From assembly GCF_032191835.1 (NCBI RefSeq), contig NC_083242.1:19344001-19408000 (forward strand): a stretch of DNA of 64,000 bases, given 5' to 3'. Positions 1-64,000 of the stretch are shown here, piece by piece. Below the pieces are notes generated by a model that was not told where the DNA came from, made no database searches, and worked only from the letters and a program-made list of their open reading frames with translations. Every line of letters begins with the position of its first letter. The first letter of the stretch is position 1. The position numbers were made by a program, and so were the translations under genes. Source of the stretch: Heteronotia binoei (Eukaryota).

Positions 1-179
1 GGCTGGCTTGGTGAATGCATTTAAAGTTGCTTTCTTTCTACCTCTCCTCTTCCTTCCTAACTGCCTTCCTCTCTTTCTCAAACATCTGATGCTCATATCT
101 TGCGGTTCTCAAACATCTGAAGCATATTCTCTGTGGCTCTTACATTAACCACCCCTGGTATACAGCTTCCGTGTGCATG

Positions 180-270
180 TGTCTGAGGAAGCGTGTGTGC
201 ACACAAAAGCTCACCCCTTGGATAAAACTTTGTTGGTCTTACAGGCGCCCCCGGACTCAAACTTTGTTTC
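180..270. repeat. Short dispersed repeat (AAAACTTTGTTGGTCTTAAAGGTGC...CTGGACTC), possibly a Penelope-like 3' end
   Basis: Recurs at ~33895-33990, 55470-55540 and 60680-60775. Class assignment is from memory only. Confidence 0.4.
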
Positions 271-512
271 CTGGGAATCAGCCTCAGGAGTGTCTAGAAG
301 CCCGGCCAGATCTTCAGGTGACATTCAGAAGTCACTGACTTGCACACTTAATTTGCATTCTTATTAATGCATTAACTATTTATGCCCACTTCGTGCTATT
401 ATTAGTTTTGCATCAAATATTGATGGGCTGCCGGGTAGAACAGCAGTGCTTCCCAACAACCACCCGCCTCCCTCCACGCCTCAACTAGCTAGCTGCCAGC
501 CCACCTCCTCCT

Positions 513-874
513 ATCTGAAAGCTTCCTTCTACTGAATCAGACCCTGGGTCCATCAAAGTCAGCATTGTCTACTCAGACTGGCAGCAGCTCTCCAGGGTCT
601 CAAGCTGAGGTTTTTCACAGCCTGGTTGCCTGGACCCTTTTTAGTTGGAGGTGTTGGGGATTGAACCTGGGACCTTCTGCTTACCAAGCAGATGCTCTAC
701 CACTGAGCCACCGTCCCCCTCCCCTGCCTGACAGCGGTTCTGCAGGGTCTCAAAGCTGAAGTCTTTCACGCCTATTTGGCCCGGACCCTTTTGAATTGGA
801 GATGCCGGGGATTGAACCTGAGACCTTCTGCTTACCAAGCAGATGCTCTACCCACTAAGTCACCATCCCTCCTC
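513..874 (-). mobile_element. tRNA-derived SINE (Squam3-like) plus a tandem partial 5' duplicate
   Basis: Head GGTGGCTCAGTGGTAGAGCATCTG...GGTTCAATCCC (A/B boxes), CR1-like tail. Other copies 18852-19069 (+), 38495-38704 (+), 45635-45833 (-). Confidence 0.85.
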
Positions 875-893
875 TGCCCGCTCCCTCCCTTAC

Positions 894-964
894 AGCCTGT
901 GGGCCACCGAGCGGGCGAGAGCCCTGGCCGACACCGAACCGCCGCCGCCCCCTCCGGCCGCCAT
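894..964 (-). CDS. Candidate first coding exon of a gene divergent from COQ7 (MAAGGGGGGSVSARALARSVAHRL...)
   Basis: CpG cluster 880-1160; strong Kozak (atcATGG); donor CT|GTAAGG at 894/893. Protein not recognised. Confidence 0.45.
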
Positions 965-1011
965 GATCTCTTCTTTCCTTCTCGCCGCCGGGCAAGGCCC
1001 AGGGCATCCTG

Positions 1012-1025
1012 GTCACCATGGCAAC
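1012..1025. promoter_or_regulatory. RFX X-box-like palindrome GTCACCATGGCAAC
   Basis: Matches the GTNRCC-AT-GGYAAC consensus. It lies ~50 bp upstream of the candidate minus-strand ATG, with a CCAAT box near 1094. Confidence 0.55.
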
Positions 1026-1519
1026 CGCCGGAGGAAACGGACGCGCGCTCCCCCAATGTGAGTGGGAATCCTCCAGAGGGCGTGTCTTAACCAGCCAATG
1101 GAAATAAGGAGGTGGGGAGGAACTCCTTAGGGAGAAAACACCGCCTGGAGGCGGCCGGCAGAACACATAAGAGGTAGAGAAAGTATCGCAGGCAAGCTTG
1201 ACATGAACGTCCGGTTAGTAATCGAAAGCACCAGTCCCCGTTTTTCTCCCCAGTGGAGAGCCAGATGGGCTTCCCGCATTGTTCTCTTCACAGTAACAAC
1301 CCTGGGCTGTAGGCTAGCCTGAGAGAGAGTGACTAGCCTCAGAGAGTCTCTTTGGCAGAATGGGACCTCGAATCCAGGTCTCATACACATAATCAACCAC
1401 CCATAGCTTCTCTGGAGCTTCTTTTGGAGGCCTGGGAAGCTGAGGCGCTTCTCGTGGGAATGCCCGCGGTATGGCTTGTGAAACCCGTTTCCTCTTTTCT
1501 TTCCCTTGCTCTGCGGGTC

Positions 1520-1950
1520 GAGCCCCGTGGCGCAGAGTGTTAAAGCTGCAATCCTAAATTCTGCTCACGACCTGAGCTCGATCCCAGCGGAAGCTGGGTT
1601 TTCAGGTAGCCGGCTCGAGGTTGACTCAGCTTCCATCCTTCCAAGGTCAGTAAAATGAGTACCCAGCTTGCTGGGGGGAAGTGTAGATCAGGGTGGCCAA
1701 CGGTAGCTCTCCAGATGTTTTTTGCCTACAACTCCCATCAGCCCCAGCCAGCATGGCCAATGGCTGGGGCTGATGGGGGTTGTAGGCAAAAAACATCTGG
1801 AGAGCTACCGTTGGCCACCCCTGGTGTAGATGACTGGGGAAGGCAATGGCAAACCACCCCGTAAAAAGTCTGCCGTGAAAACGTTGTGAAAGCAACGTCA
1901 CCCCCGAGTCGGAAACGACTGCTGCTTGCACAGGGAACCTCTCCTTTCCC
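1520..1950 (+). mobile_element. Sauria-type SINE (with nested MITE) in the COQ7 upstream region
   Basis: GAGCCCCGTGGCGCAGAGTG head; GAAGGCAATGGCAAACCAC...GTCGGAAACGAC Bov-B/RTE-like tail. Confidence 0.88.
1689..1823. mobile_element. ~135-bp palindromic hAT MITE (CAGGGGTGGCCAACGG TIR) inside a Sauria SINE
   Basis: Near-perfect hairpin; TSD GTGTAGAT at 1681-1688 / 1824-1831. Confidence 0.92.
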
Positions 1951-2350
1951 AACGTCCAATGAGAGCCGGAAGTGGTCATTTAAACTGTAGGGGATGCGTG
2001 TGTAGCTTCTCCATGTGGGGCGCTGACTGTGACGCCATAAATGCGCGCCATGTTGCCGGAGCCGAGGCGCGCCCGGCAAGGGTACAACAGGGATGGCGGA
2101 GGTCGCTGCGGCTCTGGCCGGGAGAGGGCTGCGCGCCGGTTGCCGTGGCCTCCGCTGTAGGGAAGGTACGGGCAGGGAAGGGGCCTCGGGCCTTCTCCCC
2201 CCGGATGTTGCTTCTGTTTCTTTGCCCTTCAGGTCCTCTTTGCCACTCTGAGGGCCGTGCAGGCGCCCCCTGCAGGGAAGGACGGGAGAAGCGAGGAGGG
2301 AGGCTGGCCTCTCTAGTAGGAGAGCCAGGGTGGGGTGGGGTGGTTAGGAG
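1950..2350 (+). promoter_or_regulatory. COQ7 CpG-island promoter
   Basis: CCAAT 1956-1960, ETS/GABP CCGGAAGTG 1966-1974, YY1-like CGCCATGTT ~2047-2055; high CpG through exon 1. Confidence 0.75.
2093..2165 (+). CDS. COQ7: COQ7 exon 1 (MAEVAAALAGRGLRAGCRGLRCRE, Arg-rich presequence-like)
   Basis: ATG in CpG island, 73 nt, donor GAAG|GTACGG, phase 1 matches exon 2. Confidence 0.88.
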
Positions 2351-5300
2351 GTTGGACTGGCTTCTGGGAGACCTATGTTGCATTCACACTACACTCAATA
2401 ATGCGTTTTGAACCCGGATTTTTACTGTGTAAGAATAGCAAAAATACAAATGTAAAATATATTATTTAGTGTAGTGTGAATGCTCCACCAGAGCCGAATC
2501 CCCACCTTTACATAGATTACCTGGGGCCAGTCATGCACCCTCCGCCTCACCACAGAGATAACAGGGAGGAGAGGGGGGATGCCAGCCTCCAAGTGGGACC
2601 TGGGGATCCCCTGGAACAGGGGCGGCTGAACTTGCTTAACATAAGAGCCACATGGAATAAATGTCAAACTCTTGAGAGCCACAAGGAAGGAAGGAAGGAA
2701 AGAAAATCCTCTAAGCTTGCTGGGCGACCTTGGGCCAGTCACTTTATCTCAAGCTAACCTACACTGCAGGATAGTGATTGGGAGAATGAAATGGGGAGGA
2801 GAGGGTGACGCTATCCACGGAGTTCCACAGAGAAGGAAAGCAGAGTACAAAGACCTAAAATAGAAATTTAAAAGTTACTTCAAAGAATCTTGCAGCAAGA
2901 ACCCAGCAGTATGATAGTGGGTAACATTTCAGTCCGGGGTCCATTTTCATGCAGAATTCTCCATTTCTGCAAGTTTTAAGTCATTGGCTTGAATCCAGCA
3001 GTCTTTTATCCTTCCTCTCTTTAAGTGACTCTTCCTCCAGTTGAAATTGGAGGAGGACTCCTTAAATTGGAGGAAGACTTAGAACCTGAGTCAAGGTGGG
3101 ATATATTATATAGCAGGGGTGGCCAGACTTCCTTAATTTAAGAGCCACATGGAATAAATGTCAGATGTTTGTGAGCCACAAGACAGGAAGAAAGAAAGAT
3201 GGATGGGGAGGGGGAAAGAAAGCAACTTCAAATGCATTTTCCGAGCTATCAGCTGGTTTGGCTTTAAGAAGTGATTTAAAGAGACAGATGCCTTCTGCAA
3301 GCCAGCTGATGGGGCGGTGGGGGCTTCAAGAGCCACACAATATGTATGAAAGAGCCACATGTGGCTCCCAAGCCACAGCTTGGCCACCCCTGCCCTGGAA
3401 TTACAGCTCATCTCCAGTCCAGACTACAGAGATCAGTTCCCCTGGAGAAAAATAACTGCTTTTGCAGACAAGCTCTATGGCACTGTGCTTCGCTGAGGTC
3501 CCTGTCCTCCCCAGGCTCCAGCCCCAGATCTCCAGCAGTTTCTCTCAAGTTTTCCTTGCTGTTTGTCATGGAACAAGGGGACTAGGGAGGGCTAGAGCTG
3601 CCAGTCAACAGTTTGGCCTCAGCAGCAGGTGCCCATCAACACCTTAGGCAAAAGTGGAGCTGCAACAGCTGGGAGGGTTGAGGAGAGGGATGGAAACGAT
3701 CTGGCAGCCCTACCCACCCATCTTCTGCTGGGGATCAGAGAGGACCCGGCAGCTCTAAAGAAAAGAACAATGTGAGCTGCTTCCAGGGAGAAAGACAGGG
3801 AGTAAATGAAATGTGTATGTAAAGTGCTAGCAAGTCGCAGCTTATGGTGACCCCAGCAAGGGGTTTTCAAGGCTAGTGAGAAGCGGAGTTGTTTTGCCCT
3901 TTGCTTTCCTCTGCAAAATCTCCCTTGGTGCAGGTCTCCCATCCAAGTACCGACCTTGCTTCGCTTCCAAGACCAGCCTGTACCATGCCACCTTCCTTCC
4001 CAATAAGTGAAATAAATATTTGTCCTGTTTTTTGAAGTAGTCGTAATTAGTGTTCCCTCTAAGCTGCAGAGTCTTGTGAGCAAAAATTTTTCTTTGTGAG
4101 CTACTGCATAAATTAGCTGCTCTGTGTGAGCTGGAGGCTAAGAATCTGTGAGCTAGCTCACACTAACTCAGCTTAGAGGGAATACTGGTCATAATGTAAT
4201 CTTTTATTCAACACCATTTCTCTCAAAATTTCCTTGCTGCTTGTTGTAAAATAAGGCGACTGGAGTTGCCAGTCAACTGCTTGGCCTCAGTAGCATGCGC
4301 CCATCAATTCCTTACGCAGAAGTGTAGCTGCAACAACCAGAAGGGTGGGGGAGAGGAATGGAAGCAAACAAGAAAGAAGCTTGCTTTGGTTACCGTTCGA
4401 ATAGCTGGATCCTCATGTCCTCTCTTTAGCACAGGCAAGGTGGTTAGGTGAAAGTTTGCAGCCCCCATCTGTTTTCAATACTCTGCAGTTTCCTTAAACG
4501 GCAGCAGTTATTACAACCACACATGGTGAAAGATTAGAATTAAGTTCTTTTGAGTGCTAATCTGGTGGAAAGGTGGGTTATGCATTTATTTTTAAAGTAG
4601 CATAGCTTGAAATTGAGTACCCATTGGCAAAGCTGAGCTGTCCTGTTCCCTGAAATGTTACAGCCAGCATTTGAGCATTGATGCTGAACACAAGCGCAAC
4701 ACTTAGAGATTTTAAAAAAGGCTTCCCTCCCCCTAATTTAAAAAAGCACAATTTTGGCCTAGGCAATTTTGGCCTTGGCCTAACTGATTTCCCCTCCTTG
4801 CAGCTAACAGTTCTAAGATCTGGTGACACTGGTAATGACCTACAAAAGTGTATGCTCTGTAAAGTCAACATAAGCTTGTGGTGAAATCCTAAACAGTTAC
4901 AACTTTCTAAACACACTGAAGAAGAAAGTCAGTGCAACTGTTCAGGATTACACAGACAAAGTACATCTGGTTTTTCTTACTTTTTTCTACTTTATACTTC
5001 TGCTATTTTCTGCTTATATAGCAGTGCTCCTCTGGTCTTCCATCCCTGGATCGATCAGATCAATTTCAGTATCATTACTATGGAATCTGTGGTCTGAGGT
5101 TCTTCTTTGCCACTACTGGGCCTGTTAATTTCTTGATACTGACCTGCGTGTCACTCATGCTGTCACAAAGCTGGATGAATTCTGAAGGGATTTATGTACC
5201 CAATAGGACTATAAAAATCTAGCAATCTTCATCTGTTTATTATTGCAGATCACCTTTTAAAATCAGCTTCTGTCATAACAAACCATGATAGAAATCTCAT

Positions 5301-8300
5301 TCTCTTTCTCTAATGAATGTTTTCTCCATGCCAGGACCAAGAAGCGGATGGGATTTGCAATGCATGCATGCCACTAACAAGTTTTGTAGCACTGGAACAG
5401 CCTTTGAAAGCATCAACAAACCAGTTATCGACCGCATAATCCGAGTGGATCATGCAGGAGAATATGGGGCAAACCGCATATATGCAGGCCAGATGGCAGT
5501 GTTAGGTCGGACGTCGGTTGGACCAGTGATCCAGGTTAGTATCTCTAGCCTGTATGTTCTTTGCACTTTTTAAAGTCAGCTTTGCTATTATCCAAGCTTG
5601 ATAGAAGCTAACTTTCCGTGTTGCTTTATCACAATGTGAAACCATGGTTTAGTTCAACTAATCAGGGCTTTTCATGAGCAGGAAAGCACAGAAACACAAG
5701 TTCCGGCTGGCTTCGTGCCAGGGAGTGTGACCTAATGTGCAAATGAGTTCCCGCTGGGCCTTTTCTACCTAAAAGCCCTGTGTGAAACAATGGTAATATC
5801 AGGGGGTGTGCCTTGATATGCAAATGAGTTCCTGCTGGGCTTTTTCTACCAAAAAAAGCCCTGCAACTAACTATAGATAAATGCAACTGTCAAAATGCTT
5901 CCCACTCCACTAAGTATGGTCAGTTAGTGTTTACCAAACTAGGTTTTGAAACCAAGGGTTGAAGTTGGTTTACTAAGGTCTTAAGAGAGCCAGTTTGGTG
6001 TAGTGGTTAAGTGTGCGGACTCTTATCTGGGAGAACCGGGTTTGATTCCCCACTCCTCCACTTGCAGCTGCTGGAATGGCCTTGGGTCAGCCATAGCTCT
6101 CTTATCTGGGAGAACCGGGTTTGATTCACCACTCCTCCACTTGCAGCTGCTGGAATGGCCTTGGGTCAGCCAAAGCGCTCTTATCTGGGAGAACTGGATT
6201 TGATTCCCCACTCCTCCATGTGCACCTGCTGGAATGGCATTGGGTTAGCCATAGCTCTGGCAGAGGTTGTCCTTGAAAGGGCAGCTGCTGTGAGAGCCCT
6301 CTCAGCCCCACCGCTCTCACAAGGTGTCTGTTGTGGGGGAGGAAGGTAAAGGATATTGTAGGCCATTCTGAGACTCTGTCCTTGAAAGGGCAGCTGCTGT
6401 GAGAGCCCTCTCAGCCCCACCCACCTCACAGGGTGTCTATTGTGGGGGAGGAAGGTAAAGGAGATTGTGAGCCGCTCTGAGACTCTGTCCTTGAAAGGGC
6501 AGCTGCTGTGAGAGCCCTCTCAGTCCCATCCACCTCACAGGGTGTCTGTTGTGGGGGGAGAAGATATAGGAGATTGTAAGCCGCTCTGAGTCTCTGATTC
6601 AGAGAGAAGGGCAAGGTATAAATCTTCAGTCTTCTTCTTCAGGTAAAAATCAGGAAAGGGATGGAATACAACAAAACTCAGAAAAAATACAGAGAGTAAA
6701 TCCAATAAGGTGTAATAGCAATTCAGTAGGATGGAGTATGTGTAAGTTAATAAATAATAGTGGAATGTTTCAGTAAAGAAGAAGATGATGATATTGGATT
6801 TATATCCTGCCCTATACTCTGAATCTCAGAGTCTCAGAGCAGTCACAGTCTCCTTTACCTCCCCTCCCTGACAACAGACACCCTGTGAGGTGGGTGGGAC
6901 TGAGAGAGCTCTTACAGCAGGTGCCCTTTCAAGGACAACTCCTACGAGAAGCTCTGGCTGATCCAAAGCCATTTCAGCAGCTGCAAGTAGAAGAAGAAGA
7001 CGGCATTGGATTTATATCCCACCCTCTACTCCGAAGAGTCTCAGAGTGGCTCACAATCTCCTTTACATTCCTCCCCCACAACAGACACCATGTGAGGTGG
7101 GTGGGGCTGAGATGGTTCTCACAGCATCTGCCCTTTCAAGGACAACCTCTGCCACAGCTATGGCTGACCCAAGGCGATTCCAGCAGCTGCAAGCAGAGGA
7201 GTGGGGAATCAAGCCTGGTTCTCCCAGATAAAAATCCACACACTTAATCACTAGGCCAAACTGGCTCTCTAAAGAAGCAGGCACAGGTGCAAGAATAGCT
7301 TTTCAGAATCTTTCCAACATGTTTTACAGACAAAGTGGGGAAAGAAAACTGTGTACCCTGCCTTGAGCTCATCGGAAGAAAGGGTAGAGTAAAAATGCTC
7401 TTGCCTGTGAGCTCCCAGGGGAATCAAAGCAGTTAACTGAACACTCGGATCAAACGTCCAGCTAAAAGCCACAGAATGGTTTTGTCACTGATGGAAGAGG
7501 GTATCGCTGACCCTTGTGTACCTTTTCCCAACCTCCAGCCAATCTTACCCCCTGCATATATATTTTTTTAAACACAGCAAATGTGGAATCAGGAAAAAGA
7601 ACATTTGAAAAAGTTCAACGATTTAATGGTCTCGTATCGAGTCCGGCCCACGGTTCTGTTGCCTTTCTGGAATGTTGCGGGGTTTGTGCTAGGTGAGGCT
7701 TGAATTTTTTAAAAAGCGTTTTCCTTTTAAAATTCAAACATGTGGACGAATGAGATGGGGGCACCCCATCTGATAGGAATGTCTTCACAACAGGCGCGGG
7801 GACAGCCTTGCTCGGCAAAAAGGCCGCCATGGCTTGCACGGTGGCAGTGGAGGAGAGTATCTCTCATCACTACAATAACCAGATCCGAACGCTGATGGAA
7901 GAAGATCCGGAAAAGTACAAAGAATTATTAGAGGTGCCTCTTCACGGTGCTTGAAAGTTGCTTAAAATTAGGAAGGGACGGGAAAGGGTAGGCCGCCTTT
8001 TCTAGCCCAAGAACTGGGTGCGAAAATCTGCCATATACTTGAGAAGATGTTAGTGTTTTTGCAAAAACAGTGGGGGTTGGTGCAGTTGGAGTGAGGTGGA
8101 TATTTGGCCAGACATACATAGAGCCAGGGCTTTTTTGGTAACAGGAACTCCTTTGCATACCTCTCTGATGTAGCCAATCCTCCAAGAGCTTACAGGGCTC
8201 TTATTCCAGGGCCTACTGTAAGCTCCAGGAGGACTGGCTACATCAGGGGTGTGTGGCCTAATATGCCAAGGAGTTCCTGCTACAAAAAAGCCTTTTCTTA

Positions 8301-11300
8301 GAGCTAACCAAGCTGCACTGGTACTGCCAGTTTGGTGGAGTCAGTTGGGTGAAGTGGTTAAGTGCGTGGACTCTGATCTGGGAGAACTGGGTTTGATTTC
8401 CCACTCCTCTACCTGCAGCTGCTGGAATGGCCTCGGGTCAGCCATCGCTCTCACAGAGGTTGTCCTTGAAAGGGCAGCTGCTGTGAGAGACCTCTCCAGC
8501 CCCGCCCACCTCACAGGGTGTTTGTTGTGGGGGAGGAAGATAAAGGAGATTGTAAGCCACTCTGAGTGGAGGGCAGAATATAAATCCAGTTTCTTCTCAT
8601 GGATTTGTCTTCACCTCTGCTAGAGGCTGTTCAGGCCTGGGATGGGGAGACAGGGCATGCAGTAGCTGTGCCAGTGCTTTGGTGGCTTGGGCAGAGAGAT
8701 CAGAGCCCCTGAGGGCCAGGGCTTTTTTGGTTGCAGGGACTCCTTTGCATATTAGGCCACACACCCCTTACATAGCCAATCCTCCAAGAGCTTATAGTAG
8801 GCCCTTTAAGAAGAGCCCTGTCAGCTCTTGGAGGATTGGCTACATCAGGGGGTGTGGTCTAATACGCAAATGAGTTCCTGCTACCAAAAAAGCCCTGCTG
8901 AGGACCAAGCAAAATGATCTGCTGAATAGGGGAAGGGGGGATTGCCAACCTGTGCAGCAAGATTTGTTTTCGACTGATGGGCATTACTTGGGGCAAACAC
9001 TGCTCCAGCTAATCTACATTAAAAGCTAACAAAATAGAGATTAAATGGAGGAGGAGGAGGCCTCAAGGAGGAAGTCAGGAAAGCAGTAGTGTCCAGTGTT
9101 CCCTCTAAGTCGAGCTAGCGTGAGTTGGCTTACAGATTTTTAGCCTCCAGCTCACACATTTTTGTCTTAGGAAGGAGGACCCCCCAGAGCACACTAATTG
9201 ATGCAGCAGCTCACCGCTTTCATGCCAGGAGCTCACAAAGTGGATTTTTTGCTCACAAGACTCTGTAGCTTCGAGGGGACGCTGGTAGTGTCATCTAAAA
9301 ACGTGTCTTTGGACATCTCACAATGAGCTTGGTACTGAGGTATTCGTCTTCCGTTTTTGTTCTTTACGTCAGATAATCAAGAAATTCCGGGATGAGGAGC
9401 TAGAGCATCATGACATCGGACTTGAGCATGATGCAGAACTGGTAAGCATCCCAGGAAATGTGGGACAGGCACACGCCTAGCTGTGGTGTTAGAATACGGA
9501 GCATGTGACTGCGAGTGAGCATCCTGCTTTGGAATGTGCTTATGTTTTTTTCGTGTCTTCTTCCCCCGCCCCTTCCTTGCCTCTACCAAACGAGTCCAGC
9601 AGTCCATTCCCTTCTCGTCACTAACTGCGCCAGATTTCTGCTTGCGTGGTGTTCTTAACACAAGGGGGAGTGTTGGCTGCCTGCAGAGCCTTCTTAAAAG
9701 CAGATGGCAGGGCCCGTTTTGTTAATTCCAGTCCTGCAGCTTCCTCTGCTAACTTGTCACGGGATAGATTTTGCCCCCCTAGTGTTGTGTTCTTAAGGGC
9801 ACTAAATTGTCTTTTTAACATAAGAGAAACCATGTTGGATCAGGCCAATGGCCCATCCAGTTCAACACTCTGTGTCACACAGTGGCCAAAAAACCACCCA
9901 AGTGCCATCAAGAGGTCCACCAGTGGGGCTAGAAGCCTTCCCATGGTGCCCCCCCCCCCCCAAGAACAAGAATACAGAGCATCACTGCCCCAAACTGAGA
10001 GTTCCAACAATAAGCTGTGGCTAATAGCCACTGATGGACCTCTGCTCCATATGTTGATCCAATCCCCTCTTAAGCTGTCTATGCTTGTAGCTGCCGCCAC
10101 CTCCTGTGGCAGTGAATTCCACATGTCAATCACCCTTTGGGTGAAGAAGTACTTCTTTTTATCAGCTCTAACCGGACTGCTCAGCAATTTCATTGAATGC
10201 CCACAAGTTCTCGTATTGTGAGAAAGGGAGAAAAGTACTTCTTTCTCTACCTTCTCTATCCCAGGCATAATCTTGTAATCTTTTTCTCCAGTGTAATCTA
10301 GTCCGCATTGTATGCGATGTTCCATCTAAACTACAGAGTCTTGTGAGCCAAAATTCTACTTTGTGAGCTCCTGGCATTAAAGTTATGAGTTGCTGTATCA
10401 ATTAGTATGCTCTAGGGTCATCCTTCCTGAGCTCAGACAAAAATGTGTGACCTGGAGGCTAAAGATCTGTGAGCTAGCTCACACTAAGCTTAGAGGGAAC
10501 ACCCGTTGTATGTTAGCCAAACAGCTTTTCCACTCATTCCTTGCATTTATTCAATTATTCAGAGTGCTTGTATGGCACCTTTCCAGACCTGCTGGAGGCA
10601 GCTGACCGCTATGACGATAAAAACCAACCAAGCCAATAAAAACATGCCAATAAAAGGACATCTCACACATAAAAGCATACCATTTGATTCTTCTAACACA
10701 AAAAGGGCCTATAGTCCAGAGGCAGAGGAGCATGCCTTTCTATTTTTGTTGTTTGTTGTTGTTAGTGTTAGTATTATTAGCAGGGCTTTTTTTGAGCAGG
10801 AACACACAGGAACGCAGTTCTGGCTGGTTTGTTATCTGGGGGCATGGCCTAATATCTAAATAAGTCCCAGCTGGGCTTTTTTAGTAGAAAACAATAGTGA
10901 TGTCAGGGGGTGTGGCCTAATATGCAAATGAGTTCCTGCTGGGCTTTTCCTACTAAAAAAGACCCCCTTCCCTCAAAGGACTCAGGGTGGTGTACTAAGG
11001 GTGTCATACTCGTTTGTTATGAGGGCCGGATCTGACATAAATGAGGCCATGTGTGTAATAAAATGTTATGCCAGGTTGCAGAGATACAAACTTTTATAAA
11101 GGACATAGAGAAACTAAGATTTTTTAAAAACTTAAAGTAAAACATGCTTAACACATTAGCACTTGTTGGTCTTAAAGGTGTTTTCTTTGTTATCTCTCCT
11201 GTGCAGTCCAGGCTCTCTCAGCTGCGCAGCAGAGCTACTGAGCCAAGCATCTCTTCCTTCTATTGGCAGAGGCTCCTCCCCATCCTGGCCCCCTAGGGAA

Positions 11301-12746
11301 GGAAGGAAAGAGCCAGAGCTCCCTTTGAAGCAAGCTGTCCCTCCCCTCCTTCCTCCCCAAGGGAGGAGCCTCAGCCAATGGAGAAAATAGAGGCTTTGTG
11401 ATTTGCTCTGTAGCTGCTATGTGATTGAGCAAGCCTGGCAAAGCAAACCACTTAGAATCATAGAATCACAAGAGTTGGAAGGGGCCCTACAGGCCATCTA
11501 GTCCAACTCCCTGCTAAATTCAGGGTCAGCTTAGAGCGTCCCTGACAACTGTTTGCCCAGCCGCTGCTTCAAGACTGCCAGGGAGGGGGAGCTCACCACC
11601 TCCCTTGGGAGCTGATTTCACTGTTAAGAAGAAAAAGAATTGCAGATATATACCCTGCCCTTCTCTCTGAATTAGAGACTCAGAGTGGCTTACAATCTTC
11701 TGTATCTTCTTCCCCCACAACAGACACCATGTGAGGTGGATGGGGCTGAGAGGGCTCTCACAGCAGCTGCCCTTTAAAGGACAACTCCTGCAATAGCTAT
11801 GGCTGACCCAAGGCCATTCCAGCAGGTGCAAGTGGGGGAGTGGGGAATCAAACCCGGTTCTCCCAGTTAAGAGTCCGCACGCTTAACCACGACACCAAAC
11901 TGGCTCTCTGATTGTCAATAAGCAACTCTAATTGTCAATTTCCTAATATTTCCTAATATCCAGCTGGTACCTTCCCACCCTTAATTTAAACCCATTCTCG
12001 CGAGTCCTCTCATTTCTCTGCTGTCGACAGAACAGCTCCCTGCCCTTCCCCTCTAAGTGGCATCCCTTCAAATACTTTCTTTTCTTTTTGTAATTTTTTT
12101 CCTGTGTGTGTGTCATGGTGACTTCTGGCAACTTCTACTTGGGCGTGGAGGACATTTAGAGAAGTGGCTTGATACAGCCTGCCTTTGCCTCCTAGTCCTG
12201 GTATTCCAAGGAGGTCTCCCATCCAAGTCAGGGTCAGCCCTGCTTAACTTCCAAGATCTGACAAGATCGGGCTTGCTTGGGCTATCCAGGGCCAGGCAGG
12301 GCAGGGCGGCCTCTTTTCTCACTTGGTTCAGGTAGCAGATGTAAGTCTGTACTGCTCAGGTGAGCTTTGTCCTGGCTTGGCTTTCACAGTCGTTTCATTG
12401 TGTTAGTGTTTTAATGTGCCAGGTTTCCAGTTGGCTTTTAATTTCCTTGTTTTATTATAAACAGCTTTAAGCAATGAGGAAATGTGGGACAGAAATGTTA
12501 CAAAACAAAGGGACAGGTAAATACTTTAACCCAATAAAAGATGCTTTCCTGTGTCTTGTGGGTGTAATTCTTGGGATCCCAACTTTATTGTACCAGCATC
12601 ATTCTTGGAGTTATTGTATATAAGTATTTCAACACAATACAAATATTGTATTTCTTTCCTTTGTATAGGCTCCAGCGTATTCTGTTTTGAAGAACGCAAT
12701 ACAGATTGGATGTAAAGCGGCCATATTTTTATCAGAAAGAATATAG
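2093..12746 (+). CDS. COQ7: 5-demethoxyubiquinone hydroxylase (COQ7/CLK-1), spliced CDS, 224 aa
   Basis: join(2093..2165,5335..5534,7578..7692,7794..7933,9373..9441,12669..12746)=675 nt, open, all introns GT-AG. Peptides DRIIRVDHAGEYGANRIYAGQ, NQEKEHL, AVEESI and RDEELEHHD carry the di-iron E / ExxH ligands. Exon sizes 73/115/140/69/78 match the human gene as recalled. Confidence 0.97.
2378..2484. repeat. ~105-135-bp palindromic element (GCATTCACAC...GTGTGAATGC), unclassified
   Basis: Inverted-repeat hairpin; related copies ~37198-37308 and 60275-60415. Confidence 0.65.
2617..3392 (+). mobile_element. Composite non-autonomous hAT element carrying captured genomic DNA
   Basis: Left end CAGGGGCGGCTGAAC, right end TTGGCCACCCCTG, perfect 8-bp TSD CCCTGGAA (2609-2616 / 3393-3400). 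Internal 2713-3113 is homologous to 20319-20703. Confidence 0.85.
5335..5534 (+). CDS. COQ7: COQ7 exon 2
   Basis: ccag|GA ... CAG|gttagt; encodes IDRIIRVDHAGEYGANRIYAGQMAVLGRTSVGPVIQ. Confidence 0.97.
5664..5864. mobile_element. Related CAGGGCTTT-TIR element carrying ATGCAAAT octamers, representative copy
   Basis: Core GGAACGCAGTTCCGGCTGGC...CCTAATATGCAAATGAGTTCCTGCTGGGC. Other copies ~10781-10965, 15128-15247, 40160-40370, 49844-50040, 52444-52703, 62357-62463. Confidence 0.75.
5985..6641 (+). mobile_element. tRNA-derived CORE-like SINE (Squam2-like) with internal tandem amplification (3x79 bp + 3x109 bp)
   Basis: Units start at 6021/6100/6179 and 6268/6377/6486. Other family copies ~6781-7270, 8336-8590, 11628-11908, 13745-14008, 14351-14510, 20925-21420, 22312-22381, 28726-29008, 29888-30150, 38770-39010. 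Confidence 0.85.
7578..7692 (+). CDS. COQ7: COQ7 exon 3
   Basis: cag|CAA ... G|gtgagg; QMWNQEKEHLKKFNDLMVSYRVRPTVLLPFWNVAGFVL. Confidence 0.97.
7794..7933 (+). CDS. COQ7: COQ7 exon 4
   Basis: cag|GC ... GAG|gtgcct; [47 protein letters not shown]. Confidence 0.97.
9094..9284. mobile_element. ~190-bp hAT-like element (CAGTGTTCCCTCTAAG TIR), representative copy
   Basis: Perfect TSD GTAGTGTC. Other copies 4048-4187 (TSD GTCGTAAT / GTCATAAT), ~10320-10504, 14187-14350, 16373-16569, 48520-48713. Confidence 0.85.
9373..9441 (+). CDS. COQ7: COQ7 exon 5
   Basis: cag|ATA ... CTG|gtaagc; IIKKFRDEELEHHDIGLEHDAEL. Confidence 0.97.
9818..10266 (-). mobile_element. CR1 LINE 3' fragment
   Basis: ORF2 tail HSMKL...[20 protein letters not shown] and a CR1-type 3' end. 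Other CR1 ends ~11456-12068 (split by a SINE), 19111-19460, 28049-28332 (+), 52773-52825. Confidence 0.88.
12105..12305 (-). mobile_element. 5S rRNA-derived SINE (SINE3)
   Basis: Reverse strand GCCCGATCTTGTCAGATCTTGGAAGTTAAGCAGGG...ACTTGGATGGGAGACC matches the 5S internal promoter region, followed by a non-5S tail. Similar copies at 48121-48295 and 52938-53140. Confidence 0.8.
12669..12746 (+). CDS. COQ7: COQ7 exon 6 (stop TAG)
   Basis: tag|GCT; APAYSVLKNAIQIGCKAAIFLSERI*. Confidence 0.97.
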   Translation, partial: APAYSVLKNAIQIGCKAAIFLSERI

Positions 12747-13584
12747 TAGACTTTTGAGCAGTGGTTTGATACTGATATTCCAAATAATGCAAAGGTAAAA
12801 AAAAAATAGACCATATTCTCTCTGGCTTCTTTTTCCACACACATACATTTGGTTCTCTGTTATCCTCTTGTTACTTGTGCTAGCACCAAAGAAATGTATG
12901 GCCATGGGAATGGTTTCTCTTTCTGCATCCACTCTAGTTGCAATTTTTATTTTGGAAAGGAAGTCCACATGAATGTTCACAGTCTGGATTTGCCAGTATA
13001 GCATGAGCATCTAATGCCATGATGCCAGTATTGTGGGAGAAAATGTCACTTCTGAAAGCATTCTGAAATGGGCTCTTTTTCTAGCAGGAGCAACTCTGCA
13101 TATTAGGTCGCGCTTCCTGATGTAGCCAATCCTCGAAGAGCTTAGAGGGCTCTTAATACAGGGCCTACTGTAAGCTCCAGAAGGATTGGCTACATCAGAG
13201 GGGCATGGCCTAATATGCAGAGGAGCTCCTGCTAGAAAAAGAGCCTTGCTTGAATGTAATGCTACCGTTGTTAACACAAGTAGTTTAACATCACCGCTAA
13301 CGTTAAATTGAAGTAAACTTCATCATAATCAATAGGACTTCAGAGGAATCAAGTGTGATCTGTTAAAACGGCCAGCTTTTGTTCCAGTTGAAGGAAGGCA
13401 GCATCAGATGAGGACTTGTACCAGAAGCCATCACAAAACGATGTTCATCGTGAAGGACATGCAGAAAGTTTAGGGGGGAATGAGCCAGCACATCTGCCCT
13501 AATTGAGCTATTTTCATGCATTATATTTATGGAGGAGAATTGACATCCCCTAAAAATATACATCTCAGGCTTGCCATGGCGAGT

Positions 13585-16500
13585 TTAAATCCAGCATTCA
13601 CTTCTGCAAGGAACAATAATAGACTCTGCAGGCCCAGTTCTGATTCTCCTAGATGCCAAATGCTCTTTCACATCACATTTTTTTCTACAGGAGGTAACAC
13701 CGTTCTTCCCCCTTGAATCCAGGAGCCCAGGATAAATTGTTAGAAGAAGACATTGGATTGATATTCCACCCTCCACCCTGAATCAGAGTCTCAGAGAGAC
13801 TCACAATCTCCTTTATCTTCCTCCCCCACAACAAACACCCTGTGAGGTTGGTGGGGCTGAGAGGGCTCTCACAGCAGCTGCCCATTCAAGGACAGCTCTG
13901 CAAGAGCTATGACTGCCCCAAGGCCATTCCAGCAGGTGCAAGTGGAGGAGTGGGGAATCAAACCTGGTTCTCCCAGATAAGAGTCCGCGCAATTAACCAC
14001 TACACCAGTAGACATGAATCTGAGGTTCAGTCTTAATCCCAAATTTAGGATCGGGATGCACATTCTGCTAGTAAAGTTGCTGGGGCTGGAACTGTGGAAG
14101 TTGGAGTGGTGTGGTGGCACAGAGAACATACCATGGCATAGGAAGCACCAGTTTGAATTTCTCCTCTGCCAGGAACCTGGTTGGAGCAGTGTTCCCTCTA
14201 AGCTGAGTTAGCGTGAGCTAGCTCACAGATTTTTAGCCTCCAGCTCACACATTTTTGTCTTAGCTCAGGAAGGAGGACCCCAGAGCACAATAATCTTTGC
14301 AGGAGCTCACAAAGTAGAATTTTTGCTCACAAGACTTAGAGGGAACATTGGGGAGTAGTGGTTAAGTGTGCGGACTCTTATGTGGGAGAACTGGGTTTGA
14401 TTCCCCACTCCTCCACTTGCACCTGCTGAAATGGCCTCGGGTCAGCCATAGCTCTCAAGGAGTTGTCCTTGAAAGGGCAGCTTCTGGGAGAGTTCTCTCA
14501 GCCCTACATATTGGACAGTGTGACCGCAGCCCTACGTATTGGGCAGAAAAAGCGTGTATAGCTTCTCCAGTCTGTTGCTCGCTTGGTTCATTCCAAACGA
14601 GAGCTCCATATGGAAATGGGGTTAGTAGAGGATGGTTTCTTGCTCCAACAGCAGTCCTAGTGACCCGTGCCAGATTGACAGCGTGGCTTGCCAGGAGCAT
14701 GAGTTCATTTTGTAACGTGGACGTCTCTGAGGCTGACCTGTCGTCTGTCTGCGAAGGTTGTAAAAATGCCATTGGAGTGACTGGAAAAGAAGAATTCTGA
14801 GGGTTTGGGTTAGATTCCTTGGACAGCATAACTCTGAGGCCATAGCTAAAGGCAGACATGCTTTTTGCATGACGGGAGCTTTAGAGCGCTGACGCTTTAT
14901 GGTGCATGTTTTGTAAAACAAGAGCTCTAAGGGGGGTGGGAGATATGAGTGGCTTATGTTTTACCTCCATATATTAATCACCATCACTGCATCTAATAAT
15001 AAACTGTCAGCCCTCCCCCCCCCCCGCAATAGGTCACAAAAACCACATGGCGAGGCCACCCAAAGGCAAGGGAGGGGTCTCTACATATTTGGAGGTCTGC
15101 CCAGGTAAGCTGAAAAATATGGTTTTGCAGGACTTCCCCCACCCAGGAAAAGTCTAGCATGGACTCATTTGCATATTAGGCCTCACCCCCTGATGCCAAG
15201 CCAGCCGGAACTGCGTTCCTGTGAGTTCCTGCTCAAAAAAAGCCTTGCGGTTTTGTAAACCAAAGGAAAAGACTACTTTAAAAAAAAAAGGGAGAGAGAT
15301 GATGTTCTGAGGGCTGAGAATATACTACGAAGCATGGAGAAATAAGAGTGGCCAGGGGGTTTTTTGGAGCAGGAACTCCTTTGCATATTAGGCCATGCCC
15401 CTGATGTAACCAGTTCTCCTGGAACTTACAGTAGGCCCTGCACTAAGAGCCCTGTAAGCTCTTGGAGGATTGGCCTACATCACAGAGGTGTGGCCTAATA
15501 CGCAAAGGAGTTCCTGCTTCAAAAAAGGCCTTGAGAGTGGCCAACATTACAGAGGCATTGTGAAGACAGCAGCAACGGGATACGGCCAATACACGTTGCA
15601 CCGTGAAAACTCTTAACCAACATTATTATTTCTGGTACTACTGCATCCTGCCCGAGGTTTGCTGCCTGTCTGAAAAATTTGCAAGACAGTCAGTGAAATC
15701 CTGTGAAAAGTCAGTCGAAGCCTATTGAAACTGATACGCCCGGACCAGAGTTAACTCCCAGGACTGCAATCGAGGGTTAGCGTCAAGAGATTGTCTGGCC
15801 CATGAAGCATCCCCACAATTGCCAGCAGTGTCCTTTTGACAGATGGCATTTCATTGACGAAGGAAAGGGAGAGGACGTTGGGACTCAGAAGTCCCTTTCG
15901 GGATTCATGAGTCACTCAAGTGCTATTTGAAAAATATGCCGGGTTGTTTTCAAATAGGCAGCCTTCCATTTCCCCGGGTTCAGTCTCCTCTTTGGTAAGT
16001 GATGCTTATTCCCTCGGTCCTCTGCCATCTTTACGGTAAGAGCTGTTTTCTTTTATTCATCCTTTTGTGTGATGTGGAGCAGGGCTGCAGGGGAAATCTC
16101 ACTGTACTGGTAGTGAGTGAACCTGAAGTTTAGCTCAAGACATCCTCCGTTCTCAGCAAAGGTCTTCAGTTCTGAATTATTTCTCAGTGGCCTTTCTTTT
16201 TCTCTCCTGTGGGGGAGTAGCTTGCAACACCATTCTCTCCCCCCTTCATTTTATCCTCACAACAATTCTGTTAGGCAGGTTAGGCTTCAAGGGAGTGACT
16301 CGTCCAAGATCCCTTAGTGAGCTGTGGCAGATTCGGGATTCGAACCTGGGTCTTCCAGATCCTAGTCTGCAGCAGTACTCCCTCTAAGCTGTGGAGTCTT
16401 CTGAGCAAAAATTCTACGTCACAAGCTATTGGCATTAAAGTGATGAGCTGCTGCATAAACTAGTTTCCTCTTGGGGCCATCTTCTCTGAGCTAGGACAAA

Positions 16501-18368
16501 AAAAGTGTGAGGTGGAGGCTAAAAAACTGTGAGCTAGTCTCACACTAATTCAGCTTAGAGGGAACACCGGTCCACAGCGATAGTCTTCTGAGGAAGCCCG
16601 GGTTGCTGCCCTTAAGAAACCGGCCGTGCTGAATCAACAATGCAAAGCCGTATACCTAAGCAACGTGTCCTGGCTGCGATTCAAAGGATGGTTTCTTGGC
16701 AGCAAGCACCCCTCGGGATCGAAGAGGACTTCTGCGGCTTCCTCGAGACACACCACCTCAGTCTTTGCAAACTAGGCATGAAAGCCTGTGCAGAGTTAAA
16801 CCCTGCGCTGTGCTCCTGGGCTCGGACTTGAGGAACTCTGCACAGGACGGGCACTGGATTCTGCAAGCATCTGGACCGGGGTGGTCAAAGTTGCTTAACG
16901 GAAGAGCCGCATAGAATAAATGTTCAATGTCAGAGAGTCGTAAGCAGGGCTTTTTTTGGTAGCAGAAACTCCTTTGCATATTAGGCCCCCCCACCCCTGA
17001 TGTGAAGGAGTCCCGTGGCTCAGAGTGGTCAGCTGCAGTATTGCAGTCCAAGCTCTGTTCACGACCGGAGTTTGACCCCGGCAGAGGCTGGGTTCAGGTT
17101 GGTGGCTCGAGGTTGACTCAGCCTTCCATCCTTCTGAGGTCAGTAAAATGAGTCCCCAGCTTGTTGGGGGGGAAGTGTAGATGACAGGGGAAGGCAATGG
17201 CAAACCACCCCGTAGAAAGTCTGCCGTGAAAACGTTGTGAAAGCAACGTCACCCCAGAGTCGGAAACGACTGGTGCTTGCAGAGGGGACTACCTTTACCT
17301 TCTTTTTTTTAACCCCTGATGTAACCAATCCTGGAGCTTACAGTAGGCCCTGTGCTAAGAGCCCTGTAACCTCTTGGAGGACTGGCTACACCAGGGGTGC
17401 GGGGCCTAATAGGCAAAGGAGTTCCTGCTACAAAAAAAGCCCTGGTTGTAAGACATGAACATCAGATGTTTGAGAGCCACAGAAGGAAGGAAAGAAGGCA
17501 AATAGATTGGGGGGAGGTGGAAAGAAAGCAACTTTAAATGAATTCCCCAAGCTACTGGCTGGCTTGGTTTGCAGAAGTGATTTAAAGAGAGAAAAGTCTT
17601 CTCCAAGCTGGCCAACGCGGTAGAGGCTCTGAGAGTCGCACAATATGTCAGGGTTGGCCAACGGTAGCTCTCCAGATGTTTTAGGGCTACAACTCCCATC
17701 AGCCCCAGCCAGCATGGCCAATGGCCGGGGCTGATGGGAGTTGTAGGCAAAAACATCTGGAGAGCTACCGTTGGCCACCCCTGCAATATGTGTTAAGGAG
17801 CCACAGTTTGGCCGCCCCTGATCTGGACACACACACAAAGTTCAGTAATGTTTCTCCCTTTTGCAAGTTATCGAGCCTTTATTCCCACACCATTTTCCTT
17901 GCCACTGTGCCAGATTTTCCGGTTTAATGCATATGTTTCCAACATTATGTTTTACTTCTTTTGATGCACAGCACCCCAAAATGTCAAAATTACCTTAAGG
18001 TAGCATAACAAGTCATGAAAGAGGAACACCTACAAGGGAAGCGGGTGAAATAACCCCAAGAGGCTGGGCAGGGCGACTGTGGGAGGCCATCTCTGTGTCC
18101 TCCGGCTTGCTGGGATGTGTGTGGCCCCTTTGCTAACCAGGAGGATCCACAAAGGGAGGAGAGAATTGGGTTTGGTGGAGGCACAGCCCAGACATAATTC
18201 TTTTAGTCTCTTGGCAGGGATGGGAGTGGTGGTTTTTGGTATCCCAGATTATCATGGGAGGAAACAGCTCTGTAATCCACCCGGGGCCCAATTTCCTGCC
18301 CACCCATGAATTGTTACAGTTAGCAAGGACTCTACAGAGATGTCTTGAAAATAGCTCCAGCGCAGCAT
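13585..18368 (-). CDS. Candidate unannotated spliced ORF (127 aa) antisense between COQ7 and notum2
   Basis: complement(join 18368..18318, 18029..17994, 16771..16656, 15669..15551, 14780..14738, 13603..13585)=384 nt, open, GT-AG at every junction, all pieces in non-repeat islands. No homology recognised; the downstream exon choice is ambiguous. Confidence 0.35.
16945..17444. mobile_element. 180-bp-family MITE split by a full Sauria SINE
   Basis: MITE TSD GTCGTAAG / GTTGTAAG; SINE at 17004-17311 with TSD ACCCCTGATGT. Confidence 0.88.
17649..17783. mobile_element. Same 135-bp MITE inside a hAT element
   Basis: TSD CAATATGT. Confidence 0.9.
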
Positions 18369-18558
18369 GCTTCAGTCAGTGTTTTTGCTAGCCCCGCTGC
18401 ATACGGATATTTGATATGCAATGTTTTAGCGGAAATGGAGAGACTTTAAAACTGCGGCAGACAGAACTATGGCACTTGTGGCTGGTGAGAACTATCCCAG
18501 TTTCTGGCCTTTATGAGCATTTGAGGCTGCCTTGTACCTAATGTCCCATCATCTAACA

Positions 18559-19087
18559 CAAGGGTGGCCAAACTTTGACTCGGGAGCCACGTGTGGCTCT
18601 TGAAGCCCCCACTGCCCCGTTGGCTGGCTTGGAGAAGGTGTTTGTCTCTAAATCACTTCTCCAAGCCAAGCCAGCTGGCAGCTTGGAGAATGCATTTAAA
18701 GTTGCTTTCTTTTTGCCTTCCCCCCTCTTCCAGCTTTTTGCCTGCCTGCCTGCCTACCTTCCTCTTGTGGCTCTCATATACCTGATGTTCATGTCTGGTG
18801 GCTCTCATACATCTGACATTTATTTTATGTGACTCTTACATTAAGCAGGCTGGGAGGGACAGTAACTCAGTGGTAGAGCATCTGTTTGGTAAGCAGAAGG
18901 TCCCAGGTTCAGTCCCCAGCATCTCCAACTAAAAAGGGTCCAGGCAAGTAGGTGTGAAAAACCTCAGTTTGAGACCCTGGAGAGCCATTGCCAGTCTGAG
19001 TAGACAATACTGACTTTGATGGATCGAGGGTCTGATTCAGTATAAGGCAGCTTCATAGGTTCATATGTTCAAGTTTGGCCACCCTTG
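18559..19087 (-). mobile_element. Same hAT family, with a tRNA-SINE inserted near one TIR
   Basis: Perfect TSD ATCTAACA at 18551-18558 and 19088-19095. Confidence 0.85.
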
Positions 19088-19200
19088 ATCTAACAGGTGA
19101 TGGCTCTCCAGACATAGAATCATATAGAATCATAAGAGTTGGAAAGGGCCATGTGGGCCATCTAGTCCAACCCCTTCCTCGATGCAGGATCAGCCTAGAG

Positions 19201-19337
19201 CAGGGGTGGGGAACAGTGGCTCTCCAGATGTTTTTTTGCCTACAACTCCCATCAGCCCCAGCCAGCATGGCCAATGGCTGGGGCTGATGGGAGTTGTAGG
19301 CAAAAAACATCTGGAGAGCCAGTGTTCCCCACCCCTG
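19201..19337. mobile_element. Same 135-bp MITE (variant TIR) inside a CR1 3' end
   Basis: TSD GCCTAGAG. Confidence 0.9.
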
Positions 19338-19616
19338 GCCTAGAGCATCCCTGACAAATGTTTGTACAGCCGCTGCTCAAAGACAGCCAGTGTGGGGGAG
19401 ATCCCCACCTCCCTCAGTAGCTGATTCCACTGTTGGACAAGTCTTACAGTAAAAAAGTTTCACAAGGTATATACAGTACATAAAGGCTTTTCTTAGTATG
19501 ATCTGCCCCATATCCTTTAACTGACAATGCCAGGGGTTGATCCTCAGACTTTCTGTACCTTCCTCCAACAAGGTATCTTGTCATCACTGAGCCACACAGT
19601 CCATTATCCAGGAAGT

Positions 19617-20217
19617 AAGGTAAAGATAAAGGCAGTCTCCTGTGCAACCACCAGTCATTTCCGACTCTGGGCTGAAGTCACATCACGACGTTTTCACAGC
19701 AGACTTTTTACAGGGTGGTTTACCATGGCCTAAAAAGAACCCCGGGGCACAGAGTGTTAAAGCTGCAGTAATGCAGTCCCGAGTTCAATCCCTGGTGGAA
19801 GCTGGGTTTTCAGGTAGCCGGCTCGAGGTTGACTCAGCCTTCCATCCTTCCGAGGTCGGTAAAATGAGTACCCAGCTTGCTGGGGGGAAAGTGTAGATGA
19901 CTGGGGAAGGCAATGGAAAACCACCCCGTAAAAAGTCTGCCATGAAAACATTGTGAAAGCAATGTCACCCCAGAGTCGGAAACGACTGGTGCTTGCACAG
20001 GGGACCTTTCCTTTCCTTGCCATGGCCTTCCCCAATCATCTCCACTCCCCCCCCACCCCAGCAAGCTGGGTACTCATTTGACTGACCTCGGAAGGATGGA
20101 AAGCTGAGTCAACCTGGAGCTGGCTACCTGAACCCAGCTTCCACTGGGATCAAACTCAGGTTGTGAGCAGAGAGCTTGGACTGCAGTACTGCAACTTATC
20201 ACTCTGCACCATAGGTC
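19617..20217. mobile_element. Full + strand Sauria SINE (19735-20016) inserted into a - strand Sauria SINE
   Basis: Host halves at 19617-19731 and 20020-20217; TSD CCATGGCCT. Confidence 0.85.
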
Positions 20218-20249
20218 TCCTATCCAGGAAGTAGTCACTGGCATTTGAA

Positions 20250-20460
20250 CTATGGAGCCAGTGTAGTTGTTAGACTAGAATGTGAGAGACTTGGATTTGA
20301 ATCCCCACTCTGCCTTGGAAGCTTGCTGGGTGACCTTGGGCCAGTCACTTTATCTCAGGCTAGCCTACACTGCAGGGTGGTGGTGGGGAGCATGAAATGG
20401 GGAGGAGAGGGTGACGCTGTCCACGGAGTTCCACAGGGAAGGAAAGCAGAGTACAAAGAC
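20250..20460 (+). mobile_element. Old MIR/CORE-like SINE
   Basis: tRNA-like head, GTGACCTTGGGCCAGTCAC core. Its 3' part is included in the captured segment. Confidence 0.65.
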
Positions 20461-20703
20461 CTAAAATAGAAATTTAAAAGTTACTTCAAAGAATCTTGCA
20501 GCAAGAGCCCAGCAATTTGATAATGGGCAACATTTCAGTCTGAGCTCCATTTTCATGCAGAATTCTCTATTTCTGCAAGTTTAAGTCACTGGCTTGAATC
20601 CAACCATCTTCTAAGTGACTCTTCCTCCAGTTGAAGTTGGAGGAGGACTCCTAAAACTGGAGGAAGACTTCGAACCTGAGTCGAGATAGGGTATATTATA
20701 TAG

Positions 20704-21462
20704 CAGGGGTGGCCAAACTTCCTTAAGAGCCACATGCAATAAATGTCAGATGTTTGTGAGCTATAAGACAGGAAGGAAAGAAGCAAGGAAGGAAAATAGA
20801 TGGGGAGAGGGAGGTAGAAAGAAAGCAACTTTAAATACATTCTCCAAGCCACTGGCTGGCTTGGCTTGGAGAAGTGATTTAAAGAGACAAATTCTCCAAG
20901 CCAGCTGACAGAGCAGTGGAGGCTTGGAGAGCCAGTTTGGTGTAGTGGTTAAGTGTGCGGACTCTTATCTGAGAGAACCGGGTTTGATTCCCCACTCCTC
21001 CACTTGCACCTGCTGGAATGGCCTTGGGTCACCCATAGCTCTGGCAGAGGTTGTCCTTGAAAGAGCAGCTGCTGAGAGCCCTCTCAGCCCCACCCACCTC
21101 AAAGGGTGTCTGTTGTGGGGGAGGAAAGTAAAGGAGATTTTGAGCCACTCTGAGGTTGTCCTTGAAAGGGCAGCTGCTGTGAGAGCCCTCTCAGCCCCAC
21201 CCACCTCACAGGGTGTCTGTTGTGGGGGAGGAAGGGAAAGGAGATTGTAGGCCGCTCTGAGACTGTCCTTGAAAGGGCAGCTGCTGTGAGAGCCCTCTCC
21301 AGCCCCACCCACCTCAGAGGATGTCTGTTGTGGTGAGGGGGGAGAAGATAAAGGAAATTGTGAGCTTCTCTGAGATTCGTAGTGGAGGGCAGGATATAAA
21401 TCCAATATCTTCTTCTTCTTTGAGAGCCACACAATGTACGATCCACCGTTTGGCCACTCCTG
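20704..21462 (+). mobile_element. Non-autonomous hAT element (CAGGGGTGGCCAAAC TIR, internal GGAA tract) interrupted by a SINE
   Basis: Degenerate TSD TTATATAG / TCGTATAG. Other copies of the family: 1-157, 17453-17820, 18559-19087 (TSD ATCTAACA), 31987-32471, 32706-33063 (TSD CTCTAACC), 33625-33695, 54635-55010, 55197-55464. Confidence 0.85.
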
Positions 21463-21628
21463 TCGTATAGCTATTTTAATAATTGAATGAATGAATTTTG
21501 CTCAGAAGAGCAGAAGGATAGGGGCAGAAGCCACCCCGCTCTTCCTAAATAATCCCTTCGTGTTCTGTTTCCTTTCTCCTCCCACTGCTCTGATGTCAGG
21601 TTCATCTTTTTAGCCTTTCAGACTAGAG

Positions 21629-21936
21629 ATGCTGCTGCTGCTACAGGTTTCCAAGTCACTGCTAGTGGTCCTGCTGCTGCTGCTGCTGCTGCTGGGGCAA
21701 GCGTTGTCTCACAGCAAGCGCTTCCCCAAACTTAATGCAACGACTCCCGCTCGGAAACAAAGGGGTCGTCCTTCAGTTGCCATGGTGGAAGATGTGCACC
21801 AAATAGCGTCTCCTAGTGGGGAAAGTGCAGCGCCACCAGCAAGGAGCACTTTGGCCCATTCTAAACCCTCACGTGACATGAAACTCGCCTTTCTAAAGAA
21901 CCCCAAAGTCACTTGCAACGATGGGACAACCGCTGG
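21629..21936 (+). CDS. NOTUM2: notum2 coding exon 1 (signal peptide to TCNDGTTA)
   Basis: [27 protein letters not shown] leader; donor GG|gtaaga, phase 2. Confidence 0.9.
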
Positions 21937-24900
21937 GTAAGACACCTTCCCAAATGTCTTCATATCTGATAGCCAAGGGCTGACTCGTGCACAGATTTAA
22001 AAATCCGCATGGTGGGGCCAGCCACAATCACGACGTAAAGTCCTGCAAACTTCCACATTCACAGAGAAACCCAGTTCATGGCAAAAGAATTTGGACATTA
22101 CTCCAAAATGCTGAGACATCTGCACGTATACAGTCACAGAACCTTTATTGACATAACAACAACATATCGAATCAAGGAAGCAGGGGGAAAGGTGGTTCAT
22201 TAAACATTCTAAATAGACTTCTCCTCCTGTAAGCACAGTAAAGGAAGTTTGCCACCACTTTGATGGTTTCAGCCTTATTTGAGGCTAGTAAACTCACTAT
22301 CTTGCTTTCATAGCTATCGCAGGCGTTGTTCTTGAAAGGGCAGCTGCTGTGAGAGCCCTCTCAGCCCCACCCACCTCACAGTGTCAGGCAATAAGGTTTC
22401 AAAGCAACCAGACCTTGAATTGATACAGAGTTAGGCTTTATTTGATAATCCATATGCACTAGAATGAAGAAATTGGGACTGATACCATGTAACAGTGCAA
22501 CGCATACTTAAGAGGGCTACATCAAAGGTTTCTAAACAAAAGCCACAATTTTCAACATTGCTGAGCTGAGGTGTGAAGGTTCACATGGGCCCTCTCTCTT
22601 ATCTTATTCCTACGGTTTGTCTTCCTGGGATGGCCAAGAGGCTCGTCCCTGGAGGCACTTTATCTTCAAAGGGGAATTCTTGCCTTTGTTAGTATTAGGG
22701 GGAGAGAGAGGTTCACATTAAGCACTGGCAACTATCTACAACATTCTACTTGGATAGGCAAGGTCTTTCTCATGGTTAGTAACAGCGGTTCAATATGGCT
22801 GCTATTAAGCTAAGCATTTTATTTCAGGAATAGTTACATTGCCTGACATACTGCCCCCCCTAAGCTCTTGCTCGGGGTTTTTCTGGGTGCAGTAGGTAAA
22901 ATCTTTTGAGAAGAAGGGGGACTCGCAGATCTGATGATTTCACCCATTCATCACAGCTAGGTGGAGAGTATTTCCACCGTATTAGATAGTACAGAACCCC
23001 CCTCTTCAGTCTGGCATCCAGCACCTCCTGCACCTCATGATGACTCTGACCCCTCACTTGAATAGGTTTGGGCTCTGGAGGGCAGGGGTGCCAAGATGTA
23101 ATTCCAGGATCTTTTCGAAGAAGGCTGCAATGGAAAACAGGGTGAATTTTACTAAACAATTTAGGCAGTTCCAGTTCTACTGTCACTTTGTTTATTACTC
23201 GTTTTATTTTGAATGGCCCCAGATATTTGTAAGCCAGTTTCCTGCAAGTCTGTGGTAGTGGCAAGTTCTTGGTGGATAGGAAAACTGTCTCTCCCACTTT
23301 GAAATCCCATTCGGGTGAATGCTTCTTATCGAAGTGGGCTTTATAGTCTCTCTTGGCCGTTTCCAAGTTCTCCTGAATAATGACCCATCCTTTTTTTAGT
23401 GTCTCCCACCATTGCTCGCAAGAGGTGCGGGGAGAGGTTTCTTTACTGCTGGGCAGCAAGGGGAAAGGTTTCCCTTCATAATCATTCACAATTTGAAATG
23501 GGGTCACTTTAGTGGAACTATGCCAGCTGTTATTGTATCCAGACTCAGCAAATGGGAGTAGCTGCACTCAGTTCGATGGCTGGTAATTTACATAGCACCG
23601 AAGGCACTGTTCCAGAAGGGCGTCCACACATTCCGTCTGTCTGTGGGTGGTAGGCAGAACTCAGCCCCTGCTCTATGCATGTCGGTCTGCAAAACTCCCG
23701 CCAGAAGTTGGCAACGAACTGTGGCCCGCGGTCACTAATGACTTTGTCAGGGAATGAGTGTAATTTAACAATATGCTGGAAAAATAAGTACGCCAATTTC
23801 TTTGCTGTCGAGAGTTGCTTGCATCGAATAAAGTGGGCTTGTTTTGAAAAGGTGTCCACTACCACTAAAATCACTGTTTTTCCCTGGGACACTTCTGCTA
23901 TGAAGTCCATCGACACTACTGACCAGGGCCAATTGGCCGTGGGGGTGGGCTGAAGGAGTCCCGGCGCCCCCCCCCCCCCGTTACTTCGCCATGATGCAAA
24001 TAGGGCAGGTGGCCACAAATTCTGAGATGTCTTTTTTCATGTGGGGCCACCAAAATTGTCTATTGATCAAATGCAACGTTTTTACGTAACCAAAATGGCC
24101 TGCCAGTTTGTTACAATGGCAGTGCTGTAAAACTTCTTTGCAGAGGGTTTTGGGAATGTACAACCTCCCCTCATAGTACCAAACCCCGCCCCCCTCTCCT
24201 TTCACAATCCCTTCCGGCCTTTCTGCTCCTTCAGCCTCGGTCTCCTCAATCAGCTTACTGCCCCCCCACGGCTCTGGAGCTTTTGTTCTTTTCCCCGATT
24301 GTGTCATCACTGCTCCCGCTACCGCAGAGGGGGGAATGATGGAGTCTATCACCTCCTCCCTCTGGCTTTCGTGCTGAGGCAATCGGGAGAGGGCGTCAGC
24401 CATAAAGTTCTTCGACCCCGGGATGTATTTGAGGGTGAAGTCGAACTTAGCAAAGAATCTGGCCCACCGAATTTGTTTTGCAGTCAGCTTTCAGCAGCCG
24501 GTGAGCACTTCTAGGTTTTTATGATCGGCCCAGATCTCGAACGGGACACCCGCCCCTTCTAACCAAGACCGCCAGGTCTTGAGAGCGAAAGTCACTGCAA
24601 ATGCCTCTTTGTCCCAGACTGACCAGTTACGCTGGTCTTGCAAATATTTTTTAGAGATATAGGCGCAGGGTCTCAACCTCTCCTACTCATCCCTCTGCAT
24701 TAATATGGCTCCTACGGCCACGTCGGAGGCGTCACACTGGACCACGAAGTCCTTAAGTTCGTCTGGGTGGGCAAGGACCGGCTCGCTTGTGAACAAGCGC
24801 ATAAGTTTGTCAAAGGCCTCTTGGCACCGTGGCGACCAGGGTAATTTGGCCCCGGGTCTCTTAGCTTCCGGCCCCTTTCCCTTAGTCTTAAGTAGGTCTG

Positions 24901-27900
24901 TTAGGGGCAACATCACCTGGGCAAACCCCTGAATGAACCCCCTGTAAAAAATCACGAATCCGAGAAATGATTGTAACTGTCTATGTGTCCTCGGGGGTTC
25001 CCAGTCTAGCACTGCTTGTATTTTGGCTGGGTCCATCGCCAACCCCTTCCCAGAGACCCGGAATCCCAGGTAGTCAAGTTCCGTTTGGTGGAATTTGCAT
25101 TTGGACAATTTTGCGTATAGCTTGTGCTCATACAGGGTGAAGAGCACTTTCTTCACCAGTTTTACATGGGAGGGTAGATCTTTCGAATAGATAATGATGT
25201 CATCCAGATACACCACCACCCCCTTGTACAGGTATTCTCTTAGCACTTCATTGATAAATTTCATGAACACTCCCGGGGCCCCTTGAAGTCCGAAGGGCAT
25301 CACCAAATATTCGAACTGTCCCATCGGCGTGTTAAACGCCATCTTCCACTCATCCCCCTCCTTGATCCTTACTCGAAAGTAGGCGTGAACTTGGTGAAGA
25401 TGGACCCTTCCTACACCGTGCTTAGTAAGTCTCTGATTAGGGGGATGGGGTAGGTGTTGGACATAGAAATCCCTTTTATCCCACTAAAGTCTGTGCGAAG
25501 CCTAAGGCTTCCGTCCTTCTTTTTCCGGAAGAGGACAGGCGCGGTGTGGGGCACGGTGGCCGGCCTAATGAAACCCCTTTTTAAGTTCTTGTCAATGAAC
25601 TTTTGTAATTCTGCCTTTTCCGCCCACCACATGGAGTACAGTTTGGCCTTTGGTAGTTCTTGGCCCGGGATCAGTTTGATAGCGCAGTCGGTACTGCGAT
25701 GGGGGGACAGTTCATTTGCTTCCTCCTCGCTAAACACTTTGCGTAAGTCCCGGTACTCCCTTGGGATTGATCAGACCTCTTCTACCGACATGCACATCTT
25801 TTCGTTCTTAGGGGGTGGATTTGGCCCGCATTTTTCTAGCCAGTGGTAGTGCGTGTACTGTTTGTCGGTGCAATCTGTGGTCTGTGCTCCCCACTGTATA
25901 TCCAGCTGGTGCCCTAACATCACATCAAAGGAGGAAGAAGGGGCAATGACAAAAACTTCTACCTCCCAGTGTTTGTCTATCCCCACCGGCAGGCCCTGAG
26001 TCTCTTCTACGCATGGCTCCCCTTGCGTTACGGACCCGTCCATCTGCTTGAACTGGATCGGGCGAGGTAGGGGGGTTCGAGACAGTCAAGGGCGTCCACC
26101 AGTTGTGGGGTGATAATCTCCCGCGTGCACCCGGAGTCAATTAGGGCTTGGGCGTGCATAAATCGCTTGAGTTTTGGGTTCAATAAAGTCAAGGGGACAA
26201 AGAATAGGGCCCCAGTTATTCTCACCCATAATGGCGCCGTTAGATCCATGACCTGCCTCCCGGCACCCCTCAGTGCAGGTTGCTCTCGTTTCCCGCCGGC
26301 TCGGGCTTCCATGACTCCTCGCTTAGGTCGTCCACAATTATAGTATCCTCGTCAAGCACCATCGAGGTGGCGGTGCTGCCCCGACTGGACTCCTTGGACT
26401 TCCCTGGCGTCTTCTTTGGTCTCACCGCCATCGGCTTCGGGGTAAGGGGGTGGGCTTGAGGTTTCTCAGGGCAGTTTGCCACCAGGTGCCCCAGGTTGCC
26501 GCATCAGAAGCACTTTCGACCCATGGTGGCTTTTGGGGTCTCTCCTTGGGCTGGCGTTTTCTTTGCTTCGGTCTTTGTGCCCGACCGAGCCTCACGTCAC
26601 CCCTTTCCCCCTTGCTGCTGTTGCAGGGCTATGCGCTTCATGTTTGTTTCAACTTCTCCTGCCAGCTGCATCCACCCTGCCCACGTGGTGGGGTGGGCTT
26701 GGTCCGTTCCTTCAATTTCCTTCAACCCATAGGAACATAGCCTATCAAAGAATGGTATTTTTTTGAAGGAAGCAGATTAAAATGGGCCAACATAAACTAC
26801 CTTCGAATATGGGGATCAATCAAACAAGACAAATACTCTGTATGTGAACCATTAAAAGGAATCCCCCATTGCATGGCAGAGCAGTGCCCAGAAGCAAGAC
26901 TTCTAAGGTCTTTAATCTCCATGTCAATTAATCTCTATTTGATCACATATACGGACTGTAGGGAGGGAGAGGGGGATGTCTTGCGCCTGGCATTGAAGTA
27001 GGGGCAGGCCTCCGATTCAGCAGGAGCTCACAAGAGCGCAGCTCCTGAACCTTTCTGAGGATTCCCCCACCTTGTCCATTGAACAGTAGGTGCAGCTGCA
27101 TAACAATGCCTGGATGAGCTCCACCACCTATTTTTCTACAAAATGACCCCTGAATAGAGGTGCCAGCATCAAGAAGAGCTGGAGGTGGTGGTGGGGGGGA
27201 GCGACAGCAAGGGTGAAGAAGAACAGAGCTAGAGGGGCATGCATGAGAATTTGCTGTCCGTCTTTGTGAGTCCCCATTTGAAGAATTTGGAATTAGTGTT
27301 GGAAGAGAAGAAATGTATTCAATACTCCCTCCTCTTTCGTTGCAGATACTACATAAGGGAGCAGAGAAATAGCAAGAGGTGGATTGTTTTCTTAGAAGGT
27401 AAGTAAGAGGAAAAATCGCCTCTTACAACAATGAACTGAAGCTGTCTATTTTTTGAATCTCTCATCGATCAAGTATGAGCCTGATATTTTCTTCAGGGAC
27501 TCTTGCTCTGTGAGTCTGCACTTTCACAGGCTGGGATGAGGAGGTGAGTGCAGGGCCTTTTTTGTGGTGGCACCCAAGCGTCAGAGTGGCTTCCCTATAG
27601 AAGCTCCTCAGCGCCGAATTTATAGGCTTTCAGATACCAAGCAAAGTTGCTTTTATTCTCCAAGATTTTTCAGATTCCACAACCTCCCCCACCCCCCCGC
27701 ACTTTCATTACTTGTTTGTCCTGTTTTTTTAATCTCTGCCTTGAAGACCCTGACTGGATGGAAAGGCTGCATAAAAATGTTTTAAATAACATTAAATGAA
27801 ATAAACAGTTCATTAAATTGATTTTCCCTTGTTTTATATTGGCTGCTTTAGGATTTCAAGAACTTACTAAATTTATATCTGGTGATATTTTGCATTCCTT

Positions 27901-28192
27901 CTCTAGTTTTGCTGCTGTTACACATTTTATTCCGTTATGTTCTTGTTTGCAACTTGTTTGCAACTTGTTTTATCACTTTATTTTGTTTTATAAAGAATTC
28001 TCATGGCTGTAAACTGTCTCATCAGTATTTCTATGGAGATGCTGGGGTAAAAGGAAGTACTTCTTCACCCAAAGGGTGATTAACATGTGGAATTCACTGC
28101 CACAGGAGGTGGTGGCATCCACAAGCATAGCCACCTTCAAGAAGGGGTTAGATAAAAATATGGAGCAGAGGTCCATCAGTGGCTATTAGCCA

Positions 28193-28256
<64 letters not shown>

Positions 28257-31200
28257 TTGGCCGCTGTGTGACACAGAATGTTGGACTGGATGGGCCATTG
28301 GCCTGATCTAACATGGCTTCTCTTATGTTCTTATGGTATAGTTTAAATACATCACAGAGAGAGAGATGGATTGTGTTTGCTGGCATCAAAACATACACAA
28401 CGACTACCTTAGTATCTCCTGGAGGAATTGGAAGGATTGATGTATGGGTTATAGTTATATCTGTCAGGCTGTCAGACTGAGACCTTCTTCCTTGAGCACA
28501 TCTGACTGTGCCAGACCTTTTCTTCCAATAGTTCAGAGTGTCTTTTTAGCATCCCAAGAGTCCTGCAAGGTAAGCTTGGCCTGGCTGTAGAGATAGAGAC
28601 TTGCTCAAAATCATTTAAGGAACTTAATCTCTAGTGGGGTATTTCACAGTCTGGGTTTCCCACATCGAAATGCAGCATTTTGCTCCTTGTCTTATTCCGG
28701 CACACTCTGTGAGCCCGAGAACCTGAGAACCAGTTTGGTGTAGTGGTTAAGTGCGCGACCTTTTATCTGGGAGAACAGGGTTTGATTCCCCACTTCTCCA
28801 CTTGCAGCTGCTGGAATGGTCTTGGGTCAGCCATAGCTTTCATAAGAGTTATCCTTGAAAGGGCAGCTGCTGTAAAAAGCTCTCTCAGCCCCACCTACCT
28901 CACAGGGTGTCTGTTGTGGGGGAGGGGGAGAAAGTAGAAGAGATTGTGACCACTCTGAGACTCTGAGATTCAGAGTATAGGGCAAGATATAAATCCAATC
29001 ATCTTCTCAGCAGAATACCAACCTGTTTCATGAGTTCCGCAGGCTGGGCTGGACTGGGCAGCACACGGGACAGCTCCAAGCACATACAGTCAGGAGCAAT
29101 GGAAGTCCCTTTCAGGCCTCTCATGAGTGCCCAAACGTAGCTCCTGGTTGCAAGCTAGTAAGAATATAGTTGGATGACCAGACCAGAAGGTTCCTCTGTG
29201 TGTCCTGCAGGGGGCTCTTTCCCCAAACCAGGCCCAACGCTGGCTGTGGGGGTGTCCCATTGACACACAGCCAAAGCAGTCTCTTCTGTGCAAAAGCCTG
29301 GAATTCCTTTTTCAGGCCATGACTTATGAACCGATGAACAAAGGGCACCAAATTTTCCTCTTATATTTGCAACAGGGTTCTGTCTGGCCCAAGTCTTGAC
29401 AAACTTAGGGATCCAAAAAGAGTATTCAGTTCAAATTGGGGCTTTTTTTTTTTTTTAGCAGAAATTCCTTTTTATACTAAGCCACACTCCCCTGATGTAG
29501 CCAATCCTCCAAGACCTCACAGGGCTCTTCTTACAGGGCCTACTGTAAGCTCCAGGAGGATTGGCTACATCAGAGGTGTGTGGCCTAATATGCAAAGGAG
29601 TTCCTTCTATAAAAAAAGCTCTGGTTATAATGCAATGTTTTAAGTTGTATACAAGGTGGCACCTGATGCTGAAACTTTTTTCTCATATTTTCATGTCTAG
29701 CTCAGCTCTTTGCTGGAAGCAATGTCCCTGGTTCTTATATACATTGTTGGTGGGAATACCCTGTGATTGAATCTTTTTGATGCCGGCTTCACTGTTTGAA
29801 ATTATATATCATGAGGATAGATTTACCGTTTCTCTTAGAATCATTTTTAATTGACATATTGGCCAGATTTACAGCTGCGGGAAGAAAACTACAGATTTAT
29901 ACCTCGCCCTTCTCTTTGAATCAGAGACTCAGAGCAGCTTACAATTTCCTTTATCTTCTTCCCCCACAACAGACACCCTGTGAGGTAGGTGGGGCTGAGA
30001 GAGCTCCCCCAGAAGCTGCCCTTTCAAGGACAACTCTGCAAGAGCTATGGCTAGCCCAAGACCATTCAAGCAGGTGCAAGTGGAGGAGTGGGGAATCAAA
30101 CCTGGTTCTCCCAAATAACAGTCCATGCACTTAACCATTACACCAAACCATTTGTGTCCATATTGCAACCACCTAGCTAACAGTGGCAGCATTTTGGGAA
30201 AACCCTAAAGCTCCTAGCATAGAGCTTTGGTACAAAAATGTCTCAGAGCATGTTATTATGGCTAAGTTAGCGGATCACATGACATAACTTTCTAATGCTA
30301 ATTATCACACTAAATTTTCCACTATCTGGTACCCGATTTTGCAACGCCTTTCAGAAAATGATAACAATCCCTTGTAGAGCTATTTATAAGGATTTTTTTT
30401 ACCATTTTAAATGTTTGGTTGTTAAAATGTTATATTTATGTATTTGTGGAATGTTTTTGCCCCTGTACTTCATTTCTGAATTTTTAAAAAAACAAACTTA
30501 GGGATCCAAGGAGAGAAATAGACACCCCCTCTGAAATGCAGCCTCAAGTGTGAGTTTTAAGGCAATTGCTTGCTTTGTAGTCAATGCCCTCTTTCCCATT
30601 CTTTGCCAGGTGGCTGGTGCTGCTATAACACCGAAACGTGTGAGAGCAGACACAAGAATAGTCGTCGCTTGACAAGTTCATTGGAGTGGCCACAAACAAG
30701 AAAAGGTACTGAGATTTGAGAGATAACACTAGCATAAGAGCTGTTGGACGATCATCCATCACTGTCTTCTTTTTCTGCTTGTTGTCCTAGGGACAGGCAT
30801 TTTGTCAGCTCACATGGAGGAGAACCCTTACTGGTGGAGTGCAAATGCAGTGTAAGATGTTTCTTCCATTCCCTAAATGTTCTGAGACCAAAGGCAGGGC
30901 ACCTTAAAGACTGCATTCTTCTTCAGCAGCCTATCTGCATACAGAGATCTTCTGTAAATCTTCATTTCCATATCCCTGCACCATCAGAGATCCTGGGCTA
31001 TATGAGGCAGGGCCTTCTTAGTGATGGCATTAGGACTATGGAGTTTCAAAGGCAGGGATACCCATTCAGGCCTTGTGATTTTCATGGTGGTGATGTTTCT
31101 TTCCTGACCTAGCTGGCTATTTTGTTGTAGATTATAGTCCTGTTTTTATATTGTATATTCTGTGTAGGGTAAAAAAGCAAGATATGTCTTTTCTTTTCTT

Positions 31201-34200
31201 TTTAATGCAGATATCCACAGATTTTCTGCTGGGGGAGGGAGCAAAAGCACCACACAAATGTCATGGCAATTGTTGCTTTCTGTTTACTCAGTACAATGTA
31301 GCTTATAATACTTAATTGTTTTAATTGCATGATTTTGCTGCTTCTCTCCAGCTTTGTGCCTTATTGCTCTAGTGACCTTTGGATTGGAACTCTGCCCAAA
31401 TCACGACAAGGTATACGCCGATTCCCAGTACCTTCTGGCCCCTTTTCATCTCAGGTCATTTTCAACCTTGCCTTATTTCTTCTAGTGCCTTATACTTTCA
31501 TGGGCTCTTTGATTATCCAGGAAGTCATAAAAGACCTTGTCCCCAAAGGAATTAAGCAAGCTAAAGGACTCTTGCTTGCTGGCTCAAGGTAAGCCGAAAG
31601 ACCCTGAGAACTGCGAGGGCTAAATCTATTTGATATAAGGGTATGATTCCACTTTACTAATGTTAGAGTGAAGATTTCAGGGCTTTTTGGTAGCAGGAAC
31701 TCCTTTGCATCTTAGGCCACACACTCCTGCTGTAGCCAATCCTCCAATAGCTTCAGGGCTTTTCGTACAGGGCCTATTGTAAGATCTTGGAGGACTGGCT
31801 ACATCAGGGGTGTGTGGCCTAAGATGCAAAGGTGTTCCTGCTACAAAAAAAGCCCTAACTTTTGTTGAATAGAAGAGCATCAGCTTTGTATGCAGAAGAG
31901 CCCAGATTTGATCCCTGTATTCAAAAGGATGTCCAGTTGGCAGAACCTGAGATGTTGGGATGCTGCCGCCAGCCAGTCCAGTAAACCAGGGGTGGCCAAG
32001 CTGCAGCTCGGGAGCCACATGTGGCTCTTTCATACATATTGTGTGGCTCTCCAAACCCCTCCCCCAATCAGCTGGCTTGGAGAAGGCATTTCTCTCTATA
32101 AATTACATCTCCAAGCCAAGCCAGCAGGCAGCTTGGAGAATGAATTTAAAGTTAAAGTTGCTTTCTTTCCACCNNNNNNNNNNNNNNNNNNNNNNNNNNN
32201 NNNNNNNNNNNNNNNNNNNNNNNNNNNNNNNNNNNNNNNNNNNNNNNNNNNNNNNNNNNNNNNNNNNNNNNNNNNNNNNNNNNNNNNNNNNNNNNNNNNN
32301 NNNNNNNNNNNNNNNNNNNNNNNNNNNNNNNNNNNNNNNNNNNNNNNNNNNNNNNNNNNNNNNNNNNNNNNNNNNNNNNNNNNNNNNNNNNNNNNNNNNN
32401 NNNNNNNCTTGTCTTGTGTCTCTCAAACATCTGACATTTATTCTTATGTTGAACAAGTTTGACCACCCCTGTAGTTTACTGACACTGCATATTTATATGC
32501 AATCCTGTGGTTTATTTATTTATTGCATTTATACCCCACAGTTCTCACCAAAGCGGGGACCCAAAGCAACTTATATCACTCCATTTCATCCTCACAACAA
32601 CTCTGTGAAGTAGGTTAGGCTGAGGGAGTGTGACCAGCCCAAGGTCACCACGTCAGCTTCAATGGCAAAATGAGGATTCGAACCTGGGACTCCAATGCTC
32701 TAACCCAAGGGTGGCCAAACTTGCTTAACGTAAGAGCCACATAGAATAAATGTNNNNNNNNNNNNNNNNNNNNNNNNNNNNNNNNNNNNNNNNNNNNNNN
32801 NNNNNNNNNNNNNNNNNNNNNNNNNNNNNNNNNNNNNNNNNNNNNNNNNNNNNNNNNNNNNNNNNNNNNNNNNNNNNNNNNNNNNNNNNNNNNAGAAAAC
32901 AACTTTAAATGCATTCTCCAGGCTATCAGCTGGCTTGGCTTTAAGAAAAAAGAGACAGATGCCTTCTGCAAGCCAGCTGATGGGGCAGTGGGGGCTTCAA
33001 GAGCCACACAATATGTATGAAAGAGCCACATGTGGCTCCCAAGCCACAGTTTGGCCACCCCTGCTCTAACCACTACACCAGACTTGGAAACTTTCTCTAT
33101 CAAATGCCCCTGGGTTGAAATAGGGCCTTGCTCCAAAGCAGGGGCAGGACAGTCTCAGTCCCCAAATTAAAATACAAAGAAAACAATCTTGACTGCAGTG
33201 AAGGATCTTTCTCTCTCGTTACAGAAAGTTTCAGGGTGTGTGCTTGTACGGGGAGGGAGGGGTGTTGAACCAGCTATTTGTGCAGTGTGAATGGGGGAGG
33301 AAGCTTAAAATGAATCAAGACCCCCAACATTCAGCACTGAACACTTAGGGCTGCATCTGACATTTAACTTCCATGGAGGTCATTTGAAGTGGGGGTTCAC
33401 ACGATTGAATGCTGTTCCATTCAGAAAGCATTCCCTGCATATAGAAAACTAGTATGTCAGGGAGAAAACCAGACCAGACCCATTCCTAGTCAGAAAACAC
33501 AATATTGAGCAAGATGGGCCATGTTGATAATACTGATATAATGGTTTCAGTGGTCCAAGCACTTAATATATGTGATCTTTCTACAATTCTTATGACAACA
33601 CTGAAGGGTAAGCAATATTTTTCCCCGTCTTGCGGCTCTCAAACATCTGATGTTATGTCTTGTGGCTCCTCCATTAAGCAAGTTTGGCCACCCCGGTATA
33701 GCCCGTCTTTTAAATAACATATTCAACTCCAGCATAAAAGAACAAAATATAATAATGGTCCTGAAAGCACAGTCAGAAGAAACAAAATTAATAGCAAATC
33801 AAGCAGGTGTTACCAAATATATTTTACCAAATTACTTTACCAAATGCCTTCTGGAAGAAGAGCAAAATTCGAGTTGAGAAGAACAGGATTCAGTATCTGA
33901 TGAAGGGGCTTTGATTCTCAAAATCTTATATCCTGGAAATCTTACTGTTTTTTAAGGTGCTTGACGTTGTTTCTGGACTCAAACGTTGCTCGTCTACTGC
34001 AGTCCAACATGACGATACCCCTGAAAATAGCTTCTGGGAGAAAACTGTATTTGCCCACTGTGTCAAGTCCCCAGCTAAAGGGGCAGAGGAAAATCCTCTG
34101 GAGGAAGAAGGGAGTGCCATGCTTTTGGGTGCAACAGCAGAAAAGACTCTGTCCCATGTAGTCTTCCCTTGACATTGAAGAGTTGGGGGAAGATCTCAAA

Positions 34201-37200
34201 GAATGAGATAGTTCAGGTGGAAGAAAGCTAGTGTTTCCAGCCTCCATGCAGGGCCTAATTATCTCCCGCTATTCCAACTGATCTCTGGACAATAGAGATC
34301 CGTTCTCCTGGAGAAAAACACTAGGGTGAACTGTATGGCATTGTATCCTGCTAAGGTGCCTCCAGTCCTCAAGCCCGCCCCCCCTCCCCAGGCTCTACTC
34401 TTTAAATTTCCAGGTATTTCTCAACATAGAGCTGCAGAGTTACTAAGTCTAACTCAGAAAATATCTGAGGGCTTTGCGGGTAGACCCAGGAGGCTTTTAC
34501 ATTCCCTTAAATAAATTAGAATACAGCAGTGCAGTTCCCCTGAATACAGTCTTCATTTCTTCATCCCCCAGCAGCTGCATATCCCACCCCCCTCTCTCTT
34601 ACACACACACACAGAACAGCCAAAACACTTTTGTGATTTTATTGGAGCAATTTACTCATAGAATTGTTGAATGTAACCATCTGTTGTATATTCAATCAAG
34701 TTCTTCAGAGTAACACAGAGCAACCAAAGGTTCTAGTTTACTCTTTACTCTCTATTTTACTGTGCAAACAGCTTCTGAAAGGAACAATCCTCTGTTTGTT
34801 GTGCTGGTTTCCTCTTCCTTTCTAGCAGTTCACTGGGAGCAGCCATGTTGTTCTGCTGACTTACCCTGCCCCCATTCAGCCTTACTCCTACAGATTTAAA
34901 GGCACACACACACCTTCTAAAAAGCAAGCAGTTTCTAGCCTTCTGGCGTGGAAAGGCACGTGGTGACTGTTGGGGCAGGGCTTCCCCCCTCCCGGCCAGA
35001 TGACTGGGGGTGGGAAGGAGCCTGCAAAACCAGGGGATCCCCCACTGGGAACTGGGGATTGCGAAGCCTATTGACCTGGCAAATTTAGTCCTGGAGGAAC
35101 CCTGGACCCATTTAGTTATAAGCAACCCAGAAGGAGGCCGAATGAAAGGAGAACAAGATTGATTTTCTATGGCCAGAGTCTCCAGGAAGGAGAAAGTCTA
35201 ACAGTCCCAATTTATGCCTTGTGTAGTCCTGCACATTTTCCCACATTGGTGGATGGCTGTGGTAAAACCCCTTGGAAAAGCAGACCTGTCTTTACCTTTT
35301 TGCTTCATATCCTGGTGGAGTAGACTTGCCAATCCCCAGGTCCCAGCGGGGGTTCTTCCACTTTCCCAGGCTCCTTCCCGCCCCCAGTCAGCTGGCCAGC
35401 GGGGGGAAGCCCCGCCCCCAGAGTACCATGTGCCTTTCCAGCCCCGGAGGCTTCAGTCTCTACTTGAGAAAGGCTTCCTCTTGGGATGGTGTGTCTGTGT
35501 TACTTTGAAGAAGTTGGCAGCAACTTGTAAGTAGAGATGCCAATCCCTTGTTTCAGAGTCGCCAGAAATGGAGGGAAACATCTGCTGAGCACTTCATTAT
35601 TCCCTATGTGGAGATTGATTCTCATAGGGTATAATGGGGAATTGATCTGGAGGTTTCGGGGGCTCTGGGGGAGCTGTTTTTTAGTTAGCGGCACCAAATT
35701 TTCAATATAGCATCTAGTGCCTCTCCCCAAAGTACCCCCCAAGTATCAAAACGATTGGACTAGGGGGTCCAATTCTATGAGCCCCAAAAGAAGGTGCCCC
35801 TATTCTTCATTATTTCCTGTGGAAGGAAGGCATTAAAAAAGGTGTGCTGTCCCTTTAAATGTGATGGCCAGAACTCCACCCCCAAAGTCCCCAGATATTT
35901 CTTGAATTGGATTTGGCAACCCTACACCACACTGACCCAAGCAGAGTTACTGTAGTTTATTTATTTCAGAAGCCTTAGATCTCAGAGATGCTGCATAGAA
36001 TTGCACTGTTACCTGAAATACTTTTATCTCACTTTTCTCTTTGAAAAGGTTTCAAGGCCTCACCCTACTCCTGCATTAATTCTCTGCAGGAGAGCTGGTG
36101 GTGTGACTCAACTAGTGGTCCAGAGCTGGAGTGAGTCAGCGTCAGAGCCCTTGGGCCAGTCTCCAACTCTTAGCCTGTCCTACCTCACCAGGCAAACCCC
36201 TATTTTTGTAAGGTGTTGTAAGGTGGGGGTAAAATGGGGGATGCCATTCTGAGCTCCTTGGAGGAACAGTGAGATAAACTTGTCAGTAGATAGATTTAGT
36301 TACCACACCAAGATCCGGTGTGGAAGATACTGGGCCTGCCATGATGCCTTTTCCTTTTCAGTGCTGGAGCCACAGGTGTCCTGTTGAACATCGATCGGGT
36401 CGCAGAACTCTTAGCGGAGCTCAAAGCAGAAGCTCTTCAAGTCCAGGGACTTGTCGACTCCGGCTGGTTCCTGATCGGCACCAAGCGGCCGAGACCACCA
36501 GGATGTTCAGATCCTTTGACTTGCTCTCCAGCAGATGCTCTCAAGAAAGGGCTCCGGTACACCTTGACCTGCTGACCTGGCAGTGGGGCTCCCTCCCACA
36601 CATAAGATAGGGGGGATTATGGGTGTTGACAGGGCTGGCCCTAGGGTGCATGGTGCCCCAGGCAGTCTCGCTGCCCACCGCCCCTGTGCTGTGCCCTGCA
36701 ACTTGCCCTGCCCCTTTCCATGGTGGCACCTCCTCCTCCCTCCCTTACAATTTTAATGCCCAGGAATGAGCGGTGAAGCGCCACGCTCCCAGGGCTCTTT
36801 AAAGGCCGCCCCCTCCCTCTGCTGATCAGCTGATCAGTGGGTAAAGTGGCTTTTTCAGTGGCTCGCTCGTCCTTCCTGCCACTGCTGCTCCAGCGCTGAT
36901 TGTCCTGAGCGCACCAGAAGGCCGGCATAGGAACTGCCAGCCTCCGTGACACTTAGCTCATCGGCAGGGGGAGGGGCAGCCTTTAAAGAGCCCCAGGAGC
37001 TTCACCACCCATTTCCGGGCATTAAAATTGTGAGGGGGGGGGGAGCAAATAGGGATTTGCCTAGGGGCCGGGGAGGGGTTGAGGGCCGATTTCGGCACCT
37101 CCGTCCTGCCAGCACCCTAAACAAATGCCTAGTTTGCCTAGTGGGTGGGCCGGCCCTGGGTGTTGATGCAACTGGAGAACACTCCACTGCCTAAGGGTGC

Positions 37201-40200
37201 ACTCACACTACACTAAACAGTGCATTTTGCAAGTGGGTTTTTGCTATTCTTACACAGTAAAAAAAAAAATCCAGTTGCAAAATGGATTATTTAGTGTTGT
37301 GTGAATGCTTGGGATTCCATTCTCTGTTATGTCCAACCGAGCGCCCATGTAACGCCCAACAGCTTTGGGGCCCCTGTGAGATGGGAGCTCCAGACATCCT
37401 CCAGAAAATGGCCCCACGCAAAGCAAGATCAAAAGATCTCCCATGTGACAAATGCCAAGGTTATGTGTTCCTTCTCTCCCCTCTAGAATGTGGAACGGAC
37501 TCCTTCCAGAGAAATGCAAGCAGCAATTCAAACGGGGCGAGGAGTGGCAATGCTTCCTGGGACATAAGCTGTATTCATCCCTGAAAAGTAAGGCAGGTCA
37601 CACTCACAGACTGAACTGCAGGGCCTCCTTCCCACAGTGATATCAGTAGCAGCTTTACCCAAGCGGCTATTGTTCTTCCTGTGAGCCTGGTTGGTATAGG
37701 GTTGCCTGCAACCAGGTACCAGCTGATTTTCCAACACCCAGTCCAAATCCTCACTCTTCCCCCCTGGCATTTTAACACTGTTGGATTGTTTAACACCTTT
37801 TAAATTCCTTATCTGATCTTTCCCTACTGCTGGGTTTATTCTGTGCTGTCAACTTATACTTGATGCTCCTTCTCTTCTGTTTAGGGTTGCCAATCCCCAG
37901 GTGGGGGCAGGGTATCCCCCAGTTTGGAGGCCCCCCCCCACTTCAGAGTCATCGGAAAGTGGGGGGAGGGGAGGGAAATGTCTGCTGGGCATTATTCCCT
38001 ATGGAGATTTATTCCCATAGGAAATAATGGAGAATTGATCCGCGGATATCTAGGGCTCTGTTTTTTGAGGTAGAGGCACCAAATCTTTGGCATAGTATCT
38101 AGTGCCTCGCCCCAAAATACCCCCCCAAGTTTCAAAAAGATTCAACCAGGGGGTCCAATTCTGTGAGCCCCAAAAGAAGATGCCCCTATCCTTCATTATT
38201 TCCTATGGGTGGAAGGCATTTAAAAAGGTGTGCAGTCCTTTTCAATATGGTGGCCAGAACTCCCTTTGGAGTTCAATTATGCTTGTCACACCCTTGCTCC
38301 AGGATCCACCCCCAAATCTTGAGCTGAACTTGGCAACCCTACTTCTGTTAGACCAACCAGTCCTGATTTGGCACGCATGGGGGACATGGCACCTGCTATC
38401 GTGTTTCCCTCCTGATACCCGTGCTTTCTGGGGCTAAAATCTAAAGCAGGATCGTCGAAGTAATTTGTTGTGAGGGCCGGATCTGACATAAATCGGGGAG
38501 GGACGGTGGCTCAGTGGTAGAGCATCTGCTTGGTAAGCAGAAGGTCCCAGGTTCAATCCCTGGCATCTCCAAAAAAGGGTCCAGGCAAATAGGTGTGAAA
38601 AGCCTCAGCTTGAGACCCTGGAGAGCCGCTGCCAGTCTGAGAAGACAATACTGACTTTGATGGACCAAAGGTCTGATTCAGTATAAGGCAGCTTCATAAG
38701 TTCATAAATGAGAACTGGGCTGGGCCATGGGTGTCATAAAACGTAATGCCAGGTAGAGGAGATAAAAGAAAAAGTCTGCAGATTTATACCCCGCCCTTCT
38801 CTCTGAATCAGAGATTCAGAGCAGCTTACAATCTTCTATATCTTCTCCCCTCACAACAGACACCCTGTGAGGTGGGTGGGGCTGAGAGGGCTCTCATAGC
38901 AGCTGCCCTTTCAAGGACAGCTGTACGAGAGCTATGGCTGACCCAAGGCCATTCCAGCAGCTGCAAGTGGAGGAGTGGGGAATCAAACCTGGCTCTCCCA
39001 GATAAGAGCCTGCACACTTAACCACTTTACCAAACTGGCTTTATAAACTTTATGAAGGACACAGACAAACACAATTCAAGATTTTTAAAAAACTTAAAAC
39101 ATGCTTAAAAGGTTAGCATTCTTACAATATTTTGTTTGTTCAATCTCTGGTAACTATCTCTTGCTCTGAATGATTGCATCAAAATCTGGAGACAACATTC
39201 ATGTTGTTCAGACGTTGTTCAGGTATATTTGTGTAAGTTATAAACCTACTTTTGATTTATTGGCATTCATTGCAGAAATCTCATGGTCAATGCTTTGAGC
39301 CTAAGACCCAGGGGAAAACATGAAATGGCTGGGCATTGTGAGCTTTTGTACACAAGTTGCTTCATGTACTGGTCAGCCAATGGAGAAAATAGAGGCTTTG
39401 CTCTGTAGCTCCTGTGCAACTGAGCAAGCCTAGCAAAGCAAGCTGTGATGCAGAAGGAGGCAAGAGAGAGAGAAGGAAGCAGATGACTGTGAGTTGCTTG
39501 GGGGCCACTCTGACCCTCAGGCAGCATGTTTGACAGCTCTGACCTAAAGAGTCCTGAATGGGGCAGTGTCCTGGGATTTCTTGGACACGCTGAGTCACCT
39601 TAAAGCTTGAATCTGGAAAGAATCACACCCCAAACCAGAGACTCTTTAACAGAAAAACAATATATTTTTATGCTCACTGGTCCAAGAGAAGCAGGCTCAA
39701 GGACCCTGATTTGCATTTACACAATAAATTAATAGAAATAAGAAAGGATCTTTGTTACAACTTTCAACCTAGACCTTTTGGCAGGAAAACATATGATTGG
39801 TTAATAACCTGGTGGTCTCTGCTGTTGCTTAGGCATGTGGCATTTCGTTCCCCGCAGTTAATGAACTAGTTCAGACCTGTTTAACTGCACGTGTTGCTGT
39901 CTATCACAGACAGGTGAATCTCAGGCCAGATCTCATTCATGTTTTGATTTTAGAAACTTTAATTTTAACAGCAGGGGGAGAAAGGATGATTCAGTTCAGA
40001 CCCTACCTACCAGCTGACTGATGAGCAGGGGTGGAATTCTAGCAAGAGCTCCTTTGCATATTAGGCCACACACCCCTGATGTAGCCAATCCTCCAAGAGC
40101 TTACAAAAAATAGCCTTGTAATCACTTGGAGGATTGGCTACATCAGGGAGGTGTGGCCTCAGGGCTTTTTTTTTTTGTAATAGCAGGAAAGCACAGGAAC

Positions 40201-43200
40201 GCAGTTCCGACTGGCTTGGGGCCAGGGGGTGTGGCCTAATATGCAAATGAGTTATTGTTAAGCCTTTTCTACAAAAAGCCATGTGCAAAACAATGGTTAT
40301 GTCAGGGAGTGTGGCCTAATATGCAAATGAGTTCTTGCTGGGCTTTTTCTACAAAAAAAGCTCTGTGTGGCCTAATATACAAATGAGCTCCTGCTAGAAT
40401 TCCATCTCTGCTAATGAGCAAACTGCAGAGATCATTCCAGGCAGGTCCATTACAGCTTGGCCCTAGACAAGGTCTTCCTTATACCTCTGGCAATCTGTCT
40501 TAAGACCCCTTTTAACCATTTTTGTTGCCGCACACTCCCTGTGACTTTACAGGGAGCAAATCCCTCCCCCTTTTCTAGAACACGGAGTCCAACAGCATCT
40601 GATTTCCAAAGCAGTGTGTCAGTCACCCATGGCAGCCATTTTGTGTTTGGCTCCACCTCTTTCTTGAAGTAAATGCAGTGTGTCATGGCAACCATTTTGT
40701 TGTGGTACCCACTCCACTTTCTTAAAGTTCCAGAAAGGTTTGCTGGCTCCAAAACAGTTTGCAACCCACAGAAATCTTCACTGAGTGGGAGAAGTTGCAG
40801 CTTGTACCCCTCCCACCTGGTTTCTGCTACTAGGGTCACCAATCCCCAGGTGGGGGCAGGGAATCCCCTGGTTTGGAGGCCCTCCCCCCACTTCAGGGTC
40901 ATCATAAAACAGGGGAGGGGGGACAGAGACATCTGGTGGGCACTCCATTATGCCCTATGAAGACCGATTTCCATAGGGTATAATGGAGAATTGATCCATA
41001 GTATCTGGGGCTAGGGGTGGGGCTGTTTTTTGAGGTAGAGGCACCACATTTTCAGCATAGGATCTGGTACCTCTCCTCAAAACATCCTCCAAGTTTCAAA
41101 AAGATTGGACCAGGGGATCCAACTCTATGAACCCCAAAAGAAGGTGCCGCTATCCTTCATTATTTCCAATGGAGGGAAGGCATTTAAAAGGTGTGTAGTC
41201 CCTTTAAATGTGATGGCCAGAACTCCCTTTGGAGTTCAATGATGCTTGTCAGAGTCTTGCTTTTGACTCCACTCCCAGTGTCTCCTGGCTCCACCCCCAA
41301 AGTCCCCAGATATTTCTTGAATTGGACTTGGCAACCCTACCAGGGGGCAGCTTGTACTGCGGTAGGGGAATTAAAGGTCCAACGAAATCTCTGGGCCACA
41401 GTCTGGCAACCTTGTTCTTCTGTTCTCAGCCTCTGATGTATAATCATTCTTTTTTTTCCTTTAAGCTGAGGCCTTCTTCCTTCTCTTTGCAGCTCCGGTG
41501 TTTGTCGTTCAGTGGCTGTTTGATGAGGAACAACTGAAATTAGAAAATGTCCGCCTCGGGAGCACAAGCATTTTGGAAAACCAACGCGGTGACATCCAGA
41601 ACCTTGGGAGGGAGCTGAAGAGCTCTTTGCGTGACATCCCGTAAGTCAGGGGTGGGGAACCTTTTTTCTGCCAAGGGCCATATGGATATTTATAACATCA
41701 TTTGCGAGCCATAAAAAATTATCAGCTTAAAAAACAGTGCTCCGCTGAGGGAGAATGATTCAGGCCAGCAAAATTAATGCAAATAATTGTTTTTCTATTT
41801 GAAGTCATATGGGGAGAGCCTAATCTGGCACGCACACACACGGCCTGCCGCCATAGGAAAATGCATAGGTCCAGGGCTTTTTTGTAGAAAAAGCCCAGCA
41901 GGAATGCAATAGCATATTAGACCACATCCCCTAATATTAGCATAGTAGGCCACACCATCTGGGATAATCAAGTGCAAACTGAACTGTGACAGTAACTTTT
42001 CCAGGCCCTGCAGCAATTCTGGCCAGCCAGGCCCCAGGGAGGCTGCTGCACAGTACATCTGGGCCCTGTGATCTCTGCATGGCCCTGGGGAGGCTGCTGC
42101 ACAGCGCGGCTGGGCCCCACGATCCTCGCTGGTCAGCCAGGCCCCAGAGAGGCTGCCACAAGGCTCGGTTCAGCCCAGCAATCCCTGAGGTCCACACCAA
42201 GTGACCTAGAGGGCCGCATACAGCCCTCGGGATGGAGGTTCCCCACCCCTGCCGTAAGTAGTACAGATGCTGAAGTTAAACATTTGAGTAGGCAATCATG
42301 TTTGCAGAGAGAAGCTTCCAGCATTGGCTGTTGAAGAATGAGGATTAGAAAAAACTTCCAAGGACATCAGAGTAGCCCTGCTGGATAAGACAAGAGGAGA
42401 CAGTCAATAATAGAAAATCTGAAAAACATATGTTTAAACATTTCAAAAATTTTCTCAGTGACAAAATCAAACATATTTGCTTATTGTTACAATTACAGTG
42501 AACGCATGATCACTTACTCATAACTAATCTACCAATCATTCTTATTTTCTAAAATTTAAAGTTCTCTTTACTCATCAAATCCACAGCTGATTCATTTAAA
42601 ATCTGTTCAAAATCGCTGCATCAGAGAACACATAGGGTGGGGAAAATCAGACAGCAGCAATGTTGTGCTTTTCTCTTTCCTGTAGTGCTGTGTTTGCGCC
42701 TTCTTGTCTGGCTCATACGCTGGTAATTAAAAGGTAAGTATAAATGCATACGCCAAGCTGCCTTTTACCGGTCAGACCTTCATTTGGTGTTGTCTGCTCT
42801 AACTGGCAAAGGCTTTTAAGGGTCTTTCTTTCACATGCCCCTGGATCCTCTGATCAACAGATGTCAGGGATCGAACCTGGGACCTTCTGGGCACAAGGCA
42901 CAGCCAACCCCCTCATTTATCAGCCAACATTCTGCTGCCGGGTGTCAGTTCCTAGAAGGTTAGATACCCATGCATCTGTTAAAGGTAAAGTTAGTCCCCT
43001 GTGCAAGCACCAAGTTGTTACTGAGCCATAGGGTAACGTCACATCATGACATTTTGTTGGCAGATTTTTTGTTACAGGGTGGCCATTGCCTTCCCCAATC
43101 ATCTACACTTACCCCCCAGCAAGCTGGGTACTCATGTTACCAAACTCGGAAGGATGGAAGGCTGAGTCAACCTTGAGTCAGCAACCTGAACCCAGCTTCT

Positions 43201-45166
43201 GCTGGGATTGAACTCAGGCCGTGAGCAGAGCTTGGACTGCAATATTGCAGCTTACCACTCTGCGCCACAGGGCTCTTCACCCAATCTTATCATCAAAAAA
43301 GGCTATGCTGAAGATCACGGGACTTGAATTTACAAAAGTCACATGGACAGGGGCTGTAGTAAAGAAAAGAATTCAGTGACACTGAGCAAAAAAAGCTGGT
43401 TCGATCCAACCTTGTTTTTTGCAAAACGCAACATGCACAGCTACCTGAACCCAGCTTCCACCGGGATCGAACTCAGGTCGTGAGCAGAGCTTGGACTGCA
43501 GTACTGCAGCTTACCCCTCTGTGCCACGGGGCTCTTTTAATCTTTTAACTAAATGTTCTTTCCTTGGGATTTCTTCATGGGATGTTGCTTTATTTATTTT
43601 AGTAAATTTATATTCCGCCCTTTCCCAGACGGGCTCAGGGCGGGTTACATCCAGATAGAACCAGTCAAATACAATAAAACCAATAAAATACAATTAAAAC
43701 AGCAACACGACACAGTACTGTATAACAAAGGCGGGCGGGCTCATAGTGTGGTTGGAGTATAATCAGTGGTCCAGATATAGTAGTTCAGATGACTGTGGAC
43801 GGGGTTTACACAAGACCTGACAAGATAACTGCCATTTTTTTTCTTCTTAATGGCCAAGGTGGGAAGACTGTGTTATGGCTTCACTCCTATCACACAGTTT
43901 TCTGGCACAAGGTGTAAAATGGTCTTTTGGACAGTGGGAAATGTTTTGCATCAGAAGAGGCACTTCCAGGTCCATTCCCACAACCTGGCGGTGTGACTGC
44001 TTTTGTTCCCACCCTGCTTAATATGTATTCAGCCGTTGCCTCTTTCCCCCTTGCAAACAGGGCAAAACTGAACATTTTAGTTAACTGTGGGTAGAATCCA
44101 GGGGTCCCACCCAGACGTGGGTCCTGTCAGCACCGTTCTTGGCTCAGGCTGTGAGTAGAAAGAGGGTGGGGCTTTTTGCCCAGCAGGGCTTCTGAACTGG
44201 GAGAAGGCGGGGTTTGAGGAGGGGAGGGGCCTCGGCATGGTACAATGCCCTAGAATCCACCCGCTAGGGTTGCCAAGACCAATTCAATAAATATCTGGGG
44301 ACTTTGGGGGTGGAGCCAGGAGACATTGGGGATGGGGCCAGGAGCAAGGTAGTGGCAAGGGAGTCCTAGCCATCACATTTAAAGGGACCGCACACCTTTT
44401 AAAAGCCTTCCTTCATGGGATATAATGAAGGAGAGGGTCACCTTCTTTGGGGGCTCGTAGAATTGGACCCCCTGGTCCAATATTTTTGAAACTTGGAGGG
44501 TATTTTGAGAAGAGGCACTGCATGCTAGGCTGCAATAAACAGCCCCCTCCCGAGCCCCAGTTACCTGAAGATCAATTCTCCATTATACCCTATGGGAATT
44601 GGTCTCTATAGGGACTAATGGAGTACCCAGCAGACATTTCCCCCACCCCCCGCTTTCTGATAACCCTGAAGCTAGGGGAGGGCATCCAAACTGGGGGATC
44701 CCCTGCCCCCACCTGGGGATTGGCAACCTTACCACCCTCCAAAGCAGCCCTTTTTCTCCAGGGGAGCTGATCTCAGTTGTAAAAGCGGGAGATCTCCAGG
44801 TCCCACCTGGAGGCTGGCAACCCTAGTCCAGAAGGGCCTGCAGGCCTGGCCGTGAGGGGAGGAAGAAGGTCAATGCCATGGGAATTCAACATGATTGGTC
44901 CTCATACCTGCCAGTCAATCCTCTCCTGTCTTGTCTTCTTTCCCCACCCTCTCAGCTACTGGACAGAAATCCAAGTGAAAGGAGTCCCTCTGCCGCGCGC
45001 CTTGCAGTGCTGGGTGAAGAGCCTCCAGAAAGCAGCCCAGCCTCCCAAAGCACCTCTTCGCAGCAGCAGCAGCTGCCCCTTTCGCTTGATTGACAGCTGC
45101 TTGTGGCCACACTGCAATCCTACCTGCCCGGCCCTGCAGGACCCTGCTGGAGACCAAGAAGCTTAA
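21629..45166 (+). CDS. NOTUM2: Notum-family secreted carboxylesterase, notum2-type paralog, spliced CDS, 460 aa
   Basis: join(21629..21936,27346..27398,30610..30705,30791..30851,31352..31410,31486..31588,36362..36556,37487..37587,41493..41640,42686..42733,44956..45166)=1383 nt, open, GT-AG. Signal peptide; motifs [73 protein letters not shown]. Exon sizes 53/96/61/59/103/101/148/48 match NOTUM as recalled. GGWCC, FDEEQ and AHT plus the location next to COQ7 point to notum2 rather than NOTUM. Confidence 0.9.
22382..22848 (-). repeat. 3' LTR of the Gypsy element (467 bp)
   Basis: Bounded by perfect 11-bp inverted repeats TGTCAGGCAAT...ATTGCCTGACA; directly follows the PPT. Confidence 0.9.
22382..26730 (-). 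mobile_element. Decayed Gypsy/chromovirus LTR retrotransposon, 5'-truncated, in notum2 intron 1
   Basis: Order on the minus strand: gag zinc knuckle ([13 protein letters not shown] ~26490), protease ALIDSG, RT YLDD, RNaseH CDASD, integrase HHCC + SMDFI/DRGPQF, GPF motif, chromodomain (YYLIRWK...DEW), PPT AGGGGGGG, then one LTR. Many stops and frameshifts. Confidence 0.95.
27346..27398 (+). CDS. NOTUM2: notum2 coding exon 2
   Basis: tgcag|A ... G|gtaagt; [17 protein letters not shown]. Confidence 0.95.
28195..28256. repeat. (TG)n(TA)n microsatellite inside a CR1 3' UTR
   Basis: Seen directly. Confidence 0.95.
30610..30705 (+). CDS. NOTUM2: notum2 coding exon 3
   Basis: ccag|GT ... G|gtactg; [32 protein letters not shown]. 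Confidence 0.95.
30791..30851 (+). CDS. NOTUM2: notum2 coding exon 4
   Basis: ctag|GG ... GT|gtaaga; [21 protein letters not shown]. Confidence 0.95.
31352..31410 (+). CDS. NOTUM2: notum2 coding exon 5
   Basis: ccag|C ... G|gtatac; [19 protein letters not shown]. Confidence 0.95.
31486..31588 (+). CDS. NOTUM2: notum2 coding exon 6
   Basis: ctag|TG ... AG|gtaagc; [34 protein letters not shown]. Confidence 0.95.
32174..32407. other. Assembly gap (234 N)
   Basis: N run inside a hAT copy at the position of its TTCC tract. Confidence 0.99.
32706..33063 (+). mobile_element. Same hAT family (contains N gap)
   Basis: Perfect TSD CTCTAACC. Confidence 0.85.
32754..32893. other. Assembly gap (140 N)
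   Basis: N run inside a hAT copy covering the position of its GGAA tract. Confidence 0.99.
36362..36556 (+). CDS. NOTUM2: notum2 coding exon 7 (nucleophile Ser codon split across the exon 6/7 junction)
   Basis: tcag|T ... CG|gtacac; [16 protein letters not shown]...DSGWFL...KKGLR. Confidence 0.95.
37487..37587 (+). CDS. NOTUM2: notum2 coding exon 8
   Basis: ctag|A ... A|gtaagg; [33 protein letters not shown]. Confidence 0.95.
37882..38341. mobile_element. ~460-bp hAT-like element (TAGGGTTGCCA TIR), representative copy
   Basis: Perfect TSD CTTCTGTT. Related copies ~2575-3560 (host of the composite element), 35535-35923, 40831-41339, 44265-44825, 48850-49136, 53872-54090. Confidence 0.85.
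41493..41640 (+). CDS. NOTUM2: notum2 coding exon 9 (catalytic Asp)
   Basis: gcag|CT ... CC|gtaagt; [19 protein letters not shown]...[11 protein letters not shown]. Confidence 0.95.
42686..42733 (+). CDS. NOTUM2: notum2 coding exon 10 (catalytic His)
   Basis: gtag|T ... AG|gtaagt; [15 protein letters not shown]. Confidence 0.95.
42970..43277 (-). mobile_element. Sauria-type SINE (a 5' fragment also at 43441-43536)
   Basis: Reverse complement of the same consensus. Confidence 0.85.
44956..45166 (+). CDS. NOTUM2: notum2 coding exon 11 (stop TAA)
   Basis: tcag|C; [19 protein letters not shown]...[30 protein letters not shown]. Confidence 0.92.
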
Positions 45167-45302
45167 AACTGTTGTTTGCAATTTGGGGGAGGAGGGCAGC
45201 ATCTGAGGAGGAGTTCCAACTCTCTTTCCCAGCACTGCATCTCCAATCCTTACTATTCCCTTCCCCCCAGCTATTTCTGTAAGGTCAAAGAATACATTTG
45301 GG

Positions 45303-45483
45303 CAGGGCTTTTTTTGTAGCAGAAACTCCTTTGCATATTAGACCACACCCCCTGATGTAGCCAATGCTCCAAGAGCTTACAAGGTTCTTCTTACAGGGCC
45401 TGGTGTAAGCTCCAGGAGGATTGGCTACATCAGGAAGGTGTGGCCTAATATGCAAAGGAGTTCCTGCTACAAAAAAAGCCCTG
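45303..45483. mobile_element. ~180-bp palindromic MITE (CAGGGCTTTTTT TIR), representative copy
   Basis: Hairpin, TSD CATTTGGG. Other copies: ~8125-8293, 8717-8897 (TSD CTGAGGGC / CTGAGGAC), 13070-13247, 15353-15533, 16945-17444, 29438-29622, 31678-31857, 40027-40410, 51992-52183, 59210-59367, 62942-63112, 63454-63634. Confidence 0.88.
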
Positions 45484-47072
45484 CATTTGGGGTTCCAAAT
45501 ATGGAACTCTTCTCAGAGGTGGCGAACTCATTTGCTGTGAGTGCGGATCTCGACCTTGTCGGGCTGGGCCATGTGTGTCATAAAATGTAATGCCAGGTCA
45601 GGGAGATATAAACTTTATAAAGGACACAGACAAATATGAACATATGAAGCTGCCTTAAACTGAATCAGACCCTCGGTCCATCAAAGTCAGTATTGTCTAC
45701 TCAGACTGGCAGCAGCTCTCCAGGGTCTCAAGCTGAGGCTTTTCATGCCTATTTGCCTGGACCCTTTTTTGGAGATGCCGGGGATTGAACCTGGGACCTC
45801 CTGCTTCCCAAGCAGATGCTCTGCCACTGAGCCAACAAATACACACAGTCAGCCTAATCCACCTCACTGGCTTGCTGAGCCTCAGCCAACGGAAGGAAGA
45901 GAGGCTTGGCTCAGTAGTTCTGCTGTGCAATTGAGAGAGCCTGGCAAAGCTGGCTCTCCTTCCCCCACTTCCTCCCCAAGGGAGGAGCTTTGCTCTGTTG
46001 CTCCTGTGTGATTGAGCAAGCCTGACAAAGCAAGCTGTGATGCAGAAGGAAGCAAGAGAGAGGGAGAAGAAAGCAGACAACACTGGGTTGCTCTCAGGCC
46101 TGATAGGAGCCCTCCAGGGGCCTGATTTGGCCCCCGGACCATGTTTGACACCTCTGTTTTATATCATATGTGATATGGTCATAAAATGTGGGATCTGCAA
46201 AGATGATGGTTAAAATCTAACAGCAGCCACTTGGTGGCCATTAGCAAATCAACTTTTCCCCAGCCTCAGCTCACTCCTGACTGCGATATGGAAATTGTTA
46301 CTGGCCTACCTTGCTAGGTTGTTGTAAAGATGGCCAGAATAATGCTTGCAAAATGCACCGAACTCTCTCAAGCACTCTATAAATGTAAAGTATTGTCATT
46401 ACAGATGAAGGCGTGCCTTTTAGCCAGAACATAGGGAAATATCAGCCAGGAAATTTTGTCCCCGGAATCAGGAATTTTGACTTTCTGCCAGGACAGCTGC
46501 ACAGCCTTTCCCAGGTGCTTTCCTGACTTGGCTCTCAGGCTACTGTATGTGGCTGGGCATGTGGAAAGCTGTTGTGGCTTTGCAAACCCAGCAAGACAGC
46601 GTATTTTACACAAATTATGCACCGTTATCTCTCCCCTTAACAATGTGCAGATGATGCGTCTGTCTTCTGGTAGCTGCAGGTGAAACAACATTTTGGTTAT
46701 TTTAGTTTTAGTTTTGGTTATTTTACAAAATGGTGGTTTCCCAGAGCCCTGGGAAGTCTCCCAACTAGATACTCTTTTCTTCCCCCTCACGTACAGGTGG
46801 TCTTCATTTGTGATGGACATGGCGGGGGAAGGCAGCCAATTGACTGTTAGGTTGGGTCTCCTCTATTGCTATCCCAGACTTTGAGCTCAGCTCGTACAAC
46901 AACTTCACACGCTGCTGCTGAACATGTGGGTTGGTGGTGGTGGTGGTGAGTGCTGACAAGTTGCAGTAGACTGCAGGGCAGGGGTGTCGTACTCCATTTG
47001 TTATGAAGGCTGCATCTGACATGAGTGTTATAAAATGTAATGCCAGGTAATGGAGATATAAACTTTATAAAG

Positions 47073-47205
47073 CAGGGGTGGCCAACGGTAGCTCTCCAGA
47101 TGTTTTTTGCCTACAACTCCCATCAGCCCCAGCCAGCATGGCCAATGGCTGGGGCTGATGGGAGTTGTAGGCAAAAACATCGGGAGAGCTACCGTTGGCC
47201 ACCCG
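47073..47205. mobile_element. Same 135-bp MITE inside a longer hAT element
   Basis: TSD TTATAAAG / TTATAAAA. Confidence 0.85.
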
Positions 47206-49558
47206 TTATAAAAAACACAAACACAAAGATTTAAATATTTTTTTTTTAAAAAGAGGTGCTTAAAATATTAGCACTCTTGCAATATTTTGTTTAATAGTTT
47301 CTGATAACTGACACCTCTTGCTCTGAATCATTGCATCCAACTCTGGAGATGATGTTTGTGCTGTTGCAATCTTGAGTATGCTGTTCAGGTATTGTTCAGG
47401 TGTTTGTCTGCAAGTTGCAAACGTACTTTTGATTTATTGGCATTCATTACAGAAATCTCATGGTCAATGCTTTGAGCCTAAGACTCCGGGGAAAACATGA
47501 AAAGGCTGGGCATTGTGAGCTTTTGTACTTGTTGCTTTATTTGTTGGTCAGCCAATGGAGAAAATAGAGGCTCTGTTCTGTAGCTCTGCTGTGTGATTGA
47601 GCAAACCTGGGAAAGCAAGCTGGGATGCAGAAGGAAACAAAAGAGAGAGAGAAGGAAGCAGATGGCAGTAAGTTGCTTGTGGGCCTGGTAGCACAGCCGG
47701 ATTAACAATTAGGCCAAGTAGGCACTGGCCTATGGGCCTCCATGCCTTAAGGGCCCCAGACCAGCTTCCCACTCCCCAGTTTCCCCCCTGCTTGCAGCTC
47801 TCCCAGCCTACACATGCAGCCAGCAACTGAGCTGTTGTTTTCCCAACTTGTCTGGTGCAGCTGCTGCTGGCACTATTGCCAAGTTTGCCTCTCTCTGCCT
47901 CTCCTCTACATCTTAGTAAAAGGGACTTTTGAGAAGGTGCCTGCAGGCTGCAGCGGGGGCCATGGGCAGTGGGGTGGGTGCTCAGACTCTGAAATAATTT
48001 GGGAGAGGGCCCCCAAGATTTCAACTGCCTAGAGGCCTCCACAGGGTTTAATCCGGCACTGCCTAGTAGGAGCCCTTGAGGGCCTGATCTGGCCCTCGGG
48101 CCGCATGTTTGACACCACCAGTGTAGGGTTTTCAGGGCCAGAGACGTTCAGAGGAGGTTTGCCATTGGCTGACTCTGCAGAGCAACCCTGGACTTCCTTG
48201 GAGGTCTCCCATCCAAAGACTAACCAGGGCTGACCCTGCTGAGTTTCTGAGATCTGATGAGATCAGGCTAGCCTAGGCCATTTATGTCAGGGCAAACTCA
48301 CGGGTTTGGACTGCAGTAACTCTGCCTAGGATTGCCCTATTGATGTACTTGAAAAGGAATGAGCACCAGGAATGTGTTGTGTATACACCGGACAGTGGCA
48401 AGTTAACTTGAAGTGGCTCACTTGAAAGTCAATGGTTTTTGTAACACTCAATCCAGGCTGCTTCTGTCACCACCAGCCCTGGAATTAAGCAGATGGAAAT
48501 CTGAAAAACAACGTGGGACAATACTCCCTCTAAGCTGTGGAGTCTTGTGAGCAAAAATTCTGCTTTGTGAGTGACTGGCATTCAAGCTGTGAACTACTGC
48601 ATAAATTAGTTTGCACTGGGACCATTTTTCCTGAGCTAAGACAAAAAACGTGTGAGCCAGAGGCTAAAAAACTGTGAGCTAGCTCGCACTAATTCAGCTT
48701 AGAGGAAACACTGGAAGGGACCTGTTTGAAAGTCAATCTTTCATGCACATCTTCTGTCAAAACTGCTCTTGGAGCAATCCCCATTTTCCCATCAGGTCCT
48801 TGAAGGTCTCTAACGTATGTCCTTGGTCTTCAAGCTGTGTGTGTGTGTGTATGGACCCTCTCGTCCAATCTTTTTGAAATCTGGGGGCGGTTTTGAGGAG
48901 AGGCACTGGATGCTATGCTGAAAATTTGGTGCCTCTAATCTCAAAAAATAGCCCCCTCCCCCAGCCCACGGATCAATTCTCCATCATGCCCTATGGGAAT
49001 CAGTCTCCATAGGGAATAATGGAGTGCCCATCATACATTCCCCTCTCCTCCCCCCACTTTCAGATGACCCTGAAGTAGGGGGAGGGCCTCCAAACCGGGA
49101 AATCCCCTGCCCCCACCTGGGGATTGGCAACCCTAAGGGTATGTGCTGTATCAGCTGCTTCCAAGGCCTTCCAGATTTTGTCATCTTTGGGGTAATCAAG
49201 TCAGGGTATTGGCGCATAATTGCAAACATTCTTGGAGGAAGGGGAGTGGCAAAGATAATAAGCAAAGCAGGGGGGTATCTTTTTTTTTCCTTGGCTAAGG
49301 GATTAGCCTGCACAGTGCTATTTGTCCAGGGCAAACAGTTAACATCTTGCACCAAAAAAAGCATAATTGCTAGCCAGCAGACTTAAGGCGATCTTATGGA
49401 ACGATGTTAAGGCGTGCCACTGCTTAATCAGTATTTATGCATGGAGGATAATTACTGGCTGCCTTGAATGAAGAGGGAAACCAGCATGTAGTTGGATGCT
49501 ATTTGTTAACTCCCCTCTTCTATTCTATGGGTCATCTTGTTAACGAGATAGCTTAGGC

Positions 49559-50385
49559 CACGGGTGTCGAACTCGTTTGCTATGAGGGCTGGATCTCACA
49601 TAAATGAGACCTTGTTGGGCCGGGCCATGTGTGTCATAAAATATAATGCCAGGTAGCAGAGATATAAACTTTGTAAAGGATACAGACAAAAACCTTAAAA
49701 TAAAACATGCTTAAAACATTAGCACTCTTGCAATATTTTGTTTATTTAACAGTTTCTGATAACTGACACCTCTTGCTATGAATTATTGCATCAAAATCTG
49801 GTGACAATGTATGTGCTATAGCAATCTTGAATATGCTGTTCAGGCAGGGCTTTTTTTGAACAGGAACGTACAGGAACAAAGTTCTGGCTGGCTTGGTGGC
49901 AGGGGGCGTGGCCTGATAGGCAAATGAGCTACTGGGCCTTCTCTACAAAAAAGCCCTATGCAGAACAATGGTGACATCAGGGGGTGTAGCCTAATATGCA
50001 AATGAGTTTCTTCTGGGCTTTTCCTACAGAAATAGCCCTGTGTTCAGGTATGTATCTGCAAGTTGCAAGCCTACTTTTGATTTACTGACATTCATTGCAG
50101 AAATCTCATGGCCAGTGCTTTGAGCCTAAGACCCAGAGGAAAACATGAAATGGCTGGGCATTGCGAGCTTTTGTACATAAGTTCCTTCACGTGCTGGTCA
50201 GCCAATGGAAAACATAGAAGCTTTGCTCTGTAGCTCCTTTGTGGTTGAGCAAGCCTGGGAAAGCAAGCTGTGATGCACAAGCAAGCAAGAGAGAAGGAAG
50301 CAGGAGGCAGCCAGTTGCTCAGGGGCCTGATAGAAGCCATCCAGGGGCCTGATTCAGGCCTTGGGCCACACATCTGACACCCCTG
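49559..50385 (+). mobile_element. ~0.8-1.1-kb hAT (Charlie-like) non-autonomous element, representative copy
   Basis: Ends CAxGGGTGTC...GACACCCCTG. Other copies ~10999-11452, 38459-39535, 45514-46156, 46979-48120, 53155-53710; several carry nested SINEs or MITEs. Confidence 0.75.
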
Positions 50386-50754
50386 ACATAGGTTACTTTT
50401 GTGTGTTGAGTTATGAGGTGGGGGTGTCCTTGAAAGACGGTTCAGAAACAGCAACCCACAGTGAAAGGATCACTAGTTTCCTGTTTCTGGCTAAGCACAA
50501 TAAAATCCTCAATGGCTTAGCACCACCATGTCTTCTATCCCATTTCAACAATCATGCATTTATCATGTCACCTGAGAGCAGGTGTGCTCTACCTGGATTA
50601 CCGGTTTTCCATCTAATGTTCTTGGCACAAAACTGTAGACATTTAGGTCTAGGCGAAGGCGTGTGAGGGGCAAGAAGTGTGTACATCCTTTCCCACAGCA
50701 GCCAGAGGAAGAGGCAGCAGGAACTTCAAAGCGGGAGAAGTTTTCACTTGTTTT

Positions 50755-51625
50755 AGTTTTTAAACAATTTTATTGATAACATAAGGTAATAATTTCCATT
50801 AATAACTTCTTTTCATCTATCCCATATGCTTCTTTCTAATCACCTTTTCCCCCGTTACTTGACCCCCGCCAGTGTTATTTACTCAAAATACTAACATTAA
50901 AAGGTACCCTTAATTCCTAAGAACTAAAATTAATATTCTTCTTTCTTCTAAAGTTTAATCATTATCAAAAATTGTTCAATGTCCTTTTATTTTCCACTCG
51001 TCTTCTACATAACTTCTAAATTTTTTCCATTCCCTTTTAAAATCTTCTAAATCATAATCTCTTAAAGTTCTTGTTAATTTGTCCATCTCACTCCATGTAA
51101 TAACTTTTACAATCCAATCCCATTTTTCTGGTATTTTTTCTTGCTTCCATAACTGTGCATATAGTGTCCTAGCAGCTGAAAGCAAGTACCAAATTATAGT
51201 TCTATCTTCTTTTGGAAATTTTTCCATTTGTAATCCCAACAGAAAAGTCTCTGCAGCTTTCTTGAATTCATATCCCAAGATCCTAGAAATTTCTTGTTGG
51301 ATCATCTGCCAATACTTTTTTGCTCTTTCACAAGTCCACCACATATGGTAGAAAGAAGCTTCATGTTTTTTACATTTCCAACATCTGTCTGGCATCTTGT
51401 TATTCTTCTTTGCCAATTTTTAGGAGTCATATACCATCTATACATCATTTTAAAACAGTTCTCTTTAATACTCTGACATGTTGAAAGTTTCATAGAGTTC
51501 TTCCATAAATATTCCCATGTATCCATCTGTATTTCTTTATTTATATTTATTGCCCTTTTAATTATTTGATATTTCACTACTTCATCTTCTGTAGACAAGA
51601 AGTTTTTACTTGTCAACTGAGGCAA
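50755..51625 (-). mobile_element. 5'-truncated L1/Tx1-like LINE, ORF2 C-terminal zinc-finger region
   Basis: Frameshifted peptides ...CFKMMYRWYMTP and RCWKCKKHEASFYHMWWTC (CCHC), followed by AATAAA and an A-rich tail near 50760. Confidence 0.8.
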
Positions 51626-54600
51626 CGCAAATAGCAGCGGGGCCCAAGGTGATAATTAAAGCGATTTCCAAAGCATGTGTGAAAATGTCTGTCTGTTGTG
51701 AGGGATGAGACGGATAGTTTTAGAGCTTTATATGGACATACTGGAGGGGGGGGGAAGAGTCTACAGGATAACATTGTCATTATTTATGACGTGCAGCCCT
51801 GGCTGGAAGGCACAAGATACGTCCATGCGGAACCTGAAGACATAAAGCTGCCGTACAGCAAGGCAGACCGTTGGATCTCTCCTGAAATTAGTATTATCTG
51901 CTCTGACTCTCAGTGGCTGCCCAGGGGTTTAGACAGAGGAGGATTTTTTTCTCAGCACTTGCCAACTGAGATACTCTGATGTCAAGATCTACAGGGCTTT
52001 TTTTCTTTTATGTGTTGCAGGAACTCCTTTACATATTAGGCCACACACCCCAATGTGGCCAGTCCTCCAAGAGCTTACAGGGCTTTTATTGCAGGGCCTA
52101 CTGTAAGCCCTTGGAATATTGGCTGCATCGGGGTGTGTGGCCTAATATGCAAAGGAGTTCCTGAGACAAAAAAAAAAGCCCTGGTATCCCACAAAGGTAC
52201 TCTGCTGGTCCACTCGTTGCAAGGGTCGTGGTGACTAGAGGGGCAGCCTCAAGAGATGTTGAGTGTGCGCAAAGCCCGGGGAGTTCTCAGGCAGGTAACA
52301 GACCTCTGTCCAAAGACAGAAACACACCGTTTGGAAAACTGTTAGCCTGTGAAGAACGGAACCAAAGCTTAAACTGCTGTCCAGCTGATGAAATTTTAGT
52401 TGATTACCTGATGAGTTAAATTATTAATCAATTCAGTAAAACCAAGGCTTTTTGGGTAGAAAAAGCCCAGCAGAGACTCATTTGCCTATTAGGCCACACC
52501 TCCTGACATCACCATTGTTCCACAGTGCTTTTTTTGTAGAAAAAGGCCAGCAGGAATTCATTTGCATATTAGGCCACATCCTTGACATCACCGTTGTGTT
52601 TTGTAGAAACACAGCAGGAACTCATTTGCATTTCGGGCCACACCCCTGACACCAAGCCAGCCGGAACTGCGTTCCTGTGGGTTCCTCCTCAAAAAAAGCC
52701 CTGAGTAAAACTGCACATGAATACACACTTGCTCTGAAGAGGAACACTTTCTGTTGCCAGGTCCCACGCACAGAATCACAGAGTTGGAAGGGACCTCCAG
52801 GGCCATCTAGTCCTACCCCATCACAACAGAAGAGGCATCACTGTAGAAGAGACTTCCTCCCGTGAGGGGCAGGAGAAAGCTTCTCAAAAGGTGTTTGCGA
52901 TCCGTAACCTGACAGAACTTCTGTATGTATGTAAAGCACTGTCAAGCCCCAGCTGACGAGGTACCCTGACAGAGTTTTCAAGGCAAGAGACTATGGAGGT
53001 GGTTTGCCATTTGCCTGTATCTGCCCAGCAATCCTGGTCTTTCTTGGTGGTCTCCCATCCAAATACTAGCCAGGACCGACCCTGCTTAGCTTCTGAGATC
53101 TGACAAGATCAGGCTAGCGTGGGCTGTCCAGGCCAGGGCCTAAAATACTTAATCAGGGTTGTCGAATTCATTTGTTATGAGGGCCGGATCTTCATCTTGT
53201 TGGGATGGGCCATGTGTGTCATAAAATGTAATGCCAGGCAAGGGAGATATAAACGTTATAAAGAATACAGACATACACACTCAGCCTAATCTACCTCACT
53301 GGTTTGTTGAGCCTCAACAAAAGAAAGAGAAGCTTAGCTTAGTAGCTCTGCGATTGAGAGAGCCTGGCAAAGGTAGCTCTCCTTCCCACACTTTCTCCTC
53401 AAGGGAGGAACTTTGCTCTGTAGCTCCTGTGCAATTGAGCAAGCCTGTCAAAGCAAGTTCTGATGCAGAAGGAAGCAAGAGAGGAAGAAGGAAGTCAAGC
53501 GGGGGAGGAATAGTTTGCTTTGCCAACTATTTTCTCCATTGGCTGAGGCTCCTCCCTTGGGAAGGAAGGGGGGAGGAATAGTTTCACTTCTCAGCCTTTT
53601 GGCTAAGATCAAGTGTAGTTTGCTTTCCCAGGCTCTCTCAACACACAGCAGAGATGCTGAGTCAAGCCTCTCTTCCTTCTATCGGCTAAGGCTCCTCCCC
53701 CTTCTGGAACTCTCAAAACAGGAATTGAAGGAGAAACACATGGGTGCCCCTCATGAACCTTTAATAAACATTTTTAGTGAATTTTGTTTCTACAAGGAGG
53801 TTCCAGAACCGCATTCTGCTGCATTCTCCATTGTTGGTCCTTGGGTGGTACCAACAATGAGATGTTGCATACTAGGGTTGCCAGCTCTGGTGGGGAATTC
53901 CTGGAGATTTTGGGGGTGGCGCCTGGGAATGGTGGGGTTTGAGGGAGAAGAGGGGTCTCAGCCATAGAGTCCACCCTCCAAAGCATCCATTTTCTCCAGG
54001 GGACTTGATTTCTGTAGTCTGGAAATCAGCTATAATTATAGGATATCTCCAGGTCCCACCCTATTGTTCTGGCATGTTGTAACCCTATTCTTGGGAGGGG
54101 GCTTCTATTGACTGTTCAATCCATTAATTGCAAGGCCGCTGCTTTTTTCCCCAAGCCCTACTACATATTTGGTGAGGGCATTGGTGAGGAACCTGATTCA
54201 CTGCCGGCTTTTATATTCTCATCAAGACAGTTGTCTTTTTTTGCTCCTTTTCCCAGACCAGTTTTCTTGTGTCTTTGAAATCTGTTTTGTGCCTGACGCA
54301 ATCTAATTATACCTGCACAGTCTTCATCTGCAGGCTTCAGGCTTTCCTCTGAATCATTTGATCCATTCCTCTTCAGGTTTTTGGGGAATCTGAGAACATG
54401 TTCAGTGCTTTGTGACATGTTGGCCTATCCTAATAATAAAAAGTGTCACACTGCTGTGGCGCCTAGGCTATGGTTGCATTTGTTAACTGCATATTATGAG
54501 GGACTAGTTAACCCAGACGTCCAGGATAAGAAATTTGCACGTACTTAAAGGTGCTCTGATTCCCCGCTCCCCACAGAATTTGAGTGTCAGACAGAAGCAG

Positions 54601-54731
54601 ACTGGAAATGAAAGTGGGGCTATGCCAAGCTGAGAGGCTGTGGGGCCAAACTTGCTTAACATAAAAGGCACACAAAATAGAAGCCAGATGTTTGAGAACT
54701 GCAAGACATGAATGTCAGATGTTTAAGAACA

Positions 54732-54797
54732 GGAAGGAAGGAAGGAAGGAAGGAAGGAAGGAAGGAAGGAAGGAAGGAAGGAAGGAAGGAAGGAAGG
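54732..54797 (+). repeat. (GGAA)n microsatellite expanded inside a hAT element
   Basis: About 16 uninterrupted GGAA units. Confidence 0.95.
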
Positions 54798-55829
54798 AAG
54801 GAAGGAAGGAAGGAAGGACAAATAGATGGAGAGGGAGAGAAGAGAAAGGCAGAAAGAAAGCAACTTTAACTTTAAATGCATTCTTCAAGTCCTCAGGTGA
54901 TTTGACTTGGAGAAGTGATTTAAAGAGAGAAATGCCTTCTCCAAGCCAGCCAACTACATATTTGAGAAATCCTGAAGGGATGCTTCAGGGCAGGGGTGGC
55001 CAAACAGGACAATTGATATATCTGGCACCCAGTAGCCTCTGGCTAAGTTGCTACTCAGGCACTGGCCCACCAATAAATTTCCCTGGGTGTCAAATGCCCA
55101 ATGCCACCCCCCTTGTTTGTGACGTGAAACCCAGGTCACCCAAAGCCTGAATCAGCAGTTAAGTAGACCCAGGCGGGCAGCTGTGTTGGTCTGAAGCAGG
55201 AGTGGCCACACTTGCTTAACATAAGAGCAACATAGACCAGATGTCAGATGTTTGAAAGTCGCAAGGAAGGAAGGATGGAAGATAGGGGAGGGAGGAGGTA
55301 GAAAGAAAACAACTTTAAATGCATTCTCCAAGCCGTTGGAGAAGCGATTTAAAGAGACAAATGAGTTCTCCAAGCCAGCCAATGGGTTGGCGGAGGTCTC
55401 AAGAGCCACACAATATGTGTGAAAGAACCACATGCCGCTCCTGAGCCACAGTTTGGCCACCCTGGCTTGAAGCAAGTTAGACTCCAGCAGCACCTTTAAG
55501 ACCAACAAAGTTAAATTATGGGGACAGCTTTCGTGTGCAAGCAAACGTCTTTCGATAGAAGTGTTTTAAACAGGAAGATGTTGGTTCTTGGTGGAAAAGA
55601 ACAAACAGGCAAATTAACTAAAACCCATTGCAACTTTTTAATTTAAATGCAGGGGCTTGCTTCCTATGGGGGGAGGGGAAAGAGCTAAAATCAAGTGCAA
55701 TTTTACCCCTGATTGACTGACTTCCTTTCCCACGTTGCTCTCCCCCCTTTCCCTCCCACCCAGTATGGAAAGGCCTCTGAGCCAGTTCCCCAAACGTTCC
55801 TCCCCTCCTTCTCCCATGCCGGGCTCTGG

Positions 55830-57700
55830 CATTTCCTCTGAGCTCACAGAGCGAGGGAGTGGGGCGGGCTCCTGCCTTCCTCCCCCCGCCCTGCTCGGAA
55901 GGGGAAGGAAGAAGCTGGGCTTGAACTTCGAAGTAACTGCCGGGGGTAGGAAGGCGCCTCCGAGGGGGGCCGGGCGAGCCCGCCTTGGGGGCGCAGCTGG
56001 AGGAGCGCGGCGAGGGGGGCGGCGCGCTAGCCTGTCCCGGGCCGGGGTGGGAGGAGAAGCGGGCAGGAAGGTGCCGCCCTCCGTCCAGCAGAAGAATCCC
56101 AAGCAAGGCGGGGAAATCGCACCGGCTTTGGGGAGAGGCCCGAGGAGGGACAGCGGGACAACCAGGAGCGGCTCCAGAAGGAGGCGAAGAGATCCCGGCC
56201 GGCGGCGGGAGGCTGGAAAGTAGGGCCCGGTCTTCCCCCGGCCTCCCTCGCTTTGGCAGAGAATGGGCTGAACAGAGATTTCCCTCCAGCCGTTTTTTGG
56301 CGACGGGACGGAGCGCGAAAACTTGGTGCCGGGCTGCTTCCTCCGATGCGCTCTCGGCACGCTCAGAGACCCGCTGGCCCCCCCGCGGGGCCATAGGCGC
56401 GCTCGCACTAAGACAGTTTGTACGTGGATTTTTTTCCATAGTAAAATTTTCCAATTTTTTCCATAGTAAAATCTAATCGCGAATGGCATTGAAAAGGATT
56501 GTTGAGTGTGCATGAGCGCATTCCATAGGCGCGTTGACACTAAGACTGCTTGTCGGTGGATTTTTCCATTTAACTTAGTAAAATCTAATAGAAAAACTGC
56601 ATGAAAACCGGATTATATCGTGAATGTGTGTGTGAACGCGCTCCATGACCGCCTACCGCCTCAACCTGCGCGTCTTCTGGCCGCTGGTGACCTGCGGCTG
56701 CACGGCGCTGCTGGGCCTCTGGCCGGCGCTGAGGATTAAGGCTGGCGCGGCCTGGGATGGCGCCCCCGCGGCGCTGCTGCGTGGCGCACTGCTGGCGCTG
56801 GTGCTGCTGGCCTGCTTGGCGCTGCGCTGCCGCCCTCCCCGTCGCCGCAGCCCGCCGAGCCCGCAACAGGAGAGCCCCGTGGGGGAGCCCCGGGCCGGGC
56901 AGGAGCCTCGCCGCCGCCGCCGGGCCCTGCTGGAGGACTTCTACGAGCGCCAACTGCGCCTCTCGCCCCACGTGCTGGGCCACAGCAAAGCGCACGTCAG
57001 CCTGGTGGTTGGAGAGCTGGTGCGCGCCGGCAAGGCGGCCGGCCGGCTGGCCCTGCGCGGGGACTTCGTGCAAGTGGGCAGCGCCTACGAGCAACACAAG
57101 GTGCGCAGCCCCGACGCCTTCGACGTGCTGGTGCCCCTGCGCCTGCCGCCCGGCCTGGCTGTGCGGGTGGAGCCGCGCTCGGCTGGCAGGCGGGGGGCCT
57201 TCGTGTGCGCCCTGCAGGTGGCGGCGCCTGGCGGGCTGAGCGAGGCGCTGTGCGTCGAGGAAGAGGGGGGCGGGCGCCACCTGTCTGCCGCCCTGCTGCT
57301 GCGCTGGTTCCAAGGCCACGTGCAGCGCTGCCTGGGCCCCGTGCGCTCCCGCCTGCAAGAGCGCGTCCGGGTCACCCTGGCCGTCGGGCCCGGGCGCCCC
57401 CTGGCTCTGCACGTCGTGCCGCGCTCCGACTACGTCTGCTGCCACCTCTCGCTGACCGTCCGCCTCGTCCCGGCTGTCCCCTTTGGAGAGACCCTCTTCC
57501 TCACCGCCCGGCCTACTTCCCCGGGCAAGCTGCCTGCCTTCTGGACCCTCGACGTGTCCAAGCTGGAGCAGCGCCTGCTCGCCTGGCTCAAGGAGCAGAG
57601 CCCCGCCGACTCCTGCCATCTTCGGGGCCTGCAGATCCTCAAGGGCCTACGCGACCTGGGGGGCCGGGATCTGGAACAACCCCTGGCTTCCCAGTGGGGC
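55830..57700. promoter_or_regulatory. CpG island covering the ITPRIPL2 promoter and most of its ORF
   Basis: Very high GC and CpG density, GC-box-like runs. Confidence 0.85.
56391..56642 (+). repeat. Diverged ~120-132-bp tandem duplication directly upstream of the ITPRIPL2 ATG
   Basis: CCATAGGCGCG..CACTAAGAC at 56391 and 56523; shared GGATTTTTCCAT...AGTAAAATCTAAT. Confidence 0.8.
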
Positions 57701-58057
57701 CGCGTCCTCTCCTCCTATGTCCTCAAGACGGCCATCTTTGTCCTCCTCCTGCGGGGACCCTTGGAGGCCTGGGCCGACCAGTTCTTGGTGGAGAGGCTGG
57801 AGGACTTGATCCTCTTCCTGGCCCAGAGCCTGCGGAGGCGCCTCTTGCGGCACGTCTTCCTGGGCAACCCGGCCCTCCCCGAAGCTGTCAGCCTCCCCAA
57901 GTTTGTCAAGGAAGCGGCTCCAGTCAATCTGCTGGCTGACTTTGAGGGGCCCACCTTAGACAAGGTGGCCGCCCATCTCCTGAATACCTGGCAACATGCG
58001 CCTCAAATCATCAGCATGTACAGCGGCCACAGGTACAGGAGGACTCATCCGGTCTGA
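56645..58057 (+). CDS. ITPRIPL2: Inositol 1,4,5-trisphosphate receptor-interacting protein-like 2 (Mab21-domain membrane protein), intronless, 470 aa
   Basis: N-terminus YRLNLRVFWPLVT; LSPHVLGHSKAHVS, RGDFVQVGSAYEQHKVRSPDAFDVLVPLRLPP, QWGRVLSSYVLKT and EAAPVNLLADF all match ITPRIPL2. Single exon downstream of COQ7, as in human. Confidence 0.96.
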   Translation: MTAYRLNLRVFWPLVTCGCTALLGLWPALRIKAGAAWDGAPAALLRGALLALVLLACLALRCRPPRRRSPPSPQQESPVGEPRAGQEPRRRRRALLEDFYERQLRLSPHVLGHSKAHVSLVVGELVRAGKAAGRLALRGDFVQVGSAYEQHKVRSPDAFDVLVPLRLPPGLAVRVEPRSAGRRGAFVCALQVAAPGGLSEALCVEEEGGGRHLSAALLLRWFQGHVQRCLGPVRSRLQERVRVTLAVGPGRPLALHVVPRSDYVCCHLSLTVRLVPAVPFGETLFLTARPTSPGKLPAFWTLDVSKLEQRLLAWLKEQSPADSCHLRGLQILKGLRDLGGRDLEQPLASQWGRVLSSYVLKTAIFVLLLRGPLEAWADQFLVERLEDLILFLAQSLRRRLLRHVFLGNPALPEAVSLPKFVKEAAPVNLLADFEGPTLDKVAAHLLNTWQHAPQIISMYSGHRYRRTHPV

Positions 58058-58460
58058 AACCGTGGCCTGGACTCTTGGGTACAACTGAATAGAAGCCCGT
58101 AGCTTTATTTGAAAGAATAATGTTCATATATAGAAGAGCTCTCACATTCACATAGTTGACCTTCTGTGGGTTTGTTGTACCTGTTCTAATCTGTTCTTAA
58201 TCCTACATAGTTTACATATCAGAAGAGTAGTTTCAAAAATATACTCTTTAGAAGATGAATGCACTTCTTTGGAGCAAGGATTACATGGGAAGAGGCAATC
58301 TTTGTTCTCCCACCCAGGAGGAAATGCTTCTTCCCAGGTGTGATTTGTCATGTGTTGCTTTTGCACTGTTTCCATCCATTTGTGTAAAAGTCAAGAATAG
58401 TTCCAAAGGAAGAAAGAGACATTTGTTTTGCAACTGCAGTAAGCGCAAGAGGCACGCCTT

Positions 58461-58494
<34 letters not shown>

Positions 58495-61400
58495 AGAATG
58501 CCTCTTTTCAGCAGCAGTCCGCCATATTTTTATAAGTTAAAAATGGATTTTTGTGGGAATCCAGTCTCAGGGCATCTTCCTCGTTGATCAGAATGGTTTT
58601 TGTCAATTTATTTCATCCAGTTGATTAACCTGTGGGAAGCTGTGGCCTTAACCATCATAAGTTTGTACCTTCATATGTGCTTTCTGCTTGGATATTTCTT
58701 GTCTGATAAGTGGTCTCATGAAGGTATTATGGAGGAAAGAGCAGGTGACGTAGCCTGCCAGTTGTGGTACAGCTGTTGCGTGTGGCTTTAGCACATTATA
58801 ATTCCTTCCATGTGTCCCCTCCTTACAGCTTGCAACTTCTGCTTTAAGGAATAGAACAATGAGGGAGGAAGAAGTTTAACCCTATCTTCCCCTGCTCTTT
58901 TCTTGCTTGAAAAACCAGTTCTTTTTTATATCCCCCCCTCAGTGGGGTAAAACCAGCTCAGGGGAGGCTTGTCCAGTAAGAAAACTGCAGGGAGGCCTTC
59001 CCTCTCTTCCCCCACCAGTCTAGTCTCCTTGATCAAGCTATCCAGAGGTTGCATATTAAAATAAATCTCAGAAGAAACTTAGAAGGTCTTGAGCCCTTCT
59101 TATCATTCAAACTTGCTTTGGAATGTGGCGATGGTGAGTGTTGTCGCATCCAGTCTATGCAGAGCTAATCTGAATTCCTCACTGGAGCAGTACCCATAAG
59201 GGAGGGGAGCAGGGGTGGAATTCTAGCAGAAGCTCCTTTGCATATTAGGCCACACACCCCTGATGTAGCCAATTCAAGGCTCTTTTTTTGTAAGCTCTTG
59301 GAGGATTGGCTACATCGGGGTGTGTGGCCTAATATGCAAAGGAGCTCCTGCTAGAAGTCCACCCCTGAAGGGGGGGATATTTAGCCCTGCATCTTGATTC
59401 TAATAAATTCTTAGGTTTGTTTGACCAACTGTTAAGAATCAAGGTGGAAATGGCTGCATTATTTACTGCTTATAAGTGGGATTAGGTATGGACCAAAGGA
59501 GGAGTTCCCACCTGTGTCCTTAGGATGTGAAAATATGCCTTTGGGCGTTTAGAGGAAAGGGCAAGCAGGGTCAACCCTGCAGGGGAAATATGGAATTCAT
59601 GTCCCTTCTCCTTGGTGCATCTTCTCAAGACAACTGCCCTTTGTGTCTTCACCAGGAGAGTGGGCATAAAGAGCTGCTTTGAGTATGGTTTCAGAAGAGC
59701 AAAAGGGCGCTTCATCATAAGCACACACAAGGGTTTTGTCTTTCCCTACTCCAGATGTTTGAAGTGGGAGTTAGGCGGTGCACAGAACCCTCCTATGTAT
59801 GTGTTTGTGGCATGTGACTGTGAGCATACTCTCAGCTAAGTCGGAAATAGAGGGAAGGGTGTCCATTATGTGGTTGGGCTTTGAGTCAAGTGTTGTTCCG
59901 ATGCAAAATGGAATACCAGAGTCAAGAAGCAATGTGGTTTTAGTTATGTGTCGGGACAGGAAATGAAAGGAGGGTTTTCCCCCTCCCCGAAGTGGTACAG
60001 AGGAGCAGATTATATTCAGAGGGAAGGTTACCTTGGGGATTTAAGGGCAAGGATGCGTTCAGAGACCAAAAAAAGAAGCACTTTATTTTTGTAAGGACTT
60101 TTCTTGTTTGTTTTGTGCCTAAATGTCTTTCTTTGAAGTATGGAGGATAAGGGTTCTATATATAAGTGAGGGTTTTTTTAATGGAGAGAGTTTGTTTTGA
60201 TCCTGAAAACTCTTACAAAGAACCAAGCCACAAGTGATGCTGGATTATTGGCAGGTGAACCTTCCCAGCATTTGAGACTGCGATCACACACATTAAATAA
60301 TGCATTTTCAATCCACTTTAAATGCACTTTCCAACTGGATTTTGCCAGTTCACACAGTAAAATCCAGTTGGAAAGTGCATTGAAAGTGCATTATTTAGTG
60401 TGTGTGATCGCAGCCTGGGAGCCCCCAGTTCAGATCAAAATAAAAACAGGAGTATGGCAGCATCTTCAAGATTTAAAATTTAAAATAGGCTCTTGTTTTA
60501 TTTTGCTGCTGCCAATTTGGAATTACCAGTTCAAATCATAATCACAATGTGTGTGTGGGGGGGGGGGAGAATTAAGCGAGTGAATTTGCCAGTTGAAAGC
60601 AACTCTCCCCACCCCAAGTATTATTAACTTTGGAAAGAGAAGCACGTGCACGCATACAAACCAAAGTTTGAGTTCAGCGCCCCATTTAAGACCAACAAAA
60701 TTTAATTCTGGGTAGAAGCTTTTTTGAGCATGCTGGCCTTACAGGTGCCACTGGACTCAAACTTTGTTTTCTTGCTTCAGACCACCTGAATCTACTTGCA
60801 CAAAAAGACAAGCAAGTTCCTTTGCCTGTGTTTGTTCCTTTCCGCAGCTTATAATATAGGTACGTATGTTGAGGGGTTGGTTTCGATTTGCAAAACTGGA
60901 TGTTTCAAGGGAAGGAAAAGGTTAAAACCACAAAGGGAAAACAAAAAAGACAAGCCTTCAAAACAAGATGTTATAAAGGGTCAGATGTGTTCAGAGACTG
61001 GGACTGCCCTCTCCTGTTGTTTTATTTGAAAGTTTTAAATCCACAACTCAGATCTGATTTAGGTGGGTGCTATTTCTCTGTTGAAAAACAGAGAACTGGA
61101 GAGATCTTTTCATGGCTCTCTCAGGGTCATGTTGTAGCTTCCCCTTGAAAAGGGTTCAGTCAAGGCTAAAACAGTATTTTGCTTTAAACAGCTGCCTTGA
61201 TAAAAGCTAACTTTCCAATTCATAATTCTAAGGAAGAATCCAGTTCAGCAAGAAGACTTCCATAGTGTTTTGTGTAGCTAGTAATAAACTTGTGTTGCTC
61301 ACCCTGTGTGTTTCCCAAACCTCAGTCAAACTTCACCAGACCTTGGCTTTTTTAAAGTCAACAGGAGTTTAATTTGTCCTTCATGCTGCAAAAGATGGAA

Positions 61401-64000
61401 TGCAAGGGTCTCTGGATCCCTTGTGTATATGTGTCTTGGTTGTGAGCCCAAGTGGCTTTACTCCCAAGTAAAGGATCAGAAAGGTAACATTGTTCTGAAG
61501 TCGGAGTTTTAGAAAGGGCAATGTTTTCAGAGTCTGTTGACATTTCAGAGGACTGATACAAGCTTATGGCGCAGAAGAAGAATTGGGGTAGCTAGGCTGC
61601 AAGCCATAAAACCGGGAGGAAAGTGTGTAGCGTGTGGTTTTGAAAATCAAGTTTCCCAGTAGATGCTTGGGGATTTTTCTTAAAAAGCTTGCTTTTGGTA
61701 TATGCATGGTTTAATTGTGCTGGGACTCACCAAAATGCCCACTGTATATATATTTATTATTTATTTATTTAAAACATATGTCAACCTCTTCAGAGGCCCG
61801 CATGAGACGCCTCAGAAAATAAAAGAAGTAAAAATTGAAAACGTAAAAAAATAATCAAAAGCCCAGCCAATGAAGCATCAAAATAGCATTAAAAATCCAG
61901 CAGCTCCTTTTGAATAATTGTAGAGAGGCATTACGTTTCCAAATGTCATGGCAACTGAGATATAACCCCCTCCTTCTAAAGATTTCCACATTCTTTTGTG
62001 TTTTTAAAATTATCATTTATTGAATTTCTAAACCGCCCTCCCCTGGAGGGCTCAGGGCAGTGTGCATCATATGTGACATACAATTGAGTTAAGACAACAC
62101 AGTAAATAAATTTTAAAATTAGTTAAACTAATCAGTTAAAATCAGTTGGACTAGTATAGACTATTTCTGGCAAACGAGTAGAAAAATTATTTAAACAACA
62201 CACCCAATTCTCTTTAGTGAGAAAACAAAACAACGTACCCCTCACAATGCTGTTCAATTATAGCACTCTGCCTCTTTCACCAACTTTTCCAGCTATACTT
62301 TCTCCTGTGGTTAATACATCATTACAATTTACAGTCTAGAGCAATATGGTTTGCATCAGGGCTTTTTTAATAGAAAAGGCCCAATGGGAATCATTTGCAT
62401 ATTAGGCCACACCCCCTGACACCAAACCAAGTGGAACTGCATTACGGCTCATAAAAAGCCCTGGTTTACTTGAAAACGCCACAAAATGTACCTGTTGCTG
62501 AAAAATGAATATGACATTTGTAAAACCCAGATGTGGCAAAAATATCAGCAACACAGAGTCATTTCTGTATAGCAGCCTGAATTAGTTTGTGCCCCTCTCT
62601 TTGGTTTCTCCTGCATCGTCGGTTGATTAACACTTAATAGATAGTGGTAAGACCTGACCATGCTGAATGTTGTGCCAGATTGCCTCTGTAAATCTGAGGC
62701 GATCGCTGTGTTTTCAAACTTTTGGAACTCTGATGCTTCAGAACCATTGCAGATGATGTATTTGGTACTGTGTATTGTCGTATTACTGTTATATTTACTG
62801 CAGTGGTTGGACAAGACCACTAAATTATAAATTCAAACACACACACACACAACCATAGGGAGGTTAAGAAAGGGATGACTATCTTCAGGGTAGAAGTGTT
62901 TCCATTGAGATTGATGACAAAGATGGAAGATGAGTTAGTAACAGGTGAAATTCTAAGCAGGAGCTCCTTTGCATATTAGGCCACACACCCCTGAATGTAG
63001 CCAATCCTCCAAGAATTTGCAAGGCTCTTGTTTGTAGGCTCTTGGAGAATTGGCTACATCGGGAGTTTGTGGCCTAATATGCAAAGGAGCTCCTGCTAGA
63101 ATTCCAGCCCTGGTTATTAATAATGGAAGAATGAACAGTAAAGGCTATCCAGTTGGTCACATAAGTCGGCATCGTGATAAAAAGAACACATTTGGGAGTT
63201 GAGCAAGAGAAGCTAGAAATGGGGGCAGCTAGCTCAGGTGAAGACTGCTGCAGTCACACAATGCAGTGGATGAGGTGGAGGTCCAGTGTTTATAGCAAAC
63301 AGGATGCACAGGGGAGAGGAGCTGAATACAGCTTAATCGCCTTCCCAAAGAGTCCCCATTAATTGCGCTGGGAGAAGGTGGTAGTAGGTATGTTTCCCTC
63401 TAGCGGATAGGAGGATGCACTGTACCTGAAGTGTTGTGTAACCAGGTTTAAAGCAGGGCTTTTTTTGTAGCAGGCACTCCTTTGTTTATTAGGCCACACA
63501 TCCTTGATGTAGCCAATCCCCTGGAGCTTTCAGCAGGCCCTGTACTAAGAACCCTGTAAGCTCTTGGAAGATTGGCTACATCATGGGTGTGTGGCCTAAT
63601 ATGCAAAGGAGTTCCTGCTACAATAAAAGCCCTGGATTTAAGGATCTAAAGAACGAACTTCTCTCCAGGATGATTTTTGGGGGACAGCTCCCAGATTGCA
63701 TTGCAAAGCGAAAGAGGGATCTGCCTTAAGTGATTGTTGAAAAGCCACACTTTCAGATGTACTTGGTCACCAATCAAAACATTTTGGCAAGCCCAGGGTT
63801 CTCCTGTTGGCGTGTGTGTGTTTTTTTTAAGTGCTTTGTCTGTGGCCATTCAGAGTTGACTTGGCCGGTATGAGTCATCCACATCTGTCTCTGCAGAATT
63901 AATCGTTAGGAGCTGTGAGCAGATTTTGAAAGCGGCAGGGCCGAGGGCTTGTTTATAAAACAGTATTGTAGCCTAATGAGACAATCTCTATTTAAATTGA

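What the first reader, a model, noticed from the sequence alone, without database searches (positions are those of the whole stretch)
2617..3392. Pack-type hAT element in COQ7 intron 1 that captured ~400 bp from upstream of notum2, 17.6 kb away
Seen: the block runs [hAT left end, 2617-~2700] + [2713-3113] + [complete hAT copy, 3114-3392] and is flanked by a perfect 8-bp TSD, CCCTGGAA. The middle part is a ~90% identical copy of 20319-20703 (including a perfect 69-nt run, 2832-2900 = 20438-20506). It comprises the tail of an old MIR-like SINE plus ~250 bp of non-repeat-looking DNA, and it keeps the same junction into the hAT (TTATATAG|CAGGGGTGGCC). Direction is readable. At 20.3 kb the SINE head is intact and that hAT has its own TSD (TTATATAG/TCGTATAG), so it is the donor; the COQ7 copy lacks the SINE head and is bounded by a different TSD. 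Known: Pack-type capture of host DNA by DNA transposons is well described in plants and rarely documented in vertebrates. Inference: the block arose by capture during transposition, or by template-switch gap repair between two family members. It moved possibly regulatory sequence from the notum2 upstream region to ~550 bp downstream of COQ7 exon 1.
Basis: partly seen in the sequence, partly recalled or inferred. Interest (0 to 1): 0.82.

Follow-up and report, generated by a model that had tools for sequence, protein, structure and literature searches.

The report
Repair patch inside a hAT transposon
A small hAT-type transposon in the first intron of COQ7 carries about 490 bases copied from beside a sister copy 17.6 kb away, most likely pasted in during repair of a break; this kind of capture is already documented in animals, and this copy never spread.

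Summary
An exact 8-bp target-site duplication (CCCTGGAA) brackets 2617-3392. Inside, 2713-3113 is a ~92% copy of 20319-20703, and genome-wide this segment has only these two full-length copies.

One detail is wrong, and it decides the mechanism. The "complete hAT copy" at 3114-3392 is a chimera:
- Positions 1-59 come from the donor's hAT. They carry three shared derived bases that occur in 0-2 of 49 family members.
- Positions above ~100 come from a different subfamily. None of 39 derived sites is shared with the donor.
- The switch lies in the element's internal (GGAA)n microsatellite, where the left fragment (2617-2703) also stops.

The simplest history has three steps:
1. A resident 279-bp hAT MITE broke at its microsatellite.
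2. One end primed on the paralogous MITE 17.6 kb downstream and copied leftwards out of it into ~385 bp of its flank.
3. The new strand was end-joined back to the resident.

That is a single-copy "Pack-TIR" made by gap filling, a kind catalogued in animals (370 cases, 208 of them hAT; PMC8277862). It is not a mobilised Pack family.

The new point is that the parental DNA adjoins a same-family element, a class that survey excluded by design.

Other first-reader notes of this scan report hAT captures elsewhere in this genome. No evidence of regulatory function was found, and no orthologous locus or read support could be obtained.

The parts
2609..2616 (.). Left copy of the 8-bp target-site duplication CCCTGGAA
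   Evidence: The host-repeat paralogs have this site only once.
2617..2703 (+). Left part of the resident hAT-type MITE (family positions 1 to ~86). It ends inside the internal (GGAA)n microsatellite.
   Evidence: It lacks the donor's derived bases C18 and T59.
2704..2712 (+). Left junction: 6-9 unassigned bases (A-run plus TCCTCT) between the resident microsatellite and the start of donor homology. They may be short templated filler from donor 20301-20312.
   Evidence: alignment. The assignment is ambiguous.
2713..2875 (+). Copied tail of a MIR-like, tRNA-derived SINE (donor 20319-20481). The SINE head is absent here.
   Evidence: 93.9% to the donor against 72-87% to other SINE copies.
2876..3113 (+). 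Copied low-copy DNA (donor ~20482-20703). Its last 8 bases are the donor hAT's left TSD, TTATATAG.
   Evidence: 91.4% identity and only two full copies genome-wide.
3114..3172 (+). Donor-derived 5' end of a hAT MITE (family positions 1-59)
   Evidence: It ranks first of 50 to the donor hAT, with shared derived C18 (0/49), G38 (2/49) and T59 (2/49).
3173..3201 (+). Switch zone from donor-derived to resident sequence (family positions 60 to ~88), in and beside the (GGAA)n microsatellite
3202..3392 (+). Right part of the resident MITE, from a subfamily other than the donor's
   Evidence: It is 91-93% to L006/L007/L008; the donor ranks last and shares 0 of 39 derived sites.
3393..3400 (.). Right copy of the TSD CCCTGGAA
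20256..20481 (+). Complete SINE at the donor locus. The copied tract starts in its middle, at 20319.
   Evidence: family hits span query positions 31-190 across the breakpoint.
20319..20703 (+). Parental (donor) tract, 926-1310 bp upstream of the Notum-type start codon
20704..21462 (+). Donor hAT MITE, made of 20704-~20930 and 21419-21462 and split by a later SINE insertion. Its own TSD is TTATATAG / TCGTATAG.
5427..5534 (+). First COQ7-domain exon (Pfam PF03232 positions 3-39). The composite lies in the intron upstream of it.
21629..21940 (+). Open frame with a signal-peptide-like start, the likely first exon of a Notum-type gene
   Evidence: The downstream exon frame 31302-31589 hits NOTUM structures at E = 3e-9.

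Best explanation
An ordinary 279-bp non-autonomous hAT element (MITE) inserted into a host repeat in the first intron of COQ7 and made the CCCTGGAA duplication. Later this resident copy broke, or a replication fork stalled, at its internal (GGAA)n microsatellite. The right-hand end paired with a paralogous MITE 17.6 kb downstream on the same chromosome in the same orientation. That pairing used the microsatellite and the ~80% similar neighbouring sequence. DNA synthesis then ran leftwards through the donor's first ~60-88 bases and out into ~385-410 bases of its left flank: the donor's TSD, low-copy DNA and half a SINE. The new strand was released and joined to the left-hand end by end joining, leaving 6-9 odd bases. 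The product looks like a Pack-type element with both termini, one TSD and host DNA inside. It arose by one-sided, homology-primed gap filling and has stayed single-copy. Shown: the anatomy, the copy number, the direction of copying and the chimeric make-up. Inferred: the break, the order of the steps, and formation in place.
For: - **One insertion with a true TSD:**
- **Only two genomic copies of the captured segment:**
- **Chimeric 3114-3392:**
  - Family positions 1-60 rank first of 50 to the donor (94-97%).
  - Those positions carry 3 shared derived states seen in 0-2 of 49 copies.
  - Positions above 100 share 0 of 39 derived sites with the donor, and the donor ranks last.
  - The two segments differ in match rate at Fisher p = 0.003.
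- **Coinciding breakpoints:** the left fragment stops at family position ~86 and the switch zone is 60-88. A single break point explains both, and the hAT reading stays in register at a normal 279-bp length.
- **Unstable microsatellite:** it has ~33 units in L014 and is expanded in the window's own copy at 54738-54821.
- **Real and old duplication:** identity is uniform at ~93% and K2P is 0.075 over 2713-3199.
- **Match to a described class:** the features fit gap-filled single-copy Pack-TIRs, namely cis location, internal breakpoints, a small gap between breakpoints and a short odd junction (PMC8277862).
Against: - No orthologous locus could be examined, so formation in place is inferred only from single-copy status.
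- The left fragment is 13-17% from every family member. It cannot be assigned to the same subfamily as the right part.
- Pairing at ~80% identity is normally disfavoured. The perfect match may have been only the short microsatellite run.
- A break-repair origin and a replication template-switch origin give the same product and cannot be told apart.
- No reads of this species were available to confirm the assembly.
Confidence: 0.7

Rival explanations
1. The same template-switch event built the composite at another site, possibly closer to the donor. The composite then transposed by cut-and-paste into the COQ7 intron and made the CCCTGGAA duplication on arrival. This is the 'FoSTeST'-like route in PMC8277862.
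For: - Both termini are present and the TSD is exact.
- hAT elements are known to hop locally (established knowledge).
- The event is about as old as the resident's subfamily: ~7.5% against ~8% pairwise. Transposase may therefore still have been active.
Against: - There is only one copy genome-wide.
- In PMC8277862, multicopy transposed Pack-TIRs lay far from their parents, and single-copy cis cases had orthologous plain TEs in 94% of primate cases.
- This route needs one more step than formation in place.
Confidence: 0.17
2. A block made of the donor flank plus the donor's complete hAT was captured behind a second left end (Pack-type capture or end-bypass transduction) and transposed as a unit.
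For: - The overall layout is left end, host DNA, full-length hAT, with one TSD.
- The donor's TSD-hAT junction is preserved.
Against: - The 3' two thirds of 3114-3392 are not donor-derived.
- At the donor there is no hAT left end at 20319. An intact SINE runs through that point.
- The donor was not excised.
- Rescuing the model needs a later gene conversion whose edge happens to fall where the left fragment ends.
Confidence: 0.04
3. The duplication is an assembly artefact, or an ordinary interspersed repeat.
For: No reads of this species could be laid on the locus. About 160 bp of the tract is a SINE tail.
Against: - The two copies differ by 33 substitutions and 9 indel events. Mis-joined duplicates are near-identical.
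- The exact TSD and the host-repeat empty-site pattern fit a biological insertion.
- The non-SINE part has only two genomic copies.
Confidence: 0.03

Closest known systems
Single-copy Pack-TIRs of animals made by transposition-independent gap filling (Tan et al. 2021, Nat Commun, PMC8277862)
   Same: - It is a TIR element, hAT being the commonest host, with non-TE DNA inside and one TSD.
- It is single-copy.
- The parent lies in cis on the same chromosome.
- The breakpoints are internal and close together in the TE, at a likely fragile site.
- One junction is short and odd.
- The captured size (~400 bp) is of the same order as their median of 224 bp.
   Different: - The parental DNA directly adjoins another copy of the same TE family.
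- One junction runs through tens of bases of that paralogous TE rather than 1-36 bp of microhomology.
- Their pipeline discarded parents with TEs within 100 bp, so this sub-class is not in their catalogue.
- The parent distance is 17.6 kb, just beyond their <15 kb 'proximal' bin.
- Identity is ~92%, so the event is older than most of their 'young' set.
One-sided invasion / SDSA repair of a double-strand break, with the other end closed by end joining (Puchta 1998, as cited in PMC9299229). Also P-element-induced gap repair from ectopic templates (Gloor et al. 1991, cited in PMC8277862).
   Same: One junction is homologous and the other is not. Sequence beyond the homology is copied from an ectopic template, and the template lies in cis.
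   Different: Those are experimental systems with induced breaks. Here the event is a natural, fixed, old one inferred from sequence only, and the cause of the break is unknown.
Pack-MULE / Pack-TYPE elements of plants (PMC8903248) and multicopy Pack-hAT of frogs (PMC8277862)
   Same: Host DNA lies between the two termini of a DNA transposon, and both termini are retained.
   Different: Those families are mobilised and multicopy with distinct TSDs, and often carry gene fragments. This one is single-copy, carries non-coding DNA and half a SINE, and shows no sign of having moved.
Capture of flanking DNA by a P element, the end-bypass model (Tsubota and Huong 1991, cited in PMC8277862)
   Same: The DNA captured is what flanks a transposon copy.
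   Different: End bypass moves the donor element itself together with its flank. Here only the donor's first ~60-88 bases were copied, and the donor stayed in place.

Membership tests
hAT superfamily, non-autonomous (MITE) | 8-bp target-site duplication | tested here: met
   All 16 family copies with both termini intact have 8-bp flanks matching at 6-8 of 8 positions. The composite's is 8/8 and the donor's is 6/8.
hAT superfamily, non-autonomous (MITE) | TSD consensus nTnnnnAn (NTCTAGAN in lizard hATs) and short TIRs starting CAG | tested here: met
   The family TSD consensus is nTcTAGAn. The TIR is CAGGGGTGGCCAAACTT. Anolis hAT tables list CAGGGGTCCCCAAACT with NTCTAGAN (PMC3014272).
hAT superfamily, non-autonomous (MITE) | Link to an autonomous hAT transposase-encoding master | not tested
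   No autonomous partner was sought. The element is ~279 bp with no coding capacity, and the first look found over 6,400 candidate copies.
Pack-TIR (non-TE sequence flanked by the parts of one TIR element) | Both ends of one TIR element flank non-TE DNA, with an identifiable parental copy | tested here: met
   About 240 bp is low-copy non-TE DNA; the rest of the filler is a SINE tail and hAT sequence.
Pack-TIR, gap-filling (transposition-independent) subclass | Single copy, parent in cis, internal and closely spaced breakpoints in the TE | tested here: met
   There is a single copy with the parent 17,606 bp away on the same strand. The breakpoints fall at family positions ~86 and 60-88 of 279.
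Pack-TIR, gap-filling (transposition-independent) subclass | A plain TE without the filler at the orthologous locus of an outgroup | not testable with these tools
   The four public runs found hold only the repeat families, not the unique parts of this locus.
Mobilised Pack-type family (Pack-MULE-like) | Several copies of the composite with different TSDs | tested here: not met
   The whole-genome search with 2850-3110 returns only the composite and its parent.
End-bypass transduction | The donor element moves whole with its flank, so the right element should be donor-derived throughout | tested here: not met
   Positions above 100 of 3114-3392 share 0 of 39 derived sites with the donor.

The most novel reading that the evidence does not exclude
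Homology to a paralogous copy of the same transposon family chooses the repair template, so DNA flanking other copies is what preferentially gets captured. The published animal survey removed TE-adjacent parents by design. This route could therefore be a common, uncounted source of Pack-type elements, at least in this MITE-rich genome, where the scan has many other unverified hAT-capture notes. A weaker version is that the copied Notum-upstream DNA acts on COQ7 expression.
Probability: 0.15. Interest if true: 0.5.

Novelty: new member of a known kind. Interest (0 to 1): 0.28.

Why it matters
The locus is a clean natural record of how a DNA transposon can acquire host DNA. Donor, recipient, both junctions and the direction of copying are all still readable. 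It shows that one junction can run through a paralogous element rather than a few bases of microhomology.

It also flags a blind spot. Surveys that discard parental copies next to TEs will miss this class. Beyond that it is an old, neutral-looking, single-copy rearrangement in an intron, with no evidence of function.

Tried and rejected
- **Reads.** The only runs found (two organisms, word share 0.06-0.07) cover the host repeat, the SINE core and the MITE. They do not cover the unique parts (2770-3050, 2441-2487, 3569-3662). The many 'joints' 2616>3418 are other copies of the host repeat, not an empty allele. This gave no check of the assembly and no orthologous site.
- **Pfam PAE search (PF03283) of the genome.** It did not flag the window's Notum-type gene. 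A PDB search with exon 1 alone was also blank. A later exon frame did hit NOTUM structures.
- **Weak hits L003/L004 to 3011-3105.** They show 72% similarity to a palindromic CTTCCTCCA...TGGAGGAAG stretch and no adjoining hAT in the same arrangement, so the segment is not part of a longer repeat.
- **Subfamily of the left fragment.** The attempt to assign 2617-2703 to the same subfamily as 3202-3392 was inconclusive: 87 bp, 13-17% from every copy.
- **Extending the tract left of 2713.** AATC...CTCT resembles donor 20301-20312, but the match is too short to decide.
- **N-masked stretches.** 32174-32407 and 32754-32893 were left alone, and locus L021, which covers that place, was excluded from all alignments.

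Full report
**1. What is there**

The block 2617-3392 is bracketed by an exact 8-bp repeat, CCCTGGAA, at 2609-2616 and 3393-3400. The block sits in a copy of an abundant host repeat. In 19 other genomic copies of that repeat, the sequence ...GGGATCCCCTGGAATTACAGCTC... runs straight through with a single 8-mer. The block is therefore one insertion with a genuine target-site duplication.

Its ends belong to a ~279-bp non-autonomous element:
- The first look found more than 6,400 candidate copies.
- The termini are CAGGGGTGGCCAAACTT...CCACCCCTG.
- All 16 copies with intact termini have 8-bp duplications. Their consensus is nTcTAGAn.
- This matches the hAT families tabulated for Anolis (PMC3014272).

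**2. The duplicated tract**

- Over 2713-3199 against 20319-20790 there are 466 aligned bases with 26 transitions, 7 transversions and 9 indel events. Identity is 92.9% and K2P is 0.075.
- The first ~160 bases are the tail of a tRNA-derived, MIR-like SINE. The family's other copies run continuously across the point that corresponds to 20319. The donor therefore holds a whole SINE and the composite only its tail.
- The remaining ~240 bases are low-copy. A whole-genome search with 2850-3110 returns only the composite, the donor and two weak partial matches of no consequence.
- The donor hAT has its own duplication, TTATATAG/TCGTATAG. The composite carries only the left one.
- With 33 substitutions between the copies, an assembly duplicate is very unlikely.

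**3. The decisive detail: 3114-3392 is a chimera**

I aligned it with the donor hAT and 49 other family copies.

| Family positions | Relation to the donor hAT |
|---|---|
| 1-60 | Closest of all 50 copies, 94-97% identity |
| 1-60 | Three shared derived bases: C18 in 0/49, G38 in 2/49, T59 in 2/49 other copies |
| above 100 | 0 of 39 derived sites shared; the donor ranks last; nearest relatives are L006/L007/L008 at 91-93% |

The match rates of the two segments differ at Fisher p = 0.003. The change-over lies between family positions 60 and ~88 (window 3173-3201), in and beside the element's internal (GGAA)n run.

The left fragment 2617-2703 stops at the same place, position ~86. That microsatellite is unstable in the family. 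It has ~33 units in L014 and is expanded in another copy in this window at 54738-54821.

**4. Mechanism**

One break point in a resident element accounts for everything.
- The resident MITE is 2617-2703 plus ~3202-3392. It already sat at CCCTGGAA.
- It broke, or a fork stalled, in its microsatellite.
- The right-hand end paired with the paralogous MITE 17.6 kb downstream, which lies in the same orientation.
- Synthesis ran leftwards through donor positions ~88 to 1 and on into the flank as far as 20319.
- The strand was released and joined to the left-hand end, leaving 6-9 unassigned bases at 2704-2712. These may be tiny templated pieces from 20301-20312.
- The homologous junction is seamless and in register, because 3114-3392 has a normal 279-bp length. 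A homology-independent insertion would achieve that only by luck.

This is one-sided invasion and SDSA with end joining at the other side (concept as cited in PMC9299229). It is also the gap-filling route proposed for animal Pack-TIRs (PMC8277862).

The anatomy, copy number, direction and chimerism are shown. The break, the order of events and formation in place are inferred. A replication template switch would give the same product.

**5. Rivals**

Whole-block capture with the donor's complete hAT, followed by transposition, is contradicted by the chimerism. It is also contradicted by the intact SINE at the donor in place of a second hAT end.
- **End-bypass transduction.** It fails for the same reasons.
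- **Composite built elsewhere and then moved here.** This cannot be excluded without an outgroup. It needs an extra step, and the element is single-copy.

**6. Comparison with what is known**

Tan et al. 2021 found 370 Pack-TIRs in 100 animal genomes, 208 of them on hAT elements. Their findings were:
- Almost all are single-copy.
- Parents tend to lie in cis.
- Breakpoints are internal and separated by a median 4.6% of the TE.
- Junctions have short microhomology.
- The origin is interpreted as transposition-independent gap filling at fragile sites.

This locus fits that description point by point.

The difference is that the parental DNA abuts a same-family TE and one junction passes through it. 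Their pipeline removed parents with TEs within 100 bp, so this sub-class is absent from their counts.

The scan's own notes list other unverified hAT-capture candidates in this genome. One follow-up reached the same 'documented kind' verdict. I did not test those.

**7. Context and function**

- COQ7-domain exons lie at 5427-5534, 7572-7697 and 7784-7933 on the + strand.
- A GC- and CpG-rich region with two possible start codons lies at 2041-2165. The 2041 frame can splice in phase to the 5387 acceptor. The composite is thus in the first intron, ~450-550 bp past exon 1.
- The gene after the donor is Notum-type. The frame 31302-31589 hits NOTUM structures at E = 3e-9, and a signal-peptide-like ORF starts at 21629.
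- The parental tract lies 926-1310 bp upstream of that start.
- Nothing suggests constraint. Identity is 93.9% in the SINE tail, 91.4% in the low-copy part (with most of the indels) and 96.3% in the hAT part.

**8. Limits**

- No reads of this species and no orthologous locus were available. The four runs found share only repeats.
- The left fragment is too short and too diverged to tie to the right part by subfamily.
- Dating is rough.

**Verdict**

The mechanism is largely readable and is of a known kind. Interest is modest.

Noticed in passing
L028:1501-1937 (G000:C4:166517978-166518311, minus strand): Another family copy is a composite of positions ~3-150 followed directly by ~10-279. It is bracketed by an exact 8-bp duplication, CCATAGAC, and the internal joint falls at a shared CTGGC. 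It looks like the same kind of template switch, one that stopped before leaving the donor element.
   Followed up: partly
L014:1501-1906 (G000:C2:37175983-37176388) and window 54644-54950: The MITE's internal (GGAA)n run is expanded to about 33 units in L014. It is a long run at 54738-54821 in a copy within this window. This marks an unstable, possibly fragile spot in the family.
   Followed up: partly
window 20931-21418: The SINE that split the donor hAT contains three tandem repeats of its ~60-70-bp core (...CCCTCTCAGCCCCACCCACCTCA..GGGTGTCTGTTGTGG...). This is an internally triplicated SINE copy.
   Followed up: no
L003 and L004 (G000:C279:174165-177277; G000:C6:23189062-23192174): These two 3.1-kb stretches on different contigs are 99.8% identical. 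They are probably an unplaced haplotig or a very recent duplication.
   Followed up: no
window 2535-2628, 2676-2769, 3099-3192 and 3334-3568, in runs X1-X4: The host repeat, the SINE core and the hAT MITE are all abundant in contigs of two other coded organisms. These repeat families therefore predate the split from those species.
   Followed up: no
window 21629-31589: The genome-wide Pfam PAE (PF03283) search missed this Notum-type gene, although its exons are readable (for example 27233-27403, 30561-30716, 31302-31589). Exon-by-exon family searches can miss short exons.
   Followed up: partly

What the first reader, a model, noticed from the sequence alone, without database searches (positions are those of the whole stretch)
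56483..56648. Three uORFs chained to each other and to the ITPRIPL2 start by ATGA stop/start overlaps
Seen: uORF1 56483-56515 (MALKRIVECA*) ends in a TGA overlapping the ATG of uORF2. uORF2 56512-56604 (30 aa) ends in a TGA overlapping the ATG of uORF3. uORF3 56601-56648 (15 aa) ends in a TGA overlapping the main ATG at 56645. Each junction is ATGA with a -1 shift, so the chain cycles through all three frames and returns to the frame of uORF1. A separate 3-codon uORF lies at 56624-56635. Known: ATGA overlaps mediate termination-reinitiation coupling in bacteria and some RNA viruses; uORFs usually repress eukaryotic translation. Inference: this may be a relay-type translational control of ITPRIPL2, or a chance product of the local duplication.
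Basis: partly seen in the sequence, partly recalled or inferred. Interest (0 to 1): 0.7.

Follow-up and report, generated by a model that had tools for sequence, protein, structure and literature searches.

The report
Transposon-born uORF chain before ITPRIPL2
The three tiny reading frames linked by ATGA in front of the gecko ITPRIPL2 gene are real and transcribed. They sit inside a small transposon that landed on the start codon in this lineage only, so the chain is most likely an accident that dampens translation, not an evolved relay.

Summary
A 3-codon uORF lies at 56624-56635.

The whole chain lies in a 254-nt AT-rich block (56391-56644). The block is two diverged tandem copies (85% identity) of a palindromic MITE-like element, which has further copies in the window. 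It interrupts a CpG-island leader exactly at the start codon (ccAT|...|ccATGacc). It is absent from the orthologous leader of three other geckos and four other squamates.

RNA-library contigs from another individual (about 2% divergent) run colinearly from 56140 through the chain into the CDS, with all three junctions intact. The chain is therefore in the mRNA and is not spliced out.

A chain of 3 or more has P of about 0.0017 per ATGA start in dinucleotide shuffles. Another one occurs by chance elsewhere in this window, so several per genome are expected.

There is no TURBS motif, no unusual RNA structure, and no conservation beyond this lineage.

Verdict: these are transposon-derived uORFs, probably plain repressors bypassed by leaky scanning and ordinary reinitiation. 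A relay is unsupported (about 7%).

More durable are two ancestral leader uORFs, MG* and MxSxxAQR, which are conserved across squamates.

The parts
56140..56644 (+). Minimum transcribed 5' leader of ITPRIPL2 (at least 505 nt). Its true 5' end lies between about 55730 and 56140.
   Evidence: contigs of RNA run X1 tile 56140-56376 and 56378-56682, then the CDS and 3'UTR as far as 59900. The X7 contig covers 56143-56327. Depth is zero on the unique upstream stretches 55537-56109, 54964-55154 and 54200-54390, and 0.54 on 54391-54581. No joints were reported in the leader.
56263..56271 (+). Ancestral mini-uORF ATGGGCTGA (MG*) in a strong Kozak context (A at -3, G at +4).
   Evidence: the sequence is identical in Elgaria, Pogona, Tiliqua and the turtle Emydura. 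Candoia has ATGGGTTGA.
56346..56396 (+). Ancestral conserved uORF0 (MRSRHAQRPAGPPAGP*). Its TAG is the ccATAG at the left edge of the insertion.
   Evidence: the motif M-x-S-x-x-A-Q-R is present in 7 of 8 squamates. In Eublepharis the same uORF ends ccATGA on the main ATG.
56391..56522 (+). MITE-like unit 1, including the flanking CCAT. It contains a perfect internal 18-nt repeat at 25-nt spacing (56430-56447 and 56455-56472).
56523..56644 (+). MITE-like unit 2, with terminal inverted repeat GCGCGTTGACAC / GTGTGAACGCGC (56529-56540 and 56630-56641).
   Evidence: (inverted repeat I1, 92% complementary).
56483..56515 (+). uORF1, 10 codons, G at -3 and G at +4. It lies in unit 1.
56512..56604 (+). 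uORF2, 30 codons, weak context (T at -3, A at +4). It spans the junction between unit 1 and unit 2.
56601..56648 (+). uORF3, 15 codons, weak context. Its ATGA arose from the family's GCATTGAAA by loss of one T. Its stop overlaps the main ATG.
56624..56635 (+). 3-codon uORF (MCV*). Its TGA is the inverted-repeat GTGTGA of unit 2.
56645..58057 (+). ITPRIPL2 CDS, 470 aa, single exon. The context of its ATG is now cTCCATGA (T at -3), where other geckos have gGCCATGA.
   Evidence: The only other Met is residue 458, so this ATG is the only usable start.
60276..60412 (.). Better-preserved copy of the same palindromic element family (hairpin -85 kcal/mol).
   Evidence: A profile built from units 1 and 2 alone finds it at E = 6.7e-5.
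37195..37310 (.). Further copy of the family.
   Evidence: E = 4.6e-9 with the three-copy profile; E = 0.036 with the profile of units 1 and 2 only; hairpin -49 kcal/mol.
2379..2487 (.). Further, weaker copy of the family.
   Evidence: E = 1.2e-4; hairpin -41 kcal/mol.

Best explanation
A short palindromic non-autonomous DNA transposon (MITE-like) inserted into the ITPRIPL2 leader of this gecko lineage exactly at the start codon. CCAT is repeated at each edge, so the ATG was regenerated on the 3' side. The element, with its flank, is now present as two diverged tandem units. Point changes and small indels in this AT-rich DNA created three AUGs, and the stop for each frame is supplied by the TGA that overlaps the next AUG. 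Of these junctions, only the TGA of the main ATGAcc start is ancestral; the TGA at the uORF1/uORF2 junction belongs to the inverted-repeat end GTGTGA of unit 1. The three-link ATGA chain is therefore an incidental by-product of the insertion. Shown: the insertion, its absence in relatives, the repeat family, transcription through the block, and the chance rate. Inferred: in the mRNA the new uAUGs act as ordinary uORFs that lower ITPRIPL2 translation. uORF1 (good context) captures many scanning ribosomes. After its 10 codons, 40S subunits resume scanning, mostly pass the overlapping weak-context AUG of uORF2, and reach the main AUG by leaky scanning past the weak uORF3 AUG and by downstream reinitiation. 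Ribosomes that do translate uORF3 end 1 nt past the main AUG and are largely lost to the main ORF. No stop-start coupling is needed to explain this.
For: The block is AT-rich (37% GC) inside a 65-79% GC island. It consists of two units with inverted-repeat ends. Related hairpin copies lie at 60276-60412, 37195-37310 and 2379-2487. The alignment with three geckos shows a clean gap of about 250 nt between ...ggggccat and ccatgaccgcc. The block is also absent in Elgaria, Pogona, Tiliqua and Candoia. One 305-nt RNA-library contig covers 56378-56682 colinearly. The five differences the tool listed for that contig (56462, 56509, 56521, 56577, 56650) leave all junctions intact (my reading of the codons). 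Chain >=3 has P = 0.0015-0.0018, and a second chance instance occurs in the window. No TGGGA is present in the leader. The fold z-score is -1.2. No Rfam family reaches its gathering score. The reviews say that reinitiation after short uORFs occurs downstream and improves with distance, whereas overlap coupling needs TURBS-like signals and yields 3-20%. TE-derived uORFs that change translation are documented.
Against: P of about 0.002 per site is still small. The two units are 15% diverged, so the block may be old and has been tolerated in a gene whose only usable start is 56645. The chain is intact in a second individual that is 2% divergent. However, with only 12 junction bases out of 254, five neutral changes would miss them about 78% of the time (my arithmetic). 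In other squamates the ancestral uORF0 repeatedly ends in ATGA on an AUG (Eublepharis, Elgaria, Tiliqua), which hints that stop-start overlap at this gene may not be wholly neutral. No translation data exist.
Confidence: 0.72

Rival explanations
1. True termination-reinitiation relay. Ribosomes ending uORF1 restart at the overlapping AUG of uORF2, then at uORF3, then at the main AUG. The chain thereby hands ribosomes across the 250-nt insertion to a main AUG that now has a poor context.
For: There are three consecutive ATGA junctions ending on the main AUG, with P of about 0.002. The main AUG lost its -3 purine through the insertion, so scanning-dependent recognition is weak. uORF1 is short and has a good context. 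The chain is intact in a second individual. Before the insertion, uORF0 probably ended ATGA on the main AUG, as it does in Eublepharis.
Against: Known eukaryotic overlap coupling needs a TURBS or similar element and still gives only 3-20% per junction. Three junctions in series would pass well under 1% (my arithmetic). UGGGA is absent and the structure is not unusual. After short uORFs, reinitiation is at downstream AUGs and rises with distance. The chain is not conserved outside this lineage. The junctions sit in transposon DNA at non-homologous positions.
Confidence: 0.07
2. ATF4-like delayed reinitiation switch created by the insertion. uORF1 is a permissive first uORF and uORF3 (overlapping the main start) is the inhibitory last uORF. 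When eIF2 ternary complex is low, 40S subunits bypass uORF3 and start at the main AUG.
For: The layout resembles ATF4: a short first uORF in good context, followed 86 nt later by a uORF that overlaps the main start out of frame. The leader already carries two conserved uORFs, so the gene is probably translationally regulated.
Against: The uORF3 AUG and the main AUG are only 44 nt apart, and another AUG lies between them at 56624, so discrimination by rescanning time would be poor. The uORF3 AUG has a weak context. There is no conservation and there are no data.
Confidence: 0.08
3. The chain is largely irrelevant because most translated ITPRIPL2 mRNAs start inside or downstream of the block (an alternative TSS), so the uORFs are seldom scanned.
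For: Logan contigs cannot show transcript starts or isoform proportions (tool caveat). AT-rich transposon DNA inside a CpG island could carry initiator-like sequences.
Against: The RNA contig spans 56378-56682 without a break, and contigs from two libraries reach 56140 and 56143. The conserved uORF0 and MG* upstream argue that the ancestral TSS lies upstream of 56263.
Confidence: 0.1

Closest known systems
TE-derived uORFs in 5' leaders (for example TE-mediated uORFs that change translation of orthologs in Gossypium, PMC11912738)
   Same: A lineage-specific transposon insertion in the leader supplies new upstream AUGs. The expected effect is reduced or altered translation relative to orthologs.
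   Different: Here the element landed on the start codon itself and regenerated it. It is tandemly doubled, and its uORFs happen to be linked by ATGA. No translation data exist for this case.
TURBS-dependent termination-reinitiation of caliciviruses and influenza B (AUGA / UAAUG overlaps; PMC10275272, PMC5972666)
   Same: The stop and start share nucleotides (AUGA), with a -1 frame shift.
   Different: The viral cases follow long ORFs, have a single junction, need a UGGGA-containing structured element 40-90 nt upstream, and are conserved. Here the ORFs are 10-30 codons, there are three junctions, there is no UGGGA, there is no significant structure, and the feature is lineage-specific.
GCN4 / ATF4 multi-uORF delayed reinitiation
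   Same: Several short uORFs are present, and the last one overlaps the main start out of frame.
   Different: The spacings do not suit a rescanning-time switch. The last overlap is 4 nt rather than tens of codons. The chain is not conserved.
Bacterial translational coupling at ATGA overlaps
   Same: The tetranucleotide and the frame arithmetic are the same.
   Different: That is a different translation system (70S ribosomes, Shine-Dalgarno dependence, operons) and does not carry over to a capped vertebrate mRNA.

Membership tests
MITE (miniature inverted-repeat DNA transposon) | Short, non-coding element with terminal inverted repeats | tested here: met
   The units are about 120-130 nt. Unit 2 has 12-nt arms that are 92% complementary. 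The family copies fold as near-perfect hairpins of -41 to -85 kcal/mol. The ITPRIPL2 units are degraded (-30 kcal/mol).
MITE (miniature inverted-repeat DNA transposon) | Multiple dispersed copies in the genome | tested here: met
   There are five copies in this 64-kb window. A profile of the two ITPRIPL2 units alone finds 60338-60411 at E = 6.7e-5 and 37196-37304 at E = 0.036. The genome-wide copy number was not measurable.
MITE (miniature inverted-repeat DNA transposon) | Target-site duplication of defined length | tested here: inconclusive
   CCAT (CCATAG / CCATAG / CCATGA) flanks both units. The other three copies show no clear TSD, so the superfamily is undetermined.
MITE (miniature inverted-repeat DNA transposon) | Empty site at the orthologous locus of relatives | tested here: met
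   L001, Eublepharis and Sphaerodactylus run ...ggccATGAcc without the block. Elgaria, Pogona, Tiliqua and Candoia do likewise.
TURBS-type termination-reinitiation | Stop and restart codons overlapping or within about 20 nt | tested here: met
   There are three ATGA overlaps.
TURBS-type termination-reinitiation | UGGGA motif 1 in a structured element 40-90 nt upstream of the stop | tested here: not met
   There is no TGGGA anywhere in 56140-56660. The fold z-score is -1.2.
TURBS-type termination-reinitiation | Demonstrated dependence of downstream ORF translation on upstream termination | not testable with these tools
   This needs reporters or Ribo-seq.
Regulatory multi-uORF leader (GCN4/ATF4 kind) | uORFs lie in the transcribed leader | tested here: met
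   RNA-library contigs cover 56140-56682 colinearly, with the caveat that contigs do not show the TSS.
Regulatory multi-uORF leader (GCN4/ATF4 kind) | Conservation of the uORF arrangement among orthologs | tested here: not met
   The chain is absent from all eight other sauropsid leaders compared: L001, Eublepharis, Sphaerodactylus, Elgaria, Pogona, Tiliqua, Candoia and Emydura. The alligator leader could not be aligned. Only uORF0 and MG*, which lie upstream of the chain, are conserved.
Conserved-peptide uORF (applies to uORF0 at 56346-56396, not to the chain) | Peptide motif conserved across distant orthologs with synonymous variation | tested here: met
   M-[RHP]-S-x-x-A-Q-R is present in 7 of 8 squamates, with third positions varying TCT/TCG/TCC, GCT/GCC and AGA/AGG. 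The sample is small and no formal dN/dS was computed.

The most novel reading that the evidence does not exclude
The insertion split an ancestral stop-start overlap (uORF0 ...ccAUGA main) by 250 nt. The three ATGA-linked uORFs were then retained because they relay post-termination ribosomes across the transposon to a main AUG that now has a poor context. This would be a cellular, TURBS-independent, multi-step termination-reinitiation relay in a vertebrate mRNA.
Probability: 0.06. Interest if true: 0.75.

Novelty: new member of a known kind. Interest (0 to 1): 0.25.

Why it matters
As a relay, it would be the first serial stop-start coupling described in a vertebrate cellular mRNA, but the evidence points away from that. 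What remains is a tidy natural example of a transposon landing on a start codon, regenerating it, and loading a conserved, already uORF-regulated leader with four extra upstream AUGs. Comparing gecko species with and without the insertion would measure how much TE-born uORFs cost a gene. The squamate-wide uORF0 (MxSxxAQR) and the MG* mini-uORF are better candidates for real translational control of ITPRIPL2. No paper in the searched library mentions both ITPRIPL2 and uORFs.

Tried and rejected
- Tandem Repeats Finder did not report the 132-nt duplication, because the units are too diverged and carry indels. It was found with the repeat finder and blastn instead.
- I considered that the block might be a duplicated piece of the CDS start, since CCATAGGCGCG resembles CCATGACCGCC (7 of 11 bases). 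I rejected this because both units align to dispersed hairpin copies elsewhere in the window.
- Identifying the TSD and the transposon superfamily was inconclusive.
- RNA structure of the block: z = -1.2, not unusual.
- Rfam: nothing above gathering score.
- TURBS motif search: none.
- Literature search for ITPRIPL2 plus uORF: 0 papers.
- The search of earlier findings by sequence and by several word sets came back blank.
- The alligator leader is not alignable to the squamate leader motifs.
- Organism B (run X3) gave no contig on the leader, so no sister-lineage test of the junctions was possible.
- The species name could not be verified. The tools gave only the assembly accession GCA_032191835.1; by nearest proteins it is a gecko.
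- Mammalian hits were not fetched or compared. The N runs at 32174-32407 and 32754-32893 were left untouched.

Full report
**1. The observation**

Reading the window and translating by script confirms every coordinate.
- uORF1, 56483-56515, reads MALKRIVECA*.
- uORF2, 56512-56604, has 30 codons.
- uORF3, 56601-56648, reads MKTGLYRECVCERAP*.
- A 3-codon uORF (MCV*) lies at 56624-56635.
- The main ORF runs 56645-58057 (470 aa).

Each junction is ATGA. The return to the starting frame after three -1 shifts is simple arithmetic.

The main ORF is ITPRIPL2. It has weak Mab-21 and Mab-21_C hits. Named orthologs are 72-74% identical in the geckos Eublepharis and Euleptes, 70% in Sphaerodactylus, and lower in other reptiles and birds. 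The window genome is therefore a gecko (assembly GCA_032191835.1; I could not verify the species name with the tools). The protein's only other Met is residue 458, so 56645 is the only usable start.

**2. What the chain sits in**

The leader lies in a CpG island of 65-79% GC, but 56400-56599 drops to 37% GC.

This AT-rich block (56391-56644) consists of two tandem units with 132-nt spacing. They are 84% identical over a 43-nt gap-free stretch and 85% over 110 aligned columns, with several indels. Unit 1 carries a perfect internal 18-nt repeat at 25-nt spacing.

Each unit is bounded by inverted repeats. For unit 2 these are GCGCGTTGACAC / GTGTGAACGCGC.

Related but better-preserved palindromic copies lie elsewhere in the window.
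- 60276-60412: hairpin of -85 kcal/mol.
- 37195-37310: -49 kcal/mol.
- 2379-2487: -41 kcal/mol.

A profile built only from the two ITPRIPL2 units recovers the 60.3-kb copy at E = 6.7e-5 and the 37.2-kb copy at E = 0.036.

The block is therefore two old, degraded copies of a MITE-like fold-back element. It is not duplicated leader sequence.

**3. It is a lineage-specific insertion at the start codon**

I fetched the orthologous loci by exact protein look-up.

In the closest available gecko (L001, 80% protein identity), in Eublepharis and in Sphaerodactylus, the leader runs from a conserved uORF straight into ..ggccATGAccgcc. The alignment shows a clean gap of about 250 nt opposite the block. 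Elgaria, Pogona, Tiliqua and Candoia also lack it.

In the window the left edge reads ..gcggggCCAT|aggcgcg and the right edge reads ..acgcgctCCAT|GAccgcc. The two units are also separated by CCAT. The element therefore landed inside the ATG region, and the repeated CCAT regenerated the start on the 3' side.

Whether CCAT is a true target-site duplication, and how long that duplication is, could not be settled. The other copies show no clear TSD.

One side effect is that the -3 base of the main ATG changed from G (gGCCATGA in other geckos) to T (cTCCATGA).

**4. The junctions are not copies of each other**

I aligned the two units and compared the junction positions.
- The ATG of uORF1 (56483) has no counterpart in unit 2.
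- The ATGA at 56601 corresponds to GCATTGAAA in unit 1 and in the 60.3-kb copy, so it arose by loss of one T.
- The TGA at 56513-56515 corresponds to the TGA at 56633-56635. That is the GTGTGA of the inverted-repeat end, which in unit 2 terminates the 3-codon uORF.
- The last junction uses the ancestral ATGAcc (Met-Thr) of the gene, which is present in 8 of the 9 orthologous starts examined besides the window.

**5. Is it in the mRNA?**

I had one run search and one read-laying run. All the runs served were Logan contigs, which cannot show transcript ends or expression levels.

In RNA library X1 (organism A, a different sample), contigs tile the following intervals:
- 56140-56376
- 56378-56682, a single 305-nt contig across the whole block and into the CDS, with no gaps
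- 56837-57168
- 57173-57763
- 57765-58454
- 58502-59237
- 59341-59900

The unique upstream stretches 55537-56109, 54964-55154 and 54200-54390 have zero depth in that run, and 54391-54581 has 0.54.

A second library (X7) has a contig at 56143-56327. No joints fall in the leader.

The library holds only 132 million letters, so genomic DNA carry-over cannot plausibly give depth 7-14 over 3.7 kb while giving none just upstream (inference).

The chain is therefore transcribed and not spliced out. The 5' end lies at or upstream of about 56140, which makes the leader at least 505 nt.

The X1 contig differs from the window at six positions, five of which the tool listed: 56462, 56509, 56521, 56577 and 56650. 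Read against the frames, 56509 gives Cys>Trp in uORF1, 56521 gives Phe>Leu in uORF2, 56577 is synonymous in uORF2, and 56650 is synonymous in the CDS. None of them touches a junction. This is weak evidence for constraint, because the junctions are only 12 of 254 bases.

**6. Chance**

I shuffled the leader 10,000 times, preserving dinucleotide content and keeping the main ATGA fixed.
- A chain of 1 or more appears in 28% of shuffles.
- A chain of 2 or more appears in 2.5%.
- A chain of 3 or more appears in 0.15-0.18%.

Empirically, 2 of the 407 ATGA sites on both strands of the window have a chain of 3. The second is an unrelated minus-strand site (19152>19123>19064>19056).

If roughly a quarter of about 20,000 genes start with ATGA (my assumption), on the order of ten such chains per genome are expected.

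Other first-stage notes on this genome already list single and double ATGA overlaps at PTGER3 and HOXA7 (unchecked). That fits the high base rate.

**7. Mechanism**

Two reviews set out the relevant principles.
- PMC10275272: coupling at overlapping AUGA or UAAUG is known after long viral ORFs. It needs a TURBS element and yields 3-20%. After short uORFs the restart codon is always downstream.
- PMC5972666: TURBS motif 1 has a UGGGA core. After short uORFs, reinitiation efficiency rises with distance.

Applied to this leader:
- No TGGGA is present in 56140-56660.
- The block's RNA fold is not unusual (-67 kcal/mol, z = -1.2).
- No Rfam family reaches its gathering score.

The Kozak contexts are as follows.

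| AUG position | uORF | -3 / +4 | Context |
|---|---|---|---|
| 56263 | MG* | A / G | strong |
| 56346 | uORF0 | C / C | weak |
| 56483 | uORF1 | G / G | good |
| 56512 | uORF2 | T / A | weak |
| 56601 | uORF3 | T / A | weak |
| 56624 | MCV* | G / T | moderate |
| 56645 | main ORF | T / A | weak |

The most economical reading is ordinary multi-uORF repression, and this is inference.
- Many ribosomes translate MG* and uORF1 and then resume scanning.
- They skip the overlapping uORF2 AUG because they have not yet regained a ternary complex.
- They reach the main AUG 130 nt later, by leaking past the weak uORF3 AUG and the 56624 AUG.
- Ribosomes that do start at uORF3 terminate 1 nt past the main AUG and are mostly lost to the main ORF.

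A serial relay with three junctions at viral-like efficiencies would deliver well under 1% of ribosomes (my arithmetic).

**8. What is conserved instead**

The leader upstream of the insertion carries two ancestral uORFs.

MG* mini-uORF:
- ATGGGCTGA is identical in the window (56263), Elgaria, Pogona, Tiliqua and the turtle Emydura.
- Candoia has ATGGGTTGA.

uORF0 (56346-56396):
- It has the peptide motif M-[RHP]-S-x-x-A-Q-R in 7 of 8 squamates.
- Third codon positions vary synonymously.
- Its stop overlaps an AUG as ATGA in three species: the main AUG in Eublepharis, an in-frame upstream AUG in Elgaria, and in Tiliqua a 7-codon uORF that itself ends ATGA on the main AUG.
- In the window it ends at the ccATAG of the left insertion edge, exactly where ccATGA stood before the insertion.

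With a 28% base rate for a single overlap this recurrence is not significant. It is, however, the one observation that keeps a coupling idea alive.

**9. Verdict**

The relay interpretation is not supported. The "chance" alternative is essentially right, but the cause is a transposon insertion and its doubling.

This is a new instance of a known kind, TE-derived uORFs (for example PMC11912738). It has an unusual placement on the start codon.

- Interest: 0.25.
- The relay reading keeps about 6-7% probability and would be interesting (0.75) if shown.

Noticed in passing
window 56346-56396; L001:404-448; L002:2945-3004; L003:2956-2997; L005:1942-2004; L006:1899-1958; L007:1431-1484; L008:1416-1493: A uORF with the peptide motif M-[RHP]-S-x-x-A-Q-R is conserved in the ITPRIPL2 leader of 7 of 8 squamates, with synonymous third-position variation. 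It is a candidate conserved-peptide uORF. No paper in the searched library links ITPRIPL2 and uORFs.
   Followed up: partly
window 56263-56271; L005:1829-1837; L006:1762-1770; L007:1355-1363; L008:1350-1358; L009:1478-1486: The two-codon mini-uORF ATGGGCTGA (MG*) is identical in this gecko, Elgaria, Pogona, Tiliqua and the turtle Emydura (ATGGGTTGA in Candoia). It is lost in Eublepharis, Sphaerodactylus and L001. In the window it has a strong Kozak context.
   Followed up: partly
L007:1431-1504 (Tiliqua) and L005:1942-2027 (Elgaria): In Tiliqua, uORF0 ends ATGA on a 7-codon uORF (MKGAEAA*), which in turn ends ATGA on the main ATG. This is a two-link chain that arose independently of any transposon. 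In Elgaria the homologous ATGAAGG is in frame with the CDS and is annotated as the start.
   Followed up: partly
window 60276-60412, 37195-37310, 2379-2487: These are dispersed copies of a fold-back MITE family of about 110-135 nt with ends GCAnTCACAC...GTGTGAnTGC. The hairpins are near-perfect (-41 to -85 kcal/mol). The superfamily and TSD are undetermined.
   Followed up: partly
window 54582-54963, 55155-55536, 59166-59547: Contig depth is very high (thousands to more than 100,000) in all four runs, RNA and DNA alike, with many joints. These are abundant interspersed repeats flanking ITPRIPL2.
   Followed up: no
window 19056-19154, minus strand: This is a second three-link ATGA chain (19152>19123>19064>19056) in sequence with no known start codon. 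I used it only as an empirical control for chance.
   Followed up: no
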